Source: Patescibacteria group bacterium (GTDB lineage: Bacteria > Patescibacteriota > Patescibacteriia > UBA10025 > JAHIVO01). Taken from it: DNA of 60,657 nt. The translations under genes were made by a program, and so were the position numbers. The stretch spans positions 1 through 60,657 of the forward strand of contig JBAZNF010000002.1 in the NCBI GenBank assembly GCA_041649335.1. Reading direction: 5' to 3'. Position 1 is the first letter of the stretch, and each line of letters begins with the position of its first letter. Below, piece after piece: positions 1 through 60,657 of the stretch. Under the pieces are notes generated by a model. It saw nothing but the letters and a program-made list of their open reading frames with translations. It did no database searches and had not been told where the DNA came from.

Positions 1-609
1 GTTGGCGATCCGGCGGGGGCTTTTTGATTCCCGTTTGGCTAGTTGGCAATAGTAGCAGGCGCCGAAATTCAGTTGGTGCTGTTCAGCGCGGACCAATTTA
101 TTAACGATATGCGGCGGCATGAATCCTGAGGCGAAAATCTGTGAGTGCGCATGGACCAATGATGCACCGGCTTTTCCGCCGTGGTTCTTGAAGATGAGGA
201 TGTATTTCATCTTCTTGTCCTTGCTGATTTCCTCGGTCCGGTTGGCGTATGCTTTCAGCAAACGGACGAGATGGGCTTCGGAAAAATCAGCCAATTCCTT
301 GTTGTGGTGTGGCGTTTCGATGATTACTTCCTGTGTGCCGTATACTTTGGGTGTTTTGGTGCTGACGACTGGGAAAATATTTTTTATGACTTTGATTTCC
401 CACCATTGGTCCGGACCGACCTGGTATAACGGGCGCTGGGAGGCATGCTCGCGCTCGCGGCAAAACGGGCAGTCCTTCGATTTGACCGGCACTTCAATAT
501 GTTCGGCTACGTCATGCGGGCGTTTGGCGCGCTTCGGTGCGATGATGACAAAACGGTTATGGATGTAGTCTTCGCGTATTTCACTCTTGACCGGTGAGAT
601 TCTGACCAT
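1..609 (-). CDS. galT: galactose-1-phosphate uridylyltransferase-like (GalT / HIT branch III) nucleotidyltransferase; C-terminal part runs off the window
   Basis: Absent from the ORF track because it is open at the window edge. Manual reverse-strand translation from the ATG at 607-609 gives MVRISPVKSEIREDYIHNRFVIIAPKRAKRPHD..SKDCPFCRERE..IFKNHGGKAGASLVHAHSQIF. The CPFC zinc knuckle and the H-x-H-x-Q nucleotidyl-transfer motif are GalT hallmarks. Confidence 0.8.
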   Translation of the reverse strand, partial: MVRISPVKSEIREDYIHNRFVIIAPKRAKRPHDVAEHIEVPVKSKDCPFCREREHASQRPLYQVGPDQWWEIKVIKNIFPVVSTKTPKVYGTQEVIIETPHHNKELADFSEAHLVRLLKAYANRTEEISKDKKMKYILIFKNHGGKAGASLVHAHSQIFASGFMPPHIVNKLVRAEQHQLNFGACYYCQLAKRESKSPRRIAN

Positions 610-611
610 GG

Positions 612-2084
612 CTATGAGATAAGTTTTTTATAAATACCCAGATATTTTTTTGCTGAACTTGTCCAGGAAAAATCGTACTGCATGATCCGCCTGACTATCT
701 TATACCACGTTTCCTGGTCTTGATAAAGCGCTAATGCGCGCATGATGGCATCGAAGAACTCTTGTGCGTCAAAATGGCTGAACACGAAGCCGTCGCCCGA
801 CTTCATGTCGGGGTTGTAGTCTTTGACCGTGTCAATCAGCCCGCCCGTCGCCCGGACGACCGGGATGGTGCCGTAGCGCATGGCGATCATCTGGCCAAGG
901 CCGCACGGCTCAAATTTTGACGGCATAAGGAATATGTCGGAGCCGGCATAAATCTGCTGTGCCAGTTTGGCGTCGAAGGCCACCTTCGCGAACATCTTGT
1001 CCGGATAGGCGGCCACCATTGTTTTTACGGATTCTTCTAGAGAGGTCAGGCCGGTTCCGAGTAATACCAGCTGGATATTTTGTTGGGCCAGCTTGTCCCC
1101 GATGGCGCAGAGCAGGTCAACGCCTTTCTGTTCCGCAAAGCGCGTGACAATCCCCAGGACCGGTATGCGCGGGTCAACAGCCAGGCCGCAGGTTTTTTGC
1201 AGGTCGGCCTTGCAGGCCAGTTTTTTGGTCGGGTCTTCGGCGGAGTATGTGGCTACGATATCCTTATCCGTAGCCGGATTGAACCGGTCGACGTCAATGC
1301 CGTTGAGTATCCCGACCAGTCGGTCTTTCTCCTTAGTCAGGTCGTTTTCAAGCTGCGCACCGTATTCCGGGGTAAGGATTTCTTTGGCATATTGGGGGCT
1401 GACGGTATTTATGTAGTCGCTCGTCAGGATGGCCTGCTGTAATCCGACCAGGTCGTCGCCGCGACGGACAGCCAGTGTCGGGCTGTCCGTTTCATTCAGG
1501 CCGATCAAGTCCATAATTTCCCTGGCATTGTATTGCCCCTGGTACTCAAGGTTATGGATGGAGAGCATGGCCTTGACTGCTTGGAGCTTGGGGTCGGTCT
1601 TGGCTAGGATTTTCAGGAGGAGGGGGACGTACCCCACATGCCAGTCATGCGAATGGATGATGTCCGGGTACCATTGGAGGGGCCCGAAAAGGCTGAAGAC
1701 GGCTCTCGCGAAAAAGATAAAACGCTGCGCTTCGCGGGACGAGCCGGAAGAGGAAGCGTCTTTCTCGAAATAGATACCATTTTCGCCCAGGTATTTCAGG
1801 CTGTCGATCAGGTATACGGGCACCTCTGAACCGGGGAGCGGTGTTTCGTAAATTCCCACTTTTTCCACCGCATGATTGAACGGCACGCTGACCGCGTCGG
1901 CGATTTTTGTGAGCGGATATTTTTTTTCATCGACGATACCGTACTTCGGGATGGCGATGCGCACGTCAACGCCAATCTTTTTAAGAGCTTTTGGTAATGC
2001 GCCGATAACATCCGCCAGGCCGCCGACTTTGGCGATCGGGTTCAGTTCAGACGCGACGAACAGGACTTTGACGGGTTGAGACAT
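612..2084 (-). CDS. glgA: glycogen/starch synthase (GT5), paralog 1
   Basis: 490 aa. N-terminal VLFVASELNPIAKVGGLADV (K-x-GGL motif) and C-terminal FLMPSKFEPCGLGQMIAMRYGTIPVV are typical of GlgA. Its stop lies 2 nt before the galT-like start. Confidence 0.95.
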   Translation of the reverse strand: MSQPVKVLFVASELNPIAKVGGLADVIGALPKALKKIGVDVRIAIPKYGIVDEKKYPLTKIADAVSVPFNHAVEKVGIYETPLPGSEVPVYLIDSLKYLGENGIYFEKDASSSGSSREAQRFIFFARAVFSLFGPLQWYPDIIHSHDWHVGYVPLLLKILAKTDPKLQAVKAMLSIHNLEYQGQYNAREIMDLIGLNETDSPTLAVRRGDDLVGLQQAILTSDYINTVSPQYAKEILTPEYGAQLENDLTKEKDRLVGILNGIDVDRFNPATDKDIVATYSAEDPTKKLACKADLQKTCGLAVDPRIPVLGIVTRFAEQKGVDLLCAIGDKLAQQNIQLVLLGTGLTSLEESVKTMVAAYPDKMFAKVAFDAKLAQQIYAGSDIFLMPSKFEPCGLGQMIAMRYGTIPVVRATGGLIDTVKDYNPDMKSGDGFVFSHFDAQEFFDAIMRALALYQDQETWYKIVRRIMQYDFSWTSSAKKYLGIYKKLIS

Positions 2085-2093
2085 GTGGTGGCT

Positions 2094-3086
2094 TTATTTT
2101 TTTAGATTACTTGAAGCCCGCCGGAACATAGTGTCGATAATTTTCCGGAAATGCGGGCTTTTGTTGTATTCGGTAAAAACGGCCGTGGTGGTAATGATAT
2201 CCAGGCTGATCCTGGCCATGAATGCGGGCAGTTGCTTTTTTACGGTGTCAGCGACATGCGAGTTGGCGTGCTTGAGGTACGCAGTGAGAAATAATTTTTC
2301 CAGAGACTCGACCTTCTTTTCCGTATAGATGAAACATTCCATAGCGCGGGCGTGAGTCATGAATGTAGCCACGTCATTAGCCGGAGAAAATTGGGCAGTC
2401 GAGGAAAAGTCGATGATACCGATATCCTTGGTGCGCAGATCGAGGATAATGTTGCTGGCCTGGAAGTCACCGTGGATGGAAAAAGCCCGGCCGGGGTCGT
2501 AAATTTTTTTCAGTCGGGCCAGGTATGCGTTTTTTAATCCAGTGAACCGTTGGCGTGCTAGGGGCATGTATCTAGCTACTTTTTTTTCCGCTGAGTCGAA
2601 GTACGCGGCCTCGTCGTCCCAGGTCCGCAGCAGTCCGACATGCGCCGGGTGATTGTGCAGATCGGCCAGCCGGGCAGCGATGCGGGGGACAGCCTGTCGG
2701 ATGGTATCGATTTGGTGGTCAAATTCACGCAGGACCCAGCCCGCGTATTCTTCATATATAATGAATCCAAGATCATCAATATAAAATAATGGCCGAGCCA
2801 CGACTTTTAGGCCTTTTTTTTGGAAATAGGGATAATACCATTTCATCAGCTCGTAGGTCGGTTTGGGTACGCGGTTGCCGCGGATTGATTTGCGCTGGAC
2901 CTGCCCGTTGCCCATGAGGACGTCCACGTCGTATTTCATGGTGTAGCTTTCTTCGGACAGGAATTTCATGTATTTGCCGTAGAAGAAGGTGATTTTTTTT
3001 GCGCCCGGCCAGAATTTTTTCATATGCCGGGTGAAGAACCGGCGCATGTATGCGGCTTGGCCGACCTGTTGGATTTTTCTCGACAT
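2094..3086 (-). CDS. APH/choline-kinase-fold phosphotransferase, substrate unknown (sugar/maltose kinase candidate)
   Basis: 330 aa. FSIHGDFQASNIILD (catalytic HGD-x3-N) and IGIIDFSS (DFS metal site) are kinase-like-fold motifs. The gene is embedded between glgA and GH57 with 1-9 nt gaps. Confidence 0.6.
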   Translation of the reverse strand: MSRKIQQVGQAAYMRRFFTRHMKKFWPGAKKITFFYGKYMKFLSEESYTMKYDVDVLMGNGQVQRKSIRGNRVPKPTYELMKWYYPYFQKKGLKVVARPLFYIDDLGFIIYEEYAGWVLREFDHQIDTIRQAVPRIAARLADLHNHPAHVGLLRTWDDEAAYFDSAEKKVARYMPLARQRFTGLKNAYLARLKKIYDPGRAFSIHGDFQASNIILDLRTKDIGIIDFSSTAQFSPANDVATFMTHARAMECFIYTEKKVESLEKLFLTAYLKHANSHVADTVKKQLPAFMARISLDIITTTAVFTEYNKSPHFRKIIDTMFRRASSNLKK

Positions 3087-3087
3087 A

Positions 3088-4470
3088 TTATTTCCTGGTG
3101 ATTTGGTCTTTTTTGTCGTTTAATTCTTTCACGCGGTTGCGGATCTGGGCGGCCCGTTCGTATTCCTGCGCTTTGGCCGCTTCCAGCATCTGTTTTTCCA
3201 GGTTACCGACGATTGTGTTGAATTCCGATTCCGGGATGTAGGGCATGTCCGTGGTGATGCGCTGGGTGACGTCTTCGTCAGCGGATTTCGCCATCACGTC
3301 GACCTTACCGCTGCGCTGCCATTCGAATGCGGTAAAGATGATGTTTTGGTACAGTTCCTGCGCTTTTTGCTTGATATCCTGCGGGACGGGGGAATCCTGA
3401 ACCACGCCCTTTAAATCTTTAGCTCCCATCTCGATCATTTCAATGCTCCACCACGGCATGGCTGAGGCCCACCAGTATTGGTCGGAGTGGATAGCCTGGT
3501 CCAGCTCGTTCCGGATTTTTTTGTAGGTCGGATCGGTCGGCTTGATGAGTTTGATAGCGTTCAGGGCTAGGTTGGTCAGCTCCCATTGCATTTTTTGGAT
3601 GATATTATCCTTGTCCATCCAGCGTGAGAACGGTGTATTGTCTTCGATGTCTTTTTTCATCAGCGCCCACGACGAAGAGCGCGGGTCGATCTCCGTATGT
3701 TTGGTGAAGATGGTCGGTAAATCCGACAGGGTGACGGATTTTAATTCTTCGGTGTTGTACATGTCGAAGAGAAGATCTTCGAGGCCTGGCCGGTGGTGGC
3801 CGAATGTTTCGCCGTCCATGGCCGTGATCAGGTATTCGTCGCGGTTGACCCGGTCGCCGAGCAGTTTGACCAGCATACTGCCGGAAAAAACGCTCATGCC
3901 GATCTGGGCGGACAGGATGCGGAAACTCGCTTCTCGTTCACGGAAGAAGACGAAAAAGTCCGGGTGCCCCTTGAGCGTGTACAGCTGGGTCCAGTTGATG
4001 TCCTTTATTTTTCCGGAGTAGGCGAGTTCGTCAAGGATCAGCCATTTGTATCCCTGGGCCGCGATAATTTCACCGACCGCCCGGCTGTACGCCATTTCCG
4101 GCGGGAAAAAGCCGGTCGGATGATATGCTTTCTCACCGAAGTATTTCAAGTTCGTCAGCGTATTCAGCTCGATTTGCCGGACGATTTCCTCTTTCGGCAT
4201 CATCGGCAGAAAGGGGTGGTATTTGGCGCTGGCCGTCAGTTCGATCTGTCCGCGTTCAGCTAAAAGTTTGATGTCGGCGATGACATCCTGGCATCCGAAC
4301 CGGTCGAAGAGCTCAGTCAGTACGGCATTAATGTTCATAGTCATTTTAGCGTGCGGGTTCGCCTTCATGCCGCGGAGGATCTTGCGGTAGCTTTCTTCGG
4401 TGATTTTTCTGACCCAGAACTCTTTTTGGGTCGGCGGCTGGTAGATGTGGAGGAAGTTTGCCCAATACAT
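3088..4470 (-). CDS. glycoside hydrolase family 57 protein with C-terminal UVR motif (paralog a)
   Basis: 460 aa. All five GH57 conserved regions are recognisable: HIYQPP, RGQIEL, FFPPEMAY, MDGETFGHH, SDQYWWA. The C-terminus LEKQMLEAAKAQEYERAAQIRNRVKEL matches the UvrB/UvrC UVR motif. Confidence 0.85.
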   Translation of the reverse strand: MYWANFLHIYQPPTQKEFWVRKITEESYRKILRGMKANPHAKMTMNINAVLTELFDRFGCQDVIADIKLLAERGQIELTASAKYHPFLPMMPKEEIVRQIELNTLTNLKYFGEKAYHPTGFFPPEMAYSRAVGEIIAAQGYKWLILDELAYSGKIKDINWTQLYTLKGHPDFFVFFREREASFRILSAQIGMSVFSGSMLVKLLGDRVNRDEYLITAMDGETFGHHRPGLEDLLFDMYNTEELKSVTLSDLPTIFTKHTEIDPRSSSWALMKKDIEDNTPFSRWMDKDNIIQKMQWELTNLALNAIKLIKPTDPTYKKIRNELDQAIHSDQYWWASAMPWWSIEMIEMGAKDLKGVVQDSPVPQDIKQKAQELYQNIIFTAFEWQRSGKVDVMAKSADEDVTQRITTDMPYIPESEFNTIVGNLEKQMLEAAKAQEYERAAQIRNRVKELNDKKDQITRK

Positions 4471-4510
4471 GTGTTAGTTGTTAGTTATTAGTAGGCTGGC
4501 AATCAAGGCG

Positions 4511-5737
4511 TCAATTTATGGTGATTTTTTTACCGCCGATATACCGGATGTTATCGTGGCGGTTAGTGGTTAGATATCGGTTGGCAATTTCTAAATACGT
4601 ATTTTTTTTCTGCCATTGCGTGGCCAGATTGATAATCTTTCCCGCCAGGCCGATCAGGTCACGGTTTTCCGGCTCCAGGAGGAGGGCGGTCTGGTACAAG
4701 TCGTTCGTTTTTCTGGTGATGATGTCCAGGCTCCACCATGGCTTGGCCGACGCCCACCACATCTGGTCGGACGCCAGTTGCATATCAAGCCGGTGGCGGG
4801 CTTCTGAATACTGCCGGTGGTTTTTGTGTTGCCCTATAATAGTAACCAAATTATTGATAAATTTCCACTGTAACTTATGGATGGGGTTGGTTGGGTCATG
4901 CCACAAGCTGTAGGGGTTGCGATGCCTGATTTCCCGCTCTTGTGAGGACCAGGAACACTGGCGGGGGGATACGGTGTGCCGCCGGTCGATCTGTCTCAGC
5001 AATTCGCTGACCGTGACTGTGGTGACGCTGCCGTGCGTGACCAGCTTTGACCAGTATGCATCCAGACCGGGCCGGTGGTGTCCGAGGTTTTCTCCGTCCA
5101 TGCCCGTGACCAGGACCATGCGGCTGCGGCTGTCTGCGGCTACGGTTTTCCAGAAATGCCCCGTTGACCCTAAGTGGCTTTGGAATGAAAGGAAATCGCT
5201 TACTTTCCTGTTGCGAAAAATAACCTGCAGCGGCGAACCCTTGACTGAATGTGTCCGATCAAAACAGACTCTTCCCAAATGTCCATCGGCTGCGATTTCG
5301 TCGATTATCAGCCAGCGGTAGCCGTGCCGTTTAATAATGGAATTCACTACCGGGCCGTAGGCCATCTCCGGCGGGAAAAAGCCTTTCGGCCGGAATGCCG
5401 GCCCAAAGAACTTTTTATTTGTTAAGGTGTTCAGTTTGATTTGGCGGTCAATTTCGCGTTCAGGCAGAAGCGGCAGGATAGGGTGGTACATGGCGGTGCC
5501 GACCAGTTCGATTTTACCGTGCTGGGCGAGCTCCCGGATGTTTTTAATCACGTCGCGGTAGCCGTGCTCGGCCAGCTGCTCGGTCAGCGATCCGCTGACG
5601 TTCATTGTAATCTTCAGGCGGGGGAATTTTTTTACGATCGCCAACAGCGGCCGGTAGCTTTCGCGGACGACCTTAGTTATTATTTTTTTTGGCCAGCCTG
5701 GCGGCTGGTAGATGTGGAAAAAATTAGCCCAAAGCAT
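4511..5737 (-). CDS. glycoside hydrolase family 57 protein (paralog b)
   Basis: The track ORF 4511..6079 has a 114-aa Arg/Pro-rich N-terminal extension that overlaps the upstream glgA. The internal ATG at 5735-5737 gives MLWANFFHIYQPPGW, colinear with paralog a. GH57 regions present: HIYQPP, HGKIEL, FFPPEMAY, MDGENLGHH, SDQMWWA. Confidence 0.85.
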   Translation of the reverse strand: MLWANFFHIYQPPGWPKKIITKVVRESYRPLLAIVKKFPRLKITMNVSGSLTEQLAEHGYRDVIKNIRELAQHGKIELVGTAMYHPILPLLPEREIDRQIKLNTLTNKKFFGPAFRPKGFFPPEMAYGPVVNSIIKRHGYRWLIIDEIAADGHLGRVCFDRTHSVKGSPLQVIFRNRKVSDFLSFQSHLGSTGHFWKTVAADSRSRMVLVTGMDGENLGHHRPGLDAYWSKLVTHGSVTTVTVSELLRQIDRRHTVSPRQCSWSSQEREIRHRNPYSLWHDPTNPIHKLQWKFINNLVTIIGQHKNHRQYSEARHRLDMQLASDQMWWASAKPWWSLDIITRKTNDLYQTALLLEPENRDLIGLAGKIINLATQWQKKNTYLEIANRYLTTNRHDNIRYIGGKKITIN

Positions 5738-5754
5738 GTGTAGAGATCCTCGGG

Positions 5755-7233
5755 TTAGTGGTGGTGCTGGAGGTATTCGCGTTTTTTCTTGATGGCGATC
5801 CGGAACAGCTGTATATATTTTTTTGCGGGCAATTCCCATGAATACGTCTGGCGCATGGCGTTCCAGGTCATGTATTCCCAAACCTGCGGGTATTTGTAGT
5901 TTTCCAGGGCGCGGGTCAGGGCGATCAGGAAGTCCTGCCGATGGTATGTTTTGAATGTAAAGCCGTTGCCCTTGCGGGTTTTTGGGTTGAAATTGGTGAT
6001 GGTGTCCGATAGCCCGCCGGTCTCGTGGACGATCGGTATTGAGCCGTAACGCAAGCTTTTTAATTGTGAGATGCCGCACGGTTCGAAGCGCGAGGGCATG
6101 AGAAACATGTCGGAGCCGGCATAGATCTTTGATTCCATTTCTTCGGTGAATGGGGTGTAGAAACCGATTTTTTTGGGGTGCTGCCGGGCGATTTTTTTGA
6201 AGAAATCAATATATTCTTTATGTCCAGTGCCGATGATGACCATTTGCATCTGCAGGCGGAGCAGCGCGTCCATAGTGCCCATGATCAGATCGAACCCCTT
6301 TTGTTCCGTCAGGCGGTTGACGACGCCGATCAGGGGGATTTCCGGATTGCGTTCCAATCCGACCAGCCGCTGCAGCTCGATCTTGTTTTTTTTCTTGCGC
6401 CGCAGCGTGTTCCAGTCATATTTATACTTAATATGGTCATCGTAAGCCGGGTTATTGACGGTATAGTCGATGCCGTTGATGATGCCGAAAAGGTCTTTTT
6501 TTCGGTGCCGCAGGTACCGATCCAGGCCTTGCCCATAGTCAGTCGTAGTGATTTCTTCGGCGTACCGCTCACTGACCGTGCTGATCATGTTTGCGTAAAA
6601 GATGCCCCGCTTGGCAAAGTTCAAATTGTCCAGGTTATCCAGCCGTTTCAGCGGGTCGCAGCGCCCATCATCAATACGTTCTGGAGGCACGGTCCACCAG
6701 TCGTGGCCGAGCTGGAACGCTAAATTATGGATGGTAAAGACCGTGGCCGCTTTTTTTAATGAAGGGAATTTGGCCGGTTCCTTAATCAGTAAATTCGGTA
6801 TCAGAGCGGTTTGCCAGTCATGGCAATGGATGATGTGCGGATTGAACTTGATCAATTCCAGCAGCTTGAGGGCGGCCAGGTCCATGACGAGGAACCGGAG
6901 GTTGTCGTCGGTGAAGTTATAGACCCGGGAATGCTGGCCGAAAAGTTCCTGGTTGCCAATAAAGAATATTTTTAGATTTTCATTGAAGTCGAGTCGGAAA
7001 AACGTGATCGGGAATTTTTTCTTCCCCACGGTTACCGTGACCGTCCCGTCTACTTTTTTCAGGTCCAGTCCCTGTTTGTGGATGAACCCGTAAAGCGGAG
7101 TGATGATCAAAACCTGGTGGCCGATGGCGGCGATCGCCTTAGGAAGGGATTTGGCCACGTCAGCCAAACCGCCCGTTTTGGAATACGGGGCGACTTCAGA
7201 GGCGATGCTGGCGATGCGAAAGACTTGTTGCAT
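5755..7233 (-). CDS. glgA: glycogen/starch synthase (GT5), paralog 2
   Basis: Start moved to the ATG at 7231-7233 (MQQVFRIASIASEVAPYSKTGGLADVAKSLPKAI, K-T-GGL motif). The longer track ORF would overlap the GH15 gene. The C-terminal FLMPSRFEPCGISQLKSLRYGSIPIV matches GlgA. Confidence 0.9.
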   Translation of the reverse strand: MQQVFRIASIASEVAPYSKTGGLADVAKSLPKAIAAIGHQVLIITPLYGFIHKQGLDLKKVDGTVTVTVGKKKFPITFFRLDFNENLKIFFIGNQELFGQHSRVYNFTDDNLRFLVMDLAALKLLELIKFNPHIIHCHDWQTALIPNLLIKEPAKFPSLKKAATVFTIHNLAFQLGHDWWTVPPERIDDGRCDPLKRLDNLDNLNFAKRGIFYANMISTVSERYAEEITTTDYGQGLDRYLRHRKKDLFGIINGIDYTVNNPAYDDHIKYKYDWNTLRRKKKNKIELQRLVGLERNPEIPLIGVVNRLTEQKGFDLIMGTMDALLRLQMQMVIIGTGHKEYIDFFKKIARQHPKKIGFYTPFTEEMESKIYAGSDMFLMPSRFEPCGISQLKSLRYGSIPIVHETGGLSDTITNFNPKTRKGNGFTFKTYHRQDFLIALTRALENYKYPQVWEYMTWNAMRQTYSWELPAKKYIQLFRIAIKKKREYLQHHH

Positions 7234-7240
7234 AATGGTA

Positions 7241-8329
7241 TTAAATGAATCCAAGATACCGACTGGCGATGACGAACATGGCATGGCTCCAGGCCAATGG
7301 GTATATGCCGACGCGGACATCCTCAAAAAACTGTTCCGGCAGGTAGTAATTGAATTTTTCAGCCCGTTCAACAACCCAGTTATAATATTGGAGCGCCTTG
7401 GCCTTGTTTCCCGCTGATTGCCAGTAAATAGCCAGCCAGCAGTTCAGGACCGGCCAGGCGCCGCCGCCTTCCTGCGCCGAACCTTCACTGTCGAAATAAT
7501 CGAACTGGAACCGGTGGACGCCGCCGTTAATGATCAGGGAGTCTTCAATTTTTTTTACGGTGCTTCTCATCCGGTCATCATTTGCCTCGACCAGGTTGAA
7601 CGGGTAGACCAACCCAAGCAGGGAAGCGTCGATATTAGGGTCGGAAATAACCCCTTTATTGCGGAGGAAATACCGCTGGGTCTGGTCATAGGCCTCGTTG
7701 ATTTTTGTGACCATCTGATGGGCCGCCTCTTTCCATAGGTGGTTCGGGATGATTTCATTGGCGCAAAACAGGCCCCGGGCGCAGGCGGCCAAGGAGTAGG
7801 TGAAATTATTTTTCAGACGGGTGGACGTTTTTCTCTCGAACGCCTCCCAGATATCCGCCGTCGGTTCCGAAAAATGGTCTTTCTCCCAGTAACCTGACAA
7901 CCCTTCGGCCAGACGCTCGATTAATGTCTGGTATATAACGGCGTTTTTAAGATCCGCGCGGTAGAAATGATGGATGGCCCACAGGAGCGTCCCCATCTGG
8001 TCAGCCTGGAACTGTTTCCCCATGGTAGCGATCCGACCGTTTGTGGAATAATTTGAGTACAGTAATTTTGTCGATTCGAAATCTTCCGGACGCTCGGTTA
8101 CCCAGGTAAAGAATTTTTCCTGAATAGGAAGTTTGAGATATTCGGCGGCCACGCAAATATACGCGGCGTCGCGGATCCACACGTACCGGTAGTCCGAACC
8201 TTCTTTTGGCGTATAGGGCTCATCAGTATTAGCGGCTACGATGGCACCGTTTTCCAGAGCACAGTCCTTGATGACCTCCTGCGAAGTGGAAATTATTTTC
8301 TGAATTTTTTTATCACTGGTCATGTCCAC
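7241..8329 (-). CDS. GH15-like (glucoamylase/glucodextranase-type) catalytic domain protein
   Basis: 362 aa. YRYVWIRDAAYI, GTLLWAIHH, GGAWPVLNCWLAIY and YPLAWSHAMFV resemble the (alpha/alpha)6 barrel of GH15 enzymes. There is no N-terminal starch-binding or beta-sandwich domain. Confidence 0.7.
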   Translation of the reverse strand: MDMTSDKKIQKIISTSQEVIKDCALENGAIVAANTDEPYTPKEGSDYRYVWIRDAAYICVAAEYLKLPIQEKFFTWVTERPEDFESTKLLYSNYSTNGRIATMGKQFQADQMGTLLWAIHHFYRADLKNAVIYQTLIERLAEGLSGYWEKDHFSEPTADIWEAFERKTSTRLKNNFTYSLAACARGLFCANEIIPNHLWKEAAHQMVTKINEAYDQTQRYFLRNKGVISDPNIDASLLGLVYPFNLVEANDDRMRSTVKKIEDSLIINGGVHRFQFDYFDSEGSAQEGGGAWPVLNCWLAIYWQSAGNKAKALQYYNWVVERAEKFNYYLPEQFFEDVRVGIYPLAWSHAMFVIASRYLGFI

Positions 8330-8330
8330 G

Positions 8331-8822
8331 CTAATAGTTTTTTATCCCTCCGCAGACGGCGATCGATAACGCATCGGCGACGTCATCGGGCTGCGGTATG
8401 GTCTGGAGCTTGAGGAATATTTTTATCATCCGCTGCATCTGTGATTTGTCAGCCCGTCCGTCGCCGGTGATAGCCTGCTTGACCTGGAGCGGCGTGAATT
8501 CCCGCACGGGAATGCCGGCGGTGCCGGCGGCCAGGATGGCCACGCCGCGCGCTTCCCCGACCCGCATGGCGGTCGTCGTGTTGGTTGCGAAGAAAAGTTT
8601 TTCAATGGCTATGGCGTCCGGCCGGTATTTATTTATGATCGCTGACAGCCCGTCGAAGATTTTTTTCAGCCTTTGCTCATATGGTACAGACGGTTTTGAG
8701 GCGATGACGCCCTGGGCAATGGCAGAAACTTTTTGCTTGTCATGTTTGACAATGCCATAGCCGGTGATGGCATAACCCGGATCGATCCCTAAAACCGTAA
8801 ATGAATTTTTAGAGCTCGGCAT
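8331..8822 (-). CDS. ruvC: crossover junction endodeoxyribonuclease RuvC
   Basis: 163 aa. FTVLGIDPGYAITGYGIV N-terminus, EKLFFATN and DDVADALSIAVC motifs. Overlaps the yebC stop by 14 nt. Confidence 0.9.
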   Translation of the reverse strand: MPSSKNSFTVLGIDPGYAITGYGIVKHDKQKVSAIAQGVIASKPSVPYEQRLKKIFDGLSAIINKYRPDAIAIEKLFFATNTTTAMRVGEARGVAILAAGTAGIPVREFTPLQVKQAITGDGRADKSQMQRMIKIFLKLQTIPQPDDVADALSIAVCGGIKNY

Positions 8823-9534
8823 TGGTGAAATAATCGCTTACGTCATCATTCGCCTCAAGTTCTTCAAGTAATTTGTATATTTGTTCTTTCGCTGCCTCGT
8901 TCGGCGGGACGACTTTATTCATCGGGAGCATTTCCACGCCCGTTGCGTCCAGTGTAAATCCCTCGCGCTCGATGGCTTGGCCGACTTTTTGCACGTCTGC
9001 TGGCGCGGTGTAGACGCTGAAGCCCTCATCTTCCTCGACAATGTCATCTGCTCCGGCATCAATCATTTTTAAGGTAAACTCTTCCTTGTCTTTAATATTT
9101 GTTTTGGAGATGCGTATCGCTCCTTTCCTGGTGAACATATAGCTCACGCTGCCGGTGTTGCCGAGCGTACCGTTATATTTTGCTAATATTGAACGAATTT
9201 CCGTAGCTGAACGGTTCTTATTGTCAGTGGTGACATCAATAATAATTGCGGTTCCGTGAGGCCCGAATCCCTCATAGGTAACTTCTTCGATGGTGACGCC
9301 CTCAATTTCACCGGCCCCGCGGGCAATGGCCCGCTCAATGTTTTCATTGGGCATGTTCGACACCTTGGCCTTGTCTATAGCCATGCGCAGCCGAAAATTC
9401 ATGGTCGGGTCCTTCCCGCCCTGACGGGCGGCCACGCTAACCGCATTGGCCAGTTTGGTGAATAAGTTGCCGCGCCGGTTGTCAGAAACAGCTTTTTGTC
9501 TTTTTATTTGTGCCCATTTTGAATGACCGGACAT
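8809..9534 (-). CDS. yebC: YebC/PmpR family DNA-binding regulator
   Basis: 241 aa. MSGHSKWAQIKRQKAVSDNRRGNLFTKL is the family signature N-terminus. Shows the classical yebC-ruvC adjacency. Confidence 0.9.
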   Translation of the reverse strand: MSGHSKWAQIKRQKAVSDNRRGNLFTKLANAVSVAARQGGKDPTMNFRLRMAIDKAKVSNMPNENIERAIARGAGEIEGVTIEEVTYEGFGPHGTAIIIDVTTDNKNRSATEIRSILAKYNGTLGNTGSVSYMFTRKGAIRISKTNIKDKEEFTLKMIDAGADDIVEEDEGFSVYTAPADVQKVGQAIEREGFTLDATGVEMLPMNKVVPPNEAAKEQIYKLLEELEANDDVSDYFTNAEL

Positions 9535-9573
9535 GTGAATTTTTTTTCATTAATTTATCGATTTGCGTCGTTA

Positions 9574-9602
9574 ATTATATCATAATTTGGCGAAAAAATC
9601 AA
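9574..9602 (-). promoter_or_regulatory. sigma70-type promoter candidate for the yebC-led array
   Basis: On the minus strand: TTGATT, 17 nt, then TATAAT with a TG extension (TGATATAAT). The -10 ends 40 nt before the yebC ATG. Confidence 0.55.
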
Positions 9603-9638
9603 TCCCCACACCATTCGTTTACGAATGGTGTGGGGATT
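9592..9638 (-). terminator. intrinsic terminator downstream of the Trx-CcdA gene
   Basis: Perfect 17-bp stem (aatccccacaccattcg / cgaatggtgtggggatt) with a 4-nt loop. On the minus strand it is followed by GATTTTTTCG. Confidence 0.8.
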
Positions 9639-9719
9639 GCCCCGATGTGCACAGGGGGGTCTTAAGCGGCCAGCATTTTTTCCGTTAGAATATTTTCATG
9701 AGCCATCGCCTGATGGGCA

Positions 9720-10793
9720 CTATATCAGCAGGTAGATGCCAAGTGACAACAATATAATGCCCGCAACAGCATGAAGGAGCCTTAGTCGTCGCTGGCGGAT
9801 AGCTTCCAGTCGCTCGGGCTTAAGGCCATAATATACCGCCAGAGTGATGGCGATCATCGGCAGGATAAAAATCAAATTGTAATAGACCAGCCACTGCACG
9901 GCTTTTGGGAAGGTGGCTGACGTGCCCAGCATGCCGATAATGACAATATAGGGTCCGGATGTACAGGGCAGTAGGAATATGCTGACCACAATGCCGACGG
10001 CAAAAGCAATAAGCGGGTTGGTAACTGATTGGATAAGCTGTTTCAGCCGGGGACGCCAACCCATCGGGACTTCCATAAGAAATCCTTTGCCGTACCATAT
10101 CGCGTCTTTGATGTTAAACAACCCAAGGACGATGGCCAGTATGCCGATAATCCGTTGGATCCATACGGTCGTCCCAACCGCCGATACGGCCGAATATAAT
10201 CCCAGCCCCATGGCCAGATAGGAGAGGTAGATGGCCAGCGTAAAGGTTAAACCGGATACCAATGCGCGGCGCCGGCTTCCTGATGCCAATACCGTGCCCA
10301 TAAGAATGACCAGGACGGCGAAGGCGCACGGGTTGATGGCGTCCACCAGCGCGGCCCCACTCACTGACCAGACATTGAGGGAGGCGGATGGTGCGGTATC
10401 CTCGTGGGCAGTATTTGTCGCGGCGGGTGACGGTATGGCCGACGGCGGGGAGTTTAACGCCGCGATGATGGGTGAGTCGCCGACAAAATAATGCCCGTTG
10501 ATAATGGCGAACGGCACACCCTGGTCTGATGCCGGGACGCGGTATTGGCTGAACAGGCTGGTGAGTTCTTGGGCATTTTGCGCATTGGAATATACTTCCT
10601 TACTGACGATGTCATAACGCTCATCCAGGCGGTTGTCCTGGATATATTGCTTTACGATTTCACAATGCGGACAGCCTTCGCCCCAGTACAAATACACGGT
10701 CATTTTTTCCGTCTGGGCGTGCAGGGCGACCGGCACAATGAGAGCCGTCAGTATTAGGGCCATGACGGCGAGAGCAGTGCACATCCGATTCAT
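9720..10793 (-). CDS. thioredoxin-like domain fused to CcdA/DsbD-type transmembrane thiol-disulfide transporter
   Basis: 357 aa. Signal/TM segment, then YLYWGEGCPHCEIVKQYI (CPHC redox motif). This is followed by a polytopic domain with DAINPCAFAVL and FLLPCTSGPY, the conserved Cys-containing helices of CcdA/DsbD. Confidence 0.8.
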   Translation of the reverse strand: MNRMCTALAVMALILTALIVPVALHAQTEKMTVYLYWGEGCPHCEIVKQYIQDNRLDERYDIVSKEVYSNAQNAQELTSLFSQYRVPASDQGVPFAIINGHYFVGDSPIIAALNSPPSAIPSPAATNTAHEDTAPSASLNVWSVSGAALVDAINPCAFAVLVILMGTVLASGSRRRALVSGLTFTLAIYLSYLAMGLGLYSAVSAVGTTVWIQRIIGILAIVLGLFNIKDAIWYGKGFLMEVPMGWRPRLKQLIQSVTNPLIAFAVGIVVSIFLLPCTSGPYIVIIGMLGTSATFPKAVQWLVYYNLIFILPMIAITLAVYYGLKPERLEAIRQRRLRLLHAVAGIILLSLGIYLLI

Positions 10794-10827
10794 ATTGTTT
10801 TAGGCCAAATAATGATAAGATATATGT

Positions 10828-11571
10828 ATGTCATCAGAATATATTATTCAAGTTTTGGTATTATCTGCACTTTCCGGGGCGGCCACTATTCTTGGGGTTA
10901 TCATCGGGATCAGGGTTAACCATAAATCCGGGATTGTATTCGGAGCCAGTTTTGCCGCCGGGATCATGATATTGATTTCATTATGCGAACTGATGCCGGC
11001 ATCGTTCCGGGAGGGGATGCATTGGGTGACGGTAGCCGGGGTGGCGGCTGGAGCAGCGGTATTATGGGTAGCCAGCGCCGTGCTGCCGCATTTCCATACT
11101 GCCCAAGAAATCGAGTCAGCAGGGCCAAAACGACTGATGACCATGGCCTATCTGTTGGCCATCGGACTGATACTCCATGACTTTCCGGAAGGGTTCGCCA
11201 TACCCAGCTCATTTCATTTTTCCGATTCGCTTGGTTTTATCGTGGTGATTGCGACGTTTATCCATAATATTCCCGAAGGGTACATTTTATCCGTGGCGGG
11301 ATCAGTGAATGGCCGGCGAAACATGTCCTATTATTCGGCTTTTTTTTCCGCCTTATCTACCTTAGCCGGTGCGATTTTCGGTTTGTTGCTGCTGGACCGT
11401 TTTCATGCCCTGAACCAATTTTTTTTGGCCGTAGCCGCGGGCGCCATGCTGTTTATTGCCTGCCATGAATTAATTCCATACGTGAAACATATCGGCCGCG
11501 GTAAAAAAATGTCTTTCCTCGGTTTCGGTGCGTCGTCGGCGGTATATTTACTGTTGCTGTTGATTTTTTAA
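10828..11571 (+). CDS. ZIP family divalent metal (zinc/iron) transporter
   Basis: 247 aa, polytopic. LHDFPEGFA and HNIPEGY motifs are typical of ZupT/ZIP. Confidence 0.8.
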   Translation: MSSEYIIQVLVLSALSGAATILGVIIGIRVNHKSGIVFGASFAAGIMILISLCELMPASFREGMHWVTVAGVAAGAAVLWVASAVLPHFHTAQEIESAGPKRLMTMAYLLAIGLILHDFPEGFAIPSSFHFSDSLGFIVVIATFIHNIPEGYILSVAGSVNGRRNMSYYSAFFSALSTLAGAIFGLLLLDRFHALNQFFLAVAAGAMLFIACHELIPYVKHIGRGKKMSFLGFGASSAVYLLLLLIF

Positions 11572-11580
11572 CATTACGTA

Positions 11581-11901
11581 TTACTTCTCAATGGCAATAG
11601 CTAGGCCCTCGCTAAGTGCTTGGGCGGTTTTTTTGCGGGCTGAACTTAAAATTCGCTGGATAGTGCTCTGAGAAGTTTTCATGTGCCGAGCGGCTTCAAT
11701 TTGTTCGTAACCCTTGACGTCTACCAGCCAAAACGCTTCCAGCTCTTCACGGGTAATGGAAATGACTTGTAATTGCTTCAGCGGTATGCCCCGTGGCTTG
11801 AAATACAGAGCGCCCGGGTCAATGCAGGTATGCCTTCTCAATCGCGGCCTTGGCATATTTTCTAATATATATTTATTAAAAGTATTCCCGAGCCCTTCCA
11901 T
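11581..11901 (-). CDS. DUF134 (UPF0251) putative DNA-binding protein
   Basis: 106 aa. PRPRLRRHTCIDPGALYFKPRGIPL ... LEAFWLVDVKGYEQIEAARHMKTSQSTIQRIL (sigma region-4-like HTH). The true start may be the internal ATG at 11856. Confidence 0.75.
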   Translation of the reverse strand: MEGLGNTFNKYILENMPRPRLRRHTCIDPGALYFKPRGIPLKQLQVISITREELEAFWLVDVKGYEQIEAARHMKTSQSTIQRILSSARKKTAQALSEGLAIAIEK

Positions 11902-11932
11902 TAATGAAGAGCTCGGTTCCCAAGCCTTCTTT

Positions 11933-12178
11933 TTACTTTGACTGGCCTTTTAGGGCGGCTTTTTCTTCTTTCACTGCCTGCAGCTCTTCTGTGAGAATTT
12001 TTTCTTCATGATCGAGCGCTGCCATCTCATTCTTGGGGGAGATGAATCGCCTGGAACCGAAACCGTAACCACCGCGGCAACCTCGGCCCATTCTCATGCC
12101 TGCGCCGCAGGGGCCCATGCCCCAGCCAGCGCCTGGACCGCCGCCCCAGACAGGGCCTTGTCCGTTTTGTCTTGGCAT
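11933..12178 (-). CDS. DUF5320-like small protein (Gly/Met/Arg-rich N-terminus plus coiled coil)
   Basis: 81 aa. GGGPGAGWGMGPCGAGMRMGRGCRGGYGFG followed by LTEELQAVKEEKAALK. This architecture and the DUF134 neighbourhood are typical of the family. Confidence 0.6.
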   Translation of the reverse strand: MPRQNGQGPVWGGGPGAGWGMGPCGAGMRMGRGCRGGYGFGSRRFISPKNEMAALDHEEKILTEELQAVKEEKAALKGQSK

Positions 12179-12218
12179 ATATTTATTTCCTTGTTTAATG
12201 ATTAGTTCGACCTTTTAT

Positions 12219-12476
12219 TTATACTTTGTCGTGTTCGGAAAACTCCTTATTGAACATGGCGTCGTTTTTCCGCAGCCATTCAATCAGCATGGCTGCGTGT
12301 TCTTTTTCCTCATCGCGGTTATGCGCCAGTATCTTTTTGAGCCCTTCGTCCCTTGTCGCGTCAATGCGCTCCTGGTAATAATCAACCGCTTCAAGTTCCT
12401 CACGCAGGGATTGTGAGGCGCGGGCCAGTTCCAGCGTGATCTGCTCAAGGTTTTCTTCTTTCTCGAAATGTGGCAT
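12219..12476 (-). CDS. encapsulated-ferritin (EncFtn) family ferritin-like protein lacking a C-terminal targeting extension
   Basis: 85 aa. REELEAVDYYQERIDATRDEGLKKILAHNRDEEKEHAAMLIEWLRKND is nearly colinear with the EncFtn core (EELEAVDWY..ILAHNRDEEKEHAAM..EWLRRND). The protein ends about 12 aa after the core. Confidence 0.85.
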   Translation of the reverse strand: MPHFEKEENLEQITLELARASQSLREELEAVDYYQERIDATRDEGLKKILAHNRDEEKEHAAMLIEWLRKNDAMFNKEFSEHDKV

Positions 12477-12589
12477 ACGCGTCGTTTATTAATGGTTTAG
12501 TATAGTATTGGGATGTATATGCATTAAGCCCCCTGTACAGTTATGAGTATATATTCATAATGATTATTTGTCAAGTTCTATCTAAACGG

Positions 12590-12618
12590 TTGCCCACTTT
12601 CCATTTTTTTCGTATACT
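12590..12618 (+). promoter_or_regulatory. promoter candidate for the PGI/PMI gene
   Basis: TTGCCC, 17 nt, TATACT. The -10 ends 33 nt before the ATG at 12652. Confidence 0.4.
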
Positions 12619-12651
12619 GGTTCCATAAGACTATTAAATATCTTTACATTT

Positions 12652-13722
12652 ATGAACATTTTGGACGACTATAAGACTATGAAAAAATTTGACCGCTCAA
12701 ACATGCTCAGTTCCATTGAGTCGGTCGGTCTCCAGTGCCAGCAGGCCTGGTCCGAAGTGAAGCGGATACGCATTCCCAAAAACTACCGCCGGGTAAAAAA
12801 TATTGTCATCAATGGCATGGGGGGATCGGCTTTGGGCGGCCATGTTATTGGCACGTTATTCCACAAGCGGCTGCCCGTACCTTTCCATGTTATTAATAGC
12901 TATACACTGCCGGGCTGGGTGAACAAGGATACTCTGTATATTCTCTCTAGCTATTCAGGCACGACCGAGGAGGTCTTGGCCACGTTCAATGAAGCACGGC
13001 GCCGGCACGCGAAGCTCCTCATTATTTGCGCCGGCGGCCAGCTGGCAAAATTGGCAAAACGATTTCGGGTACCGGCCTATGTTTTTGAGCCGCGATTCAA
13101 CCCGTGCAACCAGCCGCGGATGGGTTTGGGGTATTCGATTTTCGGCCAGGTAGCTCTGTTGAAGCGGTGCGGGCTCCTGCCTATTTCGGACGGCGATTTT
13201 CAGAAAACGGTGGCCACGGTCCGTGAATGGCACAAGAAATTCGGCGCCCGCAACCCGTTAAAAAAGAATCCGGCGAAAAGAATGGCCGCTGGCCTGGTCG
13301 GCCGCATTCCGATCATCACCGCGGCCGAACATTTGTCAGGCAACGCGCATATCCTGGCCAACCAAATCAACGAGAACGCGAAGACGTTTTCCGCGTATTA
13401 CCTCCTGTCCGAATTGAACCACCACCTGATGGAAGGGCTCCATTTCCCGCGCGCAAACCGGAAAATTCTGCACTTCATCTCATTGGAATCCGCACGGTAT
13501 TTGCCGAGCATGACCAAGCGGTTTGCCATCACCAATAAGGTACTCGACAAAAACGGCATCAAGCATTCCACCTACAAAACCTCCAGCCGGACACCGATGG
13601 AGGAGGTCGTTGAAGTGCTGCTTTTCGGGAGCTATATGAATTATTACCTGGCGCTGTCAAACAGGCAGGACCCGTCACCGATACTGTTCGTGGACTATTT
13701 CAAGGCAGCGCTGAAAAAGTAA
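12652..13722 (+). CDS. bifunctional phosphoglucose/phosphomannose isomerase (SIS domain)
   Basis: 356 aa. INGMGGSALGG and LSSYSGTTEE SIS motifs; the length and C-terminal half fit the PGI/PMI family. Confidence 0.8.
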   Translation: MNILDDYKTMKKFDRSNMLSSIESVGLQCQQAWSEVKRIRIPKNYRRVKNIVINGMGGSALGGHVIGTLFHKRLPVPFHVINSYTLPGWVNKDTLYILSSYSGTTEEVLATFNEARRRHAKLLIICAGGQLAKLAKRFRVPAYVFEPRFNPCNQPRMGLGYSIFGQVALLKRCGLLPISDGDFQKTVATVREWHKKFGARNPLKKNPAKRMAAGLVGRIPIITAAEHLSGNAHILANQINENAKTFSAYYLLSELNHHLMEGLHFPRANRKILHFISLESARYLPSMTKRFAITNKVLDKNGIKHSTYKTSSRTPMEEVVEVLLFGSYMNYYLALSNRQDPSPILFVDYFKAALKK

Positions 13723-13780
13723 GGCCGGGCATTTTTTCAAGGGGATTGACGCTTTACGGATGGTTGCTTAAGATACACAT

Positions 13781-13812
13781 GTCTCCACAACCATGCTTGG
13801 TGGAGACTTTTG
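13781..13812 (+). terminator. intrinsic terminator after the PGI/PMI gene
   Basis: 8-bp stem gtctccac / gtggagac with an 11-nt loop, followed by TTTTG. Confidence 0.6.
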
Positions 13813-13827
13813 TCTTACGCCATTGGT

Positions 13828-13836
13828 TGATATAAT
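13828..13836 (+). promoter_or_regulatory. extended -10 element (TGATATAAT) 6 nt before the ATG of the first GT-C gene
   Basis: Exact TGATATAAT. The spacing implies a transcript starting at or next to the start codon (leaderless). Confidence 0.45.
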
Positions 13837-13842
13837 GTATCC

Positions 13843-15417
13843 ATGCACAACGAGCGTAAGATTAGCCATTTTTTTGTTAATCAGTGGTCCTGGATTAGCT
13901 ACCTGGTAATTTTTATTATTACGTTTGTTTTTTTTACCTGGCTGCAGGCTCCGGCATCGTTCCCGGACCCGGATTCCTTTTACCATACGGAGATGTCCCT
14001 GCTGATCCCCTCCGAGGGGATCCAGAAGACATTTCCCTGGCTGCAGGCCACTATTTTGAAGGATTCTTTCATTGACCAGCATTTTTTATACCACGTATTC
14101 CTGATGCCTTTTACCCATGCCATGAACCCGATCCAGGGCGCCAAGCTGGCCACGGTATTCCTGGGGGCGGGCTTATTGACCCTTTTTTACTGGTTGATGC
14201 GCGCCCAGAAGATAAAATTCGCCTTCGTATTCACGATGGCGCTTTTAGCCTCCATGCCGTTTGTTTTCCGCATCAATTTGGTCAAAGCGCCGGTTGTGTC
14301 CATTATTTTGCTGCTGGTCGGGCTATATTTGATGTTCCGGCACCGGTATTTTTTGCTTTTTGGGCTATCGTTCGCATTTGTTTGGGCCTATGGCGGGTTC
14401 ATTCTCATAATCGTTTTTACCGGGGTATACGCTGTCGTGTCCGTATTTGCCGATTTGTGGCGGCATGAGAGGGCGCGTAATTTTTTTATCGTCCTGAGCC
14501 ATAACCGGGAGGTCAGGCTTTTTATCGCCTCCTGTCTGGGGGTGGTGGCCGGGCTGATCATCAATCCGTACTTTCCCAATAACATCAGTTTTTACTGGCA
14601 TCAGCTGGTTCAGATAGGGATTATCAATTACCGTTCCGTCATTTCCGTCGGCAATGAGTGGTACCCGTATTCTTTTTTCGATTTAACCGCCAATACCGCG
14701 CTGGTGTCGATTTTGGTATTAGCGTCGATTTTATCTACAGTCCTCCAGTACCGGCCACCGACCAAAAAAGTCGTGACATTATTTTTCATTTATATCCTGT
14801 TTTTCGCCTTTACCCTGAAGTCGCGGCGGTACGTGGAATATTACGTGCCGTTCGGTATTTTATTTTCCGCATTTGCCTTAGGACAGCATATGTATCATCT
14901 GGAATGGCGCCGCGTCTGGTCGCGTGCATTATCGTTGTATATGCAGCACCGGATCGTCGGAACGATATTGATCGTATATTTTTTGACCACCATCCCCACG
15001 GTGATTATTAAGGATATACATTCTACGCATCACGACTATACGTCAGGCATCCCGGTTACCCGGTTTGCCGGTGTGGGCAGCTGGCTGGCGGAGTATTCCG
15101 AGCCGGGGGATATCGTATTCCATTCCAGTTGGGACGAATTTCCGGTCCTGTTTTACCACAGCCCGAAGGATTATTACATAGCCGGATTGGACCCGACCTT
15201 TACCTATGAATACAGCAAAGAGCTGTATCGGCAGATGGTGGACATTACTTTGGGCAGCCAGTCTACATACCTCTATCGGGACATTACGGAAAATTTTCAC
15301 GCGAAATACGTGCTGGTCGAAGCGAATCATTTCAAGATGAACAGTAATATCAAGGCTAATGCGGGCTTTACGGAAGTATATAAGGATAAAGACGCGACGT
15401 TGTATCAAGTAAACTAA
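13843..15417 (+). CDS. polytopic membrane protein, putative GT-C-fold glycosyltransferase (1 of 3)
   Basis: 524 aa with ten or more hydrophobic segments by eye. Acidic first-loop motif FPDPDSFYH. The soluble C-terminal domain ends ..FTEVYKDKDATLYQVN, a tail pattern shared with the third gene. Confidence 0.55.
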   Translation: MHNERKISHFFVNQWSWISYLVIFIITFVFFTWLQAPASFPDPDSFYHTEMSLLIPSEGIQKTFPWLQATILKDSFIDQHFLYHVFLMPFTHAMNPIQGAKLATVFLGAGLLTLFYWLMRAQKIKFAFVFTMALLASMPFVFRINLVKAPVVSIILLLVGLYLMFRHRYFLLFGLSFAFVWAYGGFILIIVFTGVYAVVSVFADLWRHERARNFFIVLSHNREVRLFIASCLGVVAGLIINPYFPNNISFYWHQLVQIGIINYRSVISVGNEWYPYSFFDLTANTALVSILVLASILSTVLQYRPPTKKVVTLFFIYILFFAFTLKSRRYVEYYVPFGILFSAFALGQHMYHLEWRRVWSRALSLYMQHRIVGTILIVYFLTTIPTVIIKDIHSTHHDYTSGIPVTRFAGVGSWLAEYSEPGDIVFHSSWDEFPVLFYHSPKDYYIAGLDPTFTYEYSKELYRQMVDITLGSQSTYLYRDITENFHAKYVLVEANHFKMNSNIKANAGFTEVYKDKDATLYQVN

Positions 15418-15427
15418 TAGAATCAAC

Positions 15428-16690
15428 ATGCCGGGGCCAGAAAAAACGCTAGCAGTCAAATCAAAAAAGCCTTTAATTATAATTGTGGTGTTTGCGATTT
15501 TCCTGGGCGGCGGCGTATGGTGGGCGCATTCCAGCCCGTCAAAATTTGCGAGTTGGTTGCCGGGCGGCGGCGTCAGCGTAACCCGTGACGACCAGGAGCT
15601 GTCAGTCTATTTTGAAAGGGTAGGCTTTGTCCGTGCGCATAGCGTTCCGTATAAGGAGAACCGGATTGAATATCCGATTCTTGGCACAATGTATCTGTCC
15701 CTCCCGGCACTGGCCAGCGGCGATGAAGCCGGTTACGCGCTTTGGCTGATGATCCTCAACAGCCTGTCGGCCGTGGCGCTGATGTATGTTACGTACCGCC
15801 TGCTGGCGCTATTGGGCCGCCCACACTCATTATTGTGGCTGTTTTTTCTGCCGGGGGTGGCATATTTTACGTTAAACCGTTTTGATATTTGGCCGGCTTT
15901 ACTGGTCCAGCTGAGTTTGCTGATGCTGTTCACAAAGCGGTGGAATTGGGCTTTTGTATTGCTGTGCGCGAGTTTTCTGGCCAAAGGGTACGCGATTCTT
16001 CTGTTCCCGATTTTTTTCGCTTATTGGCTGAGCCAGACAAAGCGGCCGGAGGTCAGTTTATGGAAAAACAAGCCGCTCTGGCTCCTCGTCGGGCCGGTCC
16101 TGGTCGTGATACTGTTGATGGTTGCGATGGCCGGAGGGCAAAATGGGCTGTTCCCTTACTATTTCCAGTCCACCCGCGGGTTCGCATTCGGTAGTGCGTA
16201 TACGATTTATATTATTGGGCTGACGTTCCTGATTCAGGAGCGCTGGCTGGTTATCATGATCGGCATTGCGACAAAAGTCATGTTGTTGGTACAGTTTATC
16301 CTGCCTGCGTTAATGTATGGCGGATACGCATTTTTTAGGCGTTTTATCCGTCAGACGGACGACGTCGTCCACTGGTCAACTATCGTTATTGCCGTGTATA
16401 TCCTCTTTTCCCCTTATTATTCACCGCAGTGGCTGTTGTGGCTTGTCCCGCTGTTGTTATTATGGCGGGCGTCTACAGTGGCCGGCCTGGCTGCCTTCGC
16501 CTATGGGCTGATGGCGTATTTGGAATTTCCCATAGCCATTAATGTATTTGGTTTTGATTCTATCCAGTATAATATGTTAGTGTTGGCGCGAACCGTATTA
16601 TTAGTTTCGATCGTTGTCATCGGGGCGGTCCAATTAAGGCGACGCGCGGACACGGCAGTCCCGCCGGCACCACTTCCCCTCCACTCATAA
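15428..16690 (+). CDS. polytopic membrane protein, putative GT-C/DUF2029-like glycosyltransferase (2 of 3)
   Basis: 420 aa, hydrophobic throughout. The first extracytoplasmic loop has RDDQELSVYFERV..EYPILGTMYL. Starts 10 nt after the previous stop. Confidence 0.45.
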   Translation: MPGPEKTLAVKSKKPLIIIVVFAIFLGGGVWWAHSSPSKFASWLPGGGVSVTRDDQELSVYFERVGFVRAHSVPYKENRIEYPILGTMYLSLPALASGDEAGYALWLMILNSLSAVALMYVTYRLLALLGRPHSLLWLFFLPGVAYFTLNRFDIWPALLVQLSLLMLFTKRWNWAFVLLCASFLAKGYAILLFPIFFAYWLSQTKRPEVSLWKNKPLWLLVGPVLVVILLMVAMAGGQNGLFPYYFQSTRGFAFGSAYTIYIIGLTFLIQERWLVIMIGIATKVMLLVQFILPALMYGGYAFFRRFIRQTDDVVHWSTIVIAVYILFSPYYSPQWLLWLVPLLLLWRASTVAGLAAFAYGLMAYLEFPIAINVFGFDSIQYNMLVLARTVLLVSIVVIGAVQLRRRADTAVPPAPLPLHS

Positions 16691-16696
16691 AACAAC

Positions 16697-18319
16697 ATGG
16701 TTGAACTTTGGCGATCAATAACAAAAAAAGAATGGCGTCTGGTCATGGCACTGGCCGGTGTTATTATTATCGTGACGGCCATACCGTACCTGTACGGGTA
16801 TTTTACGACACCGGTCGGCATGGCCTATACGGGCGTTCACTATCTGACGCCGGGGGATATCAATGTCATGCTGTCCAATATTGAACAGGTGAAACAGGGG
16901 CATCTTATTTTCATCAATCCGTATACAGCCGAACCGCAGCACCGCTGGCTGGTCAATCCGTTGTGGCTGTCGATCGGGGCGATGGCAAAAATATTCAGCC
17001 TTCCCAACCTGCTGGCGTACCACATCGCGCGTTCGATCTGGATCGTGATTTTTTTCGTAGTCATGTATTTGTTCCTGATGTTCATGTTTTCTGACCGGCG
17101 AAAACGCCTGTGGATGATGGTCATCATTATCGCTTCATCCGGGCTTGGGCTTTTTTTCAATCCGTTCCTTTTTGACCTTACTAATTTATATGAGCATCCG
17201 ACAGATACGTGGGTGCCGGAAAGCATCACGTTTTTGACGTTGTACCATTCACCGCACCTGATCGCTTCGTTGACGCTGATCATCCTGGTTTTCCTGCTGA
17301 TGCTTCTGGCATTTGACACTAACCGGTGGCGCTATTCGATCGGTGCCGGCGTGTCCTGTTTTTTCCTCCTGTGGTTCCATCCGTTCAATGGCCCGACGAT
17401 TTTTTCCGTCCTGGGCGTATATATGCTGACCATGTTTTTCCGTTCGCGGAGAATCATCTGGTCATATGTGCGGCATTATGCCGTGCTCTGCGTATTTCCC
17501 ATTCCCATCGTCATATATATGTATATGATGAGCAAGTATGACTGGGTTATCCGCATGTGGAACCAGCAGAATGTCCTGCCTTCCCCCAGCGTGTGGATGT
17601 ACCTGATCGGGTACGGGCTCCTTATTCCGTTGGGTGTTTATGGCCTGTGGATAACCTGTAAAAAGCTTGATTCTAAAGGGGTTTTTATCATAGGGTGGCT
17701 CGCAACATCGGCGCTTCTGGTTTATTTCCCTATTTATTTTCAACGCCGGATGATTGAGGGGTTCCACATTCCTTTAGCGATACTGGCAGCCTTGGCATTG
17801 CTGGCCCTGGTTGACCGGTGGCGGGATCCGCGCCCCGGCAGCTGGCAACTGAAATTGAGCCTGCTTGTTGCTTTTTGCGCGATATTTCTGCCGCTGACCA
17901 ACATCCAGATCATGGGGCAGGATATTTTCAAGTACCAGACGAATAAGGAGTATCCGTATTATCTGCCCCAGACCGAGATAGAGTCGATGCAATGGCTGAA
18001 AGCGCATACGACGGATAGGGATATTATTTTTTCCACGTACGAGATCGGAAATTTCATCCCGGCTTATTCCGGCCGGGTCGTCTGGATCGGCCATGGGCCG
18101 CAGACCATCAACCTGGAGGAGAAATACATACAGAATGCCTGGTTCTGGTGGCAGGACGATATTAACGGGTCCAAGCGCCAGTGGCTGCATGACCAGCGCG
18201 TAACGTATCTCTGGTACGGTCCCAATGAAAAAAACGCCGGCGCATACGTGCCAGACACGAAAACATATTTGGAAAAAGTTTTCAGCAATTCAGACGTCAG
18301 CCTTTACCGCGTCCAATAA
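16697..18319 (+). CDS. polytopic membrane protein, putative GT-C-fold glycosyltransferase (3 of 3)
   Basis: 540 aa with many TM segments. The C-terminal soluble domain ends ..LEKVFSNSDVSLYRVQ, paralogous to the tail of the first gene. Confidence 0.55.
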   Translation: MVELWRSITKKEWRLVMALAGVIIIVTAIPYLYGYFTTPVGMAYTGVHYLTPGDINVMLSNIEQVKQGHLIFINPYTAEPQHRWLVNPLWLSIGAMAKIFSLPNLLAYHIARSIWIVIFFVVMYLFLMFMFSDRRKRLWMMVIIIASSGLGLFFNPFLFDLTNLYEHPTDTWVPESITFLTLYHSPHLIASLTLIILVFLLMLLAFDTNRWRYSIGAGVSCFFLLWFHPFNGPTIFSVLGVYMLTMFFRSRRIIWSYVRHYAVLCVFPIPIVIYMYMMSKYDWVIRMWNQQNVLPSPSVWMYLIGYGLLIPLGVYGLWITCKKLDSKGVFIIGWLATSALLVYFPIYFQRRMIEGFHIPLAILAALALLALVDRWRDPRPGSWQLKLSLLVAFCAIFLPLTNIQIMGQDIFKYQTNKEYPYYLPQTEIESMQWLKAHTTDRDIIFSTYEIGNFIPAYSGRVVWIGHGPQTINLEEKYIQNAWFWWQDDINGSKRQWLHDQRVTYLWYGPNEKNAGAYVPDTKTYLEKVFSNSDVSLYRVQ

Positions 18320-20289
18320 TCGATGGAGATGCCCGGCCCGACCGCCTGTTTTTTTGTGTAGACAATTTTTGCCGACCGCCATCCGTCCAGATCAAGGTAA
18401 CCCGCGGTCTCGACGGCTTCCAAATTGAGCTGACTATTTGACGTATGTACTGACGAGGGGACGGTAAGCCAGAAGTTTGTTGTGACATACGTACCGGCGG
18501 GCCAATCAAAAACCGGGAACAGTCCGTACCCAAACGGCAGTATTGTTTCAAATATATTTTTTCCGTTGTCGCCTGATACGGAAAATTCCAGATGAAAGTC
18601 GTCGGCCGCTGTTTGTGACAATCGCCAAACCAGAGAAAGGGAGATGTGGTTGGAGTCGATTGGCAGAGTGTTCATTTTTTTCCACCCGACGAATTCCAGT
18701 GTCGGGGTGATTTGTCGGTGCAGGGCGATGATGTCCGTCGGAGCGTCGGGTGAGACAGAATAAAGCGATAACGCGTCCGCCTGGCCTTTCGTGAACGTCA
18801 CAATAGAATCGTCCACCGATTCTATTACGAACCCGTTAGTGTCCAAGTACGCACGGATCCGTTCCGCCCCCCCAGCATATTGTTCGCTGTCCGAATATTG
18901 CAACTGGTAAATGATGAAATCGCGGGCATCCAAAATTATACGTTGGACCGACGTGGGTAATTCGTAGTCCTGTTCCGAATATTGTTTTTTCCCTAAAAAG
19001 GCGTAATTCAGCGAGTAAATGTGTTCGCGGGAGGAAAGCGGCGTCAGGAAATTATATCCGACGGCAACTGATTCATCAGGACTAGTCTGGTTAACGGATT
19101 GTTGTGCCGTGTGCGTGACGGTCGAATTCCACGGCGACTGGAATAACGAGCGGGCCATAGCAGTGATCGGGCTGATGATGGCGAACGAGTACACTATCGC
19201 CCCGATGATGATGACGCCATAGCGCCAACGATAGCGGAAAAATAAACGTTTTTTCGCTGTCTCAGGCTGGTTTGGCGCTATAAGGTAAGCGAGAGATATA
19301 ATGGCCGCGATAAATATGCCTGGCAGCAGGAGTGCCGTGTAATGCGTTTCCAGGACAACCGTCGGGTTAAGACCGGTCAGAAACAATTGAAGCGCGACCA
19401 AGAGCGTCAGCAGGAGCGCGCGCGGCTTCAGGAGATACAGTCCGGCCATCGGGAGGAGCAGCCCGCAGAGCAGCCAGAGATTGTTAAATGTGAAGAGGTG
19501 GGTAAGGATCAGCCACGGTTTCAGTGCTAGAGTTTTTATGGCCGAGCTGAAGCTGCCGCCCAGCCAGGGGTACATCAACAAAAATTTATAGGATCCGTAC
19601 CCGTTGAAGTAGCCGGTCAGCTGCATGGCGATGATAAACCACAGGCCGCCGGCGATGACCGGCGCGAGTATCCAGCGGAGCGGACGGCGGTCCAGGGCGG
19701 CCAGTGCCCCGAACATAATGACGGCCAGTGCCACGTCTTCACGCACCGTCAGGGCAAGAAGGGAGCACAACAGGAACGGAGTAAATTTTTTCTGGTCATA
19801 AAAATAGTAGGCGCTTAGCAGCAGGATAACGGCAAACGGCAGGAGGTGGAATTCGAAGAAGGCCATGTTCCAGAGAAAAGGGTTGAGCAGCCAGGCGGCG
19901 GCCATGGCCAGCGCGAAATGCGCCGGGAGGTATTTTTTTGCGATCAGGAACAGAGGCCAGGCGGCCAGGGTCAGCCCCAGGGCCTGGAGGATCAGTAGCG
20001 TGGCCGGCGACGGCTTCAGGGCATACAACGGAGCTAACGCCAGGATAAAAATTTCAAAATGATCGCCCAGATAGGAATGCGGATGGACACTGAACTGAAA
20101 CAGGCGTCCGTGGACGGTATTGTAGAAAACCTGGTTATAGATGCCCAAATCCATGGCGTTATAGCCAAAGTGCTGATATTTGACGATCAGTGCCCAGACC
20201 ATAACCGCCGAAACCAGGGTGATCAGGATGGCCAGAGACGTATAGGGGTGGCGGCCGAGCCAGGCGATAATTTTTTTCATTGTTGCCAT
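18304..20289 (-). CDS. DUF2079-family polytopic membrane protein with large C-terminal extracytoplasmic domain
   Basis: 661 aa. N-terminal ..KYQHFGYNAMDLGIYNQVFYNTVHGRLF.. resembles the DUF2079 signature. The 3' end overlaps the convergent GT-C gene by 16 nt. Confidence 0.6.
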   Translation of the reverse strand: MATMKKIIAWLGRHPYTSLAILITLVSAVMVWALIVKYQHFGYNAMDLGIYNQVFYNTVHGRLFQFSVHPHSYLGDHFEIFILALAPLYALKPSPATLLILQALGLTLAAWPLFLIAKKYLPAHFALAMAAAWLLNPFLWNMAFFEFHLLPFAVILLLSAYYFYDQKKFTPFLLCSLLALTVREDVALAVIMFGALAALDRRPLRWILAPVIAGGLWFIIAMQLTGYFNGYGSYKFLLMYPWLGGSFSSAIKTLALKPWLILTHLFTFNNLWLLCGLLLPMAGLYLLKPRALLLTLLVALQLFLTGLNPTVVLETHYTALLLPGIFIAAIISLAYLIAPNQPETAKKRLFFRYRWRYGVIIIGAIVYSFAIISPITAMARSLFQSPWNSTVTHTAQQSVNQTSPDESVAVGYNFLTPLSSREHIYSLNYAFLGKKQYSEQDYELPTSVQRIILDARDFIIYQLQYSDSEQYAGGAERIRAYLDTNGFVIESVDDSIVTFTKGQADALSLYSVSPDAPTDIIALHRQITPTLEFVGWKKMNTLPIDSNHISLSLVWRLSQTAADDFHLEFSVSGDNGKNIFETILPFGYGLFPVFDWPAGTYVTTNFWLTVPSSVHTSNSQLNLEAVETAGYLDLDGWRSAKIVYTKKQAVGPGISIDYWTR

Positions 20290-20315
20290 ACAGTCATTGT
20301 ATCTGAGCCGTGTCT

Positions 20316-20353
20316 GAAAAACAAACCCCCCACACCTGGTGTGATGTGGGGGG
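20316..20353 (-). terminator. intrinsic terminator after the distal pilin gene
   Basis: 9-bp G/C-rich stem ccccccaca / tgtgggggg. On the minus strand it is followed by TTTGTTTTTC. Confidence 0.75.
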
Positions 20354-20384
20354 AGAATATTTATTAACTACGTTAATAACGGAA

Positions 20385-20738
20385 TTAGGTCGTGACCTTG
20401 TTGGTCTGAGTGACGACGAAGATGACGATAGCCCAAGCCAGCAATATGACGATTAAACCGATGACAGCGGCGGAAATGATTTTTTTCGCGCCTGCTACCT
20501 TTTCTTCGTTGCCGCCGGCGGTCATCCATTGGAAACCACCGATCAAGATCATGATGACGGCGACGAGACCGAGAAAGCCGAGCACCCATTGCACGATCTT
20601 AATGACCGTTGATTCGAGGTCAGCCGTTCCCAGGCCTAACGTCGGGCCGAGGTTGGTTACGGTAACAGCGGAGGCTGCAAACGGGATGGCGACTGCCGCG
20701 ATAGTTAATAAACCGGCAAGAAATACTTTTTTGTTCAT
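20385..20738 (-). CDS. VirB2/TrbC-like (T4SS-type) pilin, candidate major subunit
   Basis: 117 aa. Signal peptide MNKKVFLAGLLTIAAVAIPFAASA. Then two hydrophobic helices separated by a short basic loop: LIGGFQWMTAGGNEEKVAGAKKIISAAVIGLIVILLAW. Confidence 0.7.
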   Translation of the reverse strand: MNKKVFLAGLLTIAAVAIPFAASAVTVTNLGPTLGLGTADLESTVIKIVQWVLGFLGLVAVIMILIGGFQWMTAGGNEEKVAGAKKIISAAVIGLIVILLAWAIVIFVVTQTNKVTT

Positions 20739-20814
20739 TCTATTCTCACCCCCTTCCGTTTAATAAAAGATTGATATTTATGCAATTATTTCAGTGAATT
20801 TCAGAACAATCAAA

Positions 20815-20843
20815 ATTATACCTTAATTCCCTGACTTTGTCAA
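20815..20843 (-). promoter_or_regulatory. perfect consensus sigma70 promoter for the distal pilin gene
   Basis: Minus strand reads TTGACA, 17 nt (aagtcagggaattaagg), TATAAT. The implied 5' UTR is about 70 nt and an SD-like GGGGGTGA precedes the ATG. Confidence 0.75.
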
Positions 20844-20850
20844 ACGCCCG

Positions 20851-21264
20851 CTACAGTTTTTTTTGGATTTCCTCGAAAATGAATTTCAAGACCGAATAGC
20901 TGAGCGTAATCACCAAAATACCCACGATGGCCCAGACCAGCGTGTCTTTGGCCTTTTTGACCATATTGGGGTTGCCGGCGGAAATCAGGAATTCAAACCC
21001 GCCCAAAATAACCATGAACAAGGCGAAGATGTCCACCGCCGCCAGCAATATCTGCAGGACGCGTAGCATGATTTTGATCAGATCGACATTTTTCCCGAGC
21101 GGGTTCGGCAGTGACGGGGTACCTGTGGTCGTGGTAGCGCCGGTATTGGTATTGCCCGTGTTAGTGGACTGGGCCTGTAGCGATACCGGAAACAGGAGTA
21201 CGGAGCCAGCCCATATGGCAGACAGGGCGATCACGGTCAGGATGAGCAAGGTGTTTTTTTTCAT
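20851..21264 (-). CDS. VirB2/TrbC-like pilin paralog with Thr/Asn-rich linker
   Basis: 137 aa. Signal/TM, then the low-complexity stretch STNTGNTNTGATTTTGT, then ILGGFEFLISAGNPNMVKKAKDTLVWAIVGILVITLSY (same helix-loop-helix as its neighbours). Confidence 0.65.
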   Translation of the reverse strand: MKKNTLLILTVIALSAIWAGSVLLFPVSLQAQSTNTGNTNTGATTTTGTPSLPNPLGKNVDLIKIMLRVLQILLAAVDIFALFMVILGGFEFLISAGNPNMVKKAKDTLVWAIVGILVITLSYSVLKFIFEEIQKKL

Positions 21265-21282
21265 ATAAAAAAGTCAATTATA

Positions 21283-23268
21283 TTACGGCAGAGGAGTATT
21301 ATTGACCAGGAGGTCGCAGGTGATAGAGGTCTGCACATTGTCGCAGGCGCGGTCATTCTCATAGAACGTGCCGCCATTCATACTGCAGTAAATTTCAGTG
21401 GACCATTGGGTGCAGGTTGTTAGGTCAATTTGCGGCGGTCCGGGGTCGATGATGTCTGTTTTGACGCAACACCCCTGGACACAGGCCCGCTGGCCATTGT
21501 TCGGGTCGACGACATTGATACAGCGGTCGCCAGGCCGGAAGGCAGTGACCGGGAATGTCGCACTGCATTTAGCGCGCGTCAATGGCTCGAAACAGTTGTA
21601 ATCGTTGTCCAACTCAACACAACAGCCACTACAGTCGCCGACGGTGGAGCAGGCTGCTCCGGACGAAAATGTTCCGCCAGCCAGGGTGCATTGAGCTTGA
21701 GTATAACTTTCATGGCACGTTAGATCATTGTTTGGATTAACACAGCAGCCGGTGACACACTGAGGGTCGGGTGGGCTTGAAGCGGCAGTGAAGGTGCCGG
21801 TGCAGGCGATCCGGGCTACCGGACTGACACAGGCGCCAGTAGTAGTATTCCGGCAGGTGCCGGTTTCACACTGTTGGCCGGCGTTTGTCGGGCAGGCGCC
21901 GCCAGGCCCGCCAAGTATCGTCTGGTTGTTTGGAGGTAGGCAGGTTTGTTGCGAGACCGCACTGCTGCAGGTGAGAGCATTTTGGTACAGACAGCATACC
22001 GGGGCGCATGACGTGTTAGCGGAACATGTGTTATTTATATCATAGGTGAGGTTGGCGCATGAGCCGTCGATATTTCCGTCCGTACAAGTTTCCTGGCAGC
22101 AGCCATCCGTACATGAAGTAAATTGTGAACAACTGATGTCATTATTGAATATCCCCCCGACTGTCGTGCAGTAGCCGGCGGTGTAGTTGTTGTAGCAGTT
22201 ATTATTTCCGCCTGGATCCTGGATGCAGCAGCCAGTCAGGCACAGGCCGAGGATATCTCTGGCCTCTTTGCATGTTTGGGGGACATAAATATTGCTGGTG
22301 CAATTAATTTTACTGTCACTGCAGCTGCTTTGGCCAATACAACAGCCGATAATGCATTCAGTTTCGTCCGTACAACTGACACCAGGTTTGAAAGTGCCGC
22401 CGCTCGGGCAGTTAGCCGAGGTCGTCGTGGTACAGGTATTTGGCTGGATACAGCAGCCGGTGCCGGTTTCGCTGGCCGTGCTGGTACCCTGGATGAGAGC
22501 GGGGTCGCAGTCCTGGCCCAGGAAATTACAGGCCGTATTGGAGTGGTAGGTGGTGGGCCAGTTGATACAGCCAGTTTTACTGTCCGGCCAGTAGCAGGTT
22601 TTATCCGTGGTGTCGTCGGGGACGCAGCAGCCGATGGTATAATTCTTGCAGACAGCCGGGTACTCAGAACAGAATTGGTTTTCACCCATGAATTGGACGC
22701 TGGCGCCGCCGTAGGTACCGCTGATCGCAGTGCAATCGGTTTGGGTCATTTCTTTGCAGCCGTAATCCTCTACATAGCAGCACCCGGCATTTGGTTGGTG
22801 CGGGTTGGCTACGCCGCCGCCCCACCATTCTTTTGAAAATGGCGTGCCATAATCCGGGAATATGTTAGTACTCCCGGTCAGGACGAATACGATAAAATTG
22901 CCGAACGCCCACGCCAGGAAGATGATAATAATGACGCCGACTACTACTGAGGTAATCATTTTTTTCCCCTGTTGGATCTTTTCCGGATTGCCGCCGGCCA
23001 TAATCAGGTTGAAGCCGGCCCAGATCATCATGATCATGGCCAGGTAAGGCAGGAGCTTCAGGGCGACCTGCGCCAGGTTGATGAACAGCTGGACAAATGA
23101 GTTCAGGTTGCATTCGGCATTTTTTTGGTCGCCTAAACATTCCGGGGGGATAATCTGGAATCCGCTGCTTGATTCCGCGGCCCGTGTTACGGCCGGGATA
23201 ACGAGTGCGGCAAGGGCAACCACTGTTATGGCCGTAAGGATAAGTCGTTTGTGGCGGAAGGTAGACAT
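21283..23268 (-). CDS. pilin-like N-terminal domain fused to ten tandem six-cysteine modules (putative surface stalk/adhesin)
   Basis: 661 aa. Signal peptide, then IWAGFNLIMAGGNPEKIQQGKKMITSVVVGVIIIIFLAW (pilin-like hairpin). From residue 163 there are ten CC-initiated Cys modules; I counted 66 Cys in total. Confidence 0.8.
   Translation of the reverse strand: MSTFRHKRLILTAITVVALAALVIPAVTRAAESSSGFQIIPPECLGDQKNAECNLNSFVQLFINLAQVALKLLPYLAMIMMIWAGFNLIMAGGNPEKIQQGKKMITSVVVGVIIIIFLAWAFGNFIVFVLTGSTNIFPDYGTPFSKEWWGGGVANPHQPNAGCCYVEDYGCKEMTQTDCTAISGTYGGASVQFMGENQFCSEYPAVCKNYTIGCCVPDDTTDKTCYWPDSKTGCINWPTTYHSNTACNFLGQDCDPALIQGTSTASETGTGCCIQPNTCTTTTSANCPSGGTFKPGVSCTDETECIIGCCIGQSSCSDSKINCTSNIYVPQTCKEARDILGLCLTGCCIQDPGGNNNCYNNYTAGYCTTVGGIFNNDISCSQFTSCTDGCCQETCTDGNIDGSCANLTYDINNTCSANTSCAPVCCLYQNALTCSSAVSQQTCLPPNNQTILGGPGGACPTNAGQQCETGTCRNTTTGACVSPVARIACTGTFTAASSPPDPQCVTGCCVNPNNDLTCHESYTQAQCTLAGGTFSSGAACSTVGDCSGCCVELDNDYNCFEPLTRAKCSATFPVTAFRPGDRCINVVDPNNGQRACVQGCCVKTDIIDPGPPQIDLTTCTQWSTEIYCSMNGGTFYENDRACDNVQTSITCDLLVNNTPLP
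21286..22782 (-). repeat. coding tandem repeat: ten CC-x-C-x-C-x-C-x-C modules of 35-83 aa
   Basis: CC doublets occur at GCCYVED, GCCVPDD, GCCIQPN, GCCIGQS, GCCIQDP, GCCQETC, VCCLYQN, GCCVNPN, GCCVELD and GCCVKTD. Nine modules have exactly 6 Cys and the seventh has 10. A GG(T/I)F motif recurs in the third loop. Confidence 0.85.
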
Positions 23269-23273
23269 GATAA

Positions 23274-24659
23274 TTAGTAGGTTTGTTGGATTTTTTGCGC
23301 GGCCGCATCCAGAGAGGTCTGGATGGCGTTCGGGTCTGCAGCGACCGTTTCAATCATGTCGGCGAATGCCTGCGCCGCGGAAACAGGGTCACGGCCGTGA
23401 TACCAGCTGGTGGCCGTCAGAGCCTGCTGGGCCAGGATGCTCAGGTCCTGTTCTTTGAGCTGGTCGCTGAGGATGGAGCGGAGGACGCTGGTCTGGCTGG
23501 TCGCTTTCGTGTAGATGGCCGCCATTTTCTTGTCGGCCGCGAACTGCAGGAAATTCCAGGCCACGGCAGAATTTTTTGTCTTTTTTGATACCGTAAAGAC
23601 ATTATAGCTGGCGAAATTCACTTCATTTTCCAGGTCAACCTGGGGCAGCGGCGCGTACGCATAATCGATGCCGCGGTTCTTTGACTTGATGTCAGCTTCC
23701 TGGCTTTTATACCCGAAAAACAAGGCTAATTTCCCTTCCGCAAAATAATCCAGGGCATTGGGCATGGCCGCGTTCCAGGTGTAGGTGGTTTTATTGGGGC
23801 TGGTAAAATCAGTATAAAAACGCAACGCCTGGGCGCCGGGAATATATGCGGTGTCATTGACTGACGGCTGGTTGAATGAAACTTTTTCTCCGGAGGTCAT
23901 CTGCGTGCCGTTTTGCAGCATCAGAACGGTAACGATATCAATGGCATTGGGGATGTTTTCGTAGGTCCCGAGGGCGGCGCCGGCCCTGACGATATTGTTC
24001 TGGTCATCCAGGACGGTCAGGCGCGGGATAACGGTGGCGAATTCGGCCCAGGTCCGTGGCGGATCGATGATGTGGGCCTGGTTGAGGAGGTCCCGGTTGT
24101 AGTACATGACCAGGGTATTGACGCTCAGCGGCAGGCCGTATATTTTTCCGTCGAAAATGATGTCGTTATAAACGGTATCGATGTAATTTCGTTTGATGTC
24201 CGCTGACGTCAATGAAGTGGTGGGCGTGGCGGTAATTGACGTGTCAGTTTTGAATAATGTTTTTTTGGTGGTGTAGGTATAGACTGTGGTCGATTTTGGA
24301 AGCGGCGTAATGAAATCAGCCCGGTACTTGTTCAGTCCGGTATTGGGGATGGCATAAATGTCCGGACCCGTGTCAGTGGCCCAGCCGTTGAGGAGGGCGT
24401 CGGCATATTCTTCCGGACGTTTTTTCACGTATTTCAGCTTAACGTAGGGATGTGCCTTGCGGTAGGCGCTGAAGATTGCCGAGAGGTCAGAGGTCTCGTC
24501 CCAGACTCCCCACACCGTCAGACTGACTGATTTCGGGGGCGGCGTTCCTTTCGGTCCGAAGATGATAAAAATGACCCCTCCGATGATCAGCGCGATACTG
24601 CCGAGGATGATTAGGATAAAGACTTTTGAAACGCCGAGGCGTCGTTGTCCCACGTGCAT
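23274..24659 (-). CDS. membrane-anchored extracellular solute-binding protein (family 1, sugar-type)
   Basis: 461 aa. N-terminal TM anchor (VFILIILGSIALIIGGVIFIIF), then LTVWGVWDETSDLSAIFSAYRKAHPYVKLKYV typical of ABC substrate-binding proteins. No permease or ATPase genes are adjacent. Confidence 0.75.
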   Translation of the reverse strand: MHVGQRRLGVSKVFILIILGSIALIIGGVIFIIFGPKGTPPPKSVSLTVWGVWDETSDLSAIFSAYRKAHPYVKLKYVKKRPEEYADALLNGWATDTGPDIYAIPNTGLNKYRADFITPLPKSTTVYTYTTKKTLFKTDTSITATPTTSLTSADIKRNYIDTVYNDIIFDGKIYGLPLSVNTLVMYYNRDLLNQAHIIDPPRTWAEFATVIPRLTVLDDQNNIVRAGAALGTYENIPNAIDIVTVLMLQNGTQMTSGEKVSFNQPSVNDTAYIPGAQALRFYTDFTSPNKTTYTWNAAMPNALDYFAEGKLALFFGYKSQEADIKSKNRGIDYAYAPLPQVDLENEVNFASYNVFTVSKKTKNSAVAWNFLQFAADKKMAAIYTKATSQTSVLRSILSDQLKEQDLSILAQQALTATSWYHGRDPVSAAQAFADMIETVAADPNAIQTSLDAAAQKIQQTY

Positions 24660-24666
24660 GGTTGGG

Positions 24667-25557
24667 TTACAAATGAAGCGACTTTAAATACTCCCGGAAT
24701 GGTTCAGCCAGGTCTTTTCTGGATAAGGCGAATTCAACATTCGCCTTGAGGTATTCCAGCTTATTGCCGGTATCATAATATTTGCTGTTTTTAATTTCGC
24801 ACGCATAGATGGGCTCGCGGGTCATCAGGTCCTTAATGGCGTCCACCAGCCAGAGTTCACCGTCTTTGCCCGGCTGCAGGTTGCGTAATGACGGGATGAT
24901 GCCCGGCGTCAGGATATATGCGCCATGTGTGGCCAGGTTTGACGGCGCTTCCTCCGGTTTCGGTTTTTCGACCAGCGACTTAATAGTAAAAACGTTTTTT
25001 TCGCCCGGTATCGGCTCAATGTCGGCAATGCCATATTTTGATACATCTTTTTTATTGGGAATGCGCACGGCGCTGATGACCGAATGGCCGTATTTTTCGT
25101 ATACGTCCATCATCTGTTTGAGCCGCGGCGGGTCGCTGTGGAAGAATTCGTCGCCCCATAAAACTGCGAACGGTTCGTGCTCGACCAGGTGCCGGGCGGA
25201 AATGACCGGCGTAGCGTTACCGTATGCGCCTTTTTGGCGGATATAAATGAAATTGGCCAGCTCCGGAATACGCCGGATTTCCTTGAGCATTTCCATTTTA
25301 CCGGATGCTTCCAATTGCCGTTCCAATTCGAGCGAATAGTCAAAATGGTCTTCCAGGGAGCGTTTCTGCCAGCTAGTGACGATAATAATATCCTTGATGC
25401 CTGCGGAAACAGCCTCTTCTACGACGAACTGGATGACTGGTTTATCGATGATGGGCAGCATTTCTTTCGGCTGGGCTTTTGTCACCGGCAAAAAACGCGT
25501 CCCGAATCCGGCGGCCGGGATCACAACTTTCGTAATTTTTGGGAATGAATTTTTCAT
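24667..25557 (-). CDS. galU: UTP--glucose-1-phosphate uridylyltransferase
   Basis: 296 aa. KVVIPAAGFGTRFLPVTKAQPKEMLPIIDKPVIQFVVEEA is the GalU signature. Confidence 0.92.
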   Translation of the reverse strand: MKNSFPKITKVVIPAAGFGTRFLPVTKAQPKEMLPIIDKPVIQFVVEEAVSAGIKDIIIVTSWQKRSLEDHFDYSLELERQLEASGKMEMLKEIRRIPELANFIYIRQKGAYGNATPVISARHLVEHEPFAVLWGDEFFHSDPPRLKQMMDVYEKYGHSVISAVRIPNKKDVSKYGIADIEPIPGEKNVFTIKSLVEKPKPEEAPSNLATHGAYILTPGIIPSLRNLQPGKDGELWLVDAIKDLMTREPIYACEIKNSKYYDTGNKLEYLKANVEFALSRKDLAEPFREYLKSLHL

Positions 25558-25580
25558 TTTTGTTCTTTAATGGTGCATTG

Positions 25581-25609
25581 ATTATATCATAAAACGTCTA
25601 TTTTGTAAA
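25581..25609 (-). promoter_or_regulatory. promoter candidate for the galU-SBP-Cys-module-pilin operon
   Basis: Minus strand reads TTTACA, 17 nt, TATAAT with a TG extension (TGATATAAT). The -10 ends 24 nt before the galU ATG. Confidence 0.55.
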
Positions 25610-26692
25610 ACTGGGCATCCGCTCAATGACAGCATCGGCTTCCGGCCCGGTTAATATGCGGGGTTGGGAAAAATCATAGATGAGCACCGGAGTGAGGACG
25701 GGCGGGGCTATTGCCGTACCGGTAAAGGTGATGGTGGCGACGGCGCCCTCGCGGGTGGCCCGGGACCACATCTGGTCAAAGACAAAATTTCCCAGGGAGT
25801 ACAGGATATATCCGTCGTTGTACTGTTCAATCGGCTGGACGACGTGCGGGTGGTGGCCGATGACCAGGCTGGCCCCATGGTCGATCGCGGTGTGGGCGAA
25901 GTCAATTTGCTGCTGGCTCGGCTGGTCGCGGTACTCGTTTCCTGCGTGCATGGAGACGACCATGACGTCGGCTTTGCCTCGTAGCGCGTCAAGGTCAGCA
26001 ATGAGATTTTGTTCGTCCATGTGGGCGGTTGTCGCCGCGGCGCTTGGGCCCTTGTTGTACGTGTATGCCAGGAAACCGAATGAGATGCCGTTTTTTTCTA
26101 TAATGGCCGGTTGCCGGGACTCGGCGCCGGCCAGACCCGCGCCGGCGTGGGCGATACCGGCCTGCTCCAGCGCGGAAATCGTAGAAGCGATCCCGTCAGC
26201 ACCGCGGTTGTTCATGTGGTTATTTGCCAATGACAGCACGGTAAACCCCGCAAAGGCTAGCCCCTCGACCGCTTTAGGATCTGCCCGGAACGACATGGAT
26301 CCAGTGGGGACGGCCGGACCGCTGATTAGCGGTGATTCCAGGTTGCCGAAGACGATATCGCCCCGTGAGGTGAGTTCCGCTGTCTCAAGGAACGGGTATT
26401 TCCAATCGTTTTTCCGTATCATTTTTTGCTCAACGTCACGGGAGAGCATGACATCGCCTACGGCGATAATAGTCGTGGCGGACCGGGTGGAATTGGTGGC
26501 GGCCGCCACATTCGGTTCAGATAGGGTCGAATCCGGCAACCGGCTGTCAGCGTTGACCTGCCGAATTTCCCAGCCCCAGGCCAGCATCGTACTGATACTG
26601 ACGACGCCAATGCATAGCCAATGCATCCAGCCGGGGGTCCGTTGGAACATATATCGTTGGCTTGGCGGTGGATTTTGCGCGGGTGGGACCAT
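25598..26692 (-). CDS. CapA-family (PGA_cap) metallophosphatase-fold membrane-anchored protein
   Basis: 364 aa. TM anchor, then IIAVGDVMLSRDV, LANNHMNNRG, VSMHAGNEY and GHHPHVVQP motifs. The start may be the downstream Met (MFQRT). Confidence 0.75.
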   Translation of the reverse strand: MVPPAQNPPPSQRYMFQRTPGWMHWLCIGVVSISTMLAWGWEIRQVNADSRLPDSTLSEPNVAAATNSTRSATTIIAVGDVMLSRDVEQKMIRKNDWKYPFLETAELTSRGDIVFGNLESPLISGPAVPTGSMSFRADPKAVEGLAFAGFTVLSLANNHMNNRGADGIASTISALEQAGIAHAGAGLAGAESRQPAIIEKNGISFGFLAYTYNKGPSAAATTAHMDEQNLIADLDALRGKADVMVVSMHAGNEYRDQPSQQQIDFAHTAIDHGASLVIGHHPHVVQPIEQYNDGYILYSLGNFVFDQMWSRATREGAVATITFTGTAIAPPVLTPVLIYDFSQPRILTGPEADAVIERMPSFTK

Positions 26693-26744
26693 AGGGGGTA
26701 TTTTGACCTAATGGTAAATCAGGCGTACGCTTATAGTATATATC

Positions 26745-27108
26745 TTTGCCCTTTGTACGTCAGTTGAATGAAGTCCTCACTCGTGGGGGATGTGAATGGA
26801 AGACATTGAGCACTAGCAGTCTAACCCGCTCCGGCAAAGGCGGTAGTACACCGCGCTGCGTCTGTCGATACAGCACTTACTCCAGGGCTGCGCTCAACGG
26901 CCCGCGGCGGCTGCCAAGTATGGCAGTGGAGGAATGGACACAGCAGGCCTCTGCCTGCATTGCTCCCTCTGATGGAGATCGGTGTCCAGCAGCGGATTCC
27001 CCTTTTGGTCCTGAAATAATATGGACGTCTTCAGGTCTGGCCGGACATTCAACGCGCGTACAAACTTCACCGCCCCGGCGTACGGTCGATGACGTCCGGG
27101 GCTTTTTT
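26745..27108 (+). ncRNA. candidate structured non-coding RNA (possibly RNase P RNA-like); identity unresolved
   Basis: 414-bp gap with no credible ORF. It is visibly more GC-rich than other intergenic DNA. It contains many local hairpins and an 8-bp long-range pairing (26752-26759 with 27057-27064), and ends in a plus-strand intrinsic terminator. Short colinear matches to RNase P RNA conserved regions: GAAGUCC, AGCAGUCUAACCCGC, GCAAAGGCGGUAGUACACCGCG, ACUCCAGGG. Confidence 0.45.
27072..27108 (+). terminator. intrinsic terminator closing the non-coding locus
   Basis: Stem gccccgg(cgt) / (acg)tccggggc followed by TTTTTT. The T-run exists only in the plus orientation, so it cannot serve the convergent minus-strand acyltransferase gene. 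Confidence 0.7.
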
Positions 27109-27703
27109 ATAGGGAAAAAACAGTCCCCATCAGTTTGTCGCTACTCGCTTGATATTCGCCATGGGTATATTTATGTCCGGATGGCGGCGGCGGGATTGGC
27201 TGGCCGATTGAGATATCGATGCAATGAAAACGCCAGGCAGCAACTTTCCACAACGGGTAGATTGGCCAGACCCGGCCGGAATTTTTGATATGGATCGGCA
27301 GAATGGGCAACTGGGCCAGGCGCGATAACACTACGGCGCCGGTATGAATGCGGGGCTGGCGCAAGGCGGGATGAATGTCTCCTTCTGGAAAAATTCCGAT
27401 CGTTTGGCCACTGGCCAATGAGGCGCGGCACGTTTCAATGCAGCGGCCACCGGTAGGGATGGCCCGGCCTGCGGAAAAAAGCATTCGCCGGTAGTACCAG
27501 CCGATTAGTCCGGGTGCCCGCAAAAGATGCCGGGCGGCGACATAACGGATATCCTGTTTTAACGCCAGCATGATACAGGCGGAGTCCAGGGGCCCCTCGT
27601 GGTTACTGGCAATAATGCACGGACCGCCGGGGATAAAGTGCCGTCCGGAAATGGATCTGATGTAGGCGCGTAACGGGAAGAATAACGTCCAAAGGTGGGA
27701 CAT
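27107..27703 (-). CDS. PlsC-type lysophospholipid/1-acylglycerol-3-phosphate acyltransferase
   Basis: 198 aa. IIASNHEGPLDSA (H-x4-D) and IFPEGDI motifs. Confidence 0.75.
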   Translation of the reverse strand: MSHLWTLFFPLRAYIRSISGRHFIPGGPCIIASNHEGPLDSACIMLALKQDIRYVAARHLLRAPGLIGWYYRRMLFSAGRAIPTGGRCIETCRASLASGQTIGIFPEGDIHPALRQPRIHTGAVVLSRLAQLPILPIHIKNSGRVWPIYPLWKVAAWRFHCIDISIGQPIPPPPSGHKYTHGEYQASSDKLMGTVFSL

Positions 27704-27712
27704 GTAGGGTGG

Positions 27713-28039
27713 TTATTTACCGCTAAGTTCCAGGACAACAACAGACGCCAAGCCCAGCACGATGCCGGCGATCTGCCAGCCCGACAGGCCTTCCTTGAAA
27801 TACAGCCAGCTGACGACGGCTAAGGTGACGACGTTAAACAACACGAAGACGACAGACGCGACGGCGATATTTTTGTGTTTGAAGCTTTGGGCCAGGAACA
27901 GCATGCCAACCATATAAATAACCAGCCCGATAATGTAGAATAACCGGCGATTCGAATTAACCCACTGTTTCATAAATAGGTCGCCCGCGGTCAAAATGAC
28001 GCCGCCCAGGAGCAAGAGGATAAGGGGGTATATTTTCAT
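27713..28039 (-). CDS. small 4-TM EamA/SMR-like transporter (ArnE/F-like size class)
   Basis: 108 aa with four hydrophobic helices. LTAGDLFMKQW near the N-terminus. Confidence 0.5.
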   Translation of the reverse strand: MKIYPLILLLLGGVILTAGDLFMKQWVNSNRRLFYIIGLVIYMVGMLFLAQSFKHKNIAVASVVFVLFNVVTLAVVSWLYFKEGLSGWQIAGIVLGLASVVVLELSGK

Positions 28040-28057
28040 GATTCAAATTAACCGATA

Positions 28058-28555
28058 TTAAAATATCGCTGTCACGCCTTTTGTAATGATAGTAACGATG
28101 ATGCCGGCGATAACGACTCCGAGGGAGATAGCCAGCAGTGACCGTTTGAACGGCATCCCGAAGAGGAAGGCCGCCGCCGCACCGGTCCAGGCGCCCGTGA
28201 CCGGCAGCGGTACGGCGACAAACAGCATCAAGGCGATGAATTTTCCGTATTTCTCCGCGGAAGCAGAGAATCGTTTCCTGGTCCGGTCGAACAGCCAGGT
28301 AAAAAAACGGTTGAAGATTGTGCTTTTTTCCATCAGCCAGCGGGAAGCAGGCTCGAGAAAGAGAAGTAACAGTATCACCGGTGCGATATTTCCCAGACAG
28401 GCCCAGACGAACGTTGACCAGACGTTCAGGCCGTATGTTTCCAGGCCGATCGGTATGGCCAGCCGCAGCTCGGCAATAGGCAGCATGGCAATCAGTAAGA
28501 CCGCCACGCCTGGCGGCAGCCCATGGAACAATGATGCGTAATCAACGGAAAACAT
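28058..28555 (-). CDS. COG2426-like small membrane (putative small multidrug export) protein
   Basis: 165 aa. LIAMLPIAELRLAIPIGL motif and several TM segments. Confidence 0.5.
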   Translation of the reverse strand: MFSVDYASLFHGLPPGVAVLLIAMLPIAELRLAIPIGLETYGLNVWSTFVWACLGNIAPVILLLLFLEPASRWLMEKSTIFNRFFTWLFDRTRKRFSASAEKYGKFIALMLFVAVPLPVTGAWTGAAAAFLFGMPFKRSLLAISLGVVIAGIIVTIITKGVTAIF

Positions 28556-28651
28556 GTGAAAATGTGCACTAGTTGATAATGATTTTTTTCAGGCGGTACC
28601 TTGTTATAGTATCTGAATATTTCAGGCCCGACAAGCTCGTTGGGCGCCCGT

Positions 28652-29137
28652 CTAGAGATGTTTTTCCAGCAGGAACAGCAGTTCCGGATGGAATTTTTCC
28701 CCGCGCTTAATCATGTCTCTGATCATGCTGATTTTGAAAAAGGTTATTTTTTCCACCTCTTCCGGATTCGGGTAAAACGGCCCATCGTATGTCGCCACGT
28801 AGGTGGTCAAAAATAAATTTCCCCGCTCCGCACTTGTATACAAATCATAAAACGCCTTTTTCATCTTCGGCGTTGTGGTGCCAATCTCTTCACGGCACTC
28901 CCGGATGGCGGCCTGCTCATAGGTTTCTCCGGACTGGACATGCCCGCCCACGGACGTGCACCAGTACCCCGGCAAAAAATGCTTGTGCTGGCTGCGGAGC
29001 TGAAGCGCCATTTCTCCCGAATGGTTCATGATGAGTACGTGGACTATCCGGTGCAGTAATTTTTCCGCATGCGCTTTTTTTACGTCAGCCTGTCCGATCA
29101 CTTCGTCTTTTTCGTTGACGATGTCAACTAATTCCAT
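28652..29137 (-). CDS. NUDIX hydrolase
   Basis: 161 aa. Nudix box GGHVQSGETYEQAAIRECREEIG. Confidence 0.85.
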   Translation of the reverse strand: MELVDIVNEKDEVIGQADVKKAHAEKLLHRIVHVLIMNHSGEMALQLRSQHKHFLPGYWCTSVGGHVQSGETYEQAAIRECREEIGTTTPKMKKAFYDLYTSAERGNLFLTTYVATYDGPFYPNPEEVEKITFFKISMIRDMIKRGEKFHPELLFLLEKHL

Positions 29138-29561
29138 TTTTTTGATGGTTATTGATTTTTATTATAAAAAATATATTAGTCGCTAGGGCGATCAGTATGA
29201 CGTTTTTCATGATATATTGGCCGGTCAGCGTGGGGACGCCAAATCGAGACCAGGTTTCGTGAGGCAGGATAAACAGCGGTAAAACCGTCGTAAACATGTG
29301 CGCCAAGAAAACGACGTAGGCAATAGTAGTAATTTTCGGCCAGAGGAACATCAGCCCGATGATCGTCTCGCCGATGCCGAGGAGTGTCAGAAAAGTATGT
29401 ATTGGGATAAACGAAACGGTCTGTGCATGCAGCAGCGCCACAATGTCTTCTGCCGGACTGATGCCAAGTATTTTCAACGCTCCGAAGTAGATATAGACAG
29501 AGGCGATAGCCGCCCGGCTGAACCAGGCAATTCTGCCCAACAGTTGGTCAGAATCTGCCAT
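29124..29561 (-). CDS. DoxX/DUF417-like small membrane protein
   Basis: 145 aa with four hydrophobic segments. Assigned by overall pattern only. Confidence 0.4.
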   Translation of the reverse strand: MADSDQLLGRIAWFSRAAIASVYIYFGALKILGISPAEDIVALLHAQTVSFIPIHTFLTLLGIGETIIGLMFLWPKITTIAYVVFLAHMFTTVLPLFILPHETWSRFGVPTLTGQYIMKNVILIALATNIFFIIKINNHQKNGIS

Positions 29562-29564
29562 ATA

Positions 29565-31040
29565 TTATATTACCTTATTGATTAAATATTCTACCGGAGC
29601 ATGATCGTCGGTCAGAACCGGGATATCCGTCGGGATGAGGCCGGTGTACCGGTGGGCCAGATAGTCGTTGAGTTCTTGGTTTGAATCGGACCACGCTGGT
29701 TGGGTGTCAGATTTTATGGCGACAAGGATGAGATTTTGCGGTACATCAGGCCTTTGTGGGTCACGGACGGCAAACACATACACTTGCGGAAATACCTCCG
29801 AAAATGTCCGATATTCCGCACGTAGGAATTCCCCTCGAGTGCCGGTGATGGCGGAGGCGACATTGATAATAGCCACGCCATTGTCATTCAGTATGTCATA
29901 TGTTTTTTGCACTGATTCGATCGTCGTCAGTTCGAAGGGGATGGAGTAGAGCGAACGGAATGCGTCACCGAAGAATACGTCGTATTTTTTATCCGTCCGG
30001 TTGAGGAACGTACGGCCGTCTTCGCCATAGGTCGTCAGGCGGGGATTGTCCGGCAGATTGAAATACTCTCGGGCCAGTTCGGTCAGTTTGGGGTCGATTT
30101 CCACCACATCTATAGCCGCATCCGGATGTTTTGCCAGGAAATCTTTGGGATATGAGTAAGCCGCCCCGCCCAGCATCAGGGCGCTGGTCAGGTTGGGGAC
30201 GAAATGATCAGCCAGCCGGTAGTATTTCGTGTATTCAAATACCAGTTCGTCGCTGTCCAAGAACATAGCCGAACTGCTTTCGTTGTTCGTCTGCATCACC
30301 TGGATTGGCAGCTGGGTGTTTTCCCGGTCAATCGTGTCGTAAATCCACACCCGGTTGTACTGCGTATCCAGATCGACAATCCGGTCGCTGCTGGTATATG
30401 CCGGCGCGAAGATCGTCAGTCCGATGCAGAGCACTAATGTACTGGCTTGGATGACCCACCGTTTACCCAGATAGAGGATTGATGACGTAGCGACCAGAAA
30501 TGACGCCAGTCCGTACATCAGGCGAGTGTTGCCAAAGGCCGGGATAAGCACGAACCCGGCCAGGAATGTGCCGACGATACTGCCAAGAGTGGAGATGGCG
30601 TATAAATTACCGACTGTCTGTCCGGAGGTACCGAGGCTGGTCATACGGAGCTTGACCGCGTATGGCGATACAGCACCCAGCAGGACGCTTGGCACCGAAA
30701 ATAACACCACAGAGGCGATCAAGGAGTTTGTTTGTATATTGTAGCTTGCGCCCGTCAGCCAGGTAAGGAAGACGTCTTTAATGGCCGTGGTGACGCCTAT
30801 GGCGATCGCACTTCCCAAAATGATGATGGCCAGTTTGAATGCCGCCGGCTCCTTATCCGCGACTTTGCCGCCCAGCCAGTAGCCCAGCGCCAAGCTGCCC
30901 ATGATCACGCCGATCAGGCTGGACCAGACGAAAATCGACGTGCCCACGTACGGCGCCAGAACCCGTGAGCCGACCAGTTCATAGATCATGACTGCCGCCC
31001 CGCAGAGGAAGACGATTGTTTCGAGGGTATATTTTTTCAT
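29565..31040 (-). CDS. membrane-domain-fused spermidine synthase-like (class I SAM-fold aminopropyltransferase-like) protein
   Basis: Start moved to the ATG at 31038-31040 (MKKYTLETIVFLCGAAVMIYELVGSRVLAPY), which abuts the upstream stop. The N-terminal half has about 7 TM segments. The C-terminal half has LMLGGAAYSYPKDF and VEIDP motifs of spermidine-synthase-type folds. Confidence 0.65.
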   Translation of the reverse strand: MKKYTLETIVFLCGAAVMIYELVGSRVLAPYVGTSIFVWSSLIGVIMGSLALGYWLGGKVADKEPAAFKLAIIILGSAIAIGVTTAIKDVFLTWLTGASYNIQTNSLIASVVLFSVPSVLLGAVSPYAVKLRMTSLGTSGQTVGNLYAISTLGSIVGTFLAGFVLIPAFGNTRLMYGLASFLVATSSILYLGKRWVIQASTLVLCIGLTIFAPAYTSSDRIVDLDTQYNRVWIYDTIDRENTQLPIQVMQTNNESSSAMFLDSDELVFEYTKYYRLADHFVPNLTSALMLGGAAYSYPKDFLAKHPDAAIDVVEIDPKLTELAREYFNLPDNPRLTTYGEDGRTFLNRTDKKYDVFFGDAFRSLYSIPFELTTIESVQKTYDILNDNGVAIINVASAITGTRGEFLRAEYRTFSEVFPQVYVFAVRDPQRPDVPQNLILVAIKSDTQPAWSDSNQELNDYLAHRYTGLIPTDIPVLTDDHAPVEYLINKVI

Positions 31041-31041
31041 A

Positions 31042-31392
31042 TCAGGCAAGTTTTGAGCCATTCGGCACTGGCCGCTCGGGCTGGGCCAGTATAACTTTTC
31101 CACCATCCAGCACGAAGCCGGTTGTCAGGACCTCTGAGGTAAACGGCCCGATCTGTTTCGGAGGGAAATTTGTCACGCAGATGACCTGCTTCCCGATTAG
31201 TTCTTCTTTTGTATAGAAATCGGTGATACGGGCACTTGATTGTCTGGTGCCGAGTTCGGGCCCTAAATCAATCCATAGCTTATAGGCCGGCAACCTGGCT
31301 TCGGGGAAGGCTTCCGTTTTTGTTATCGTGCCGACCCGGATATCCACGTTTTTGAAATCGGACCAATTGATGAAATTCATACGCTTTGACAA
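31042..31392 (-). CDS. csaA: tRNA-binding domain protein (CsaA/EMAP-like)
   Basis: 116 aa. [28 protein letters not shown] ... [23 protein letters not shown] is typical of CsaA. Confidence 0.8.
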
Positions 31393-31454
31393 TAACGGAG
31401 AAATAGGGGAAAATTGGTAGTACGTACTGTGAAGTATATCAATAATTCAATCGG

Positions 31455-32036
31455 ATGACTATGAAGAAAATCGTTATCGATATCGAAACGCAGAATACCT
31501 TTGAGGAAGTGGGGAGCCCGGATCCGGCAGCTTTAAAAGTATCCGTGGCGGTGGTGTACGACTATGCCACGGACGCCTATCTCGCTTTCTGGGAGCACGA
31601 ACTGGACAGGCTGTGGCCGCTTTTGGAACGCGCCGACCAGATTATCGGGTTTAACCAGGACCATTTCGACATACCGGTACTTAACCGGTATTACCGCGGT
31701 GACCTGTTCAAGCTGCCGACGCTGGACCTGATGAAAGAAGTGGTGAAATCATTGGGCCGTCGGGTTTCATTGAATTCTATTGCCACGGCGTCTCTAGGTA
31801 CGAAAAAATCCGGCCACGGGCTTGATGCTGTCCGGTGGTGGAAATCAGGAGAGCTGGATAAGATACAAAAGTACTGTACCGATGATGTCCGCATTACAAA
31901 GGACGTGTATGAATACGCTTTGAAAAATCGCCACGTTAAGATTCTCAATGGCGGGCAGGAGCAGGTGATTAATCTGGACACGTCAAAATGGGAGGCAAAA
32001 CCGGCGGCCTCGGTGAATTTTACGTTACCTTTTTAG
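31455..32036 (+). CDS. DEDD-type RNase H-fold 3'-5' exonuclease-like protein
   Basis: 193 aa. IVIDIETQN (D-x-E), GFNQDHFDIPVL and KYCTDDVRIT motifs. Confidence 0.6.
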   Translation: MTMKKIVIDIETQNTFEEVGSPDPAALKVSVAVVYDYATDAYLAFWEHELDRLWPLLERADQIIGFNQDHFDIPVLNRYYRGDLFKLPTLDLMKEVVKSLGRRVSLNSIATASLGTKKSGHGLDAVRWWKSGELDKIQKYCTDDVRITKDVYEYALKNRHVKILNGGQEQVINLDTSKWEAKPAASVNFTLPF

Positions 32037-32050
32037 GCTACCGGCAATAC

Positions 32051-32079
32051 TTGACGAGTCGGAATTGCAGGGCTAAGAT
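32051..32079 (+). promoter_or_regulatory. promoter candidate for the OPT transporter gene
   Basis: TTGACG, 17 nt, TAAGAT, about 85 nt upstream of the GTG start. Confidence 0.5.
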
Positions 32080-32165
32080 AAGCCAATGCTCATTTTTATA
32101 GTGGACATTGACAATTTGCAATAAAAATACAGGAAACAGAACGAGAACAACAAAGGAGGTTTGTC

Positions 32166-33983
32166 GTGAAACAGCGTGAAGTTACGTGGCAGTCACTAAC
32201 AGGAGCCTTATGGATTTCCGCGGTACTGTCAGCGGCATATGTCTACATCGTGCTCAAGCTCGGCATGGGCCCCAACATGTCGGTGTTGGCGGCAGTGATG
32301 GGCGCGCCGTGGTTGCTTGTTGCCGCCCGAAAAACACGCGGGTACAATAAGCTCCAAAACAACGTCATCCAAACAGCTGCGACTGCGGCCACGTCGATGG
32401 CATTCATGTGTGTTGTCGCCGCGGCGTTTGGTTACCTCGAGCTTAATGAGTCAATCAAGCAGGACATCCATGTGGTGATAACGCCCTGGCGAATGTTCTG
32501 GTGGCTCATCGTTTCCGGAGCGCTCGGGGTGCTGATCGCCTCAGTTTTCCGTAGCTATTTTGTCGACGACCCGAAGATGATTTTTGCCGACGGCATTGCC
32601 TCAGCAAAAACCATTGAGATGCTGGATGCGACAAAAGAACAGGCCGGCAAGCAACTTCCGGCATTCTGGTGGAGCGCAGTTGCTTCTGCGGCACTCGCTT
32701 TTTTACGGGACGCGCTGGCGAAAGCGCCAAGTTTGTATTTTGCCGCCAGGTATCGTGTCGGGCTGGAGTGGAGTTTTCTCACCTTTGGTACCGGCATGCT
32801 GGTCGGCATTCGCGTCGGGCTTTCTATGCTCGCCGGCACGATTGTGGTCTGGATATTCGGTTCAACGGTCATTGACCAAGCCGGCCTCGCGATCGTGAAG
32901 AATATGGTCTCGCCTGAGTATTGGCAACAGGTGCTGGCTTGCGCCAATATTCCGGCCTCCTCATTGAGTCCCGAGCAGACGACCGTGCTCAAGGAGCATG
33001 GCAGCATAATGCTGCGATATATCACCGGCGATCATTTCCCCATCACTATGCTATGGTTCATGTGGCCGGCAACCGCCCTCATGCTGACGGAAGCGCTGAC
33101 AACGGTGCTGTTCCAGTGGCGGTCGATCGTCGGGGTATTCCGGAATCTGTCAGTCCGGTCGTCTGTCGTCGGGTACGAGGTATCCATGCGCGCCATATTC
33201 ATCTGGGTTATTCTCCTGACGGTCGCGCTCGGCATCCTCGGGCATTACTTTTTCATGATTCCCGTTTGGATGACTATTGCCATGGTTCTCGGATGCATCC
33301 CGCTGATTATTGCCGGAGTACGCGTTCTCGGCGAAACCAATAACGGTCCCGTGTCATTGATGGCGAACGCCGCCCAAGGAGGCTTCCGTACCGTATCAGG
33401 GGCAGTCGACCTGAATTTGCTGGCTGGAGGTACTTCGGGCGCCATGAATGCGATGGGCGAGGGAATCACGCAGTGCTACAAAACCGGGAAGTTGCTCGGG
33501 TCAACTCCGCGAATCCTTACCTGGGTGTCGGTGGCGGCTGTGCCGGTCGGTGCGTTGGCCATCTCAGTCATGTACCCGATCCTGACCGCTCAATACGGCC
33601 TCGGCGTAGGATTGCCCGCGCCCACTGGCTTGAAACTGGCCAACATGGCGATCCTGATGGCGAAAGGATTCAGTGCTTTCCCGCCGGCTGCCCTGCAGTG
33701 GACCATCTATGCCGCTGTCGCCGGAGTCGTGTGGGCTTTTTGCAAGCGTTTCGGCGGCTGGTGGTGGCTGCCCAGTGCCGCGGGCTTCGGGTTTGGTCTG
33801 ATCCTGCCAGGGACCATGAACATGATGATTGCCGCCGGCGGGATTTTTGCCTGGTGGTGGCAGCGCCGTGCGCCTGAGTCTTATGCTCGGTATAACGACA
33901 TTGTCGCCTCAGCATTCATTGCCGGTGAAGCGCTCATTGCCGCCTTGATCGTGCCATTGCTGGCGACACTGGGCTGGATTTGA
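32166..33983 (+). CDS. OPT-superfamily (oligopeptide / metal-chelate) transporter
   Basis: 605 aa. GTG start 6 nt after AAAGGAGG. Twelve or more hydrophobic segments. N-terminal YVYIVLKLGMGPNMSVLAAVMG resembles the OPT signature (Y-L-x-LK-x-G-x-T-x-s-a-S-I-P-A-A-V). Confidence 0.7.
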   Translation: MKQREVTWQSLTGALWISAVLSAAYVYIVLKLGMGPNMSVLAAVMGAPWLLVAARKTRGYNKLQNNVIQTAATAATSMAFMCVVAAAFGYLELNESIKQDIHVVITPWRMFWWLIVSGALGVLIASVFRSYFVDDPKMIFADGIASAKTIEMLDATKEQAGKQLPAFWWSAVASAALAFLRDALAKAPSLYFAARYRVGLEWSFLTFGTGMLVGIRVGLSMLAGTIVVWIFGSTVIDQAGLAIVKNMVSPEYWQQVLACANIPASSLSPEQTTVLKEHGSIMLRYITGDHFPITMLWFMWPATALMLTEALTTVLFQWRSIVGVFRNLSVRSSVVGYEVSMRAIFIWVILLTVALGILGHYFFMIPVWMTIAMVLGCIPLIIAGVRVLGETNNGPVSLMANAAQGGFRTVSGAVDLNLLAGGTSGAMNAMGEGITQCYKTGKLLGSTPRILTWVSVAAVPVGALAISVMYPILTAQYGLGVGLPAPTGLKLANMAILMAKGFSAFPPAALQWTIYAAVAGVVWAFCKRFGGWWWLPSAAGFGFGLILPGTMNMMIAAGGIFAWWWQRRAPESYARYNDIVASAFIAGEALIAALIVPLLATLGWI

Positions 33984-34009
33984 TCTTACCGTGGGAGGAG
34001 TTTGTTTGT

Positions 34010-34041
34010 GCGGGACCCTCAAGAGGGTCCCGCCTTTTTTA
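34010..34041 (+). terminator. intrinsic terminator after the OPT gene
   Basis: 9-bp stem gcgggaccc / gggtcccgc followed by CTTTTTTATT. Confidence 0.8.
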
Positions 34042-34183
34042 TTCCCTTGCAGTCTTGACATATAATGCATCATATGCTAATCTATTGGGCTCTTTTGTTG
34101 TTTGACATATATAACTTCCATAGGAACGGACAAGACCAAATAGGATTTGGTGAGTTCCACAACTCTTAACTCAAGGAGGACGC

Positions 34184-34501
34184 ATGTTGCGTTCCAACTC
34201 TCTGAAGATGGTAGGACTGCTGCTCATCGCGGTGTTCCTGCTGGTTTCCATTTCCGCCCCGGCATTCGCCAAGGGCTCCGGTAAGTACGATAAGTACGCA
34301 CCGAAACAGACGAGTCAGCACCAGAGTGCTGGCAAGGACAATGGGATTTCCATGCCGGTCAAAGCTGGCGCCGGAATCCTCATCATTTTTGTCGCCGGTG
34401 GCTGGATTATGGGCAGGCGGTCCGATGGCACAGTGACTCCATTGGCCAGGGTCGACAGTGCGACGCCGCGGGGTGACATCTCCAAGAACAGCGGTCGGTA
34501 G
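34184..34501 (+). CDS. small secreted/membrane protein, unknown function
   Basis: 105 aa. ATG 6 nt after AAGGAGG. Signal peptide ..SAPAFA, a polar linker, one TM (AGAGILIIFVAGGWIMGRR), then a 30-aa tail. I recognise no family. Confidence 0.5.
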   Translation: MLRSNSLKMVGLLLIAVFLLVSISAPAFAKGSGKYDKYAPKQTSQHQSAGKDNGISMPVKAGAGILIIFVAGGWIMGRRSDGTVTPLARVDSATPRGDISKNSGR

Positions 34502-34560
34502 TATCTACAGAGGTTGCGGAGGGCCAATCCTGGTCCTCCGCTGCCGGAAACGGAGTCTTA

Positions 34561-35280
34561 ATGAGAATACGAGAAGAGGCACTGGCCTTGTATCGGAAGT
34601 ACTTTGAGCTGATCGAAGGCTCTCCGCTGCCGGAAACGTTCGTCATTGAACTGTCTGATCACGAACGAGGTGCCCCGATGGCATATATCCAGCAAGGCGG
34701 CATGGTTGGAGCCAAGATTGAGCCTGCTCATTATTGGCAAGACCTTCCTGAACCAGCGATTGCCGGTTTATGCGCTCATGAGATGGGCAACTATCTCCGT
34801 TGGCCTCCGCCGGCGATGCAGGTCGAACTCGGCGAGCGAATTGCTGAGGTTGACCGGCAGTACAAGATGCCCGAATATACGGAAACATGGCAGCGACGGA
34901 TCAACCGTTTGCGTTGGGAGTATGAGTACATCCATGGGTTGCTCATCATTACCCTCGCTGACAAGCTGGTGATTGATTATGAGGCATCAAAACTGCTTCT
35001 GAATGCCAGGTTGCCAGTCGATTGCCTGGTCCAATTTCTTGAAGCTGAACACGAACAGGAATTCAGGCAGGTTGAACCTGTTGAGCGCAAGCCCGGACGC
35101 GTATTCGTGGCGGAAGTCCGGATTGCACACGCCAGATTGCTGGCTCGTGGCGACGACGAAACGCGCCGTACAGCCGAGGATATGCGCCGTTTCTATGAGC
35201 GGTGGAGTAGACAGCTCCAGGCAGCCTATGAGCAGCACAAAGCTCTTTCTTCCGAACAGAAAACCCCGTCTGCGAGTTGA
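34561..35280 (+). CDS. hypothetical protein (contains CAHEMGNYL, not a full HExxH)
   Basis: 239 aa, soluble and helix-rich by composition. I recognise no family. Confidence 0.45.
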   Translation: MRIREEALALYRKYFELIEGSPLPETFVIELSDHERGAPMAYIQQGGMVGAKIEPAHYWQDLPEPAIAGLCAHEMGNYLRWPPPAMQVELGERIAEVDRQYKMPEYTETWQRRINRLRWEYEYIHGLLIITLADKLVIDYEASKLLLNARLPVDCLVQFLEAEHEQEFRQVEPVERKPGRVFVAEVRIAHARLLARGDDETRRTAEDMRRFYERWSRQLQAAYEQHKALSSEQKTPSAS

Positions 35281-35412
35281 CGATACGTCAATGAGCGGAT
35301 GGGGTTATTTTTTTTGACCATGAAGGGACACCCTTGGTTTCCCTTCATTACTTCCTTTCCCAAAGCGGTATTGCTCGGCCCGGGACCTTATAACCCGTGG
35401 CCTCGCGATGAT

Positions 35413-36222
35413 TTATTCAAGAAATATTAATTGGTTAATTATTCGTACAATTCCATCCTTTTGTAATTGTAGAGCAGCTTCGAGAACGTCGGTAGCGGTT
35501 CGCCCCATCCATTTGGTGATAAAAGGGATGGAGACGGATTTTTTCTTAAGTAATTGCCGGATGATCTCTCCGCGGATCTGGCGGATGGAGCCTTGAAATT
35601 TCGATTGCTTTGATAAGGCGGGAATACGCGAAATCCGGGCGGGAAGTTGCAATCGACTGTAATCCATTAGCGCATTGTGCCAGTCTCGTGATTTTTTCCG
35701 CGGCAATAACTTCCAGGCAATTGATTCCAACTTTTTCCGCGGCAATGTTGCGGATAGATGAAATTCATTAATAATGACGCGCCTGATATTCGTATCAATA
35801 GTGATTAGTGGCTTGTTAAATCCAAAAATTAAAATTGCCCGTGCTGTGTACGGACCAATACCTGTAAGTTTTTGTAATTCATTTTCGCTTTCCGGAAGTT
35901 TCCCGTTGTAATACATTACAACGGCGTGCGCCATTTTCCCGAGATTGATTGCGCGGCGATTGTAACCCAGCCCGGACCACATCTGTAGCAATTGCTTGTT
36001 CGTCGCACGTGATAATGATGGCCAGCCCGGCCAGCGCTTTATCCATTGATTGTATTTCGGCACAACTCGCTCAACTTGTGTTTGCTGAAGCATGATCTCG
36101 GCAACCGTAATTTTATACGGGTCAGTCGTTTGTCGCCACGGCAGCGTTCGTTTATGCAGCCTATAAAATGAAATAATTTTTTGTTGGAACCTAGCAACAG
36201 TACTAGCAGTCAGCTTTTTCAT
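35413..36222 (-). CDS. HhH-GPD DNA glycosylase of the MutY/EndoIII lineage lacking the Fe-S Cys cluster
   Basis: 269 aa. LPWRQTTDPYKITVAEIMLQQTQVERV, GLGYNRRAINL, LTGIGPYTARAILIF and IDTNIRRV match MutY-type motifs. No cysteines occur in the region where the C-x6-C-x2-C-x5-C cluster normally sits. Confidence 0.7.
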   Translation of the reverse strand: MKKLTASTVARFQQKIISFYRLHKRTLPWRQTTDPYKITVAEIMLQQTQVERVVPKYNQWIKRWPGWPSLSRATNKQLLQMWSGLGYNRRAINLGKMAHAVVMYYNGKLPESENELQKLTGIGPYTARAILIFGFNKPLITIDTNIRRVIINEFHLSATLPRKKLESIAWKLLPRKKSRDWHNALMDYSRLQLPARISRIPALSKQSKFQGSIRQIRGEIIRQLLKKKSVSIPFITKWMGRTATDVLEAALQLQKDGIVRIINQLIFLE

Positions 36223-36830
36223 TCTTGATTTTTAGGAAATGAGAACAGGTTACGCTGTACGGCCGTGACATTGAGCATCATATGAGCAACCGAACCGATA
36301 ATGAGGTTGGGAGCGATGGCATAACAGGCAGCAAAGCCGATACCGGCCGCAAAAGTGACTAAAAAAGCCTGACGCCGCGGCCGGTACATGAGGTGGGCGC
36401 TGGCAAAAATCAATGCACTGGCAATGATGGTGATAATAGTTGGAATAAACTCCTGCAGCCGGCTCTGGATAAAGCCGAAAAAGACAAATTGCTGCCCGAT
36501 GCTGATAGGGATGAACAAATACCGGAAATGCGGGTCTTGCCACCACTTGTGTATCGGAGTAATGCGCTGGAGACGGGCAATGAGGATGATAAAGCAGACG
36601 GCAATTACAACCAGTCCAACAAACCAGGGCAGGGCATCGGCCAGGTTATCCGTGCGGATACCTATCGAATACGCGGGGATATGAAATGCCACAACGTCGG
36701 CCACCATGAGCAGCCCGGCGGCGGCCAGGACGCCAAAACGGTGTGCACCCTTGATGAGGCCGGTATTGATGAGTACGAGGGGTACCAGGCCGAGGATGGT
36801 TACCTCGACTAAAGGTTGGAGCCAATTCAT
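36219..36830 (-). CDS. CPBP (CAAX/Abi) family intramembrane metalloprotease
   Basis: 203 aa, polytopic. FASAHLMY and SVAHMMLN motifs. Confidence 0.7.
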   Translation of the reverse strand: MNWLQPLVEVTILGLVPLVLINTGLIKGAHRFGVLAAAGLLMVADVVAFHIPAYSIGIRTDNLADALPWFVGLVVIAVCFIILIARLQRITPIHKWWQDPHFRYLFIPISIGQQFVFFGFIQSRLQEFIPTIITIIASALIFASAHLMYRPRRQAFLVTFAAGIGFAACYAIAPNLIIGSVAHMMLNVTAVQRNLFSFPKNQE

Positions 36831-37717
36831 ACCATAAATGATTTATGCCGCAGTGCTTCTTTATATATATACCACCTGCGTTTAATGAGCCAGACCGGCC
36901 ATTTGGCGAAAAATATTATGATGTTTTTTTTGCCGTGAAACAGGTAACGCAGGAATAAAACCGGGATTAAGATCGGGAGGAGGAATATTTTCAGGTAATC
37001 AGACGGTTCGGCCGCTATCCGCCATTTTGCCGGCCCGCCGAAGGCCAGGTAATGTTTTGGATACTTTGATTTCAAAATCGGCCAGACGGACAAGTTATTA
37101 GCTGACGATAGGAGGCTTTGTACCGTCCATTTTTCCGGCTGGTGGTAGACTAAAGCGTTCGGCGCCCGTTTGAAGGTAAGGCCGTTGGCCACGGCGCGGA
37201 TGGCCATTTCTGTATCTTCGTTGTGGTAGGGGTCGAAAAATGAATCAAAACCGCCAATCTTCGTAAATATTTCTTTTTTAAAGGCGATATTGGCGCCGCC
37301 CGGCCATTTTCCCCCGCCGTTGCTGGTCAGGCGTTCGGGGAAATATCCGCGGTAATGTTTGCTGATATAGTGTGTCGCCCCAAAAACAAAATCACAGGAG
37401 TTAGCTTGGAACATTTTTTCCAATTCAGCCAGCCAGTTGCCGTCCACGATACAGTCGTCGTCGGTAAAAGCAATGCTATCCCCGCCGGCCAACCCGATGC
37501 CGGTATTCCGGGATGAAGACGGCCCAAGATTTTTCAGGTGATGGATGGCCCGAATTTTCGGATTATTGATTCTGTCCAGATAGTCCTTGGTCCCGTCCGT
37601 CGACCCGTCATTGACAATGATGATTTCGAAATCAGCGTGGCGCAGAGCCAAAACCGACCGCAGGCAGTTCTGCAGGCGATTGAGGCGGTTGTATGTGGGG
37701 ACAATGACCGAAATCAT
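36827..37717 (-). CDS. family 2 glycosyltransferase
   Basis: 296 aa. ISVIVPTYNRLNRLQNCLRSVLA..FEIIIVNDGSTDGT and FTDDDC (DxD) motifs. Confidence 0.85.
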   Translation of the reverse strand: MISVIVPTYNRLNRLQNCLRSVLALRHADFEIIIVNDGSTDGTKDYLDRINNPKIRAIHHLKNLGPSSSRNTGIGLAGGDSIAFTDDDCIVDGNWLAELEKMFQANSCDFVFGATHYISKHYRGYFPERLTSNGGGKWPGGANIAFKKEIFTKIGGFDSFFDPYHNEDTEMAIRAVANGLTFKRAPNALVYHQPEKWTVQSLLSSANNLSVWPILKSKYPKHYLAFGGPAKWRIAAEPSDYLKIFLLPILIPVLFLRYLFHGKKNIIIFFAKWPVWLIKRRWYIYKEALRHKSFMV

Positions 37718-37738
37718 AGGGTTCCCCAGAAAAAATGG

Positions 37739-38416
37739 TTATGCGTTGCGGCCGTCCTTGACGTGCAGGATTTTTTTGCACGCGTTAGCCACTTCGTTGT
37801 TATGCGTTACAATCACGAACGTCTGATTTTTTTCCTGGTTCAGTTTTTTTAGCGTATTGATGATTTCCAGTGAGGTATTGCTGTCCAGTTCGCCGGTCGG
37901 CTCGTCAGCAAGGATGATTGACGGGTTGTTCATCAACGCGCGGGCTAGGGCCACGCGTTGTTGCTGCCCGCCTGACAGCTCGTTGGGCCGATGGTCCACC
38001 CGGTCCCCCAGGCCCATCGTCGTTAAAAGTTCCATAGCCCTTTTTTTCCGGTCGGCATAATTCAAGCCGCCGTATTTACCGGCCAACATGACGTTTTCCA
38101 GGGCCGTCAGCGCCGGGATAAGGTTGAAGCCCTGGAAGACAAAGCCGATCTTTTTGGCGCGAATTTGGTGCGCTTCGTATTCTTTCATTTTTGACGTATC
38201 AATGCCGTCGATGACCAGCGTGCCCTCGTCAGGAGTGTCGAGAAGCCCGAGCATATGCAATAAGGTTGATTTGCCGCAGCCCGACGGCCCGACAATGGCG
38301 GTGAAGTCGCCTTCATGTACTTCCATATCCATGCCGCGCAGGGCTTGGACCTTATTCGTCTTGGTCAGGTCGTACGTTTTTTTCAGCTGGGTGGCTTTGA
38401 TGATGGTTTTATTCAT
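37739..38416 (-). CDS. ABC transporter ATP-binding protein (MacB/LolD-type)
   Basis: Start moved to the internal Met (MNKTIIKATQLKKTYDL). Walker A GPSGCGKST, signature LSGGQQQRVALARAL, Walker B ILADEPTG. Confidence 0.9.
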   Translation of the reverse strand: MNKTIIKATQLKKTYDLTKTNKVQALRGMDMEVHEGDFTAIVGPSGCGKSTLLHMLGLLDTPDEGTLVIDGIDTSKMKEYEAHQIRAKKIGFVFQGFNLIPALTALENVMLAGKYGGLNYADRKKRAMELLTTMGLGDRVDHRPNELSGGQQQRVALARALMNNPSIILADEPTGELDSNTSLEIINTLKKLNQEKNQTFVIVTHNNEVANACKKILHVKDGRNA

Positions 38417-38429
38417 AGGTGTATGATGG

Positions 38430-39722
38430 TTAGAGTTCACGGATAGCATCCACTGCCGGCATGCGGGAGGCTTTGACCGCCGGGATAATGCCGGCGATAA
38501 TGCCCAGGACAAAGGAAAAGGCGACCACGCCGCCTAGGAAGCCCGGAGAGAGCAGGAAAATTTCTGCTGACGTATTTTTATTCAGGATGGTGGCCAGCAG
38601 AGCGCCTAATCCCATACCGATCAATCCGCCGATAAAACCGATGACACCGGCTTCCAGCGTATATTCGCTGGCAATGGCTTTGCGTGAGGCGCCGAGGGCC
38701 TTTTTGATGCCGATTTCCTTTTTGCGTTCGGAGATGGACATGATCATGGTGTTGATGATGGAGAATCCGCCGACGATCAAGGCGATCAGGGCGCTGCCCA
38801 GGATCATGGTGTTGAAAATGGCCGAAGCCTTGTCTATCATTTCGCCCAGTGCCTTCGGCGACAGTACGACGGCCTCATCTTTGAACTGATCTTTGATGCG
38901 GGTCGCTACCGTGTCGGCATCCTGGCCGTCTTTCCATGATACGGCGGCCATTTGGTTGATGTCCTCCAGTTTGAATCCCTTAGCTTCGGCAATCTGGGTC
39001 CGGGTGGCTTCAGGCAGCTTGGCCAGTTCGGTATCAGTTATATTCAACGCTTCAGTGGACCGTTCTACGAGAGATTTCAGGAATGGTACCGAATCGACCA
39101 GCAACTGCCGGGCCGGCTTCATGGGCATGAATACATACTGGTCCGGTCCGGTGAGCGTCTGTGCTGTTATGCCAACAACCTTAAAATCGGTACCGCGGAC
39201 ATTGAACGTATCGTCGACTTTCAGGTTGTTGTCGCCGGCGATCGTGTAGCCGACCGTAATTGCATTGTCGCCGTCTTCTTTGGTAATCATGTGGCCTGAC
39301 TCCATGTCCATGGTGGCCCAGTTACGGTTTTGGAATGTTGAATCCAGGTCCATCGCCTGGATGGTCGGAGGTGGGCCGAAGCTCATGCTCTGGCTGGACG
39401 GGTCGTTTAAGTCTACCTCCTTCAAGCTCAGTGATATGCCGCCCGCTACAGCTTCAACCCCGTCAACTTGGGCGATTTTATTCAGCGTGTCGACGGCCAG
39501 GAATGCCGATCCGCCGCCTTCGCCGAATGCCGACGCTACGGTGCCTTTCGGCATGACCGTGATCTGTCCCGTAATAAACCGCTTGCCGCCGCTGATCATT
39601 TTGTTGATTTTCAGGGCCAGTGAACCCATAACCGTAAAAGCGAAAATACCGATGGCGATGCCGAAAATGGTTAATATTGACCGCATTTTCCGGCGCCACA
39701 TGTTCCGAAAGATTTCCTTCAT
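38430..39722 (-). CDS. ABC transporter permease (MacB-like periplasmic domain plus FtsX domain)
   Basis: Start at the Met of MKEIFRNMWRRKMRSILTIFGIAIGIFAF. Large extracytoplasmic domain, then the C-terminal FtsX-type 3-TM bundle (ERKKEIGIKKALGA). Confidence 0.85.
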   Translation of the reverse strand: MKEIFRNMWRRKMRSILTIFGIAIGIFAFTVMGSLALKINKMISGGKRFITGQITVMPKGTVASAFGEGGGSAFLAVDTLNKIAQVDGVEAVAGGISLSLKEVDLNDPSSQSMSFGPPPTIQAMDLDSTFQNRNWATMDMESGHMITKEDGDNAITVGYTIAGDNNLKVDDTFNVRGTDFKVVGITAQTLTGPDQYVFMPMKPARQLLVDSVPFLKSLVERSTEALNITDTELAKLPEATRTQIAEAKGFKLEDINQMAAVSWKDGQDADTVATRIKDQFKDEAVVLSPKALGEMIDKASAIFNTMILGSALIALIVGGFSIINTMIMSISERKKEIGIKKALGASRKAIASEYTLEAGVIGFIGGLIGMGLGALLATILNKNTSAEIFLLSPGFLGGVVAFSFVLGIIAGIIPAVKASRMPAVDAIREL

Positions 39723-39818
39723 ACTTGAGTGGAGGTTAGTGTTAAGAAAGATCATTATAACAAAAAAATAACCTTACGTCTAACGCATTAAGGAAAGGGT
39801 GGGAGTGGCTAATATTCG

Positions 39819-40235
39819 CTATTTTTTTGATTTTTCGACAGCTGAAATCGCCTGCCAAATCCAATGCCCGCGGATTTTATTTAGCTGGTACATTTTTTGA
39901 ACCTCTTTATACGTAAACCAACCGGCGTCAAGAATTTCACGTTTAGGAAAATGTAAATGGCCGCCAATAATGCGCCCTTGGTACGCATGTCCAACGGGAT
40001 GGTTGAGGCCGGCATGGCGGACGAAAAGTTTTCTGAGGAGCTTGACCCGGAATCCCGTTTCCTCAAAAACTTCCCTGATCGCCCGGCGTTCGAGCGTATC
40101 GCCGACCTCGGCGCGTCCGGCCGGGATATTCCATTTGCCGTACACCGGTTTTTTCCTCTCCTGGACCAGCAGATACTTCCCGTCCTTTTTGATGACCGTG
40201 CCGACGGTAACTTGTACTTTGGCGTAGCGGGGCAT
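39819..40235 (-). CDS. NUDIX hydrolase
   Basis: 138 aa. Nudix box GRAEVGDTLERRAIREVFEETG. Confidence 0.85.
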   Translation of the reverse strand: MPRYAKVQVTVGTVIKKDGKYLLVQERKKPVYGKWNIPAGRAEVGDTLERRAIREVFEETGFRVKLLRKLFVRHAGLNHPVGHAYQGRIIGGHLHFPKREILDAGWFTYKEVQKMYQLNKIRGHWIWQAISAVEKSKK

Positions 40236-40237
40236 GG

Positions 40238-40630
40238 TTATTTACCTTCCTTAAAATCCAGGGCCAGTGAGTTAATGCAATATCTTTGTCCGGTTGGTTG
40301 GGGGCCATCATTGAACACATGGCCGAGATGGGCGCCGCATTTGGAGCATAATACCTCTGTCCGGTTTATGCCTAGCGTGCTATCCACTTCCGTCTTGATG
40401 TTGGCCTTGACCGCCAGGTCCCAAAAGCTCGGCCAGCCGGTGCCGGATTCGAATTTTGTGTCCGATGTGAACAGTTCCTGACCGCAGTTTACGCAGATAT
40501 ACTTACCTTTCGTTTTATTGTGCAGCCATTTGCCGGATCCCGGGGGCTCGGTGCCTTTCATGAAGCAGACGTTATACTGTTCAGGGGTAAGGTTTGCCCC
40601 TATACTAACTGGTTTGTTACTATTTTGCAT
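40238..40630 (-). CDS. msrB: peptide-methionine (R)-S-oxide reductase
   Basis: 130 aa. CVNCGQELF..GTGWPSFW..CSKCGAHLGHVFNDGP..RYCINS. Confidence 0.92.
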   Translation of the reverse strand: MQNSNKPVSIGANLTPEQYNVCFMKGTEPPGSGKWLHNKTKGKYICVNCGQELFTSDTKFESGTGWPSFWDLAVKANIKTEVDSTLGINRTEVLCSKCGAHLGHVFNDGPQPTGQRYCINSLALDFKEGK

Positions 40631-40713
40631 ATTCTATAATGGTAAAGTTTGTGTTAGGGTTGGCGCTGCCCGTATCGTTTTTGTTTGGGGAAGCGCCTGG
40701 TATAAATATTGGC

Positions 40714-41427
40714 TTAACGTAGGCCTGCTACAATTGCAAAACGACCTTCTGGTTCGCCTGAGCGTGAGTCGCGGTAGTGGGAAAAGTGGTCAGCCGATGT
40801 TGCTGTATTGATCTTTGAATCCTGGATGTTGTCGGCTAACATCCCGTTGCGCTGGAGAAGGGTGGCGGTCATGCCGGCGAGGTCAAGTGAAATGTTCCCG
40901 TCGGTCTGGCGCTTGGCGAACGGTTGCCAGGCAGGATCCGAGGCTTGCGGTACGGTCGGCGGCAAGCCGTACGATTCTTTGCGTATACATGGCCCGATGT
41001 AGCACAGGAGCCGTTCAGGATCAGCCTGGGCGGCACGTTCAATCGTGGACAATATGTTTTCAATGAACCGTTCACCGGCATTATACCGGGAAATGTGCGC
41101 TACCGCCACGACCGAATAATTCTGGTCATGGATGACCAACGGCAGGCAGTCGGCGACGAAGGTGAATAGGAACAGCCTCTTCTCCTTGGTAACCAGGCAG
41201 TCGGCCGCGATGCCGTCCAGGGCGGTCATGCCGCGTCTTTTATCCTGGGTGCTGACCTGCACGCACTCCTCGCTATCCTGCAGGCTCATGGCTACACAGT
41301 CTTCGATGGCGATGTCGCTGTTTAGCAGGAATTTTTTTCTATTCGATAAGGCTTCGCCGGCCGGACCATAGCGGAAGGACATGTTGCCGTCTGATTTTTT
41401 TGAAATAGTGTATAGTAATTTTCCCAT
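40714..41427 (-). CDS. pgeF: YfiH/PgeF (Cu_oxidase_4, laccase-domain) family protein
   Basis: Start at the ATG at 41425-41427 (MGKLLYTISKKSDGNMSF), which avoids overlap with panD. VADCLPLVIHD and VAHISRYN (H-C-H triad context). Confidence 0.7.
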   Translation of the reverse strand: MGKLLYTISKKSDGNMSFRYGPAGEALSNRKKFLLNSDIAIEDCVAMSLQDSEECVQVSTQDKRRGMTALDGIAADCLVTKEKRLFLFTFVADCLPLVIHDQNYSVVAVAHISRYNAGERFIENILSTIERAAQADPERLLCYIGPCIRKESYGLPPTVPQASDPAWQPFAKRQTDGNISLDLAGMTATLLQRNGMLADNIQDSKINTATSADHFSHYRDSRSGEPEGRFAIVAGLR

Positions 41428-41437
41428 ACTTTCACAT

Positions 41438-41782
41438 TCATGATAGATACCTGACAAAGCGGTTATGGCCGTCCACCAGAACATTATTTGCCACAATCGG
41501 CTTGTCCGACAGCTCGAAGCCCATAATGATTATTTCTTCTCCTGTATGTATTACGTGGGCCGATGCGCCGTTCATGCAGATGACGCCGGAGTTCTTGGCG
41601 CCCTTGATGACGTATGTTTCCAGCCTGGCGCCGGTAGTGTTACTGACAACCAGCACTTTTTCGCCGGGCCAGAATCCGGCCTTATCGATCAGGTCTTCGT
41701 CTATGGTAATACTGCCAACGTAATTAAGGTTAGCCTCAGTGACCGTGGCTTTATGGATTTTTGATCGGAGGACGAAGCGCAT
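41438..41782 (-). CDS. panD: aspartate 1-decarboxylase
   Basis: 114 aa. [31 protein letters not shown] (self-processing G-S site). Confidence 0.92.
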
Positions 41783-41785
41783 AGA

Positions 41786-42502
41786 CTATTTTATTGATGG
41801 CTGAGTAGCCAAGTTTACTTTAGCAAATTGTCGATAAAATAGGTAGACAAAGATAAAACTAATGCCCGTTAGTATATGCCACAAGGTATGCCCGTTCAAG
41901 TAGTGATAAGTATTCGCGTCGCACCAGAGGTGGGTGTAATCAAACATCCAGATAACAGCGGCAACCGAAGCGATGAGTAAGGCCGTCAAGATATGGTTCA
42001 GCAGGTACTTCGGCGTTCGCGACCAGGCAACCGCCTCGAGTGCCAGGACGACAGCCAATTCTATGCCAAAAACCAGGATACCGATGTTAAAGCCTTTTAA
42101 CGTACGGATCGTATACATGATTGCCAAGCAAAGGATGACCGTCAATACATACAACCAGGTAGCTGTGGAGTACTTTAGGCCTGGTTTTATGCGCTGAAGA
42201 TTGAGAACAAGCAGGAACGTGGCGAAGAGGAACATTGAGCCGAGATCAAACATTTGGCCGATGGATGTATATGAGGCGTGGTAGGTAAACGAAAATAGTC
42301 CGATTAGTATGACAATCGGTCCCAGCCACCAGAGCAGAGTTTTTCTTTGGCCCCGGGCCAGGTAGAGGATGAGTATGCCGACAATAATATACACTAGGTT
42401 TGACCAGGCGTTTGCCGGTTGGACGATGTAGCTGCACAGGTTTGGTTCGCAGAACTTGATGACCGGAGTAGCCAGGTTTGCGTAAGGGCAGAGGGGGGTC
42501 AT
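41786..42502 (-). CDS. alkaline ceramidase-like 7-TM hydrolase family protein
   Basis: 238 aa. N-terminal FCEPNLCSYIVQPANAWSNLVYI, seven hydrophobic segments, and C-terminal HTLWHILT histidines. Confidence 0.6.
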   Translation of the reverse strand: MTPLCPYANLATPVIKFCEPNLCSYIVQPANAWSNLVYIIVGILILYLARGQRKTLLWWLGPIVILIGLFSFTYHASYTSIGQMFDLGSMFLFATFLLVLNLQRIKPGLKYSTATWLYVLTVILCLAIMYTIRTLKGFNIGILVFGIELAVVLALEAVAWSRTPKYLLNHILTALLIASVAAVIWMFDYTHLWCDANTYHYLNGHTLWHILTGISFIFVYLFYRQFAKVNLATQPSIK

Positions 42503-43134
42503 GATTGTTCGGGTTGGTAATGTTTCCCAGCCAGATGGGCGATACGTGACATGATTATTTGATTGACCTCGTCCAGCAGGGTTCTGTCAATTGGCCGGTC
42601 ATGCCATTTTTTCAAATCTATCGGCGATCCAATTGTAATATGAAGGCGGCCGAAGAAAATTTCCATAAAGAATCCGAGCGGAGTTTTCGGCGGTGGAGAC
42701 GTGCGGCGCAGGCCGATCGGGATGACGGGTATCGTGGTACTGAGCGAAAGTCGGGCGGCGCCCGTTTTTGCTTTTTCGATTACATTATCAGTATTGATGC
42801 CCCCTTCGGGGAATACCAGTACGGACCGTCCAGCGCGAAGGAGTCGCATTGATTCATCGATTGTTTTTCCCCGGTCCCGGTATATCGGGATGGTACCCAA
42901 CCATTTTTTCCATAAAGGGAAGCTTAATATTTTCCATTTACTAATGGAGTATATTTTTTTACCGTGCGTATACGGAATTATCGCCGCGGCGATCAAAATC
43001 GCGTCTTGTTCGCTGACGTGGTTGGCCACATAAATTGCCGGTCCGGTTTTTGGCACGTTTTCCAGGCCGGACAGCGACATGATGCGCGGACGGAGAAGCG
43101 GAACGAATATCCTTCTGGAAATAGGATAGGACAT
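42499..43134 (-). CDS. PlsC-type acyltransferase (second copy in window)
   Basis: Start at the ATG at 43132-43134 (MSYPISRRIF). YVANHVSEQDAIL (H-x4-D) and VFPEGGI motifs. Confidence 0.75.
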   Translation of the reverse strand: MSYPISRRIFVPLLRPRIMSLSGLENVPKTGPAIYVANHVSEQDAILIAAAIIPYTHGKKIYSISKWKILSFPLWKKWLGTIPIYRDRGKTIDESMRLLRAGRSVLVFPEGGINTDNVIEKAKTGAARLSLSTTIPVIPIGLRRTSPPPKTPLGFFMEIFFGRLHITIGSPIDLKKWHDRPIDRTLLDEVNQIIMSRIAHLAGKHYQPEQS

Positions 43135-43141
43135 GATTGCG

Positions 43142-43903
43142 TTATATTCTGGCCGGGTTGTCGCGCCGTACAGCATCCAGGTTGATGAAGAAGATGGTGG
43201 TCGCGACAATTGAAAAAGTAAATATGATGTCCGAGAGCGTGGAGAGGCAGGCATTAAATGCCTGATTATGTATGTTCACAAACGGCTGGCTGATGACCCA
43301 GGTGATCATGCCGGTAATCAGCCCAAACACCAGAAGATAGCCGGCGACTTTCCACCAGCGGCCCCTGACTATGGATTGGCTGTAGCGGATCGCGTCAAGT
43401 CCACTTTTACTTTTTAATACTACAATATAGGTAGTGAAAGCCCAGTAGAATCCAAATATGACGGCCGGGATGACCAGCAGGAACGTTAACCCGAGCAGGA
43501 ACGCGACCAGCAACAGAGTCGTGCCAATCAGCGGCAGCCAGCGGGTCAAGGCGAAACGGAACGCCGTCTTGAAATCAACCGGTTTATTTTCCAGATGCAT
43601 ACTGACGATATAGGCGATGGCGGCCGGGGCCAGGACGCCGGCTACCAGCAGCAGCGCGAGCGATACCACGAGTTCCATCACCATCGTGCCGTTGGTTATG
43701 TCATTGGCGTCAACATTGTTGCCGGGCATATAGGCTGAGATGATGTTGAGCGGCAGAAAAATGACCAGGGCGATGAGGATGATGGCCTGCAGGTGTTCTG
43801 AAAAAATCTGCCAGGCGCCTGAGATGATTTCCGAGAGGGTCAGCTCCCGACGACGTATGTCGCCGATCGGACCAGGTGGTAACTGACGAGGTAAGGTTTC
43901 CAT
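43142..43903 (-). CDS. polytopic membrane protein, unknown function
   Basis: 253 aa with five or six TM segments. I recognise no motif. Confidence 0.5.
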   Translation of the reverse strand: METLPRQLPPGPIGDIRRRELTLSEIISGAWQIFSEHLQAIILIALVIFLPLNIISAYMPGNNVDANDITNGTMVMELVVSLALLLVAGVLAPAAIAYIVSMHLENKPVDFKTAFRFALTRWLPLIGTTLLLVAFLLGLTFLLVIPAVIFGFYWAFTTYIVVLKSKSGLDAIRYSQSIVRGRWWKVAGYLLVFGLITGMITWVISQPFVNIHNQAFNACLSTLSDIIFTFSIVATTIFFINLDAVRRDNPARI

Positions 43904-43912
43904 AGGATAGGA

Positions 43913-44386
43913 TTAATAGTATATATTTTTATGTGACACATATCTGACACTGCGTATAATGACGGCGAGCAGTAAGCCTATGCAAGCGATCGGTAGGACG
44001 GTTTTTACGACCGGGTTCAGCCAGCCCAGGCCGAAAAAACCATGAAAATCAAAAGGGAAAACATGCCATACCCGGTAGGTGACGTAGAGGCTGACCAGGT
44101 CAGACGCATTCCGGCCAATGAGGAAGAAAAGCCGCGGGTCATAAAAAAGGAAAAGCACGTTTATTGCCAGCGTCACTCCCAGCATCATATTAACTGTCGG
44201 CAGGACAGTGGCCCAATCCTGTGTAATAAGCTGAGCCCGCCAATTGAGCAGGTTATTGGCCACATAGAGCAGGATGACGTTTATGATAATGGAAATTAGG
44301 TAATCAACCCGTCGGCGAAGCGGGGATTTTGGATATTGTTTTCGTGTTTCGGGGCGTGCGGTCGCAATCGGCTCGGTATTCTTCAT
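43913..44386 (-). CDS. small polytopic membrane protein, unknown function
   Basis: 157 aa with four TM segments. Confidence 0.45.
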   Translation of the reverse strand: MKNTEPIATARPETRKQYPKSPLRRRVDYLISIIINVILLYVANNLLNWRAQLITQDWATVLPTVNMMLGVTLAINVLFLFYDPRLFFLIGRNASDLVSLYVTYRVWHVFPFDFHGFFGLGWLNPVVKTVLPIACIGLLLAVIIRSVRYVSHKNIYY

Positions 44387-44500
44387 ATTTTTTAAATAGA
44401 TAATTTACGCCTGTAGTATAACAAAAAAACACCGTTTTCGGCTATGGTTAACGCCGTTATGAACATAAGAAAAGGCAAGTTTGTAGCAACGGTATAAATA

Positions 44501-46294
44501 CTAGAAGTCGACAATTCGTACCTGCGGCCCGCCCCGGCCTCTCGGCATAGCCAATAATTCAGCGATACCGTCGCCATCCACATCGCCGCCAGCCAGCTGT
44601 AAGCCGCCCAGGAAATTAGCGGCGAAGACGTACTGTTGGGATTGCAAGCGTTCATGGATGTTGTATACCTTGACCAGCGGCGTGGCGTCATCCCCGACGC
44701 CGATTACTATTTCTTTAATTCCATCGCCATCAGTATCGAGTCCGGCCACAGAAACACCGCCACGGTAATCGGAATTAAATGCGAAGAAGCCGGGGGATAG
44801 GCGTTTAATTGATCCTTGGTGGATCTGGAAAATTTGTACGTGCGAGGCGCCGACTGTCGGTCCGGTAATAATTTCGTCCCGTCCGTCTCCGTCCGCATCG
44901 GCTGTCGCCACCTCTATGCCGCCTCGAAAACTTTTATCATAAGCCATAAAATTCGTCAGAATCGTCCCCTGGGCGTCATAGACCAGGACGTGCGGCCCGC
45001 CGCCCGGACCGGCCGCTACGACAATATCGGACACACCGTTTCCATCGATGTCACCGCAGGACAGGTTGACCCCGCCGGAAAACTTGCCGTCCAGCACGTA
45101 AAAGCCGTTAGTAATGATCGTGCCGTCACCGGAGAAAATTTTTACCAGCGGCCAGCCGCCCTTACCTTGGGCGGTGACGATTTCATCCATTCCATCCCCG
45201 TTGACGTCACAGGTAGTGAGATGCACGCCGTTGCGCAACCCAGTGTCATAGGCAAAGAATTGCGATTTGAGATTACCCTGGTTATCAAATACCCGAATTT
45301 GCGGCGCCAGTCCGCTGGCCGTACCGGTGACGATTTCGTCGCGCGTGTCGCCAGTGACGTTTCCGGAGGCGACGGTAAATCCGCCGCGGATACTGGTATC
45401 ATATGCAAAAAACGACGAGCCGGCCGCTGCCGGCGGAGGAGTATACGTCTGTCGGCTGCCCGCGTCGGCAAAAACCAGCGCATTTGGCATATCCCGTCCG
45501 GGTCCGACGCCGTACTGTCCGTTATAGTACAGTGCAGAAGATCCACCGCCGTCCAGATTAACCGCGTACTGCATGCCCATAGCTTGCATGGCGTAGCCGA
45601 GGTCCATGACCGTAGAGCTGGATGCTACCACTAAATATAACATGTTGTTTTTGATACCCAGCCCAGACCGGTTAGATTTTGTATCCCGCTGTTTTGCGTC
45701 GAGTTGGTCCGGAGAAACGGTCAATTGTCCCTCGTACATCAGGCCCGGTCCGTTGGAAATGAGGGCCTGGAGCTTGGTGTTGTTCCGTGATTCAAATGAT
45801 GTCTGGCCCGGCCAGTCCTCGGCGTTTTTGAAAAAATGCATGCGGTTTTGCGTATCGAACGCCACCACCGGTCCGGGGTTGAACTGGTTCTGATAGGGGT
45901 TGGCGTACGTCCCGGCTACCGAGTCGTACCACATCCAATGGAACGACCCCGCTTTACCCGCGCAAGCGGCGTAGTCCGACGGGCAGAAATAACTGCCGTT
46001 GATGCCGGCAAACCCGCCAACCTCGTCAACGAAAGACTTAAGCGATTTTACCGGGCCGGCCACATCCATACGTTCTCCAGAGACGTCGGTCAATGACCGT
46101 ATCTGCAGTGATGCATCACCCAAATTGATCCTGATGGCCCGGACGGAAATTACGCCGGCCTGGGTCGGCACGGTCAGGCTTTCCCAGCCGGCATCAAAAG
46201 CCCTAGCATTATGAGATGGAAGTAAAAAAAAGACAGTAAAGAGGAATAGTAAAACAGCTAATCTATATGTAAATTTGTTTGGATGATGGTGCAC
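44501..46294 (-). CDS. secreted phosphodiester glycosidase (NAGPA/DUF2233) domain fused to FG-GAP/VCBS beta-propeller repeats
   Basis: 597 aa. Signal peptide, then GINGSYF and VNLDGGGSS motifs of the NAGPA family. Then repeated FxxYD..(G/R)G..V..xDxxGDGxDEIV units (CDVNGDGMDEIV, GDIDGNGVSDIV, ADADGDGRDEII, LDTDGDGIKEIV, GDVDGDGIAELL). Confidence 0.8.
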   Translation of the reverse strand: MHHHPNKFTYRLAVLLFLFTVFFLLPSHNARAFDAGWESLTVPTQAGVISVRAIRINLGDASLQIRSLTDVSGERMDVAGPVKSLKSFVDEVGGFAGINGSYFCPSDYAACAGKAGSFHWMWYDSVAGTYANPYQNQFNPGPVVAFDTQNRMHFFKNAEDWPGQTSFESRNNTKLQALISNGPGLMYEGQLTVSPDQLDAKQRDTKSNRSGLGIKNNMLYLVVASSSTVMDLGYAMQAMGMQYAVNLDGGGSSALYYNGQYGVGPGRDMPNALVFADAGSRQTYTPPPAAAGSSFFAYDTSIRGGFTVASGNVTGDTRDEIVTGTASGLAPQIRVFDNQGNLKSQFFAYDTGLRNGVHLTTCDVNGDGMDEIVTAQGKGGWPLVKIFSGDGTIITNGFYVLDGKFSGGVNLSCGDIDGNGVSDIVVAAGPGGGPHVLVYDAQGTILTNFMAYDKSFRGGIEVATADADGDGRDEIITGPTVGASHVQIFQIHQGSIKRLSPGFFAFNSDYRGGVSVAGLDTDGDGIKEIVIGVGDDATPLVKVYNIHERLQSQQYVFAANFLGGLQLAGGDVDGDGIAELLAMPRGRGGPQVRIVDF

Positions 46295-46371
46295 AGTTAC
46301 GGATTTGATTTTAATCTTTCATATAAATTATAACACAAAACACCTCTGTTAGCTTTGGACGAAATGAGTAT

Positions 46372-46746
46372 CTATATTAGCAGCGGGCTTTTATCGAGCG
46401 CCAATTGCCATACTAATGCGAACCCTAAAATAATCGGTGGCATGACATAATCGGCGAGAAAGCGGACGCGATAACCGTTAGGCGCAAAACCGAATTTTAC
46501 TAATAGGTAGTAATAAAACGTCACACTTCGTTTTTTAGTTGAGAATTGCAGGCGAGTCATGAAGCAATCGCCCAGGATGGCGATTTGCATGAAGTAGAGG
46601 CAGATACCAGTGAGGATGAGCCACCAGCGTACTAGGAAAGGAGACGCCCATATCAATACGATCCCCGCCAGGTGCATCCAGGCAAGAGTAGTAAAAGGCC
46701 TATTTTTTACTGCTTGAGGATCAATCGGCCGCAGTTTATCAGCCAT
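46372..46746 (-). CDS. small membrane protein, unknown function
   Basis: The start at MADKLRPIDP shares one nucleotide with the msrA stop (TAATG). Three or four TM segments. Confidence 0.45.
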   Translation of the reverse strand: MADKLRPIDPQAVKNRPFTTLAWMHLAGIVLIWASPFLVRWWLILTGICLYFMQIAILGDCFMTRLQFSTKKRSVTFYYYLLVKFGFAPNGYRVRFLADYVMPPIILGFALVWQLALDKSPLLI

Positions 46747-47285
46747 TATTTTAGCAGGGAGATAAATTTTTCTTTGAGTTTTGATATTTTTGGGTTGATG
46801 GTAATTTGACAATACGGCTGATTGGGATTTTTTGTCATATAATCGCGGTGGTATTCCTCAGCCGGAAAAAACTCGTTGAACGGTTTAATTTGCGTTACGA
46901 TCGGTTGAGAAAAGGTTTTACCATCAGACAATTTTTTAATGTACGTTTCTGCCGTTAATCTCTGCGTATCGTCGTGGTAAAAAATTACCGAGCGGTATTG
47001 CGGTCCGATATCGTTGCCCTGCCGGTCGGGGGTGGTGGGGTCGTGGGTGGCAAAAAATACGTTTAACAGCGCTTCGTACGTAATGGTGGCCGGGTCGAAT
47101 ACGATTTGCACGGCCTCGGCGTGGCCGGTGGTACCGGTGCTGACCTGTTCATACGTCGGGTGCGGCATGATGCCACCGGTATAACCAGGCGTCAGCGCAA
47201 TGACACCTTTTAGGTTTTTAAAAATAGCCTCAGTACACCAGAAGCATCCCCCGGCAAAAGTAGCTAATTGGGAATTGTTAGCCAT
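46746..47285 (-). CDS. msrA: peptide-methionine (S)-S-oxide reductase
   Basis: 179 aa. ATFAGGCFWCTEAIF active-site motif. Confidence 0.92.
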   Translation of the reverse strand: MANNSQLATFAGGCFWCTEAIFKNLKGVIALTPGYTGGIMPHPTYEQVSTGTTGHAEAVQIVFDPATITYEALLNVFFATHDPTTPDRQGNDIGPQYRSVIFYHDDTQRLTAETYIKKLSDGKTFSQPIVTQIKPFNEFFPAEEYHRDYMTKNPNQPYCQITINPKISKLKEKFISLLK

Positions 47286-47296
47286 ATCAGTGTCTG

Positions 47297-47743
47297 TTAC
47301 TTATTTACAACTGTATTGTACGCCCCGACGGAGAAGATGGCAATAAAAAGACCCGCCGAAGCGAGCTTTGTCAGGGAACAAATTTTTAATGCGGCAATAC
47401 TGACCGCGACATTACCCACCGGTCCGGCGAGGACAATAGCGGCTTTTTGGTGCCACGTCAATCGTTCGTTTTTTCTTATTTGAGGTCCATGGCGAGGTAC
47501 CGCCCAGAATGAGCAGAAAAACAGGTAGGCCTTTACTCTGTAGCGCTTCATCACCACCCGATGGCAGAGTTCGTGCACGATGATGTGCGCCACGATGATC
47601 TGCGCGAATAGGATGGGGTCGATTTTGGGCAGGTAGCCCAACAGTTTCACCAGCGCCCAGTAGGCAAGCAGAGCACTGAGCATAAACACAACTAGGCCGA
47701 GCAAGCGCTTCATCCGTAACTCATTGTTTCTCAATTTATACAT
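47297..47743 (-). CDS. small membrane protein with intramembrane HExxH motif (M50/site-2-protease-like?)
   Basis: 148 aa. IIVAHIIVHELCHRVVMKRY lies inside a hydrophobic segment. Confidence 0.4.
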   Translation of the reverse strand: MYKLRNNELRMKRLLGLVVFMLSALLAYWALVKLLGYLPKIDPILFAQIIVAHIIVHELCHRVVMKRYRVKAYLFFCSFWAVPRHGPQIRKNERLTWHQKAAIVLAGPVGNVAVSIAALKICSLTKLASAGLFIAIFSVGAYNTVVNK

Positions 47744-47834
47744 TCATTACTTCTTAAAGGATAGATAATGTTGAAAATAATCAAACAGTGTAGCATATTT
47801 ATATAATATTATGTTAAGGGGTAAATTCAGGAAA

Positions 47835-47867
47835 GAAAAAACGCCCCAGGGGGAGGGGCGTTTTTTT
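47835..47867. terminator. bidirectional intrinsic terminator
   Basis: AAAAAA-cgcccc-aggggga-ggggcg-TTTTTTT, directly downstream of the minus-strand gene ending at 47889. Confidence 0.75.
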
Positions 47868-47888
47868 GGGGGTGGAGCGCTGGATCTA

Positions 47889-48377
47889 TTATTTCATCCA
47901 GTGCATGCCGTGGCCGAAACCCAGTCCCATCATGGGCTGGCTCTGGGCCTGCTGGTAGATTTGGTCCGCTTCCGGCTGGGTCATATAGCCGACCTTGACC
48001 ATGTCATCCAGCTTGGTCTTGAGTTGGGCGAGCTTGTCAGTCTTCATCGTGTCGTACGTGACGCCATGTTCGGCGGCAATCTGGTATAGCGGTTTTCCGC
48101 TGCTCATTTCCGTTTGTAGATCAGTGCTCGACAAGTTGAAGAGCGTGGCCAAATCGTCCAGTCTGGCCTGGTGTCTTTCCGTCCTTGCCAGAGGCGCCGT
48201 AGTAGACGGCAGATCAGTGCTGGTGGTATCGGTAACAGTCGGGGCCGCTACCTGCGTATCCGCAAGTACGGTTGAAGTACTTGAGGTTTGGGCGTGGACT
48301 ATCCCGATCGCCGCCAAAGCCAGGGAACCGGCCAGAACGACAGCTAAAAGGAGCTTGGAAATATTGGGCATAGGCAA
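47889..48377 (-). CDS. secreted protein, unknown function
   Basis: 162 aa. Signal peptide, a Thr/Ser-rich linker, a helical domain, and a C-terminal GLGFGHGMHWMK. Confidence 0.45.
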   Translation of the reverse strand: MPMPNISKLLLAVVLAGSLALAAIGIVHAQTSSTSTVLADTQVAAPTVTDTTSTDLPSTTAPLARTERHQARLDDLATLFNLSSTDLQTEMSSGKPLYQIAAEHGVTYDTMKTDKLAQLKTKLDDMVKVGYMTQPEADQIYQQAQSQPMMGLGFGHGMHWMK

Positions 48378-48571
48378 TGTGGTTACTTATTAGATGCGCG
48401 CTACCATACTATAGCAGGCGTGTGTGAATTGGCAGTGAAAGGATCCAAGCGTAATCGGAAATTTTTCATATTTACTGTAAGATTAGTGAAAATTAAATAT
48501 TTTAATTAATGCTAAACATGCCCTCGGGAATGAGGACCGCATGCAGCCCGGGGGATTCCATTAGTCAACTG

Positions 48572-48859
48572 TCAACTGACGACATAGATATACTGCAAAG
48601 CATTTTTTCCGCAATTCGTAACGTTGTGTACCGTATGCGGGGGGTTGTAGGCAACGCTAGTGGCCTTGATTTTTTTATTTTTCCTGTTGGCCAGGAGTCT
48701 GGCCGTGCCTTTCAGGACAATAATAATTTCTTCCCGTTTGCCCGTGGTGTGTTCGCCGACCGATTGGCCCGGTTTCAGGACGACGAAGCCTGACCGTAAC
48801 CGTTTGGTCTGGGGGGGTGAAAGTAGTCGTCCGGATTTTCGTAACGTGAGAGGTTTCAT
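48572..48859 (-). CDS. cupin domain protein
   Basis: Start at the internal Met (MKPLTLRKSG), which avoids overlap with the nitroreductase gene. GQSVGEHTTGKREEIIIVLKGTA and PHTVHNV cupin motifs. Confidence 0.7.
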   Translation of the reverse strand: MKPLTLRKSGRLLSPPQTKRLRSGFVVLKPGQSVGEHTTGKREEIIIVLKGTARLLANRKNKKIKATSVAYNPPHTVHNVTNCGKNALQYIYVVS

Positions 48860-48866
48860 GGGGTTG

Positions 48867-49367
48867 TTACCACCGTTCTTTATGGATACGCGACCGGTCA
48901 TAATCCTGGTCTGCGTGGGGTTCGGCAGATTCCGCCGGAAACCCGATGGCTATGGCGTTGATAATCATGAATGTATGCGGAATGCCGGTGATTCTTTTTA
49001 CTTCCTCCGCTACCGGTGGTTTGAAATTTTTCCAGACGGATCCCAACCCGAGTTCCGTGGCCTGTAAAAAGATATTTTCGGATGCCAAAGACAGGTCCTG
49101 CACGGGTTGGCCGGTTTTTTCCGGGTCAGTCGACGGAATGATCAGCAGGGGCGCATCACGGACAAAATCCTGCTCCGGCGCGGCGATGGCGTATATGGCA
49201 TCTTTCGTGGCCTGTTCGGAAATTACCAGATAGTGCATTGCCTTGTTTCCCCGGGAAGTGGGGGCGTATTGGGCGGCCCGTAGTATTTCCTGAATCATGT
49301 CATGGGGAGGGAAGTTGGGCTTGAACCGGCGGATACTGCGGCGATTCTTGATGGCTGGGATAAGCAT
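48867..49367 (-). CDS. nitroreductase family protein
   Basis: 166 aa. IKNRRSIRRFK N-terminus and SVWKNF.. C-terminal half. Confidence 0.8.
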   Translation of the reverse strand: MLIPAIKNRRSIRRFKPNFPPHDMIQEILRAAQYAPTSRGNKAMHYLVISEQATKDAIYAIAAPEQDFVRDAPLLIIPSTDPEKTGQPVQDLSLASENIFLQATELGLGSVWKNFKPPVAEEVKRITGIPHTFMIINAIAIGFPAESAEPHADQDYDRSRIHKERW

Positions 49368-49371
49368 GTGA

Positions 49372-50223
49372 TTATTGTATCACGGATTTAATGATATTAT
49401 TGATCGCGTCCATCGGCCCGTCATTCAGGATTACTACGTCATAGCATTTTTTATATTCCGGCAGGAGCCGGTCAGTATCTTCATTAAGGAAGCCGATACT
49501 GATCAGATTAGTGTAATCGAAGCCAGTAACCATTTCTACATCATCAGTGAAATCCCCGAGCAGGATGACGTTTTTTCTGTCCCGTACATCAGCATACGCC
49601 GGGAATTGTTGTATAACGGTTTCATCTTTGTTGAGCGAATGGATAATCGGCTTTTTAACACCCGTTGCCCTGCCGGATTTGTCCCAGATGATGGTGTTGC
49701 CGATGACATGCGTATTGGGCGATAGCAGGCCCTGTTTTTTTAGATACATGGCGATGGCATCCCCGCCGATCCCGCTGGCTGACATGATCACGAGCGGGAT
49801 ATGGTAACCGTTGAGGAGGGAAAACATCGTGTCAGTCCCGGGGCGCAGTTCGATCTGGCCGATTGAAAGGGCGCGGACTATATCGGACTTTGTCAGGCCG
49901 CATGCCACGAGTAGTGTGAAATGCTTGGTCCACCATTCGTTCATCAGCTTCTTTTTTTCCTGCCGAGAAATTCTTGGGTCGCGTTCGAGGGACAAGTATG
50001 TATCCGCCAGCGCCTGAGCCTTGGCCGGATAGTCGGGGGTCAGCATGAAATGGTCCCGCAGGATGGCCAGCAGTGACCAGATTTTTTTCCCGTTAACGTA
50101 CGCTTTGGTGAGTGTCCGGTCGAAATCAGACAGCACGTGCAGGCCACCGGGGCCGTCCCTGCGCATGTCTTTGATTTTATTGTCCAGTGACGTTTGGTCT
50201 GATATGATGATATTTTTTCCCAT
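49372..50223 (-). CDS. eukaryote-type pyrimidine 5'-nucleotidase (UMPH-1 / NT5C3-like HAD)
   Basis: 283 aa. Colinear by eye with human NT5C3 along the full length: VLSDFDRTLT (DFDxT), EKKKLMNEWWTKH, IPLVIMSASGIG, NVILLGDFTDDVEM, IGFLNEDTDRLLPEYKKCYDVVIL. Confidence 0.8.
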   Translation of the reverse strand: MGKNIIISDQTSLDNKIKDMRRDGPGGLHVLSDFDRTLTKAYVNGKKIWSLLAILRDHFMLTPDYPAKAQALADTYLSLERDPRISRQEKKKLMNEWWTKHFTLLVACGLTKSDIVRALSIGQIELRPGTDTMFSLLNGYHIPLVIMSASGIGGDAIAMYLKKQGLLSPNTHVIGNTIIWDKSGRATGVKKPIIHSLNKDETVIQQFPAYADVRDRKNVILLGDFTDDVEMVTGFDYTNLISIGFLNEDTDRLLPEYKKCYDVVILNDGPMDAINNIIKSVIQ

Positions 50224-50288
50224 GCCTACAGTATATCAAAATAGTGGAGTCTTGGCTCCACCATTTTGATAATTGCCGGATTGTTTGG

Positions 50289-50846
50289 CTACCGCACCAC
50301 GCCCAAGCCCCGGTACCAGCCCTGGGGTTTTTTGCAGAGCGGGCATTTGCCGGGCGCGAATTTCCCCTTATGGACATAGCCGCAATTTTCGCATTTCCAT
50401 TCGATTTCCTCATCGTTTTTGTACAGGGTGTCTTTTTCAAGTTTGTCCGCCAGGATGCGGTAACGTTCGGCATGTTTCGTTTCCACCATGGCAATGCGTT
50501 TGAACAGCTCAGCAATATCCTTTTCGCCCTCGTCTTCCGCTACTTTCTGGAAGTCGGGGTACATGGTGCCGAATTCGTATTCCTCGCCCTCGGCCGCGTG
50601 CCTTAGGTTCGTCAGCGTGTCAGCCACCGGGTGGATGTCGTACGTGTTGGTCATGGCCGTTTTTTCCGGAATGTATTCCAGTTCTTCTTCGGCGTGGGCC
50701 CGCTCGTTGTCGGCCGTTTCTTCAAACACGCGGGCGATCCACTCGTACCCGTCTTTCCGGGCCTGTTTCGCGTAAAAGGTGTATTTGTTCCTGGCCATTG
50801 ATTCGCCGGCAATGGCTTTCAGGAGGTTGGCGTACGTTTGTTTCAT
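50289..50846 (-). CDS. rbr: rubrerythrin
   Basis: 185 aa. Ferritin-like diiron domain (AGESMARNKYTFYA.., ERAHAEEE) plus a C-terminal rubredoxin-like CENCGY..CPLC. Confidence 0.9.
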   Translation of the reverse strand: MKQTYANLLKAIAGESMARNKYTFYAKQARKDGYEWIARVFEETADNERAHAEEELEYIPEKTAMTNTYDIHPVADTLTNLRHAAEGEEYEFGTMYPDFQKVAEDEGEKDIAELFKRIAMVETKHAERYRILADKLEKDTLYKNDEEIEWKCENCGYVHKGKFAPGKCPLCKKPQGWYRGLGVVR

Positions 50847-50857
50847 AATAATTTTAG

Positions 50858-51910
50858 TTATGTATTAGGTCGTTCTTGAAGTAGTTTTTTAATGGTGCTT
50901 ATCTGCCTGCTGAAACCAGCTTTCCCGAGGCCGGGGAGGCCGTTGGTACGGAGTGCCAGCAGAAATGCATCTTTTTGATCTTCCTGTAATCCAAAAACCG
51001 GAAATTGTTGTTCGATATAGATTACGCTTTGTTCGTCGATCGCAGAAGGAGTTTCTGTTTTTTGGGACTCACCGTAATCATGATACCGATAGACCCCATC
51101 TTTAAAAACGATGCCTGCCTGTTGTTTTCCCGATCGGCGGGCCATAATCGCTTCAACCAGTGCCGGGACCGCTTTCCCCATCTCGCCTAAAGTCTCTGTG
51201 TCTTTAGCTACCCGATTGATTAGTCGTTTTACTTTTTCTGAATTGGGGTCGCTGTTTTCATTGTAGGTGGCTAGTATATCTGCCCGGTTAAACGCAATGA
51301 CGACTCTCAGCTTATCTTCGATAGAAAGAGGGCTAGGAATTTCCTCAACCCGTTTCATGAAATCATCGTATGCACCGAGCTCTTTGCCTTTGGGCTGGTT
51401 GGTGGTATCGAAGTTTTTAATCAGGTTAAGTGCTGAGGCGTGCAGTCCGTCAAGTTTCGCAACAAATTCGATGTCCTCTGGTTTTAGGTTGAATTCCGGC
51501 CGGGACATTATATCGCGAGCCATTTTTTCACTGACCTTTTCATGGCCGATGTATTGGCGTTTTGTTTCATCTTTGGGGTTTACTTGTGTCCCTTCAGGAG
51601 AAGTCTTACCGAGGTCATGGAGGTATCCTGCCAGCGCGATGGCTTCCTTTTGTGGCAATGTGGCGACAAACTGGTCCTCCTGCAAATGTTTTACAACTTC
51701 CCGTGTGTGGACGTCGAGCGGTAGGTCATGGTAGTCGGTCCGTTGGTCAACGCCGCGCATGTTTTCCAGTTCGGGGATGGCCTCCGCCATCTTGTCGAAT
51801 GAAGATAGGTCGAATCGTTCCCCAATGTCTACGGTTGGCTGAGGTGTCGTTTCTTTGGCGTTGCCGGTCATGGGATTGAGTCCGTCGAGTTTGTCATTAT
51901 TATATTCCAT
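50858..51910 (-). CDS. HD-domain phosphohydrolase family protein
   Basis: 350 aa. H..LPLDVHTREVVKHL and AGYLHDLGK (HD motif). Confidence 0.65.
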   Translation of the reverse strand: MEYNNDKLDGLNPMTGNAKETTPQPTVDIGERFDLSSFDKMAEAIPELENMRGVDQRTDYHDLPLDVHTREVVKHLQEDQFVATLPQKEAIALAGYLHDLGKTSPEGTQVNPKDETKRQYIGHEKVSEKMARDIMSRPEFNLKPEDIEFVAKLDGLHASALNLIKNFDTTNQPKGKELGAYDDFMKRVEEIPSPLSIEDKLRVVIAFNRADILATYNENSDPNSEKVKRLINRVAKDTETLGEMGKAVPALVEAIMARRSGKQQAGIVFKDGVYRYHDYGESQKTETPSAIDEQSVIYIEQQFPVFGLQEDQKDAFLLALRTNGLPGLGKAGFSRQISTIKKLLQERPNT

Positions 51911-51923
51911 AAAAATGTTGCCT

Positions 51924-52562
51924 TTATTTTTTATAGATGATGTATGTATTCAAATCATGAAAACGGTTTGCCGCCGAATAGCCCTGGGTAGCGTCATACC
52001 CTGCCGGATACGGCGATTGGAACCCGTGGCCGAATTCCAGTGTATCACCGGATATCAGGTAGATGTCGTATATTGTTGATCCCGTATCTTGGTCAGTCAG
52101 GTTAATCTGGCCGGTCCCCGGTATAACATAGGAGTAGGTATTGACCAGCGTGTCTACGACAGTGCAGTTGTGGTCGCTGCCTGACCAGCGGGTGTGCACG
52201 GCGGAACCGTCGGATAAAAAAACAAATTTGTGTTGTTCCGACCAGGGACTGTTAGCGTCAGGGACCAGGCAGTCGGACGTCCAGGTACCGACCAGGGATC
52301 CCGTGGTGGCCGTCGAATCAGTATTCTGCTGGCCGTTGGACGTGACGCTGGTATTAGTGCCTGTAGAGTTAGCGTTGTTGGTAAATCGTTCTTCGGCCTG
52401 CGTCATGGCGTTTTCGAGGTACGGGTTGTCCGTATCTTCAGTCTCCGGCTGAAAACTGCGCCAGTAGAAAAATCCGCCGGCCAGGCACAACACTAGAATT
52501 ATTATCACAACAGCCCAGCCCGAGTGTCTTGATTTTGTTGGTTGTGGGGTTTGTTGGTCCAT
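51924..52562 (-). CDS. membrane-anchored extracytoplasmic protein, unknown function
   Basis: 212 aa. N-terminal TM, an Asn/Thr-rich linker, and a beta-rich C-terminal domain. Confidence 0.45.
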   Translation of the reverse strand: MDQQTPQPTKSRHSGWAVVIIILVLCLAGGFFYWRSFQPETEDTDNPYLENAMTQAEERFTNNANSTGTNTSVTSNGQQNTDSTATTGSLVGTWTSDCLVPDANSPWSEQHKFVFLSDGSAVHTRWSGSDHNCTVVDTLVNTYSYVIPGTGQINLTDQDTGSTIYDIYLISGDTLEFGHGFQSPYPAGYDATQGYSAANRFHDLNTYIIYKK

Positions 52563-52571
52563 AGTGTTTAA

Positions 52572-52985
52572 TTATTTTTTTAGTATATATTTTTTCATCG
52601 GTTCCCAGTAGAAATCCTTCCAGCCCTGGGCGACTGATTTGGCCAATGACAGGGGGACGCCTGTTTGCGTAAAAAGGATTTTTGTTCCGCCTGGCGCTGG
52701 TAGGAGATGTACCGTCAGGGTAGAGAAGTGACCGGCCGGCCAGTCGTCTGCGCGCCAGGTCTGGATGATTTTTTTATCCGGGATCAGCTCGATGTTCTTG
52801 CCGGTCGCCCAGCCGCCGAACGTGGTGAATTCCCCGCCGACAACACGGCTGATCGTAGCTTCACTGCCGGTCAGTTGGGAATGTTTATCACTGTCCATCC
52901 AAACCTCATACACCTGGTGCGGCGTACCCGGGACCAGGCCGCCCTGCTTGACGGAAGTGGTGGTAGATTTTTTTTCGGGGTTCAT
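52572..52985 (-). CDS. SRPBCC (AHSA1/START-like) domain protein
   Basis: 137 aa. The pattern and size fit Aha1-like SRPBCC proteins. Confidence 0.55.
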   Translation of the reverse strand: MNPEKKSTTTSVKQGGLVPGTPHQVYEVWMDSDKHSQLTGSEATISRVVGGEFTTFGGWATGKNIELIPDKKIIQTWRADDWPAGHFSTLTVHLLPAPGGTKILFTQTGVPLSLAKSVAQGWKDFYWEPMKKYILKK

Positions 52986-53002
52986 GTGGATAGGATAATG
53001 AA

Positions 53003-53395
53003 TTATTTTTTCAGCAAATCGCGAATTTCCGTCAGTAATTTTTCCTGGACAGGCGGTTCAGGCGCCTTTGCCGCCTCGTCATGTTTCTTCAGTGAACTGA
53101 TCAATTTTACCATCATAAATATCACGCCCGCAATGAGCAGGAAATCAATGACGGCCTGGATAAAGGCGCCGTAATTAAGCGTGGCAGTGGCCGTGCCGTC
53201 AGCCGCCTTCTTGAGGACGATTTTTAGGTTAGTGAAATTAACACCGCCGAGCAGCATGCCGATGAATGGCATAAGAACATCATTGACGAAAGAAGTGATG
53301 ATTTTACCGAAAGCGCCGCCGATAATGACCGCGACGGCCAAATCCATGACGTTGCCCTTGATGGCGAATTCCCTGAATTCTTTGATGATTTTCAT
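53003..53395 (-). CDS. mscL: large-conductance mechanosensitive channel
   Basis: 130 aa. KEFREFAIKGNVMDLAVAVIIGGAFGKIITSFVNDVLMP signature. Confidence 0.92.
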   Translation of the reverse strand: MKIIKEFREFAIKGNVMDLAVAVIIGGAFGKIITSFVNDVLMPFIGMLLGGVNFTNLKIVLKKAADGTATATLNYGAFIQAVIDFLLIAGVIFMMVKLISSLKKHDEAAKAPEPPVQEKLLTEIRDLLKK

Positions 53396-53420
53396 AGTAT
53401 TATTTTCTAAAAATAGTTTT

Positions 53421-53912
53421 TTAACGGTTTAATGCTTTTTTTGCCTGAATGTCCCAATCGTAGATCGGTACAGAGATGCGGCGTTTTTTTAGGGCTGCGT
53501 TCATTTCATCATAAAAAATGCCCCGGCCCCGGACGTTGACGCTGCGCCCGCCTGAAGACAGGACATGCGTCCTGACCGCGCCGCAGGTGGGGGATCCCTC
53601 CACTCCAAAAATACCGCATACTGCATAGCCCGCCTGGCGGTACATAATGATTTGCTTGATCGTCGACGTTATGATGTTTCGGCAGACAGAACGGACAGCC
53701 CGGTTGTCGTAATGTTCGCGGGTGGCCGGTTGCCGAAGAAGCGGTTCAAACTGCAGCTGCGGACATTCGATTGGCACGATACCATAACCCTTTTTAATGC
53801 AGAAATTGACGAATTCCTTGACCACCCCGGAGCTTTTCGCCACGCCGCTGGCGCGGGCATTCTGGTTCAACAGGCAGTGGGAAGCGAAAATGACTTTTTT
53901 GGATCGTTTCAT
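53421..53912 (-). CDS. Cys-containing hypothetical protein
   Basis: 163 aa. ASHCLLNQNARA and GSPTCG motifs. I cannot assign a family with confidence. Confidence 0.4.
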   Translation of the reverse strand: MKRSKKVIFASHCLLNQNARASGVAKSSGVVKEFVNFCIKKGYGIVPIECPQLQFEPLLRQPATREHYDNRAVRSVCRNIITSTIKQIIMYRQAGYAVCGIFGVEGSPTCGAVRTHVLSSGGRSVNVRGRGIFYDEMNAALKKRRISVPIYDWDIQAKKALNR

Positions 53913-53957
53913 GTAATTTAAAATTTTAAAAAGAATATTTTGCTAATTGTATGGGCA

Positions 53958-55028
53958 TCAGCGCCAAATTTGCGGGTAATACTTCTTGCAGTAAATAAAT
54001 GCCGGAGCATAAAGCAGCCGCTGCCACCAGTTAAAATTATAGAGGGAATATAGGTAGGGATATGGGTCAGTTTTTGTAAGCACTTTCCCCAGCTGATGCG
54101 GCAGCCCATTTTTGGTAAACCGCTCGTATACAAACCGATTGACTAGCCCTGCCTTCTTGCGGTGAAAAAATTTCTTGTTCATCAGAAAATCAAATTGTTT
54201 TCCGGTCATAATACTGTTCGCCGCCAGATAACCGGCCGTGATGGCATTGCGCATACCAAACCCAAGAAGAAAATCCTGCAATCCTGCCGCTTCACCAATA
54301 TAAATTGAGCCATTATGGGTGTAGATTGAGTTCATTGAGAACGACCCTACCCCACCGACCGGTTTCGGGTCCCGGATGTCAAGTTTTACGTATTGTTCAA
54401 ACGCCAACTGTGCGGCTTTGAAGTTTTCCCCAAGCCGGTGCAAGTCGTCGAAAATGCATGTGCATAAACACCCGTAACCTTTCACTACTAGCAGATAGGC
54501 ATATCCTTTGTATGAAACATCATTATTTATAATGCCCATGAATGTATCCGGCATGCTCGTTTTGAAAATGATGCCTTTGTCAGCGGCCCAATAATCGTTG
54601 ACTATCGGACCCGTGGCCGTAATGTCCGGGTGTTCAGGATGGCCATGAAATTGGTAATGGAGTGATACGCCCAGGTTTCGGGCCTGTTCTTCCAGGCCTC
54701 CATCCAAACTGCCGGGGATGGGCCCGCGTTTTACCAGGTATGTTATAGGTTTTTTAAATGTAGCGTGCATGAGGGGCCTGTGCCCATCAGTCAGATCAGC
54801 ATAGTCAAATGGGTACGTTTCAAAATTAATATCAATATTCATTGATTTTAAATCTTCCAAAACGTCCGTTTTTTCTGACCAATTTTCTAATCCCTGCAAA
54901 TCGCCCCCAAATCGTGCTCCTGAATCTTTTTGCCGGTCAAAAACGTCAACATGGTAGCCATTTTTTGCTAAAGTGATCGCTGCCGACAAACCTGATATCC
55001 CCGCACCGATTATTGATATTTTTTGCAT
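53958..55028 (-). CDS. FAD-dependent oxidoreductase (geranylgeranyl-reductase-like)
   Basis: 356 aa. ISIIGAGISGLSAAITLAKNGYHVDVFDR dinucleotide-binding motif. Confidence 0.75.
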   Translation of the reverse strand: MQKISIIGAGISGLSAAITLAKNGYHVDVFDRQKDSGARFGGDLQGLENWSEKTDVLEDLKSMNIDINFETYPFDYADLTDGHRPLMHATFKKPITYLVKRGPIPGSLDGGLEEQARNLGVSLHYQFHGHPEHPDITATGPIVNDYWAADKGIIFKTSMPDTFMGIINNDVSYKGYAYLLVVKGYGCLCTCIFDDLHRLGENFKAAQLAFEQYVKLDIRDPKPVGGVGSFSMNSIYTHNGSIYIGEAAGLQDFLLGFGMRNAITAGYLAANSIMTGKQFDFLMNKKFFHRKKAGLVNRFVYERFTKNGLPHQLGKVLTKTDPYPYLYSLYNFNWWQRLLYAPAFIYCKKYYPQIWR

Positions 55029-55039
55029 TGCAATATTAG

Positions 55040-56155
55040 TTAAATTGTTAGATCATACATCCGGTACGTCTTATAGATTTTTGCGCCAAGTTTTTCCAGT
55101 ACCCGGCGCATCGGCGCGTTTGATTCGTTGATGAGTGAGCCCTCCGCGTATACGTAGCCTTTTTTGCGTCCCTCCTCGTAGGTTTTTTTATAGAAGATCT
55201 TGTCGAAATCATTGTGACGGTACTTTTTCAAAATGCCCATAACCAAGACACGTACCCCGTTGATGCGCCGTTTTTTCAGCAGCATTTTTATTAGGCCGAA
55301 TGGGAATAATCTGCCGTTGGCGGCTTTTATAGCCTGGTTGGCGTCGGGGATGGAGAGGGAGAACCCGATTGGTTCGCCGTTAATTTCCCCGATATACGCG
55401 ATGTCCTCGTCCAGGATCATTTTCAGCTCATGAGCCAAAACCATAATTTCCTTGTCAGTGAAGGGAACGGCGCCCCAGTTTTCGTCCCAGGCCTGGTTAT
55501 ATATCGTATTAACGATTCTCGCTTCCTGCTCCAGATTTTTCAGCCGCATTTTTCTTACGCTGAATTCAGGATGGTTTTTTTCCGCCGCGATTGCTTTTGC
55601 CGCAATGTCGGCGGGCAAACCCTTGTCGGTGTACAGCTGGTAGGCGTACATTTCCTGGGATGGCCGGAAACCGCAGTGAGTGAGAAGTTTTTCGTAGTAC
55701 GGCGGATTGTACGTCATCATGATGACCGGCGGTGAGTCAAACCCTTCCACCAGTAGGGAATATTCGCCATTAATGGAGAAATTCGCCGGCCCACGCATTT
55801 TTTCGTACCCAAGGGATTTCAGCCAATTTTTGCCATGATCAAATAAAGTCTTGGCTACTTCAAAATCATCTATGCATTCAAAAAATCCGAAAAAGCCGAT
55901 TTGTTCATTATACTTTTTTACGTGCTGGGTATTTTCATGTACGGATAAGCGGCCGACTGGCTCGCCGTCGCGATATGCCATGGTCAGTAGTACTTTGGAG
56001 TGGTGGTAGTAGGGATTTTTTTTCGGGTTGAAAAAATTGCACTGGTCGCGGATGAGCGGCGGTACCCAGTTGGGATCATTTTTGTAGATGTGCCAGGGGA
56101 ACAGCACGAACTGCTTGATGTCGGCCGGTGACTCGATTTCCTTAATAGTAATCAT
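55040..56155 (-). CDS. GNAT-like acyltransferase-fold protein (uncharacterised family)
   Basis: 371 aa. N-terminal IKEIESPADIKQFVLFPWHIYKNDPNWVPPL pattern seen in an uncharacterised GNAT-related family. Assigned from memory only. Confidence 0.4.
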   Translation of the reverse strand: MITIKEIESPADIKQFVLFPWHIYKNDPNWVPPLIRDQCNFFNPKKNPYYHHSKVLLTMAYRDGEPVGRLSVHENTQHVKKYNEQIGFFGFFECIDDFEVAKTLFDHGKNWLKSLGYEKMRGPANFSINGEYSLLVEGFDSPPVIMMTYNPPYYEKLLTHCGFRPSQEMYAYQLYTDKGLPADIAAKAIAAEKNHPEFSVRKMRLKNLEQEARIVNTIYNQAWDENWGAVPFTDKEIMVLAHELKMILDEDIAYIGEINGEPIGFSLSIPDANQAIKAANGRLFPFGLIKMLLKKRRINGVRVLVMGILKKYRHNDFDKIFYKKTYEEGRKKGYVYAEGSLINESNAPMRRVLEKLGAKIYKTYRMYDLTI

Positions 56156-56267
56156 GGCTTAATTGTACGGTAATAGCCAAAAACAGGCAATTCACCGATC
56201 AGGCAAGCCAGCGACGTGAGCTGGGTATTGGTAATTTTTTTAGAATTCGCCCCGGGGGATCATTGGG

Positions 56268-56741
56268 TCAGCAGTATTTTTTCCGTATTTCCATCCAAAT
56301 TTTCCCAATCATATTCTCTCCTTTCCCGTCCGGTCCGCAGCCCCAGAAATTGTCAACCGGGGAGTTTTCGACGATTATCCGATTACCTGTTTTTTTTAGC
56401 TGTTCGCGCACGTCATCGTGCTGTTCTGCCTTGGCGGCCAGCACTTCTCGCATGACGGAAGCGCGCTGGCCGTACCATTCCGGCAGGACCTTGCTTTTAT
56501 GCGCGATTGCGATGCGCTTGGCCGCTTCCGGGCTGCCCGCCTGTAGTATTTTTTCCGCTACATCAGGCGCAACTACAGAAAATTTTTTCCATTGGAAGGC
56601 GTGTTCTGCGGTAGGGAATGTTTTACCCCACAGTTTCACCGTGTGAGCGGAAAAACTGTCTAATATATGGAAGGCCGGCGTGAAAAAATATATGGCGTCG
56701 TCCGTTTCTTTATTTAAGCCTTCGCTTGAATCGGGGTACAT
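56268..56741 (-). CDS. NADAR (YbiA/DUF1768) family protein
   Basis: 157 aa. FSAHTVKLWGKTFPTAEHAFQWKKF and DNFWGCG motifs. Confidence 0.8.
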   Translation of the reverse strand: MYPDSSEGLNKETDDAIYFFTPAFHILDSFSAHTVKLWGKTFPTAEHAFQWKKFSVVAPDVAEKILQAGSPEAAKRIAIAHKSKVLPEWYGQRASVMREVLAAKAEQHDDVREQLKKTGNRIIVENSPVDNFWGCGPDGKGENMIGKIWMEIRKKYC

Positions 56742-56742
56742 A

Positions 56743-57204
56743 TTAAACAGTTAACTCTTTTGTCCATCCTTTGGCCCGTTCCAGTTCGCCGTCTTTAAGC
56801 GGACCTTCTTTACCGAGCACGTAAAACGTTTCCGCGGCGATTACATTGGCACCCTTCGTTTTCAATGTTCTGGCCAGGCGGTCAGAGGCATACCCGAAGA
56901 ATTTAATGACTAGACGGAGAAACCAACCCTGCCCCTCCGGGCTATTGCCCGTATCAAACGCGGCCGCTCGGACGTTTTTCAGTCCGCCGGGACCGATGGT
57001 GTTCAGGAATTTCTGCATTGGTTGGGACGGACGCCCGCCATGCGTCGGTGAACCGATGACGAGCAGGTCGGCGGACGTCAGGTCGGCCGGCGCTGCGTCG
57101 TTGATGTGCTCGACTTTTGCGTCAGGACCGAGGACTTCACCGATGGCTTCGGCGACTTTTTTCGTGTTGCCGAAGAGGGAATCGTAAATGATGAGCTTGT
57201 TCAT
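56743..57204 (-). CDS. flavodoxin-like protein
   Basis: Start at MNKLIIYDSLFGNTKKVAEAIGE (ATG at 57202-57204), which avoids overlap with the upstream cupin gene. VIGSPTHGG motif. Confidence 0.8.
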   Translation of the reverse strand: MNKLIIYDSLFGNTKKVAEAIGEVLGPDAKVEHINDAAPADLTSADLLVIGSPTHGGRPSQPMQKFLNTIGPGGLKNVRAAAFDTGNSPEGQGWFLRLVIKFFGYASDRLARTLKTKGANVIAAETFYVLGKEGPLKDGELERAKGWTKELTV

Positions 57205-57211
57205 AAGGTCA

Positions 57212-57550
57212 TTATTTAATAAGTCGGACGTGCTTTTCATATTTCGCCTGCCAGGCCGGGACGGTCACGAGGACGAGTTTCATGTGGCCGAGATAGTAGG
57301 CTTTGGTTTTTGGCGGGATAACCACTACGTCTGTCGCCTTTACCGTAGTCGATTTTCCGTTCAAATAAAAGGTGCCCTTTCCGTGCAGGACGTAGTATAT
57401 GAATGTGCTTTTCCTGTTCATGAACTCCTCGAAATGCCCTTTTTTTACCTCAATGTACGCCAAGCCGGCATCTTTGCGGTTGATTTTATACACGCGGAGG
57501 TCGGCACCGAATTTGTTTTTGTGGACAGTCTGTTTGCGGGTGAGTTTCAT
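57212..57550 (-). CDS. cupin-fold protein
   Basis: 112 aa. FIYYVLHGKGTFYLNGKSTTVKATDVVVIPP cupin beta-barrel pattern. Confidence 0.6.
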   Translation of the reverse strand: MKLTRKQTVHKNKFGADLRVYKINRKDAGLAYIEVKKGHFEEFMNRKSTFIYYVLHGKGTFYLNGKSTTVKATDVVVIPPKTKAYYLGHMKLVLVTVPAWQAKYEKHVRLIK

Positions 57551-57551
57551 A

Positions 57552-58424
57552 TTATTTGTCTAAAGGTATTACATTTGAAATGTTTTGCGCGCCAGGATAG
57601 TCAGTCATTATTTTTTCAATATCGACAGGATCCATATGCCACCTGATTGCGCCAAGGTTTTCCATCAGATGCTTTTTACTTCTTGTTTTTGATAACGTGA
57701 CGACGTTCGGCTGGGAAATCAGCCAGTTCAACGCTATTTGGGCGGGTGTTTTATGGTATTTTTCGCATAACTCCAGTATAACCGGCGGCTGGTCTCCGAG
57801 CAAATCGCCCTTGCCGACCGGACGCCAGGCGACGAGCATGATGTCGTTTTTTCGGCAGTACTCCAGCAATCCGCTATTTTTCGGTTCACGGAATTGGAGG
57901 TTATAGTGCACCTGGTCGCAGACAATTTTATTTTTCGTGTAGCTTTGCGCTTCGGCGATATGCCCAGCGCCGAAATTAGCCACGCCGATGGCCCGGATCA
58001 ATCCACGGTTGGCGAGTTCATCCATAGCTCGGATGCTTTCCTGGAGGGGAAATGTGGCATTGTATCGATGTAACAGATACATATCGAGATACGATAATCC
58101 CAAGCGCTCCAGACTATGTTGGCACGCTTCGATGATGCCGTCATAACTCATATGCGCGGCTTGGACCTTGGATACAATGAACAGCTTCGAGCGGTCATAT
58201 CCTTTGATGGCCCGGCTGACCAGGGTTTCTGTATAGCCGTTGGCGTAGATTTCGGCCGTATCAATATGGGTAATGCCGGCGTCAATCGCGTCTTTGATGC
58301 CCTGGATGTCAGCCTGGTCGTCATTAGCCGGGTCGCGTTCGTCGCGGCCGCCCATTTGCCAGGTGCCCAGGCCGTATTCCGGCATGGCGAATCCATTGGG
58401 GAGTTTTTTGAGGGGAATATTCAT
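57552..58424 (-). CDS. aldo/keto reductase
   Basis: 290 aa. MPEYGLGTWQMGG, HIDTAEIY and LHRYN motifs. Confidence 0.9.
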   Translation of the reverse strand: MNIPLKKLPNGFAMPEYGLGTWQMGGRDERDPANDDQADIQGIKDAIDAGITHIDTAEIYANGYTETLVSRAIKGYDRSKLFIVSKVQAAHMSYDGIIEACQHSLERLGLSYLDMYLLHRYNATFPLQESIRAMDELANRGLIRAIGVANFGAGHIAEAQSYTKNKIVCDQVHYNLQFREPKNSGLLEYCRKNDIMLVAWRPVGKGDLLGDQPPVILELCEKYHKTPAQIALNWLISQPNVVTLSKTRSKKHLMENLGAIRWHMDPVDIEKIMTDYPGAQNISNVIPLDK

Positions 58425-58442
58425 GGAGAAATTGTTAGTTTT

Positions 58443-59183
58443 CTAAAAAAAGAGAATTTTTACGGCAGAAACGACGATCACTACGGCAAAAACGTATTTT
58501 ACCCACGCGTCGCCTTTTTTAATCGCCAGATGCGCGCCGACGTACCCGCCGACGAGCATGCCGATAAACAGCGCGATGCCGGCCCGGTAGTCGATGATGT
58601 GGTGGGCAGCAAAAATAATGACGGCGGCCACTGAAAAAATCGTATACGACACCAGCTCAGTCGCGTTGCCGGTTATCATCGTCATGCCGAAGAAATAAAT
58701 TACCACGCTCATCAGGAGCGCCCCCATACCACCGAAAAACGAGGCCAGGATGGACAGGAAAAAATAGAAGAGGTAGCCGAGTGTTTTTGAATTCGACGAT
58801 GTGACGCGCTCCTCAAGCCCAAAATCTTTTTTAAAAAAGATTGTCGGGACGAGCGCGAGGAGCAGGATCCCGATTATTTTTTGCAGGAGGTCGGTCTCTA
58901 TCGTGAGCAGGATCCGGGATCCAATGAAGCTGGCCGCTGTCCCGACGATGCTTAATGCAATAGCGTAGCGCCAGACTATTTTTTTCTCTTTGATGAACTT
59001 ATACAGGGCGCCAAGGCTCAGCCCCATCCCACCGAATTTGTTGGTGGCCAGTGTGATCTGCGGCGGGATGCCGAGAAAGAGAAGAAAAGGAATTGAAATA
59101 AGGCCACCGCCACCGGCAATGGCGCCGACAAAACCGGACAGTACGCCAATTAATAGTATGATCAGTAGAGTAATAATTGTCAT
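58443..59183 (-). CDS. TauE/SafE family sulfite/anion exporter
   Basis: 246 aa with 7-8 TM segments. GFVGAIAGGGGLISIPFLLFLG motif. Confidence 0.8.
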   Translation of the reverse strand: MTIITLLIILLIGVLSGFVGAIAGGGGLISIPFLLFLGIPPQITLATNKFGGMGLSLGALYKFIKEKKIVWRYAIALSIVGTAASFIGSRILLTIETDLLQKIIGILLLALVPTIFFKKDFGLEERVTSSNSKTLGYLFYFFLSILASFFGGMGALLMSVVIYFFGMTMITGNATELVSYTIFSVAAVIIFAAHHIIDYRAGIALFIGMLVGGYVGAHLAIKKGDAWVKYVFAVVIVVSAVKILFF

Positions 59184-59193
59184 GAGTCAAAAT

Positions 59194-59547
59194 CGGAGAC
59201 GGGAGGCTGACTACGCTTCTACGAAGCTTCGTCAGCTAAAATTCGTTTTTTTAGTACTGCTTCCCCAGACCCAGTCTTAAGATATTTTTCGAGTGCCCTG
59301 GCTCCTTTTTCGGTATGAACGCCAGTATGAAATACCAAGCGTACCGGTAGTTTACTTTTTGTACTTTGGGTAAGTCCGGATTGATGTTCAGCAACTCGTC
59401 GTTTAACACTATTCGTTGATCCGACATACAATGAATTGTCGCGACATTTTAGACCGTATACGTACCACATAGTAATTACTCTATCTTACTTTGGCCTGAC
59501 AGACGAAGCTTTATTAAAGCGTAGTCTGGCGGAGACGGGAGGATTCG
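59194..59547. mobile_element. GIY-YIG mini-cassette bounded by copies of the tRNA-Ser 3' end and imperfect inverted repeats
   Basis: cggagacgggagg at 59194-59206 and cggagacgggaggattcg at 59530-59547 both copy the 3' end of the tRNA at 59701. Just inside them lie inverted repeats: 59207-59235 (GACTACGCTT-n5-AAGCTTCGTC) and 59496-59529 (its reverse complement with a different 5-nt centre). Confidence 0.45.
59219..59470 (-). CDS. GIY-YIG nuclease domain protein
   Basis: 83 aa. MWYVYGLKCRDNSLYVGSTNSVKRRVAEHQSG (GIY-x10-YVG and R..H motifs). The last codons lie inside the left inverted repeat. Confidence 0.85.
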   Translation of the reverse strand: MWYVYGLKCRDNSLYVGSTNSVKRRVAEHQSGLTQSTKSKLPVRLVFHTGVHTEKGARALEKYLKTGSGEAVLKKRILADEAS

Positions 59548-59700
59548 GTCACGAATTAATTTCCTGACGGAAATTTTTTGCGACCCCGCCTCGCGGTGCT
59601 CGCCTTGCCCTGCGGGCAAACTCGCACATCGCTGCGGCTTTCTCATCCTCACGTCCCGCAAGTAGTTGCGGGACTCCGTTCCTCATTCACGTTGTTCATT

Positions 59701-59787
59701 CGGAGACGGGAGGATTCGAACCTCCGAGACCCGTTAAGGTCTACTGGTTTTCGAAACCAGCGCGTTCAACCACTCTGCCACGTCTCC
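59701..59787 (-). tRNA. tRNA-Ser (anticodon CGA), long variable arm, CCA not encoded
   Basis: The reverse complement reads GGAGACGTGGCAGAGTGGTTGAACGCGCTGGTTTCGAAAACCAGTAGACCTTAACGGGTCTCGGAGGTTCGAATCCTCCCGTCTCCG. Acceptor stem GGAGACG/CGTCTCC, anticodon loop TTCGAAA, T-loop GGTTCGAATCC. Confidence 0.9.
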
Positions 59788-59788
59788 A

Positions 59789-60325
59789 TTAGTGTTGGTA
59801 GATATATATCTTACTCGATGTATAAGGAACGTCAATGGTCTGCGCGGGCTGCCAAACGGGGATGGGGTAGCCGTAACATATGACCCGAGCGCCCGGTTTC
59901 AGCTGGCCCTGTAAGTATACACCGACTCGGGGCATCAGGCTCTGGATGAGGAAGCAGAATGCCACATCGGCTTTACCTAGGTCTGCTTTAAAAAAATTAC
60001 GCCAGTATACTTCAGACTTGGCTTTGTTTCGTCTAATATTTAGTAAAGCACGGAGGTAGGGGAATGGCGAGGCTTCGTAACCGATAGACTTGCATCCAAA
60101 CTTTTTTCCAACGGCAATGAGCACGTCAGCATCCCCGCAGCCCAGGTCATAGACAAGCTCATCTGGCCTGATGTTTATATTTTTTAAGATAGTGTCAATG
60201 GCGGCTGGCGGTGTTTTGACATAGGGCGCTTTATATATTAGAAGCAGGATCAGCCAGCTCAGAGCAAAAATAAAAGCGAGGATGGAACTGACCAGGAAGA
60301 GGATGGCGAGGATAAGAAGAATCAT
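59789..60325 (-). CDS. membrane-anchored class I SAM-dependent methyltransferase
   Basis: 178 aa. N-terminal TM, then VYDLGCGDADVLIAVG (motif I). The stop lies 1 nt before the tRNA 5' end. Confidence 0.75.
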   Translation of the reverse strand: MILLILAILFLVSSILAFIFALSWLILLLIYKAPYVKTPPAAIDTILKNINIRPDELVYDLGCGDADVLIAVGKKFGCKSIGYEASPFPYLRALLNIRRNKAKSEVYWRNFFKADLGKADVAFCFLIQSLMPRVGVYLQGQLKPGARVICYGYPIPVWQPAQTIDVPYTSSKIYIYQH

Positions 60326-60473
60326 GAAGCGGGGTTTAGGAGTGGGGAGTTAGTTAAGAAGTGAGACGTGAGTAGGGGGCAGCGTTGGTGTTTGCGACGC
60401 GCGTATCGTTGGGGGTATGGTTTACGGCTTTTCGACAAGACCCCCAATGTCGCCGATACCACAACCGCAAATA

Positions 60474-60657
60474 TTAAAATAGTTTTTCTTGTTTGACCAC
60501 GTATTTTTTCCGCTCGGCCGCAGAAAAGACTTTCACGATGCCGTACTCGCCGTCGTATCCGGGCTCAACGGACATTTTTCCTTCACGGACGCGTTTAATG
60601 GCCTCGACAATGGTGTCGTCGGTGATTTGTTTCAGCTCGTCGATGGACAGGTTGATG
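60474..60657 (-). CDS. C-terminal fragment of a TIGR00375/endonuclease-Q-like (PHP-associated) protein; N-terminus off the window
   Basis: Manual translation: ..INLSIDELKQITDDTIVEAIKRVREGKMSVEPGYDGEYGIVKVFSAAERKKYVVKQEKLF*. From memory, the P-G-Y-D-G-E-Y-G tail is characteristic of EndoQ-like proteins. Confidence 0.45.
   Translation of the reverse strand, partial: INLSIDELKQITDDTIVEAIKRVREGKMSVEPGYDGEYGIVKVFSAAERKKYVVKQEKLF

Follow-up and report, generated by a model that had tools for sequence, protein, structure and literature searches.

The distal gene of a tandem array of pilin genes in the genome of this ultra-small patescibacterium is, as far as can be read from the DNA, equipped with an autonomous and conserved cassette consisting of a promoter, a Shine-Dalgarno (SD) sequence and a terminator. 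Because these signals are conserved and the promoter and ribosome-binding site are strong, the encoded protein of 117 residues probably serves as the bulk subunit of a structure made by a type IV secretion system (T4SS) that is encoded elsewhere in the genome. Pilins of this kind, and tandem arrays of them, have already been published, and the locus refines a known system. The only patescibacterium that has been tested genetically requires the T4SS, together with its pilin series, for epibiotic growth. The 117-residue "type A" pilin is nearly invariant and its strong expression signals are conserved, which is why we nominate it as the bulk subunit and as the best structural target; the candidate minor subunits are another type of small pilin and the ectodomain proteins anchored by a hairpin.

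The window, by which we mean the whole stretch of 60,657 nucleotides that was analysed, lies on contig C2, and the features of interest are encoded on its minus strand (Table 1). A preliminary description of this DNA had reported the 117- and 137-residue open reading frames, an exact consensus promoter and a terminator, and all of these were recovered where it had placed them. It had also proposed that the 661- and 137-residue proteins are read from an upstream operon promoter. In agreement with this, an 11/12 promoter match heads the tightly packed galU, solute-binding protein (SBP), 661-residue and 137-residue genes, which are separated by gaps of 7, 5 and 18 nt, and a counterpart of this promoter occupies the same position in the related loci L017, L018 and L020.

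Table 1. Features of the pilin locus on contig C2
Feature	Position	Strand	Remarks
Upstream operon promoter	25581..25609	-	TTTACA-17-TATAAT with TG extension, 11/12; 23 nt 5' of galU ATG
galU (UTP-glucose-1-phosphate uridylyltransferase)	24667..25557	-	First gene of the operon
SBP, membrane-anchored, carbohydrate-type	23274..24659	-	Conserved "head" gene of pilin arrays
661-aa protein	21283..23268	-	PF18895 hairpin (residues ~61-126) and Cys-rich repeat ectodomain
137-aa "type B" pilin	20851..21264	-	Signal peptide, Thr/Asn linker, conserved PSLPNPLG motif, hairpin
Internal sigma-70 consensus promoter	20815..20843	-	TTGACA-17-TATAAT, 12/12; predicted transcription start ~20808
Shine-Dalgarno sequence AAGGGGGTGA	20746..20755	-	7 nt 5' of the type A start codon (ATG)
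117-aa "type A" core pilin	20385..20738	-	Sec signal peptide (cleavage between ASA and VTV), helix 38-73, loop GGNEEK, helix 78-116
Intrinsic terminator	20316..20353	-	Stem 20326-20353, T-run 20316-20325
DUF2079 polytopic membrane protein	18304..20289	-	Directly downstream; conserved context in this class only

All three hairpin proteins belong to the T4SS_pilin family PF18895, the VirB2-like pilin family of Patescibacteria. Against a gathering cutoff of 26.6 bits they scored 49.2 (117 aa), 28.8 (137 aa) and 31.5 (N-terminus of the 661-aa protein), so that the profile search places them in a pilin family, and the model also matched all 31 aligned orthologues of the 117-residue protein. This protein is 28% identical to its 137-residue neighbour over 75 residues (E 4e-13) and 33% identical to the N-terminus of the 661-residue protein (E 9e-11), which bears out the paralogy and common hairpin design that had been noticed in the three proteins. 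These consecutive genes constitute a tandem array of divergent paralogs, the size of which ranges in related loci from 3 copies to over 10. The AlphaFold2 model of the 117-residue protein is a hairpin with a mean pLDDT of 79 (80-94 in the hairpin itself), in which the two helices listed in Table 1 are preceded by a signal-peptide helix at residues 3-25; the cleavage site was assigned by eye from the AxA motif, not by a predictor. A type IV pilin (PilA-like) identity was rejected on inspection of the N-termini, which are of the Sec type (MNKKVFLAG…ASA followed by V) and not the class III type cleaved by PilD between G and F/M-T-L-I-E.

The proteins had been called VirB2/TrbC-like. Membership of PF18895 upholds this as a T4SS pilin assignment, but direct homology to TrbC or VirB2 could not be demonstrated by sequence here. 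The 117-residue protein gave no match to PF04956 (TrbC/VirB2) at E<=1, and only 3 of the 31 orthologues did so, with a best E of 2.1e-5. With TraM of IncN R46 as the genuine VirB2 reference, a comparison by hhalign between the pilin profile and the IncN TraM family returned a probability of 2.6% and aligned the signal peptides alone, the value for A1 against the single TraM sequence being 27.8%. A profile of the 31 orthologues had no match among PDB sequences at E<=10, a Foldseek search of the PDB with the AlphaFold2 model retrieved generic helical hairpins only (F-BAR, ATP synthase c subunit), none at E<=0.001, and so does not discriminate, and tblastn with a PF04956-positive orthologue found no match in 72,556 plasmids. 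Like the TrbC/VirB2 pilins (PF04956; TraM of IncN R46/pKM101), the proteins described here are small and possess a Sec signal peptide, two hydrophobic helices and a short charged loop, and in some lineages they are encoded with VirB3/VirB4/VirB6-type genes. They differ from the Gram-negative proteins in lacking significant sequence or profile similarity to them in these searches, in belonging to a monoderm organism and in having a mature length of ~93 aa. A second comparison is with the pilin-like conjugal transfer proteins of Mycoplasma ICEs, the Mbov_0395/MMCAP2_0565 family (NCBIfam NF045849), which scored 33.4 bits against residues 42-109 of the 117-residue pilin (E 2.6e-8), under its cutoff of 40. 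These too are small two-helix proteins associated with an MPF-FATA-type conjugation system of wall-less or monoderm cells; they are carried on mobile elements, whereas the 117-residue pilin gene is a chromosomal core gene.

The searches yielded 809 homologues of the 117-residue pilin, many at 65-96% identity, and an alignment of orthologues contains 27 invariant columns and a conserved GGF.W…GGNEEK…KK motif. In the closest relatives this pilin is 90-91% identical, compared with 84-91% for GalU, 75-76% for the 137-residue pilin, 71-74% for the SBP, 52-58% for DUF2079 and 48-56% for the Cys-rich protein. By this measure of sequence identity the type A pilin is conserved to the same degree as GalU. 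The 137-residue protein is more than a variable paralog. The alignment of its orthologues identifies a second, distinct and conserved pilin type, which we call type B. Its Thr/Asn linker, at first a candidate for the defining trait of this paralog, measures 17, 15, 9, 8 and 0 residues in the aligned orthologues and is missing from those that are slightly more distant; it is a variable, lineage-specific insert.

The proposal that the distal gene has its own promoter and terminator stood up, and the positions of the cassette are conserved in six related loci. The promoter begins 5 nt past the stop codon of the 137-residue gene, and 76 nt separate its end from the ATG of the 117-residue gene. In the related loci a site is found at the same position, with 12 of 12 matches in L034-L037 and 11 of 12 in L017 and L038, and its distance from the gene stays within 73-92 nt while the surrounding spacer has diverged. 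Alignment of seven loci shows footprints over the promoter, the SD and the terminator, the spacer and untranslated region having diverged, and the core AAGGGGGTGA of the SD is invariant among these loci. The genome has a canonical 3' end of 16S. SD matches of at least 9 nt precede only 8 of the 1014 gene models, which places the 10-nt SD of the 117-residue gene in the top ~1%; this small group includes the type IV pilin and a pilin copy on C3. An SD was sought upstream of galU and of the SBP, 661-residue, 137-residue and DUF2079 genes, and none was found.

The terminator starts 31 nt past the stop codon of the 117-residue gene. Its stem had been described as 9 bp of G/C, which holds for the contiguous Watson-Crick core, but the full stem comprises 11 pairs, 8 of them G-C, with a hairpin energy of -21.9 kcal/mol and the tail TTTGTTTTT. 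In the six related loci, hairpins of -20 to -28 kcal/mol occupy the same place with different stem sequences, compensatory changes are present in 4 of the 9 consensus pairs, and the tail TTTGTTTT is invariant. An Rfam scan of positions 20200-21400 returned only noise, and the 70-nt leader thus contains neither a known riboswitch nor a known sRNA.

It might be argued that the match to a promoter arose by chance or is silent, and that the galU promoter drives all of the pilin genes equally. Consensus scans are no proof of function, and the 6 promoter-like sites in the 8-kb region do not exceed the number in shuffled sequence (7.6). The genome as a whole (1.02 Mb) contains 4 sites with 12/12 matches and 85 with 11/12, where first-order Markov random genomes lead one to expect 0.35 and 14.1, an enrichment of 6- to 11-fold. 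A 17-nt spacer is present in 56 of these 89 sites, most of which lie 6-110 nt 5' of a gene start, and consensus sites elsewhere in the genome precede rpsO-, groES-, clpP- and pilA-like genes. This enrichment, together with the retention of the promoter, SD and terminator in six related loci despite the divergence of the spacer, makes a chance match appear very unlikely. The coupling of the site to a conserved SD and terminator also speaks against a silent promoter, and we accord equal, galU-driven expression scarcely any probability.

VirB4, VirB6 and VirD4 are absent from the window, as the preliminary description stated. Its further statement that the assembly machinery is unknown no longer holds for the genome, in which C10 carries PrgI/VirB3-, TrsD-, VirB4- and SLT/VirB1-like genes and C16 a VirB6-like one. 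The C10 cluster encodes a VirB4-like protein (P-loop_TraG, 1.4e-28), PrgI and a TraC_N-like protein of 228 aa, as well as a fusion of a pilin with an SLT lytic transglycosylase and a 339-aa Cys-rich protein with an internal pilin domain. The VirB6-like protein of C16, with 1786 aa and at least 9 transmembrane segments, was found by bridging through relatives, the Pfam TrbL/VirB6 model having no match in the genome. No VirD4, relaxase or coupling protein was found in the genome; a VirD4 coupling-protein candidate on C5, with a weak AAA_10 match, proved to be FtsK.

The pilin array and virB4 are on different contigs here (C2 and C10), and the array is near VirB4 in 0 of 15 genomes of this class, which is labelled Kerfeld-, Magasanik- or Falkowbacteria and is presumably ABY1-like. 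Across the phylum, orthologues of the pilin are present in 278 of 301 genomes and of VirB4 in 290, so that their co-occurrence is uninformative because both are nearly universal; in three complete genomes pilins are present and a VirB4 match is absent. The SBP, identified by Pfam SBP_bac_6 and NCBIfam GanS/MalE-like matches, is single-copy in 227 of the 301 genomes and lies no more than 6 kb upstream of a pilin match in 49 of the 50 genomes for which both coordinates are listed. In at least 25 families it stands at the head of pilin arrays, and galU precedes it in the majority of the related loci that were examined, an arrangement that points to a sugar-related step in T4SS function. (GalU scored 321 bits with TIGR01099, under the cutoff of 326.8, and Pfam NTP_transferase matches were obtained in orthologous loci.) In 13 genomes from 6 families the SBP and VirB4 share a strand, the SBP being 3-12 kb upstream, and the array is next to virB4 in the homologous loci of G006, G065, G150 and G168. 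In G065, the one locus with enough flank upstream of the array, the genes for galU, SBP, 8 pilins, a propeller protein, VirB6-like, PrgI, TrsD and VirB4 follow one another co-directionally and fit within 15 kb. The order in G006 is the same from the SBP on, galU being beyond the fetched region. SBP-headed arrays are contiguous with VirB4 in six families, and this ties the "orphan" arrays of the present class to the T4SS.

The other flank of the array allows a different interpretation. The downstream protein matches DUF2079 (PF09852, 183.6 bits), a domain for which a literature search found no paper, and its gene follows the last pilin in L017, L018, L023, L034-L039, L041, L042 and L045-L047. 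In this class DUF2079 and GT-C-like genes always flank the array, which is never near VirB4, and one may suppose that galU, the SBP, the pilins and DUF2079/GT-C make up a self-contained envelope or glycosylation organelle, independent of the T4SS, in which the hairpin proteins are glycosylated surface or membrane proteins with DUF2079 and GT-C as modifiers. Exposed Thr-rich segments, namely the linker of the 137-residue protein and the C-terminal TQTNKVTT of the 117-residue protein, are consistent with this idea. There is also a real precedent in the pilA-tfpO and pilA-tfpW pairs of Pseudomonas aeruginosa, in which the major type IV pilin gene is followed by the gene for a membrane glycosyltransferase. 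The resemblance consists of a pilin gene with strong expression signals followed by a gene for a large polytopic membrane protein; the pilin class differs, DUF2079 is here a putative pilin modifier, and the adjacency is restricted to this class. Independence from the T4SS is, however, difficult to reconcile with the co-directional placement of the SBP upstream of VirB4 in six other families, and with the contiguity of the array and the VirB6-like, PrgI, TrsD and VirB4 genes in G065 and G006. Because DUF2079 is missing from the VirB4-joined clusters of other families, its adjacency is class-specific and the T4SS link ancestral or widespread, and we consider a separate glycosylation organelle improbable.

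We regard it as rather likely that the locus is the pilin module of a chromosomal T4SS, with type A made in excess as the bulk subunit and the hairpin fusions as minor components. The T4SS would be of the monoderm (MPF-FATA-like) type and carried by nearly all Patescibacteria. The promoter upstream of galU would drive the galU, SBP, 661-residue and 137-residue genes, giving low to moderate amounts of the Cys-rich surface protein and the type B pilin, and the type A gene would be read both from the operon transcript and from its own consensus promoter. We infer the relative abundance of type A from this promoter, from a ribosome-binding site that is among the strongest in the genome and from the intrinsic terminator; the suggestion in the preliminary description that it is the major subunit, produced in large excess, is a plausible one. 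After Sec export and cleavage of the signal peptide, each of the proteins is expected to form a helix-loop-helix hairpin in the membrane, with both ends outside and the GGN-E-K…KK loop in the cytoplasm. Type A would then polymerize, or otherwise assemble in the membrane, by means of the VirB3/TrsD/VirB4/VirB6-like machine of C10 and C16. The 661-residue Cys-module protein, and a 3167-residue Ig-rich, adhesin-like protein encoded on C1 that carries a hairpin 68% identical to the 117-residue pilin, may join or dock to this assembly in minor roles. Weighing against this reading are the failure to find a VirD4, the separation of array and VirB4 in this class, the three genomes with pilins and no VirB4 match, and the lack of demonstrable sequence homology to genuine VirB2.

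Several of these observations can be read in another way, with the PF18895 hairpin as a membrane anchor or docking module and the 117-residue protein as an abundant integral-membrane component. It might, for instance, surround the T4SS channel as a ring or lattice, or act as a platform that recruits hairpin-tagged surface proteins, and no extracellular pilus would be made, as in other monoderm T4SSs. The fusion of the hairpin to the SLT lytic transglycosylase on C10 fits an anchor better than a fibre subunit; its internal position in the 339-residue protein of the T4SS cluster and its fusion to the 661- and 3167-residue ectodomain proteins also favour an anchor. Fold and profile searches yield a generic hairpin only. 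Gram-positive T4SSs are mostly without a pilus (PMC10633639; PMC12102498), the thin filaments of one cultured CPR bacterium are Ig-fold Pam pili, unrelated to PF18895 (PMC13278184), and in the literature searched there was no report of an observed filament of PF18895 pilins. Against a mere anchor, the extreme conservation of the 117-residue protein and its top-tier expression signals, like those of the type IV major pilin of this genome, fit a stoichiometrically dominant structural subunit. Tandem amplification beyond 10 copies, as found in related lineages, is reminiscent of pilin or antigen arrays, and reviews regard a pilus as possible (PMC12857230). We therefore view an anchor without a pilus as conceivable, if somewhat unlikely.

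The fusions also admit a more speculative version of the pilus model, in which the hairpin is a polymerizing "handle". The 117-residue protein, nearly invariant and in this scheme very abundant, would form the core of a fibre or sheath that depends on the T4SS and covers or extends from the monoderm cell, and hairpin proteins would be copolymerized with it as displayed adhesins, namely the 661- and 3167-residue proteins here and, in sister genomes, pairs of hairpin proteins of ~650 aa and 2,200-3,800 aa. The products of galU and the SBP gene, and in this class DUF2079/GT-C, would supply sugars for the exposed Thr-rich segments or attach them there. Taken as a whole this scheme is doubtful; if true, it would describe a new decorated conjugation-type pilus for epibiotic host contact.

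The preferred reading, excess type A with minor hairpin fusions, has a parallel in the pap operon of Escherichia coli, where the major subunit encoded by papA is made in excess over the minor subunits. In both cases additional expression signals and a terminator flank a single subunit gene, with a putative excess over its minor neighbours in the present locus. Unlike papA, the putative major gene is last and not first, an additional promoter takes the place of mRNA processing, and the pilus chemistry is unrelated.

Arrays of 2-11 VirB2-like genes have been reported in 383 assemblies, with pilins near virB4 in 1135 of 1948 assemblies, so that this adjacency is not obligatory there either (PMC12102498), and in the T4SS cluster of Southlakia epibionticum the internal pilins are essential (PMC10633639). 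The present array resembles the pilin series of S. epibionticum ML1 and the "VirB2 arrays" of Quiñonero-Coronel et al. 2025 in its Pfam family, in an architecture where the signal peptide precedes two helices joined by a short loop, and in its phylum. As in the published arrays, the tandem paralogs are divergent (28% identity here, compared with a published mean of 25%), and the genome contains MPF-FATA-like VirB4 machinery in which a relaxase or coupling protein was not found. Unlike the published arrays, this one is off the VirB4 contig, after galU and the SBP and before DUF2079/GT-C, and its members fall into fixed orthologous types, namely the Cys-rich fusion, type B and type A, the last of which carries a conserved promoter, SD and terminator of its own. 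This setting, the fixed types and the type A cassette were not found in the published accounts of S. epibionticum ML1 or in Quiñonero-Coronel et al. 2025. Elsewhere in the genome, a genuine PilA-like gene (MNKKGFTLIELLVV) is located on C25, and other small pilin paralogs on C3 and C17 are likewise provided with strong expression signals.

The genes of the row that begins with galU lie close together (gaps of 7, 5 and 18 nt between galU, the solute-binding protein (SBP) gene, the 661-aa gene and the 137-aa gene), and the spacer before the 117-aa gene is 112 nt long. A re-scan of the window bore out the coordinates and description of ORFs, promoter and terminator in the preliminary description.

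Features of the galU-pilin row, with the protein identity of the closest relatives to the window
Feature	Position	Strand	Remarks	Identity
Row promoter	25609-25581	minus	extended -10, 11/12; precedes galU row
galU	24667-25557	minus	first gene of tight row	84-91%
SBP, TM-anchored, sugar-type	23274-24659	minus	second gene	71-74%
Cys-rich 661-aa protein	21283-23268	minus	third gene	48-56%
137-aa ORF (type B pilin)	20851-21264	minus	fourth gene	75-76%
Internal promoter	20843-20815	minus	TTGACA-17-TATAAT, exact (12/12); within 112-nt spacer
117-aa ORF (type A pilin)	20385-20738	minus	after spacer; hairpin and T-run follow	90-91%
Terminator stem-loop	20353-20326	minus	11 pairs, 8 G-C; -21.9 kcal/mol; tail TTTGTTTTT
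DUF2079				52-58%

The internal promoter starts 5 nt past the stop codon of the 137-aa gene, and 76 nt separate its end from the ATG of the 117-aa gene. A lenient promoter scan of an 8-kb region showed no enrichment (6 sites, compared with 7.6 in shuffles). In the whole genome, 4 sites match the consensus at 12/12 and 85 at 11/12, where Markov-1 random genomes yield 0.35 and 14.1. The spacer is 17 nt in 56 of these 89 sites, most of which lie 6-110 nt 5' of a gene start. The genes behind them include rpsO-, groES-, clpP-, rpmF- and type IV pilin-like ones, named by eye from N-terminal sequence with no profile search, and another small PF18895 paralog (contig C17). The genome-wide enrichment therefore suggests that the organism uses the canonical sigma-70 consensus, and the site in the window is predicted to be one of its four best promoters. 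Another of the four, in the region C16:6751-21978 (locus L073), precedes genes for 301-aa, 2956-aa (CBM_4_9-containing) and VirB6-like 1786-aa proteins, and half of the perfect promoters (2/4) would thus drive T4SS-related genes.

Alignment of the orthologous spacer from six related loci, whose 117-aa pilins are 72-91% identical, reveals only four conserved elements: the -35 hexamer, the -10 hexamer, the Shine-Dalgarno (SD) core AAGGGGGTGA and the terminator. The remaining spacer and leader sequence has diverged, and the leader matches no Rfam family. The orthologous promoter is 12/12 in four loci (L034-L037) and 11/12 in two (L017 and L038), at 73-92 nt from the ATG in every one. The terminator stems vary in sequence, with compensatory changes in 4 of 9 consensus pairs; their folding energies range from -20 to -28 kcal/mol, and all share the invariant tail TTTGTTTT. 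The 3' end of 16S rRNA is canonical (GGATCACCTCCTTTCT). The 117-aa gene carries a 10-nt SD, AAGGGGGTGA, 7 nt 5' of its ATG; none was found before the galU, SBP, 661-aa, 137-aa and DUF2079 genes. Among 1014 crude gene models covering the whole genome, the SD match is at most 5 nt in 76% and at least 9 nt in only 8, which include a type IV major pilin (C25) and a second copy of the 117-aa pilin (C3). Three independent signals in the sequence thus point to high expression of the 117-aa gene. The claimed expression architecture was right, since the gene has its own 12/12 promoter and terminator, both kept in related loci, and it is plausible that its product would serve as the major subunit.

The second copy (C3:12009-12362; L015:6010-6363) stands alone and shares 77% identity with the pilin in the window. 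It is served by a 9-nt SD, a terminator of its own and, ~240 nt upstream, a 10/12 promoter; its leader holds a hydrophobic mini-ORF of ~30 codons (MSLSGGGVFVLILLIAFGAFFYFYTKKKF). In the window (20289-20325, minus strand), a -10-like TACAAT lies directly past the terminator, 6 nt before the first DUF2079 ATG, and the TTG at -35 distance comes from the invariant TTTGTTTT tail; CTCAGATAC is kept in the closest relatives. The DUF2079 transcript may be leaderless or re-initiate past the terminator.

The 117-, 137- and 661-aa proteins score 49.2, 28.8 and 31.5 bits on PF18895 (T4SS_pilin; cutoff 26.6 bits). Their membership in this Patescibacteria family, as judged from sequence, is solid, and the pilin family had been correctly named. 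AlphaFold2 models the 117-aa protein as a helical signal peptide and a hairpin of two helices (38-73/78-116; mean pLDDT 79). Its 809 database relatives include many of exactly ~117 aa that are 65-96% identical, several annotated by NCBI as 'pilin [Patescibacteria group bacterium]', and the alignment has 27 invariant columns. The 137-aa protein is a second pilin type, conserved separately, and P(S/T)LPNPLG is the motif at its mature N-terminus; the Thr/Asn linker is inserted at differing lengths from one relative to the next (17, 15, 9, 8 or 0 residues). The nearest NCBIfam model, a Mycoplasma ICE pilin-like conjugal transfer protein, gives 33 bits, under its cutoff of 40. Comparisons by profile (PF04956 matches 3 of 31 orthologues, at best with E 2.1e-5), PDB (zero matches in a profile search), Foldseek (generic hairpins only) and hhalign (2.6% probability against the IncN TraM family from R46) did not demonstrate homology to genuine TrbC/VirB2. 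The basis for calling the proteins 'VirB2-like' is therefore their architecture and gene context. The Haloferax volcanii genome, used as a control, also has a PF18895 score above the cutoff, which fits small pilin-like proteins in MPF-FATA-type (Firmicutes/Actinobacteria/Tenericutes/Archaea) systems outside CPR.

The assembly machinery, which the preliminary description had left unknown, was located in the same genome (1.02 Mb in 40 contigs, 83% complete, with 8 PF18895 domains). On C10 a single row of T4SS-related genes encodes a PrgI/VirB3-like protein, a 228-aa protein resembling TraC_N, a VirB4-like ATPase (P-loop_TraG, 1.4e-28), a bitopic protein of 200 aa, a pilin-domain protein of 339 aa, a beta-propeller protein and a pilin+SLT (VirB1-like) fusion. 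This row adjoins radA, a placement already published for class ABY1. The VirB6-like 1786-aa protein of C16, with at least 9 TM segments, was located by tblastn (1e-19) from the 871-aa protein encoded ahead of PrgI in the sampled genome G065; this query itself scores 25.6 bits on the TrbL/VirB6 model (cutoff 25.9). VirD4 was sought in the genome and not found; a candidate on C5 proved to be FtsK.

Among 301 sampled Patescibacteria genomes, homologues of the 117-aa pilin occur in 278, usually in several copies, a VirB4 orthologue (50-75% identical) in 290 and a single-copy SBP orthologue in 227. Coordinate lists were cross-read by hand. Of 50 genomes with both coordinates listed (at least 25 families), 49 have the SBP gene no more than 6 kb upstream of a same-strand pilin match. 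In 13 genomes, which represent 6 families, the SBP gene lies 3-12 kb upstream of VirB4, again on the same strand. In G065, one strand carries galU, SBP, 8 pilins, a PD40 propeller, VirB6-like, PrgI, TrsD-like and VirB4 genes within 15 kb, and G006 repeats this order from SBP onward; neither cluster has DUF2079. The existence of such joined clusters suggests that the operon in the window is the pilin module of a T4SS supercluster. The window's class, with records labelled Kerfeld-, Magasanik-, Falkow- and Jacksonbacteria, keeps the order galU, SBP, large hairpin protein, type B pilin, one to more than ten type A pilins, DUF2079 and convergent GT-C-like genes, and the SBP gene is 3-12 kb upstream of VirB4 in none of its 15 genomes. 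Here the pilin module appears to be parted from the ATPase module and set beside envelope glycosyltransferase-like genes. This relation to the supercluster speaks against a cassette that works apart from the T4SS. Family f20 lacks an SBP orthologue, and its pilin array lies directly upstream (~3.6 kb) of VirB6-like-PrgI-TrsD-VirB4 (L069 in G150, L070 in G168); the SBP is therefore widespread and dispensable for the link between array and T4SS. Three genomes of 99-100% completeness (G117, G058 and G135) have 6-9 pilin matches and no VirB4 match at E<=1e-10, reflecting either a detection failure or lineages that keep pilins without the ATPase. Several public MAG records with this Patescibacteria-specific locus (for example CAZVMV010000002.1 and OZ246405.1) bear the title 'uncultured Gammaproteobacteria bacterium', probably a mislabelled taxonomy.

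VirB2-like pilins of Patescibacteria and their arrays of 2-11 genes have been published (PMC12102498), S. epibionticum has an essential pilin series within its T4SS cluster (PMC10633639), and a recent review singles out the potential pilus as unique to these systems among the T4SSs of monoderms (PMC12857230). The locus thus belongs to an already known pilin system, with some detail undescribed before: we found no mention of galU, solute-binding proteins or promoters in PMC12102498 or PMC10633639. The thin filaments of one cultured CPR bacterium are unrelated Ig-fold Pam pili (PMC13278184), and no direct observation of a PF18895 filament was found in the literature searched. The main rival explanation, in which the hairpin serves as a membrane anchor or docking module without forming any fibre, seems to us less likely. 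We lean toward a T4SS pilin module in which a strongly and autonomously expressed core pilin is accompanied by minor hairpin proteins.

The hairpin also occurs in larger proteins. A 3167-aa protein (C1:58097-67600; L013:8098-17601) opens with a PF18895 hairpin of ~120 residues (48.4 bits), which shares 68% identity with the 117-aa pilin; numerous Ig-like domains (Big_5, Big_7, He_PIG, Big_13) come next. The whole has the appearance of a giant adhesin mounted on a 'core pilin' handle. An adjacent hairpin-anchored pair of ~620-760 aa and 2,200-3,800 aa, apparently a conserved two-gene module, recurs in at least 9 genomes of the window's class (for example G158:C7:2840/4870, G192:C1:333002/334998, G208:C4:79908/81696 and G281:C15:118667/116636).

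What the first reader, a model, noticed from the sequence alone, without database searches (positions are those of the whole stretch)
21283..23268. Pilin-type membrane anchor fused to ten tandem CC-initiated six-cysteine modules (661 aa, 66 Cys)
Seen: after a signal peptide, residues about 55-130 align by eye with the two small ORFs downstream. The three sequences are IWAGFNLIMAGGNPEKIQQGKKMITSVVVGVIIIIFLAW, LIGGFQWMTAGGNEEKVAGAKKIISAAVIGLIVILLAW and ILGGFEFLISAGNPNMVKKAKDTLVWAIVGILVITLSY. This is the two-helix hairpin with a short basic loop typical of VirB2/TrbC-type pilins. From residue 163 to the end the protein consists of ten consecutive modules that each start with CC, nine of them as G-C-C. 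The pattern is GCC-x(3-9)-C-x(6-9)-C-x-[GG(T/I)F]-x-C-x(4-7)-C. Nine modules have exactly 6 Cys. The seventh has 10 and seems to contain an extra degenerate copy lacking the CC. I do not recognise the module as a named family. Inference: with VirB2-like topology the 500-aa array would be extracytoplasmic. It would then be a disulfide-knotted stalk or adhesin carried by a pilin anchor, a plausible host-attachment device for an episymbiotic small-genome bacterium.
Basis: partly seen in the sequence, partly recalled or inferred. Interest (0 to 1): 0.88.

Follow-up and report, generated by a model that had tools for sequence, protein, structure and literature searches.

The report
Pilin fused to ten cysteine-knot modules
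A tiny-genome (Patescibacteria) bacterium encodes a secretion-system-type pilin whose membrane hairpin carries a 500-residue outward-facing chain of ten disulfide-stapled mini-domains of a kind no database has named. This is probably a rare decorating subunit or surface stalk, and nobody has tested what it does.

Summary
Residues 61-126 pass Pfam's threshold for T4SS_pilin (PF18895), as do both small ORFs downstream. The fusion is not an assembly artefact. About 20 Patescibacteria/Kerfeldbacteria genomes carry the same architecture in one conserved block: GalU-like, TM-anchored sugar-type SBP, pilin1, pilin2, pilin3, DUF2079.

Only pilin1 carries a C-terminal extension, and that extension is a swappable cassette. 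It holds 2, 4, 8 or 10 Cys modules, and a PG_binding_1 domain in four of the more distant orthologues. pilin3 has its own perfect consensus promoter and a strong terminator, both conserved across loci, so it is probably the abundant subunit.

The module matches nothing in Pfam or NCBIfam, in PDB sequences, or by Foldseek. AlphaFold2 models it confidently. The same 6-Cys module recurs in large secreted non-pilin proteins elsewhere. Paired loss of cysteines predicts disulfides C1-C5, C2-C4 and C3-C6. No T4SS machinery lies within 10 kb.

Verdict: a real, new variant of a known kind, namely a modular VirB2-like pilin with an uncurated disulfide-rich repeat. The adhesin role remains inference.

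The parts
25581..25609 (-). Promoter-like site (TTTACA-17-TATAAT with TG, 11 of 12) upstream of the GalU-like gene. It is the likely start of the GalU-SBP-pilin1-pilin2 transcript.
   Evidence: The gaps between these four genes are 7, 5 and 18 nt (coordinates).
24667..25557 (-). NTP_transferase (GalU-like sugar-1-phosphate nucleotidyltransferase), the first gene of the conserved block.
   Evidence: Pfam PF00483. Present upstream of the SBP in the loci that reach that far.
23274..24659 (-). Sugar-type solute-binding protein, 461 aa, anchored by one N-terminal TM helix. No ABC permease or ATPase is adjacent. It ends 5 nt before the pilin1 start codon.
   Evidence: Pfam SBP_bac_6; NCBIfam GanS/MalE-like; PDB sugar-SBP matches down to E 9e-13; TM scan; synteny.
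21283..23268 (-). pilin1: the 661-aa Cys-rich modular pilin. This is the whole ORF including the stop codon.
23179..23268 (-). Residues 1-30: Sec-type signal peptide (KR, a hydrophobic stretch, then TRA|AE).
   Evidence: Sequence, hydrophobic segment 9-27, helix 3-22 in the model. The cleavage site is inferred.
23101..23178 (-). Residues 31-56: N-terminal outside segment containing Cys44 and Cys53 (C53 invariant, C44 present in most homologues; numbered C43 and C52 in the alignment), net acidic.
   Evidence: Alignment A1.
22879..23100 (-). Residues 57-130: two-helix membrane hairpin with the basic loop GGNPEKIQQGKKM. This is the PF18895 T4SS_pilin domain and the most conserved part of the protein (55-95% identity among homologues).
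22786..22878 (-). Residues 131-161: linker carrying the conserved motif IFPGTPFxKEWWGGG. Its role is unknown.
   Evidence: W146 and G148 (W147 and G149 in the 661-aa protein) are invariant; F, W, G and G are at least 90% conserved.
21286..22785 (-). Residues 162-661: ten tandem 6-Cys modules with the pattern G-C-C-x(3-17)-C-x(6-8)-C-x(9-20, with an aromatic)-C-x(5-12)-C. Module 7 has an extra degenerate 4-Cys copy. The array is acidic (45 D/E against 17 K/R) and rich in T, S, N and G.
   Evidence: AF2 pLDDT is 75-89 over most of residues 160-440 and 85.6 for modules 4+5 alone.
20851..21264 (-). pilin2: 137-aa PF18895 pilin with a T/N/G-rich N-terminal outside segment and no Cys.
20815..20843 (-). 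Perfect consensus promoter (TTGACA-17-TATAAT, 12 of 12) in the 112-nt gap before pilin3.
   Evidence: Conserved at 12 of 12 in 11 of 21 loci and at 11 of 12 or better in 16.
20385..20738 (-). pilin3: 117-aa PF18895 pilin (49 bits) and the best-conserved pilin of the three (62-91% identity across the loci holding the full block). It is the probable major subunit.
20326..20353 (-). Intrinsic terminator (11-bp stem, 8 GC pairs, TTTGTTTTT tail) directly after pilin3.
   Evidence: A hairpin followed by TTTGTTTT recurs after pilin3 in most loci.
18304..20289 (-). DUF2079 membrane protein, 661 aa, about 9 TM helices plus a soluble C-terminal part. It always follows pilin3.
   Evidence: Pfam PF09852, E 9e-54; TM scan; synteny.
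13843..18319 (+). Three unannotated multi-pass membrane proteins (524, 420 and 540 aa), each with about 8-9 TM helices. They are convergent with DUF2079. The 540-aa one is conserved at this place in nearly all loci.
   Evidence: No Pfam match; TM scan; synteny. In L004 the same neighbourhood holds GT2, MptA_B and GT87 glycosyltransferases.

Best explanation
The gene encodes a modular VirB2-like pilin (Pfam PF18895, 'T4SS_pilin') of a Patescibacterium related to Kerfeldbacteria. The proposed mechanism has these steps.

1. A Sec signal peptide is cleaved (inferred).
2. A conserved two-helix hairpin sits in the cytoplasmic membrane, with its short basic loop inside and both ends outside. The family match and the helices are shown. 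The orientation is inferred from charge and from the conserved outside cysteines.
3. After a conserved WWGGG linker, ten roughly 40-residue modules lie outside the membrane. Each is stapled by three disulfides, with predicted pairing C1-C5, C2-C4 and C3-C6. Together they give a stiff, acidic, protease-resistant rod. This is inferred from strict 6-Cys periodicity, paired loss of cysteines and confident AF2 models.
4. The protein is the first of three pilin paralogues kept together in every related genome. The third, small one has its own consensus promoter and terminator and is probably the abundant building block. The Cys-rich one is co-transcribed with a GalU-like gene, an anchored sugar-binding protein and pilin2. 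It most likely joins the same membrane pool or assembly through its hairpin as a low-copy subunit and displays the rod at the cell surface.
5. The rod is an exchangeable head: orthologues carry 2, 4, 8 or 10 modules, or a peptidoglycan-binding domain. I take it to be a contact or binding element that reaches into or through the cell wall, either to a partner cell or to wall glycan.

The module itself belongs to a wider repeat family that no database has curated and that also occurs in large secreted proteins.
For: Anchor and topology:
- PF18895 passes the cut-off in all three ORFs. Several small relatives also hit PF04956 TrbC/VirB2, or JGI names them as the VirB2 component.
- AF2 gives a helix hairpin at 54-89 and 94-130.
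- The hairpin is 55-95% conserved, while the array without its Cys is 17-68% conserved.
- 40 columns are invariant across 20 homologues, 23 of them Cys.

Modules:
- Exactly 6 Cys occur in 202 of 230 modules of the pilin family and in 346 of 383 modules of non-pilin proteins.
- Cys loss is paired. C1 is lost with C5 in P0018 (by ortholog alignment), P0047 and P0051; C2 is lost with C4 in P0014; fifteen 4-Cys copies lack one Cys of the CC pair and one of the later Cys (twelve clearly lack C1 and one of C5/C6).
- The AF2 model of modules 4+5 has pLDDT 85.6 and pTM 0.74.
- A DsbA-like gene directly precedes a non-pilin homologue.
- A CPHC thioredoxin-DsbD-like membrane protein lies 10 kb away in the window.

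Context:
- The same gene block recurs in the fetched relatives: the full GalU-to-DUF2079 block in the 17 loci that span it, partial in the contigs that end sooner.
- The C-terminal cassette varies: 10, 8, 4 or 2 modules, or PG_binding_1.
- The perfect promoter and the terminator around pilin3 are conserved across loci.
- VirB2-like arrays of 2-11 genes are known in Patescibacteria, and one such array is reported as essential in Southlakia (doi 10.1101/2025.01.22.634366).
Against: - No VirB4, VirB6 or VirD4 gene lies within 10 kb in the three loci with called-gene Pfam annotation (L001, L003, L004), or among the larger window ORFs scanned. A link to a secretion machine is therefore not shown.
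- No PF18895 protein has been shown to form a filament.
- A 500-residue appendage on a VirB2-type subunit has no structural precedent.
- A peptidoglycan-binding domain in orthologues fits a wall-bound membrane protein as well as it fits a pilus subunit.
- The PDB sequence search with the hairpin profile found no VirB2 or TraA.
- The disulfide map rests on few informative cases, and one weak case (P0068) does not fit.
- No expression or protein data were available.
Confidence: 0.55

Rival explanations
1. The protein is a membrane-anchored envelope protein and not a pilus subunit. The hairpin only tethers the protein. The Cys-rich rod is then a spacer or structural element of the wall or surface layer, possibly glycosylated by the neighbouring multi-pass membrane proteins using sugar activated by the GalU-like enzyme.
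For: - There is no T4SS machinery nearby.
- Four of the more distant orthologues carry PG_binding_1 at the same place.
- The block always includes a GalU-like gene, DUF2079 and further 8-9-TM proteins. In L004 it also includes GT2, MptA_B and GT87 glycosyltransferases.
- The array is 21% Thr+Ser.
Against: - The hairpin is far more conserved (55-95%) than a simple tether needs to be. It also shares the family motif with two co-located paralogues.
- pilin3 has the strong promoter, short gene and strong terminator expected of a highly expressed gene, as a major structural subunit would need.
- N-x-S/T sequons are not enriched, at 9 against 7.5 +/- 2.3.
- That DUF2079 and its neighbours are glycosyltransferases was not shown here: there was no PDB sequence match and no literature.
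Confidence: 0.3
2. The array is a lectin. On this view the 6-Cys modules are small carbohydrate-binding knots, analogous to hevein-type domains, that bind wall or capsule glycan of the cell itself or of a host. They would replace the peptidoglycan-binding domain of the distant orthologues. This is compatible with either placement above.
For: - The modules swap with, or co-occur with, PG_binding_1 at one orthologous position. L021 has both.
- Every module keeps an aromatic residue between C4 and C5.
- Non-pilin relatives pair the modules with a Laminin_G_3 (ConA-like) domain and with surface-sorting signals.
- A sugar-type SBP is co-transcribed.
Against: - There is no sequence or fold similarity to any known carbohydrate-binding module.
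- The surface residues of the array evolve fast, which is unusual for a conserved glycan site.
- The argument is by association only.
Confidence: 0.2
3. The array is a thiol-based metal or redox buffer (metallothionein-like), not a disulfide scaffold.
For: The array is 13% Cys.
Against: - The predicted location is outside the membrane.
- The Cys number per module is even and fixed, and losses occur in pairs.
- The predicted fold is a beta-hairpin plus helix at high confidence.
- The array has only 2 His.
- A DsbA-like gene neighbours a homologue.
Confidence: 0.03
4. The fusion is an assembly chimera or a decaying gene.
For: None was found.
Against: - An identical 661-aa ORF lies on a Logan contig from sequencing run SRR8542065, alongside the ENA contig.
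- Full-length collinear orthologues at 48-72% identity come from separate genomes.
- The junction, including the WWGGG motif, is among the best-conserved stretches.
Confidence: 0.01

Closest known systems
Small VirB2-like pilins of Patescibacteria (Pfam PF18895 T4SS_pilin), including the 'VirB2 arrays' of 2-11 genes described by Quinonero-Coronel et al. (doi 10.1101/2025.01.22.634366)
   Same: - The protein matches the same Pfam family above the cut-off.
- It has the same layout of signal peptide, two helices and a basic loop.
- It sits in a tandem array with two ordinary members.
- It comes from the same phylum.
   Different: - The 120 best relatives of the hairpin are all 82-148 aa. This protein is 661 aa with a 500-residue C-terminal extension.
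- The array here is not next to virB4.
- It sits in a fixed block with GalU-like, SBP and DUF2079 genes.
Classical conjugative pilins VirB2/TrbC/TraA (PF04956 and relatives)
   Same: It shares the hairpin topology with both ends outside and the loop inside (from established knowledge of VirB2/TraA). Some close small relatives also hit PF04956.
   Different: - The window protein itself has no PF04956 hit at E<=1.
- It has no sequence match to solved pilins.
- Classical pilins are small and carry no appended domains.
- No cognate machinery is seen nearby.
Modular type IV pilins and two-domain fimbrial adhesins, such as Streptococcus sanguinis PilB/PilC or FimH (recalled from the literature, not tested here)
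   Same: The design principle is the same: a pilin module that can join a fibre, fused to a functional outside module, expressed beside a more abundant plain pilin.
   Different: - It belongs to an unrelated pilin superfamily.
- It lacks the class III signal peptide (G|FTLxE), as seen by reading the sequence.
- It has a different appended fold.
Unnamed 'GxCC' 6-Cys repeat proteins found here (P0028, P0031, P0032, P0038, P0040, P0041 and others)
   Same: - They have the same module: G-x-C-C, C, C, GG-x-aromatic, C, C, with 6 Cys per copy in tandem.
- HMMER E-values range from 1e-20 to 1e-4, and hhalign gives probability 92% with E 5e-7.
- All have N-terminal signal peptides.
   Different: - They have no pilin hairpin.
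- They are 300-2100 aa long with up to 40 modules.
- They carry other anchors or partners: IPTL-CTERM, Laminin_G_3, an adjacent DsbA-like gene.
- One is from the amoeba Mastigamoeba balamuthi.
- None has a Pfam or NCBIfam model.
Known small disulfide-rich repeats (EGF/laminin-EGF, TNFR CRD, Kazal/follistatin, hevein CBM18, granulin)
   Same: The size is similar (35-60 residues), with three disulfides and tandem use in extracellular proteins.
   Different: - There is no Pfam hit, even for single modules at E<=10.
- There is no PDB sequence hit at E<=10.
- Foldseek finds nothing for the 2-module model (0 hits at E<=10). For the whole model it finds only meaningless follistatin and ovomucoid alignments (E>8, rmsd 11-18 A).

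Membership tests
Pfam PF18895 T4SS_pilin (VirB2-like pilins of Patescibacteria/monoderms) | Scores above the curated gathering threshold of the family model. | tested here: met
   31.5 bits against 26.6, residues 61-126 on model positions 8-71 of 71. pilin2 scores 28.8 and pilin3 scores 49.2.
Pfam PF18895 T4SS_pilin | Signal peptide followed by two hydrophobic helices joined by a short basic loop. | tested here: met
   Hydrophobic segments at 9-27, 61-90 and 112-130; helices at 54-89 and 94-130; loop GGNPEKIQQGKKM.
Pfam PF18895 T4SS_pilin | Small single-domain protein of about 80-150 aa. | tested here: not met
   The protein is 661 aa, while the top 120 relatives of the hairpin are 82-148 aa. 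Hence it is a variant, not a typical member.
T4SS pilin in the functional sense (a subunit of a type IV secretion pilus) | Encoded with, or dependent on, VirB4/VirB6-type machinery. | tested here: not met
   No such Pfam families were found within +/-10 kb in L001, L003 and L004 or among the window ORFs scanned. VirB4 is reported in several Kerfeldbacteria genomes elsewhere (Table S1 of PMC12102498), so dependence in trans is open.
T4SS pilin in the functional sense | Polymerises into an extracellular filament. | not testable with these tools
   This needs purification, cryo-EM or cryo-ET.
TrbC/VirB2 (PF04956) | Match to the family model. | tested here: not met
   The window protein has no hit at E<=1. 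Orthologue L019 reaches only E 0.011, 16.4 bits against 27.9. Some small relatives carry a precomputed PF04956 hit.
Type IV (T4P) pilins | Class III signal peptide with a G|F/M-T-L-x-E prepilin peptidase site. | tested here: not met
   The N-terminus MSTFRHKRLILTAITVVALAALVIPAVTRAAE has no such motif.
   9 of 10 units in the window protein, 202 of 230 in the pilin family, and 346 of 383 in non-pilin proteins. Profile-profile probability is 92.4%.
Curated Cys-rich repeat families (EGF, TNFR, Kazal, hevein, granulin, DUF4215 and others) | Match to any Pfam/NCBIfam model or to a solved structure. | tested here: not met
   
Disulfide-bonded extracytoplasmic domain | Cysteines oxidised in pairs outside the membrane. 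| tested here: inconclusive
   Indirect evidence only: the Cys number is even and fixed, losses are paired, the topology fits, a DsbA-like gene neighbours a homologue, and a CPHC/DsbD-like protein is present in the window. There is no chemistry.

The most novel reading that the evidence does not exclude
A lineage of Patescibacteria builds a surface fibre or sheath from VirB2-type pilins that is genetically uncoupled from the type IV secretion machine. It tips or decorates that fibre with a modular pilin whose exchangeable head (a previously undescribed three-disulfide mini-fold, or a peptidoglycan-binding domain) mediates contact with the partner cell's wall. That would be the first modular VirB2-class pilin and a new adhesin fold. 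It would also give a concrete candidate for how non-Saccharibacteria CPR cells hold on to hosts.
Probability: 0.2. Interest if true: 0.8.

Novelty: new variant of a known kind. Interest (0 to 1): 0.6.

Why it matters
VirB2-class pilins are textbook small proteins. PF18895 pilins are among the most abundant Patescibacteria-specific families, and one array is reported as essential for epibiotic growth in Southlakia, yet their role is unknown.

A member that carries a large, fast-evolving, exchangeable outside domain would help in several ways:
- It marks which paralogue faces the outside world.
- It gives an epitope-rich handle for labelling and pull-downs in enrichment cultures.
- It defines a compact operon (a plain major pilin with its own promoter, plus minor pilins) that can be tested by metatranscriptomics and cryo-ET.

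Separately, the 6-Cys GxCC module is a widespread extracellular repeat, present in bacteria and in one amoeba protein, with no database model and no structural neighbour. It deserves a family definition and an experimental structure.

Tried and rejected
Searches that found nothing:
- Foldseek of the full model against PDB returned only noise. The 2-module model gave no PDB hit and only noise against BFVD.
- The PDB sequence search with the array profile gave 0 hits at E<=10. With the hairpin profile it gave only a designed helical repeat, which is spurious.
- Pfam on seven array fragments (single modules or adjacent pairs) at E<=10 gave nothing. NCBIfam gave only a sub-threshold 'Mbov_0395 pilin-like conjugal transfer protein' hit on the hairpin.
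- The third word-indexed homologue search, run with a single-module profile to learn the taxonomy of the non-pilin relatives, returned one 76-aa fragment and was wasted.
- The literature search for DUF2079 gave 0 papers. The search for Patescibacteria + cysteine-rich + pilin gave 0 papers.
- PDB sequence searches for DUF2079 and the 540-aa neighbour gave nothing, so their glycosyltransferase nature stays a guess from shape.

Ideas rejected:
- Recent DNA-level tandem duplication is rejected, because TRF finds none.
- N-glycosylation sequon enrichment is rejected, at 9 against 7.5 +/- 2.3.
- The metal-binding and chimera readings are rejected for the reasons given under rival explanations.

- I could not obtain model coordinates, so disulfide pairing could not be read from the AF2 models.
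Full report
**Observation**

The minus-strand ORF at 21283-23268 is 661 aa with 66 cysteines. Two of them lie in the N-terminal part (C44, C53) and 64 lie in residues 163-661. Ten CC dipeptides, nine of them preceded by G, cut the C-terminal 500 residues into ten modules. Nine modules have exactly six Cys, with spacings CC-x(3-17)-C-x(6-8)-C-x(9-20)-C-x(5-12)-C. The seventh has ten. Shuffling the array gives 0.77 GCC on average against 9 observed. There is no DNA-level tandem repeat, so the duplications are old. The only amendment is that GG[TI]F occurs in four modules, whereas an aromatic residue at that place occurs in all of them.

**The anchor**

Residues 61-126 match Pfam PF18895 (T4SS_pilin) at 31.5 bits against a cut-off of 26.6. 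The two small ORFs downstream match the same model: 20851-21264 (137 aa) at 28.8 bits and 20385-20738 (117 aa) at 49.2 bits.

The three pilin domains align with the shared motif GGF-x-L/W-I/M-x-A/S-GG-N-x-E-K-x(3)-G/A-K-K. AlphaFold2 gives two long helices at 54-89 and 94-130. A simple hydropathy scan finds the signal peptide and the two membrane segments.

Small relatives of this hairpin are all 82-148 aa. Some also carry a PF04956 TrbC/VirB2 hit, or JGI names them as the VirB2 component. The window protein itself has no PF04956 hit and no sequence match to solved pilins. Its membership of the VirB2 class therefore rests on PF18895.

The orientation (both ends out, loop in) is inferred from three features: the basic loop, the acidic flanks, and the Cys44/Cys53 pair in the N-terminal segment, of which C53 is invariant and C44 is kept in most homologues.

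**Not an artefact; a family**

The identical ORF occurs on a Logan contig from sequencing run SRR8542065, as well as on the ENA contig. Twenty clusters in the 5.8-billion-protein collection share the architecture, and five of them are full-length at 42-72% identity. All named sources are Patescibacteria or Candidatus Kerfeldbacteria. A scan of one genome per species found 21 loci. These are again Patescibacteria or Kerfeldbacteria, plus a few third-party assemblies whose 'uncultured Gammaproteobacteria' label is evidently a placeholder. In the 20-sequence alignment 40 columns are invariant, 23 of them Cys. The linker motif EWWGGG is also invariant or nearly so.

**Genomic context**

Every locus shows the same block, as far as its contig reaches: NTP_transferase (GalU-like), a solute-binding protein, pilin1, pilin2, pilin3, DUF2079, and a convergent 540-aa multi-pass membrane protein.

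- The solute-binding protein is a sugar-type SBP by NCBIfam and by PDB sequence matches. It has one N-terminal TM helix and no transporter partners nearby.
- DUF2079 and the three unannotated neighbours at 13843-18319 each have about 8-9 TM helices.
- In one relative the same neighbourhood holds GT2, MptA_B and GT87 glycosyltransferases.
- No VirB4, VirB6 or VirD4 family appears within 10 kb in the three loci with called-gene Pfam annotation, or among the larger window ORFs scanned.
- The published survey of Patescibacteria T4SS lists VirB4 as present in several Kerfeldbacteria genomes and absent in one (PMC12102498, Table S1). It also reports that VirB2-like genes often lie away from virB4 and form arrays of 2-11 genes.

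**Transcription signals**

The gaps GalU/SBP, SBP/pilin1 and pilin1/pilin2 are 7, 5 and 18 nt. An 11-of-12 promoter-like site precedes the GalU-like gene. The 112-nt gap before pilin3 contains a perfect TTGACA-17-TATAAT followed by a strong ribosome-binding site. pilin3 is followed at once by an 11-bp GC-rich hairpin with a T tail.

Both signals are conserved. The promoter scores 12 of 12 in 11 of 21 loci and at least 11 of 12 in 16. A hairpin plus TTTGTTTT follows pilin3 in most loci. pilin3 is also the best-conserved protein of the three, at 62-91% across the loci holding the full block, against 30-56% for pilin1. I read this as follows: pilin3 is the abundant subunit, while pilin1 and pilin2 are lower-copy partners. 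This reading is an inference from signals, not from expression data.

**The C-terminal extension is a cassette**

At the orthologous pilin1 position the extension varies:

| Extension | Loci |
|---|---|
| Ten CC modules | window, L003, L006, L007 |
| Eight CC modules | L004, L009-L012 |
| Four CC modules | L016 |
| Two CC modules | L013-L015, L017, L018, L020 |
| Other Cys-containing extensions with 0-1 CC module | L019, L021-L026 |

L021, L022, L024 and L025 carry a PG_binding_1 domain at 34-38 bits against a cut-off of 23. L021 has both PG_binding_1 and one CC module.

Within the family the hairpin is 55-95% identical to the window protein. The array without its cysteines is only 17-68% identical. 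The scaffold is fixed while the surface drifts or diversifies.

**The module**

- It matches no Pfam model, for the whole protein at E<=1 or for array fragments at E<=10.
- It matches no NCBIfam model.
- It matches no PDB sequence at E<=10.
- AlphaFold2 models the array with pLDDT 75-89 over most of residues 160-440. Modules 4+5 alone reach pLDDT 85.6 and pTM 0.74. In that model module 5 forms a beta-hairpin, a short helix and a further strand, and module 4 forms short strands and a helix.
- Foldseek finds nothing in the PDB for the 2-module model. It finds only noise for the whole model and in BFVD. Foldseek is weak on small disulfide-rich domains, so 'no neighbour' is a soft statement.

**A wider repeat family**

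A profile of the array searched against 1.84 billion representative proteins found 66 proteins at E<=1e-3. Some are further pilin-anchored proteins of 264-608 aa. Others are large non-pilin proteins of up to 2098 aa with up to 40 CC sites. In 24 of these non-pilin proteins, 346 of 383 CC-delimited segments have exactly six Cys, and the full-length ones start with a signal-peptide-like sequence.

Their consensus (GACC-x(4-6)-C-x(7-8)-C-x(3-6)-GG-x-aromatic-x(5-6)-C-x(4-5)-C) is that of the window's canonical modules. hhalign gives 92% probability and E 5e-7. None of them has a Pfam or NCBIfam model for the repeat. Partners include Laminin_G_3 and IPTL-CTERM. One protein is from Mastigamoeba balamuthi. 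In one bacterial genome the gene is directly preceded by a DsbA-like gene.

**Disulfide map (prediction)**

Degenerate copies lose cysteines in pairs.

- Fifteen 4-Cys copies in the pilin family lack one Cys of the CC pair and one later Cys; twelve of them clearly lack C1 and one of C5/C6.
- In P0018 the orthologous alignment shows C1 to T together with C5 to L.
- Two non-pilin modules align as xCCCxC.
- P0014 has lost C2 and C4 together.

This predicts C1-C5, C2-C4 and C3-C6. One weakly aligned case (P0068) does not fit.

**Interpretation**

Shown here:
- The gene is real and conserved.
- It has a PF18895 hairpin and a regular 6-Cys repeat without a database name.
- It sits in a fixed three-pilin block.
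- Its head is exchangeable.
- Strong, separate expression signals flank pilin3.

Inferred:
- The topology is out-in-out.
- The array is oxidised to three disulfides per module.
- The protein is a low-copy partner of pilin3.
- It has a contact or binding role at or beyond the wall.

The main rival is that the hairpin is just a tether, and that the protein is an envelope component tied to the neighbouring sugar-activating and multi-pass membrane proteins. A lectin function of the modules is compatible with both views and rests only on association.

**Known or new**

The pilin part is already auto-annotated as 'pilin' in NCBI records, and VirB2-like arrays in Patescibacteria are published. Three things are new here:
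- the recognition of a modular VirB2-class pilin with a swappable head in a conserved, T4SS-unlinked operon;
- the definition of the GxCC 6-Cys module as a widespread uncurated extracellular repeat;
- the predicted disulfide map.

I rate the finding a new variant of a known kind, with interest 0.6.

Noticed in passing
window 9720-10793 (-): This 357-aa protein has a signal peptide, a thioredoxin/glutaredoxin-like domain with a CPHC motif, and a 6-TM DsbD/CcdA-like membrane domain (NCBIfam DsbD, E 1.3e-5). It is a candidate extracytoplasmic thiol-disulfide oxidoreductase, 10 kb from the 66-Cys protein.
   Followed up: partly
window 20815-20843 (-) and 20326-20353 (-): A perfect sigma-70 consensus promoter and a strong intrinsic terminator bracket the 117-aa pilin3. 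Both are conserved in most related loci, which is unusual clarity for a Patescibacteria gene.
   Followed up: yes
L021:9839-10831, L022:2520-3635, L024:9704-10867, L025:11-1249: The orthologous first pilins of more distant relatives carry a PG_binding_1 domain (and in L022 and L025 a further beta-rich C-terminal part) instead of the Cys modules. L021 has PG_binding_1 plus one Cys module.
   Followed up: yes
window 23274-24659 (-): This is an orphan sugar-type solute-binding protein with one TM anchor and no ABC permease or ATPase nearby. It is co-transcribed with the pilins and conserved in the fetched loci that reach it. Its role is unexplained.
   Followed up: partly
window 13843-18319 (+) and 18304-20289 (-): These are four multi-pass membrane proteins (three without any Pfam match, one DUF2079), each with about 8-9 TM helices plus a soluble part. 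Their shape resembles GT-C glycosyltransferases, but this is unproven. They are conserved beside the pilin block.
   Followed up: partly
window 22786-22878 (-), residues 131-161: The linker motif IFPGTPFxKEWWGGG is invariant or nearly so in 20 homologues, and a degenerate [WF][WFY]G persists in the PG-binding orthologues. It is too conserved for a plain spacer. Its function is unknown.
   Followed up: no
P0028 (EukProt, Mastigamoeba balamuthi), 1672 aa: A eukaryotic (amoebozoan) protein with 29 CC sites is built from the same 6-Cys module. This may be lateral transfer or contamination, and it was not resolved.
   Followed up: no
L027:3126-3998 and 4001-8590: In a 5.3-Mb bacterial contig, a DsbA-like gene ends 3 nt before a 1529-aa Laminin_G_3 protein with 23 CC sites (about 23 modules). 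It looks like a dedicated oxidase for the repeat.
   Followed up: no
L006, L009, L015, L016, L023, L026 (record titles): Several third-party MAG assemblies titled 'uncultured Gammaproteobacteria bacterium' carry this Patescibacteria-specific operon with full synteny. The titles look like placeholder or wrong taxonomy.
   Followed up: no
window 20851-21264 (-), residues about 30-56 of pilin2: The N-terminal outside segment of pilin2 is a low-complexity T/N/G run (QSTNTGNTNTGATTTTGTPS). It could be an O-glycosylation or spacer region.
   Followed up: no
window 612-7374 (-): This stretch holds two starch/glycogen-synthase-like genes (Glyco_transf_5 + GT1) and a GH57 gene, a glycogen-type storage cluster in a small-genome bacterium.
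   Followed up: no
window 44501-46294 (-): This is a 597-aa protein with a NAGPA (phosphodiester glycosidase) domain and FG-GAP repeats, another probable surface protein.
   Followed up: no
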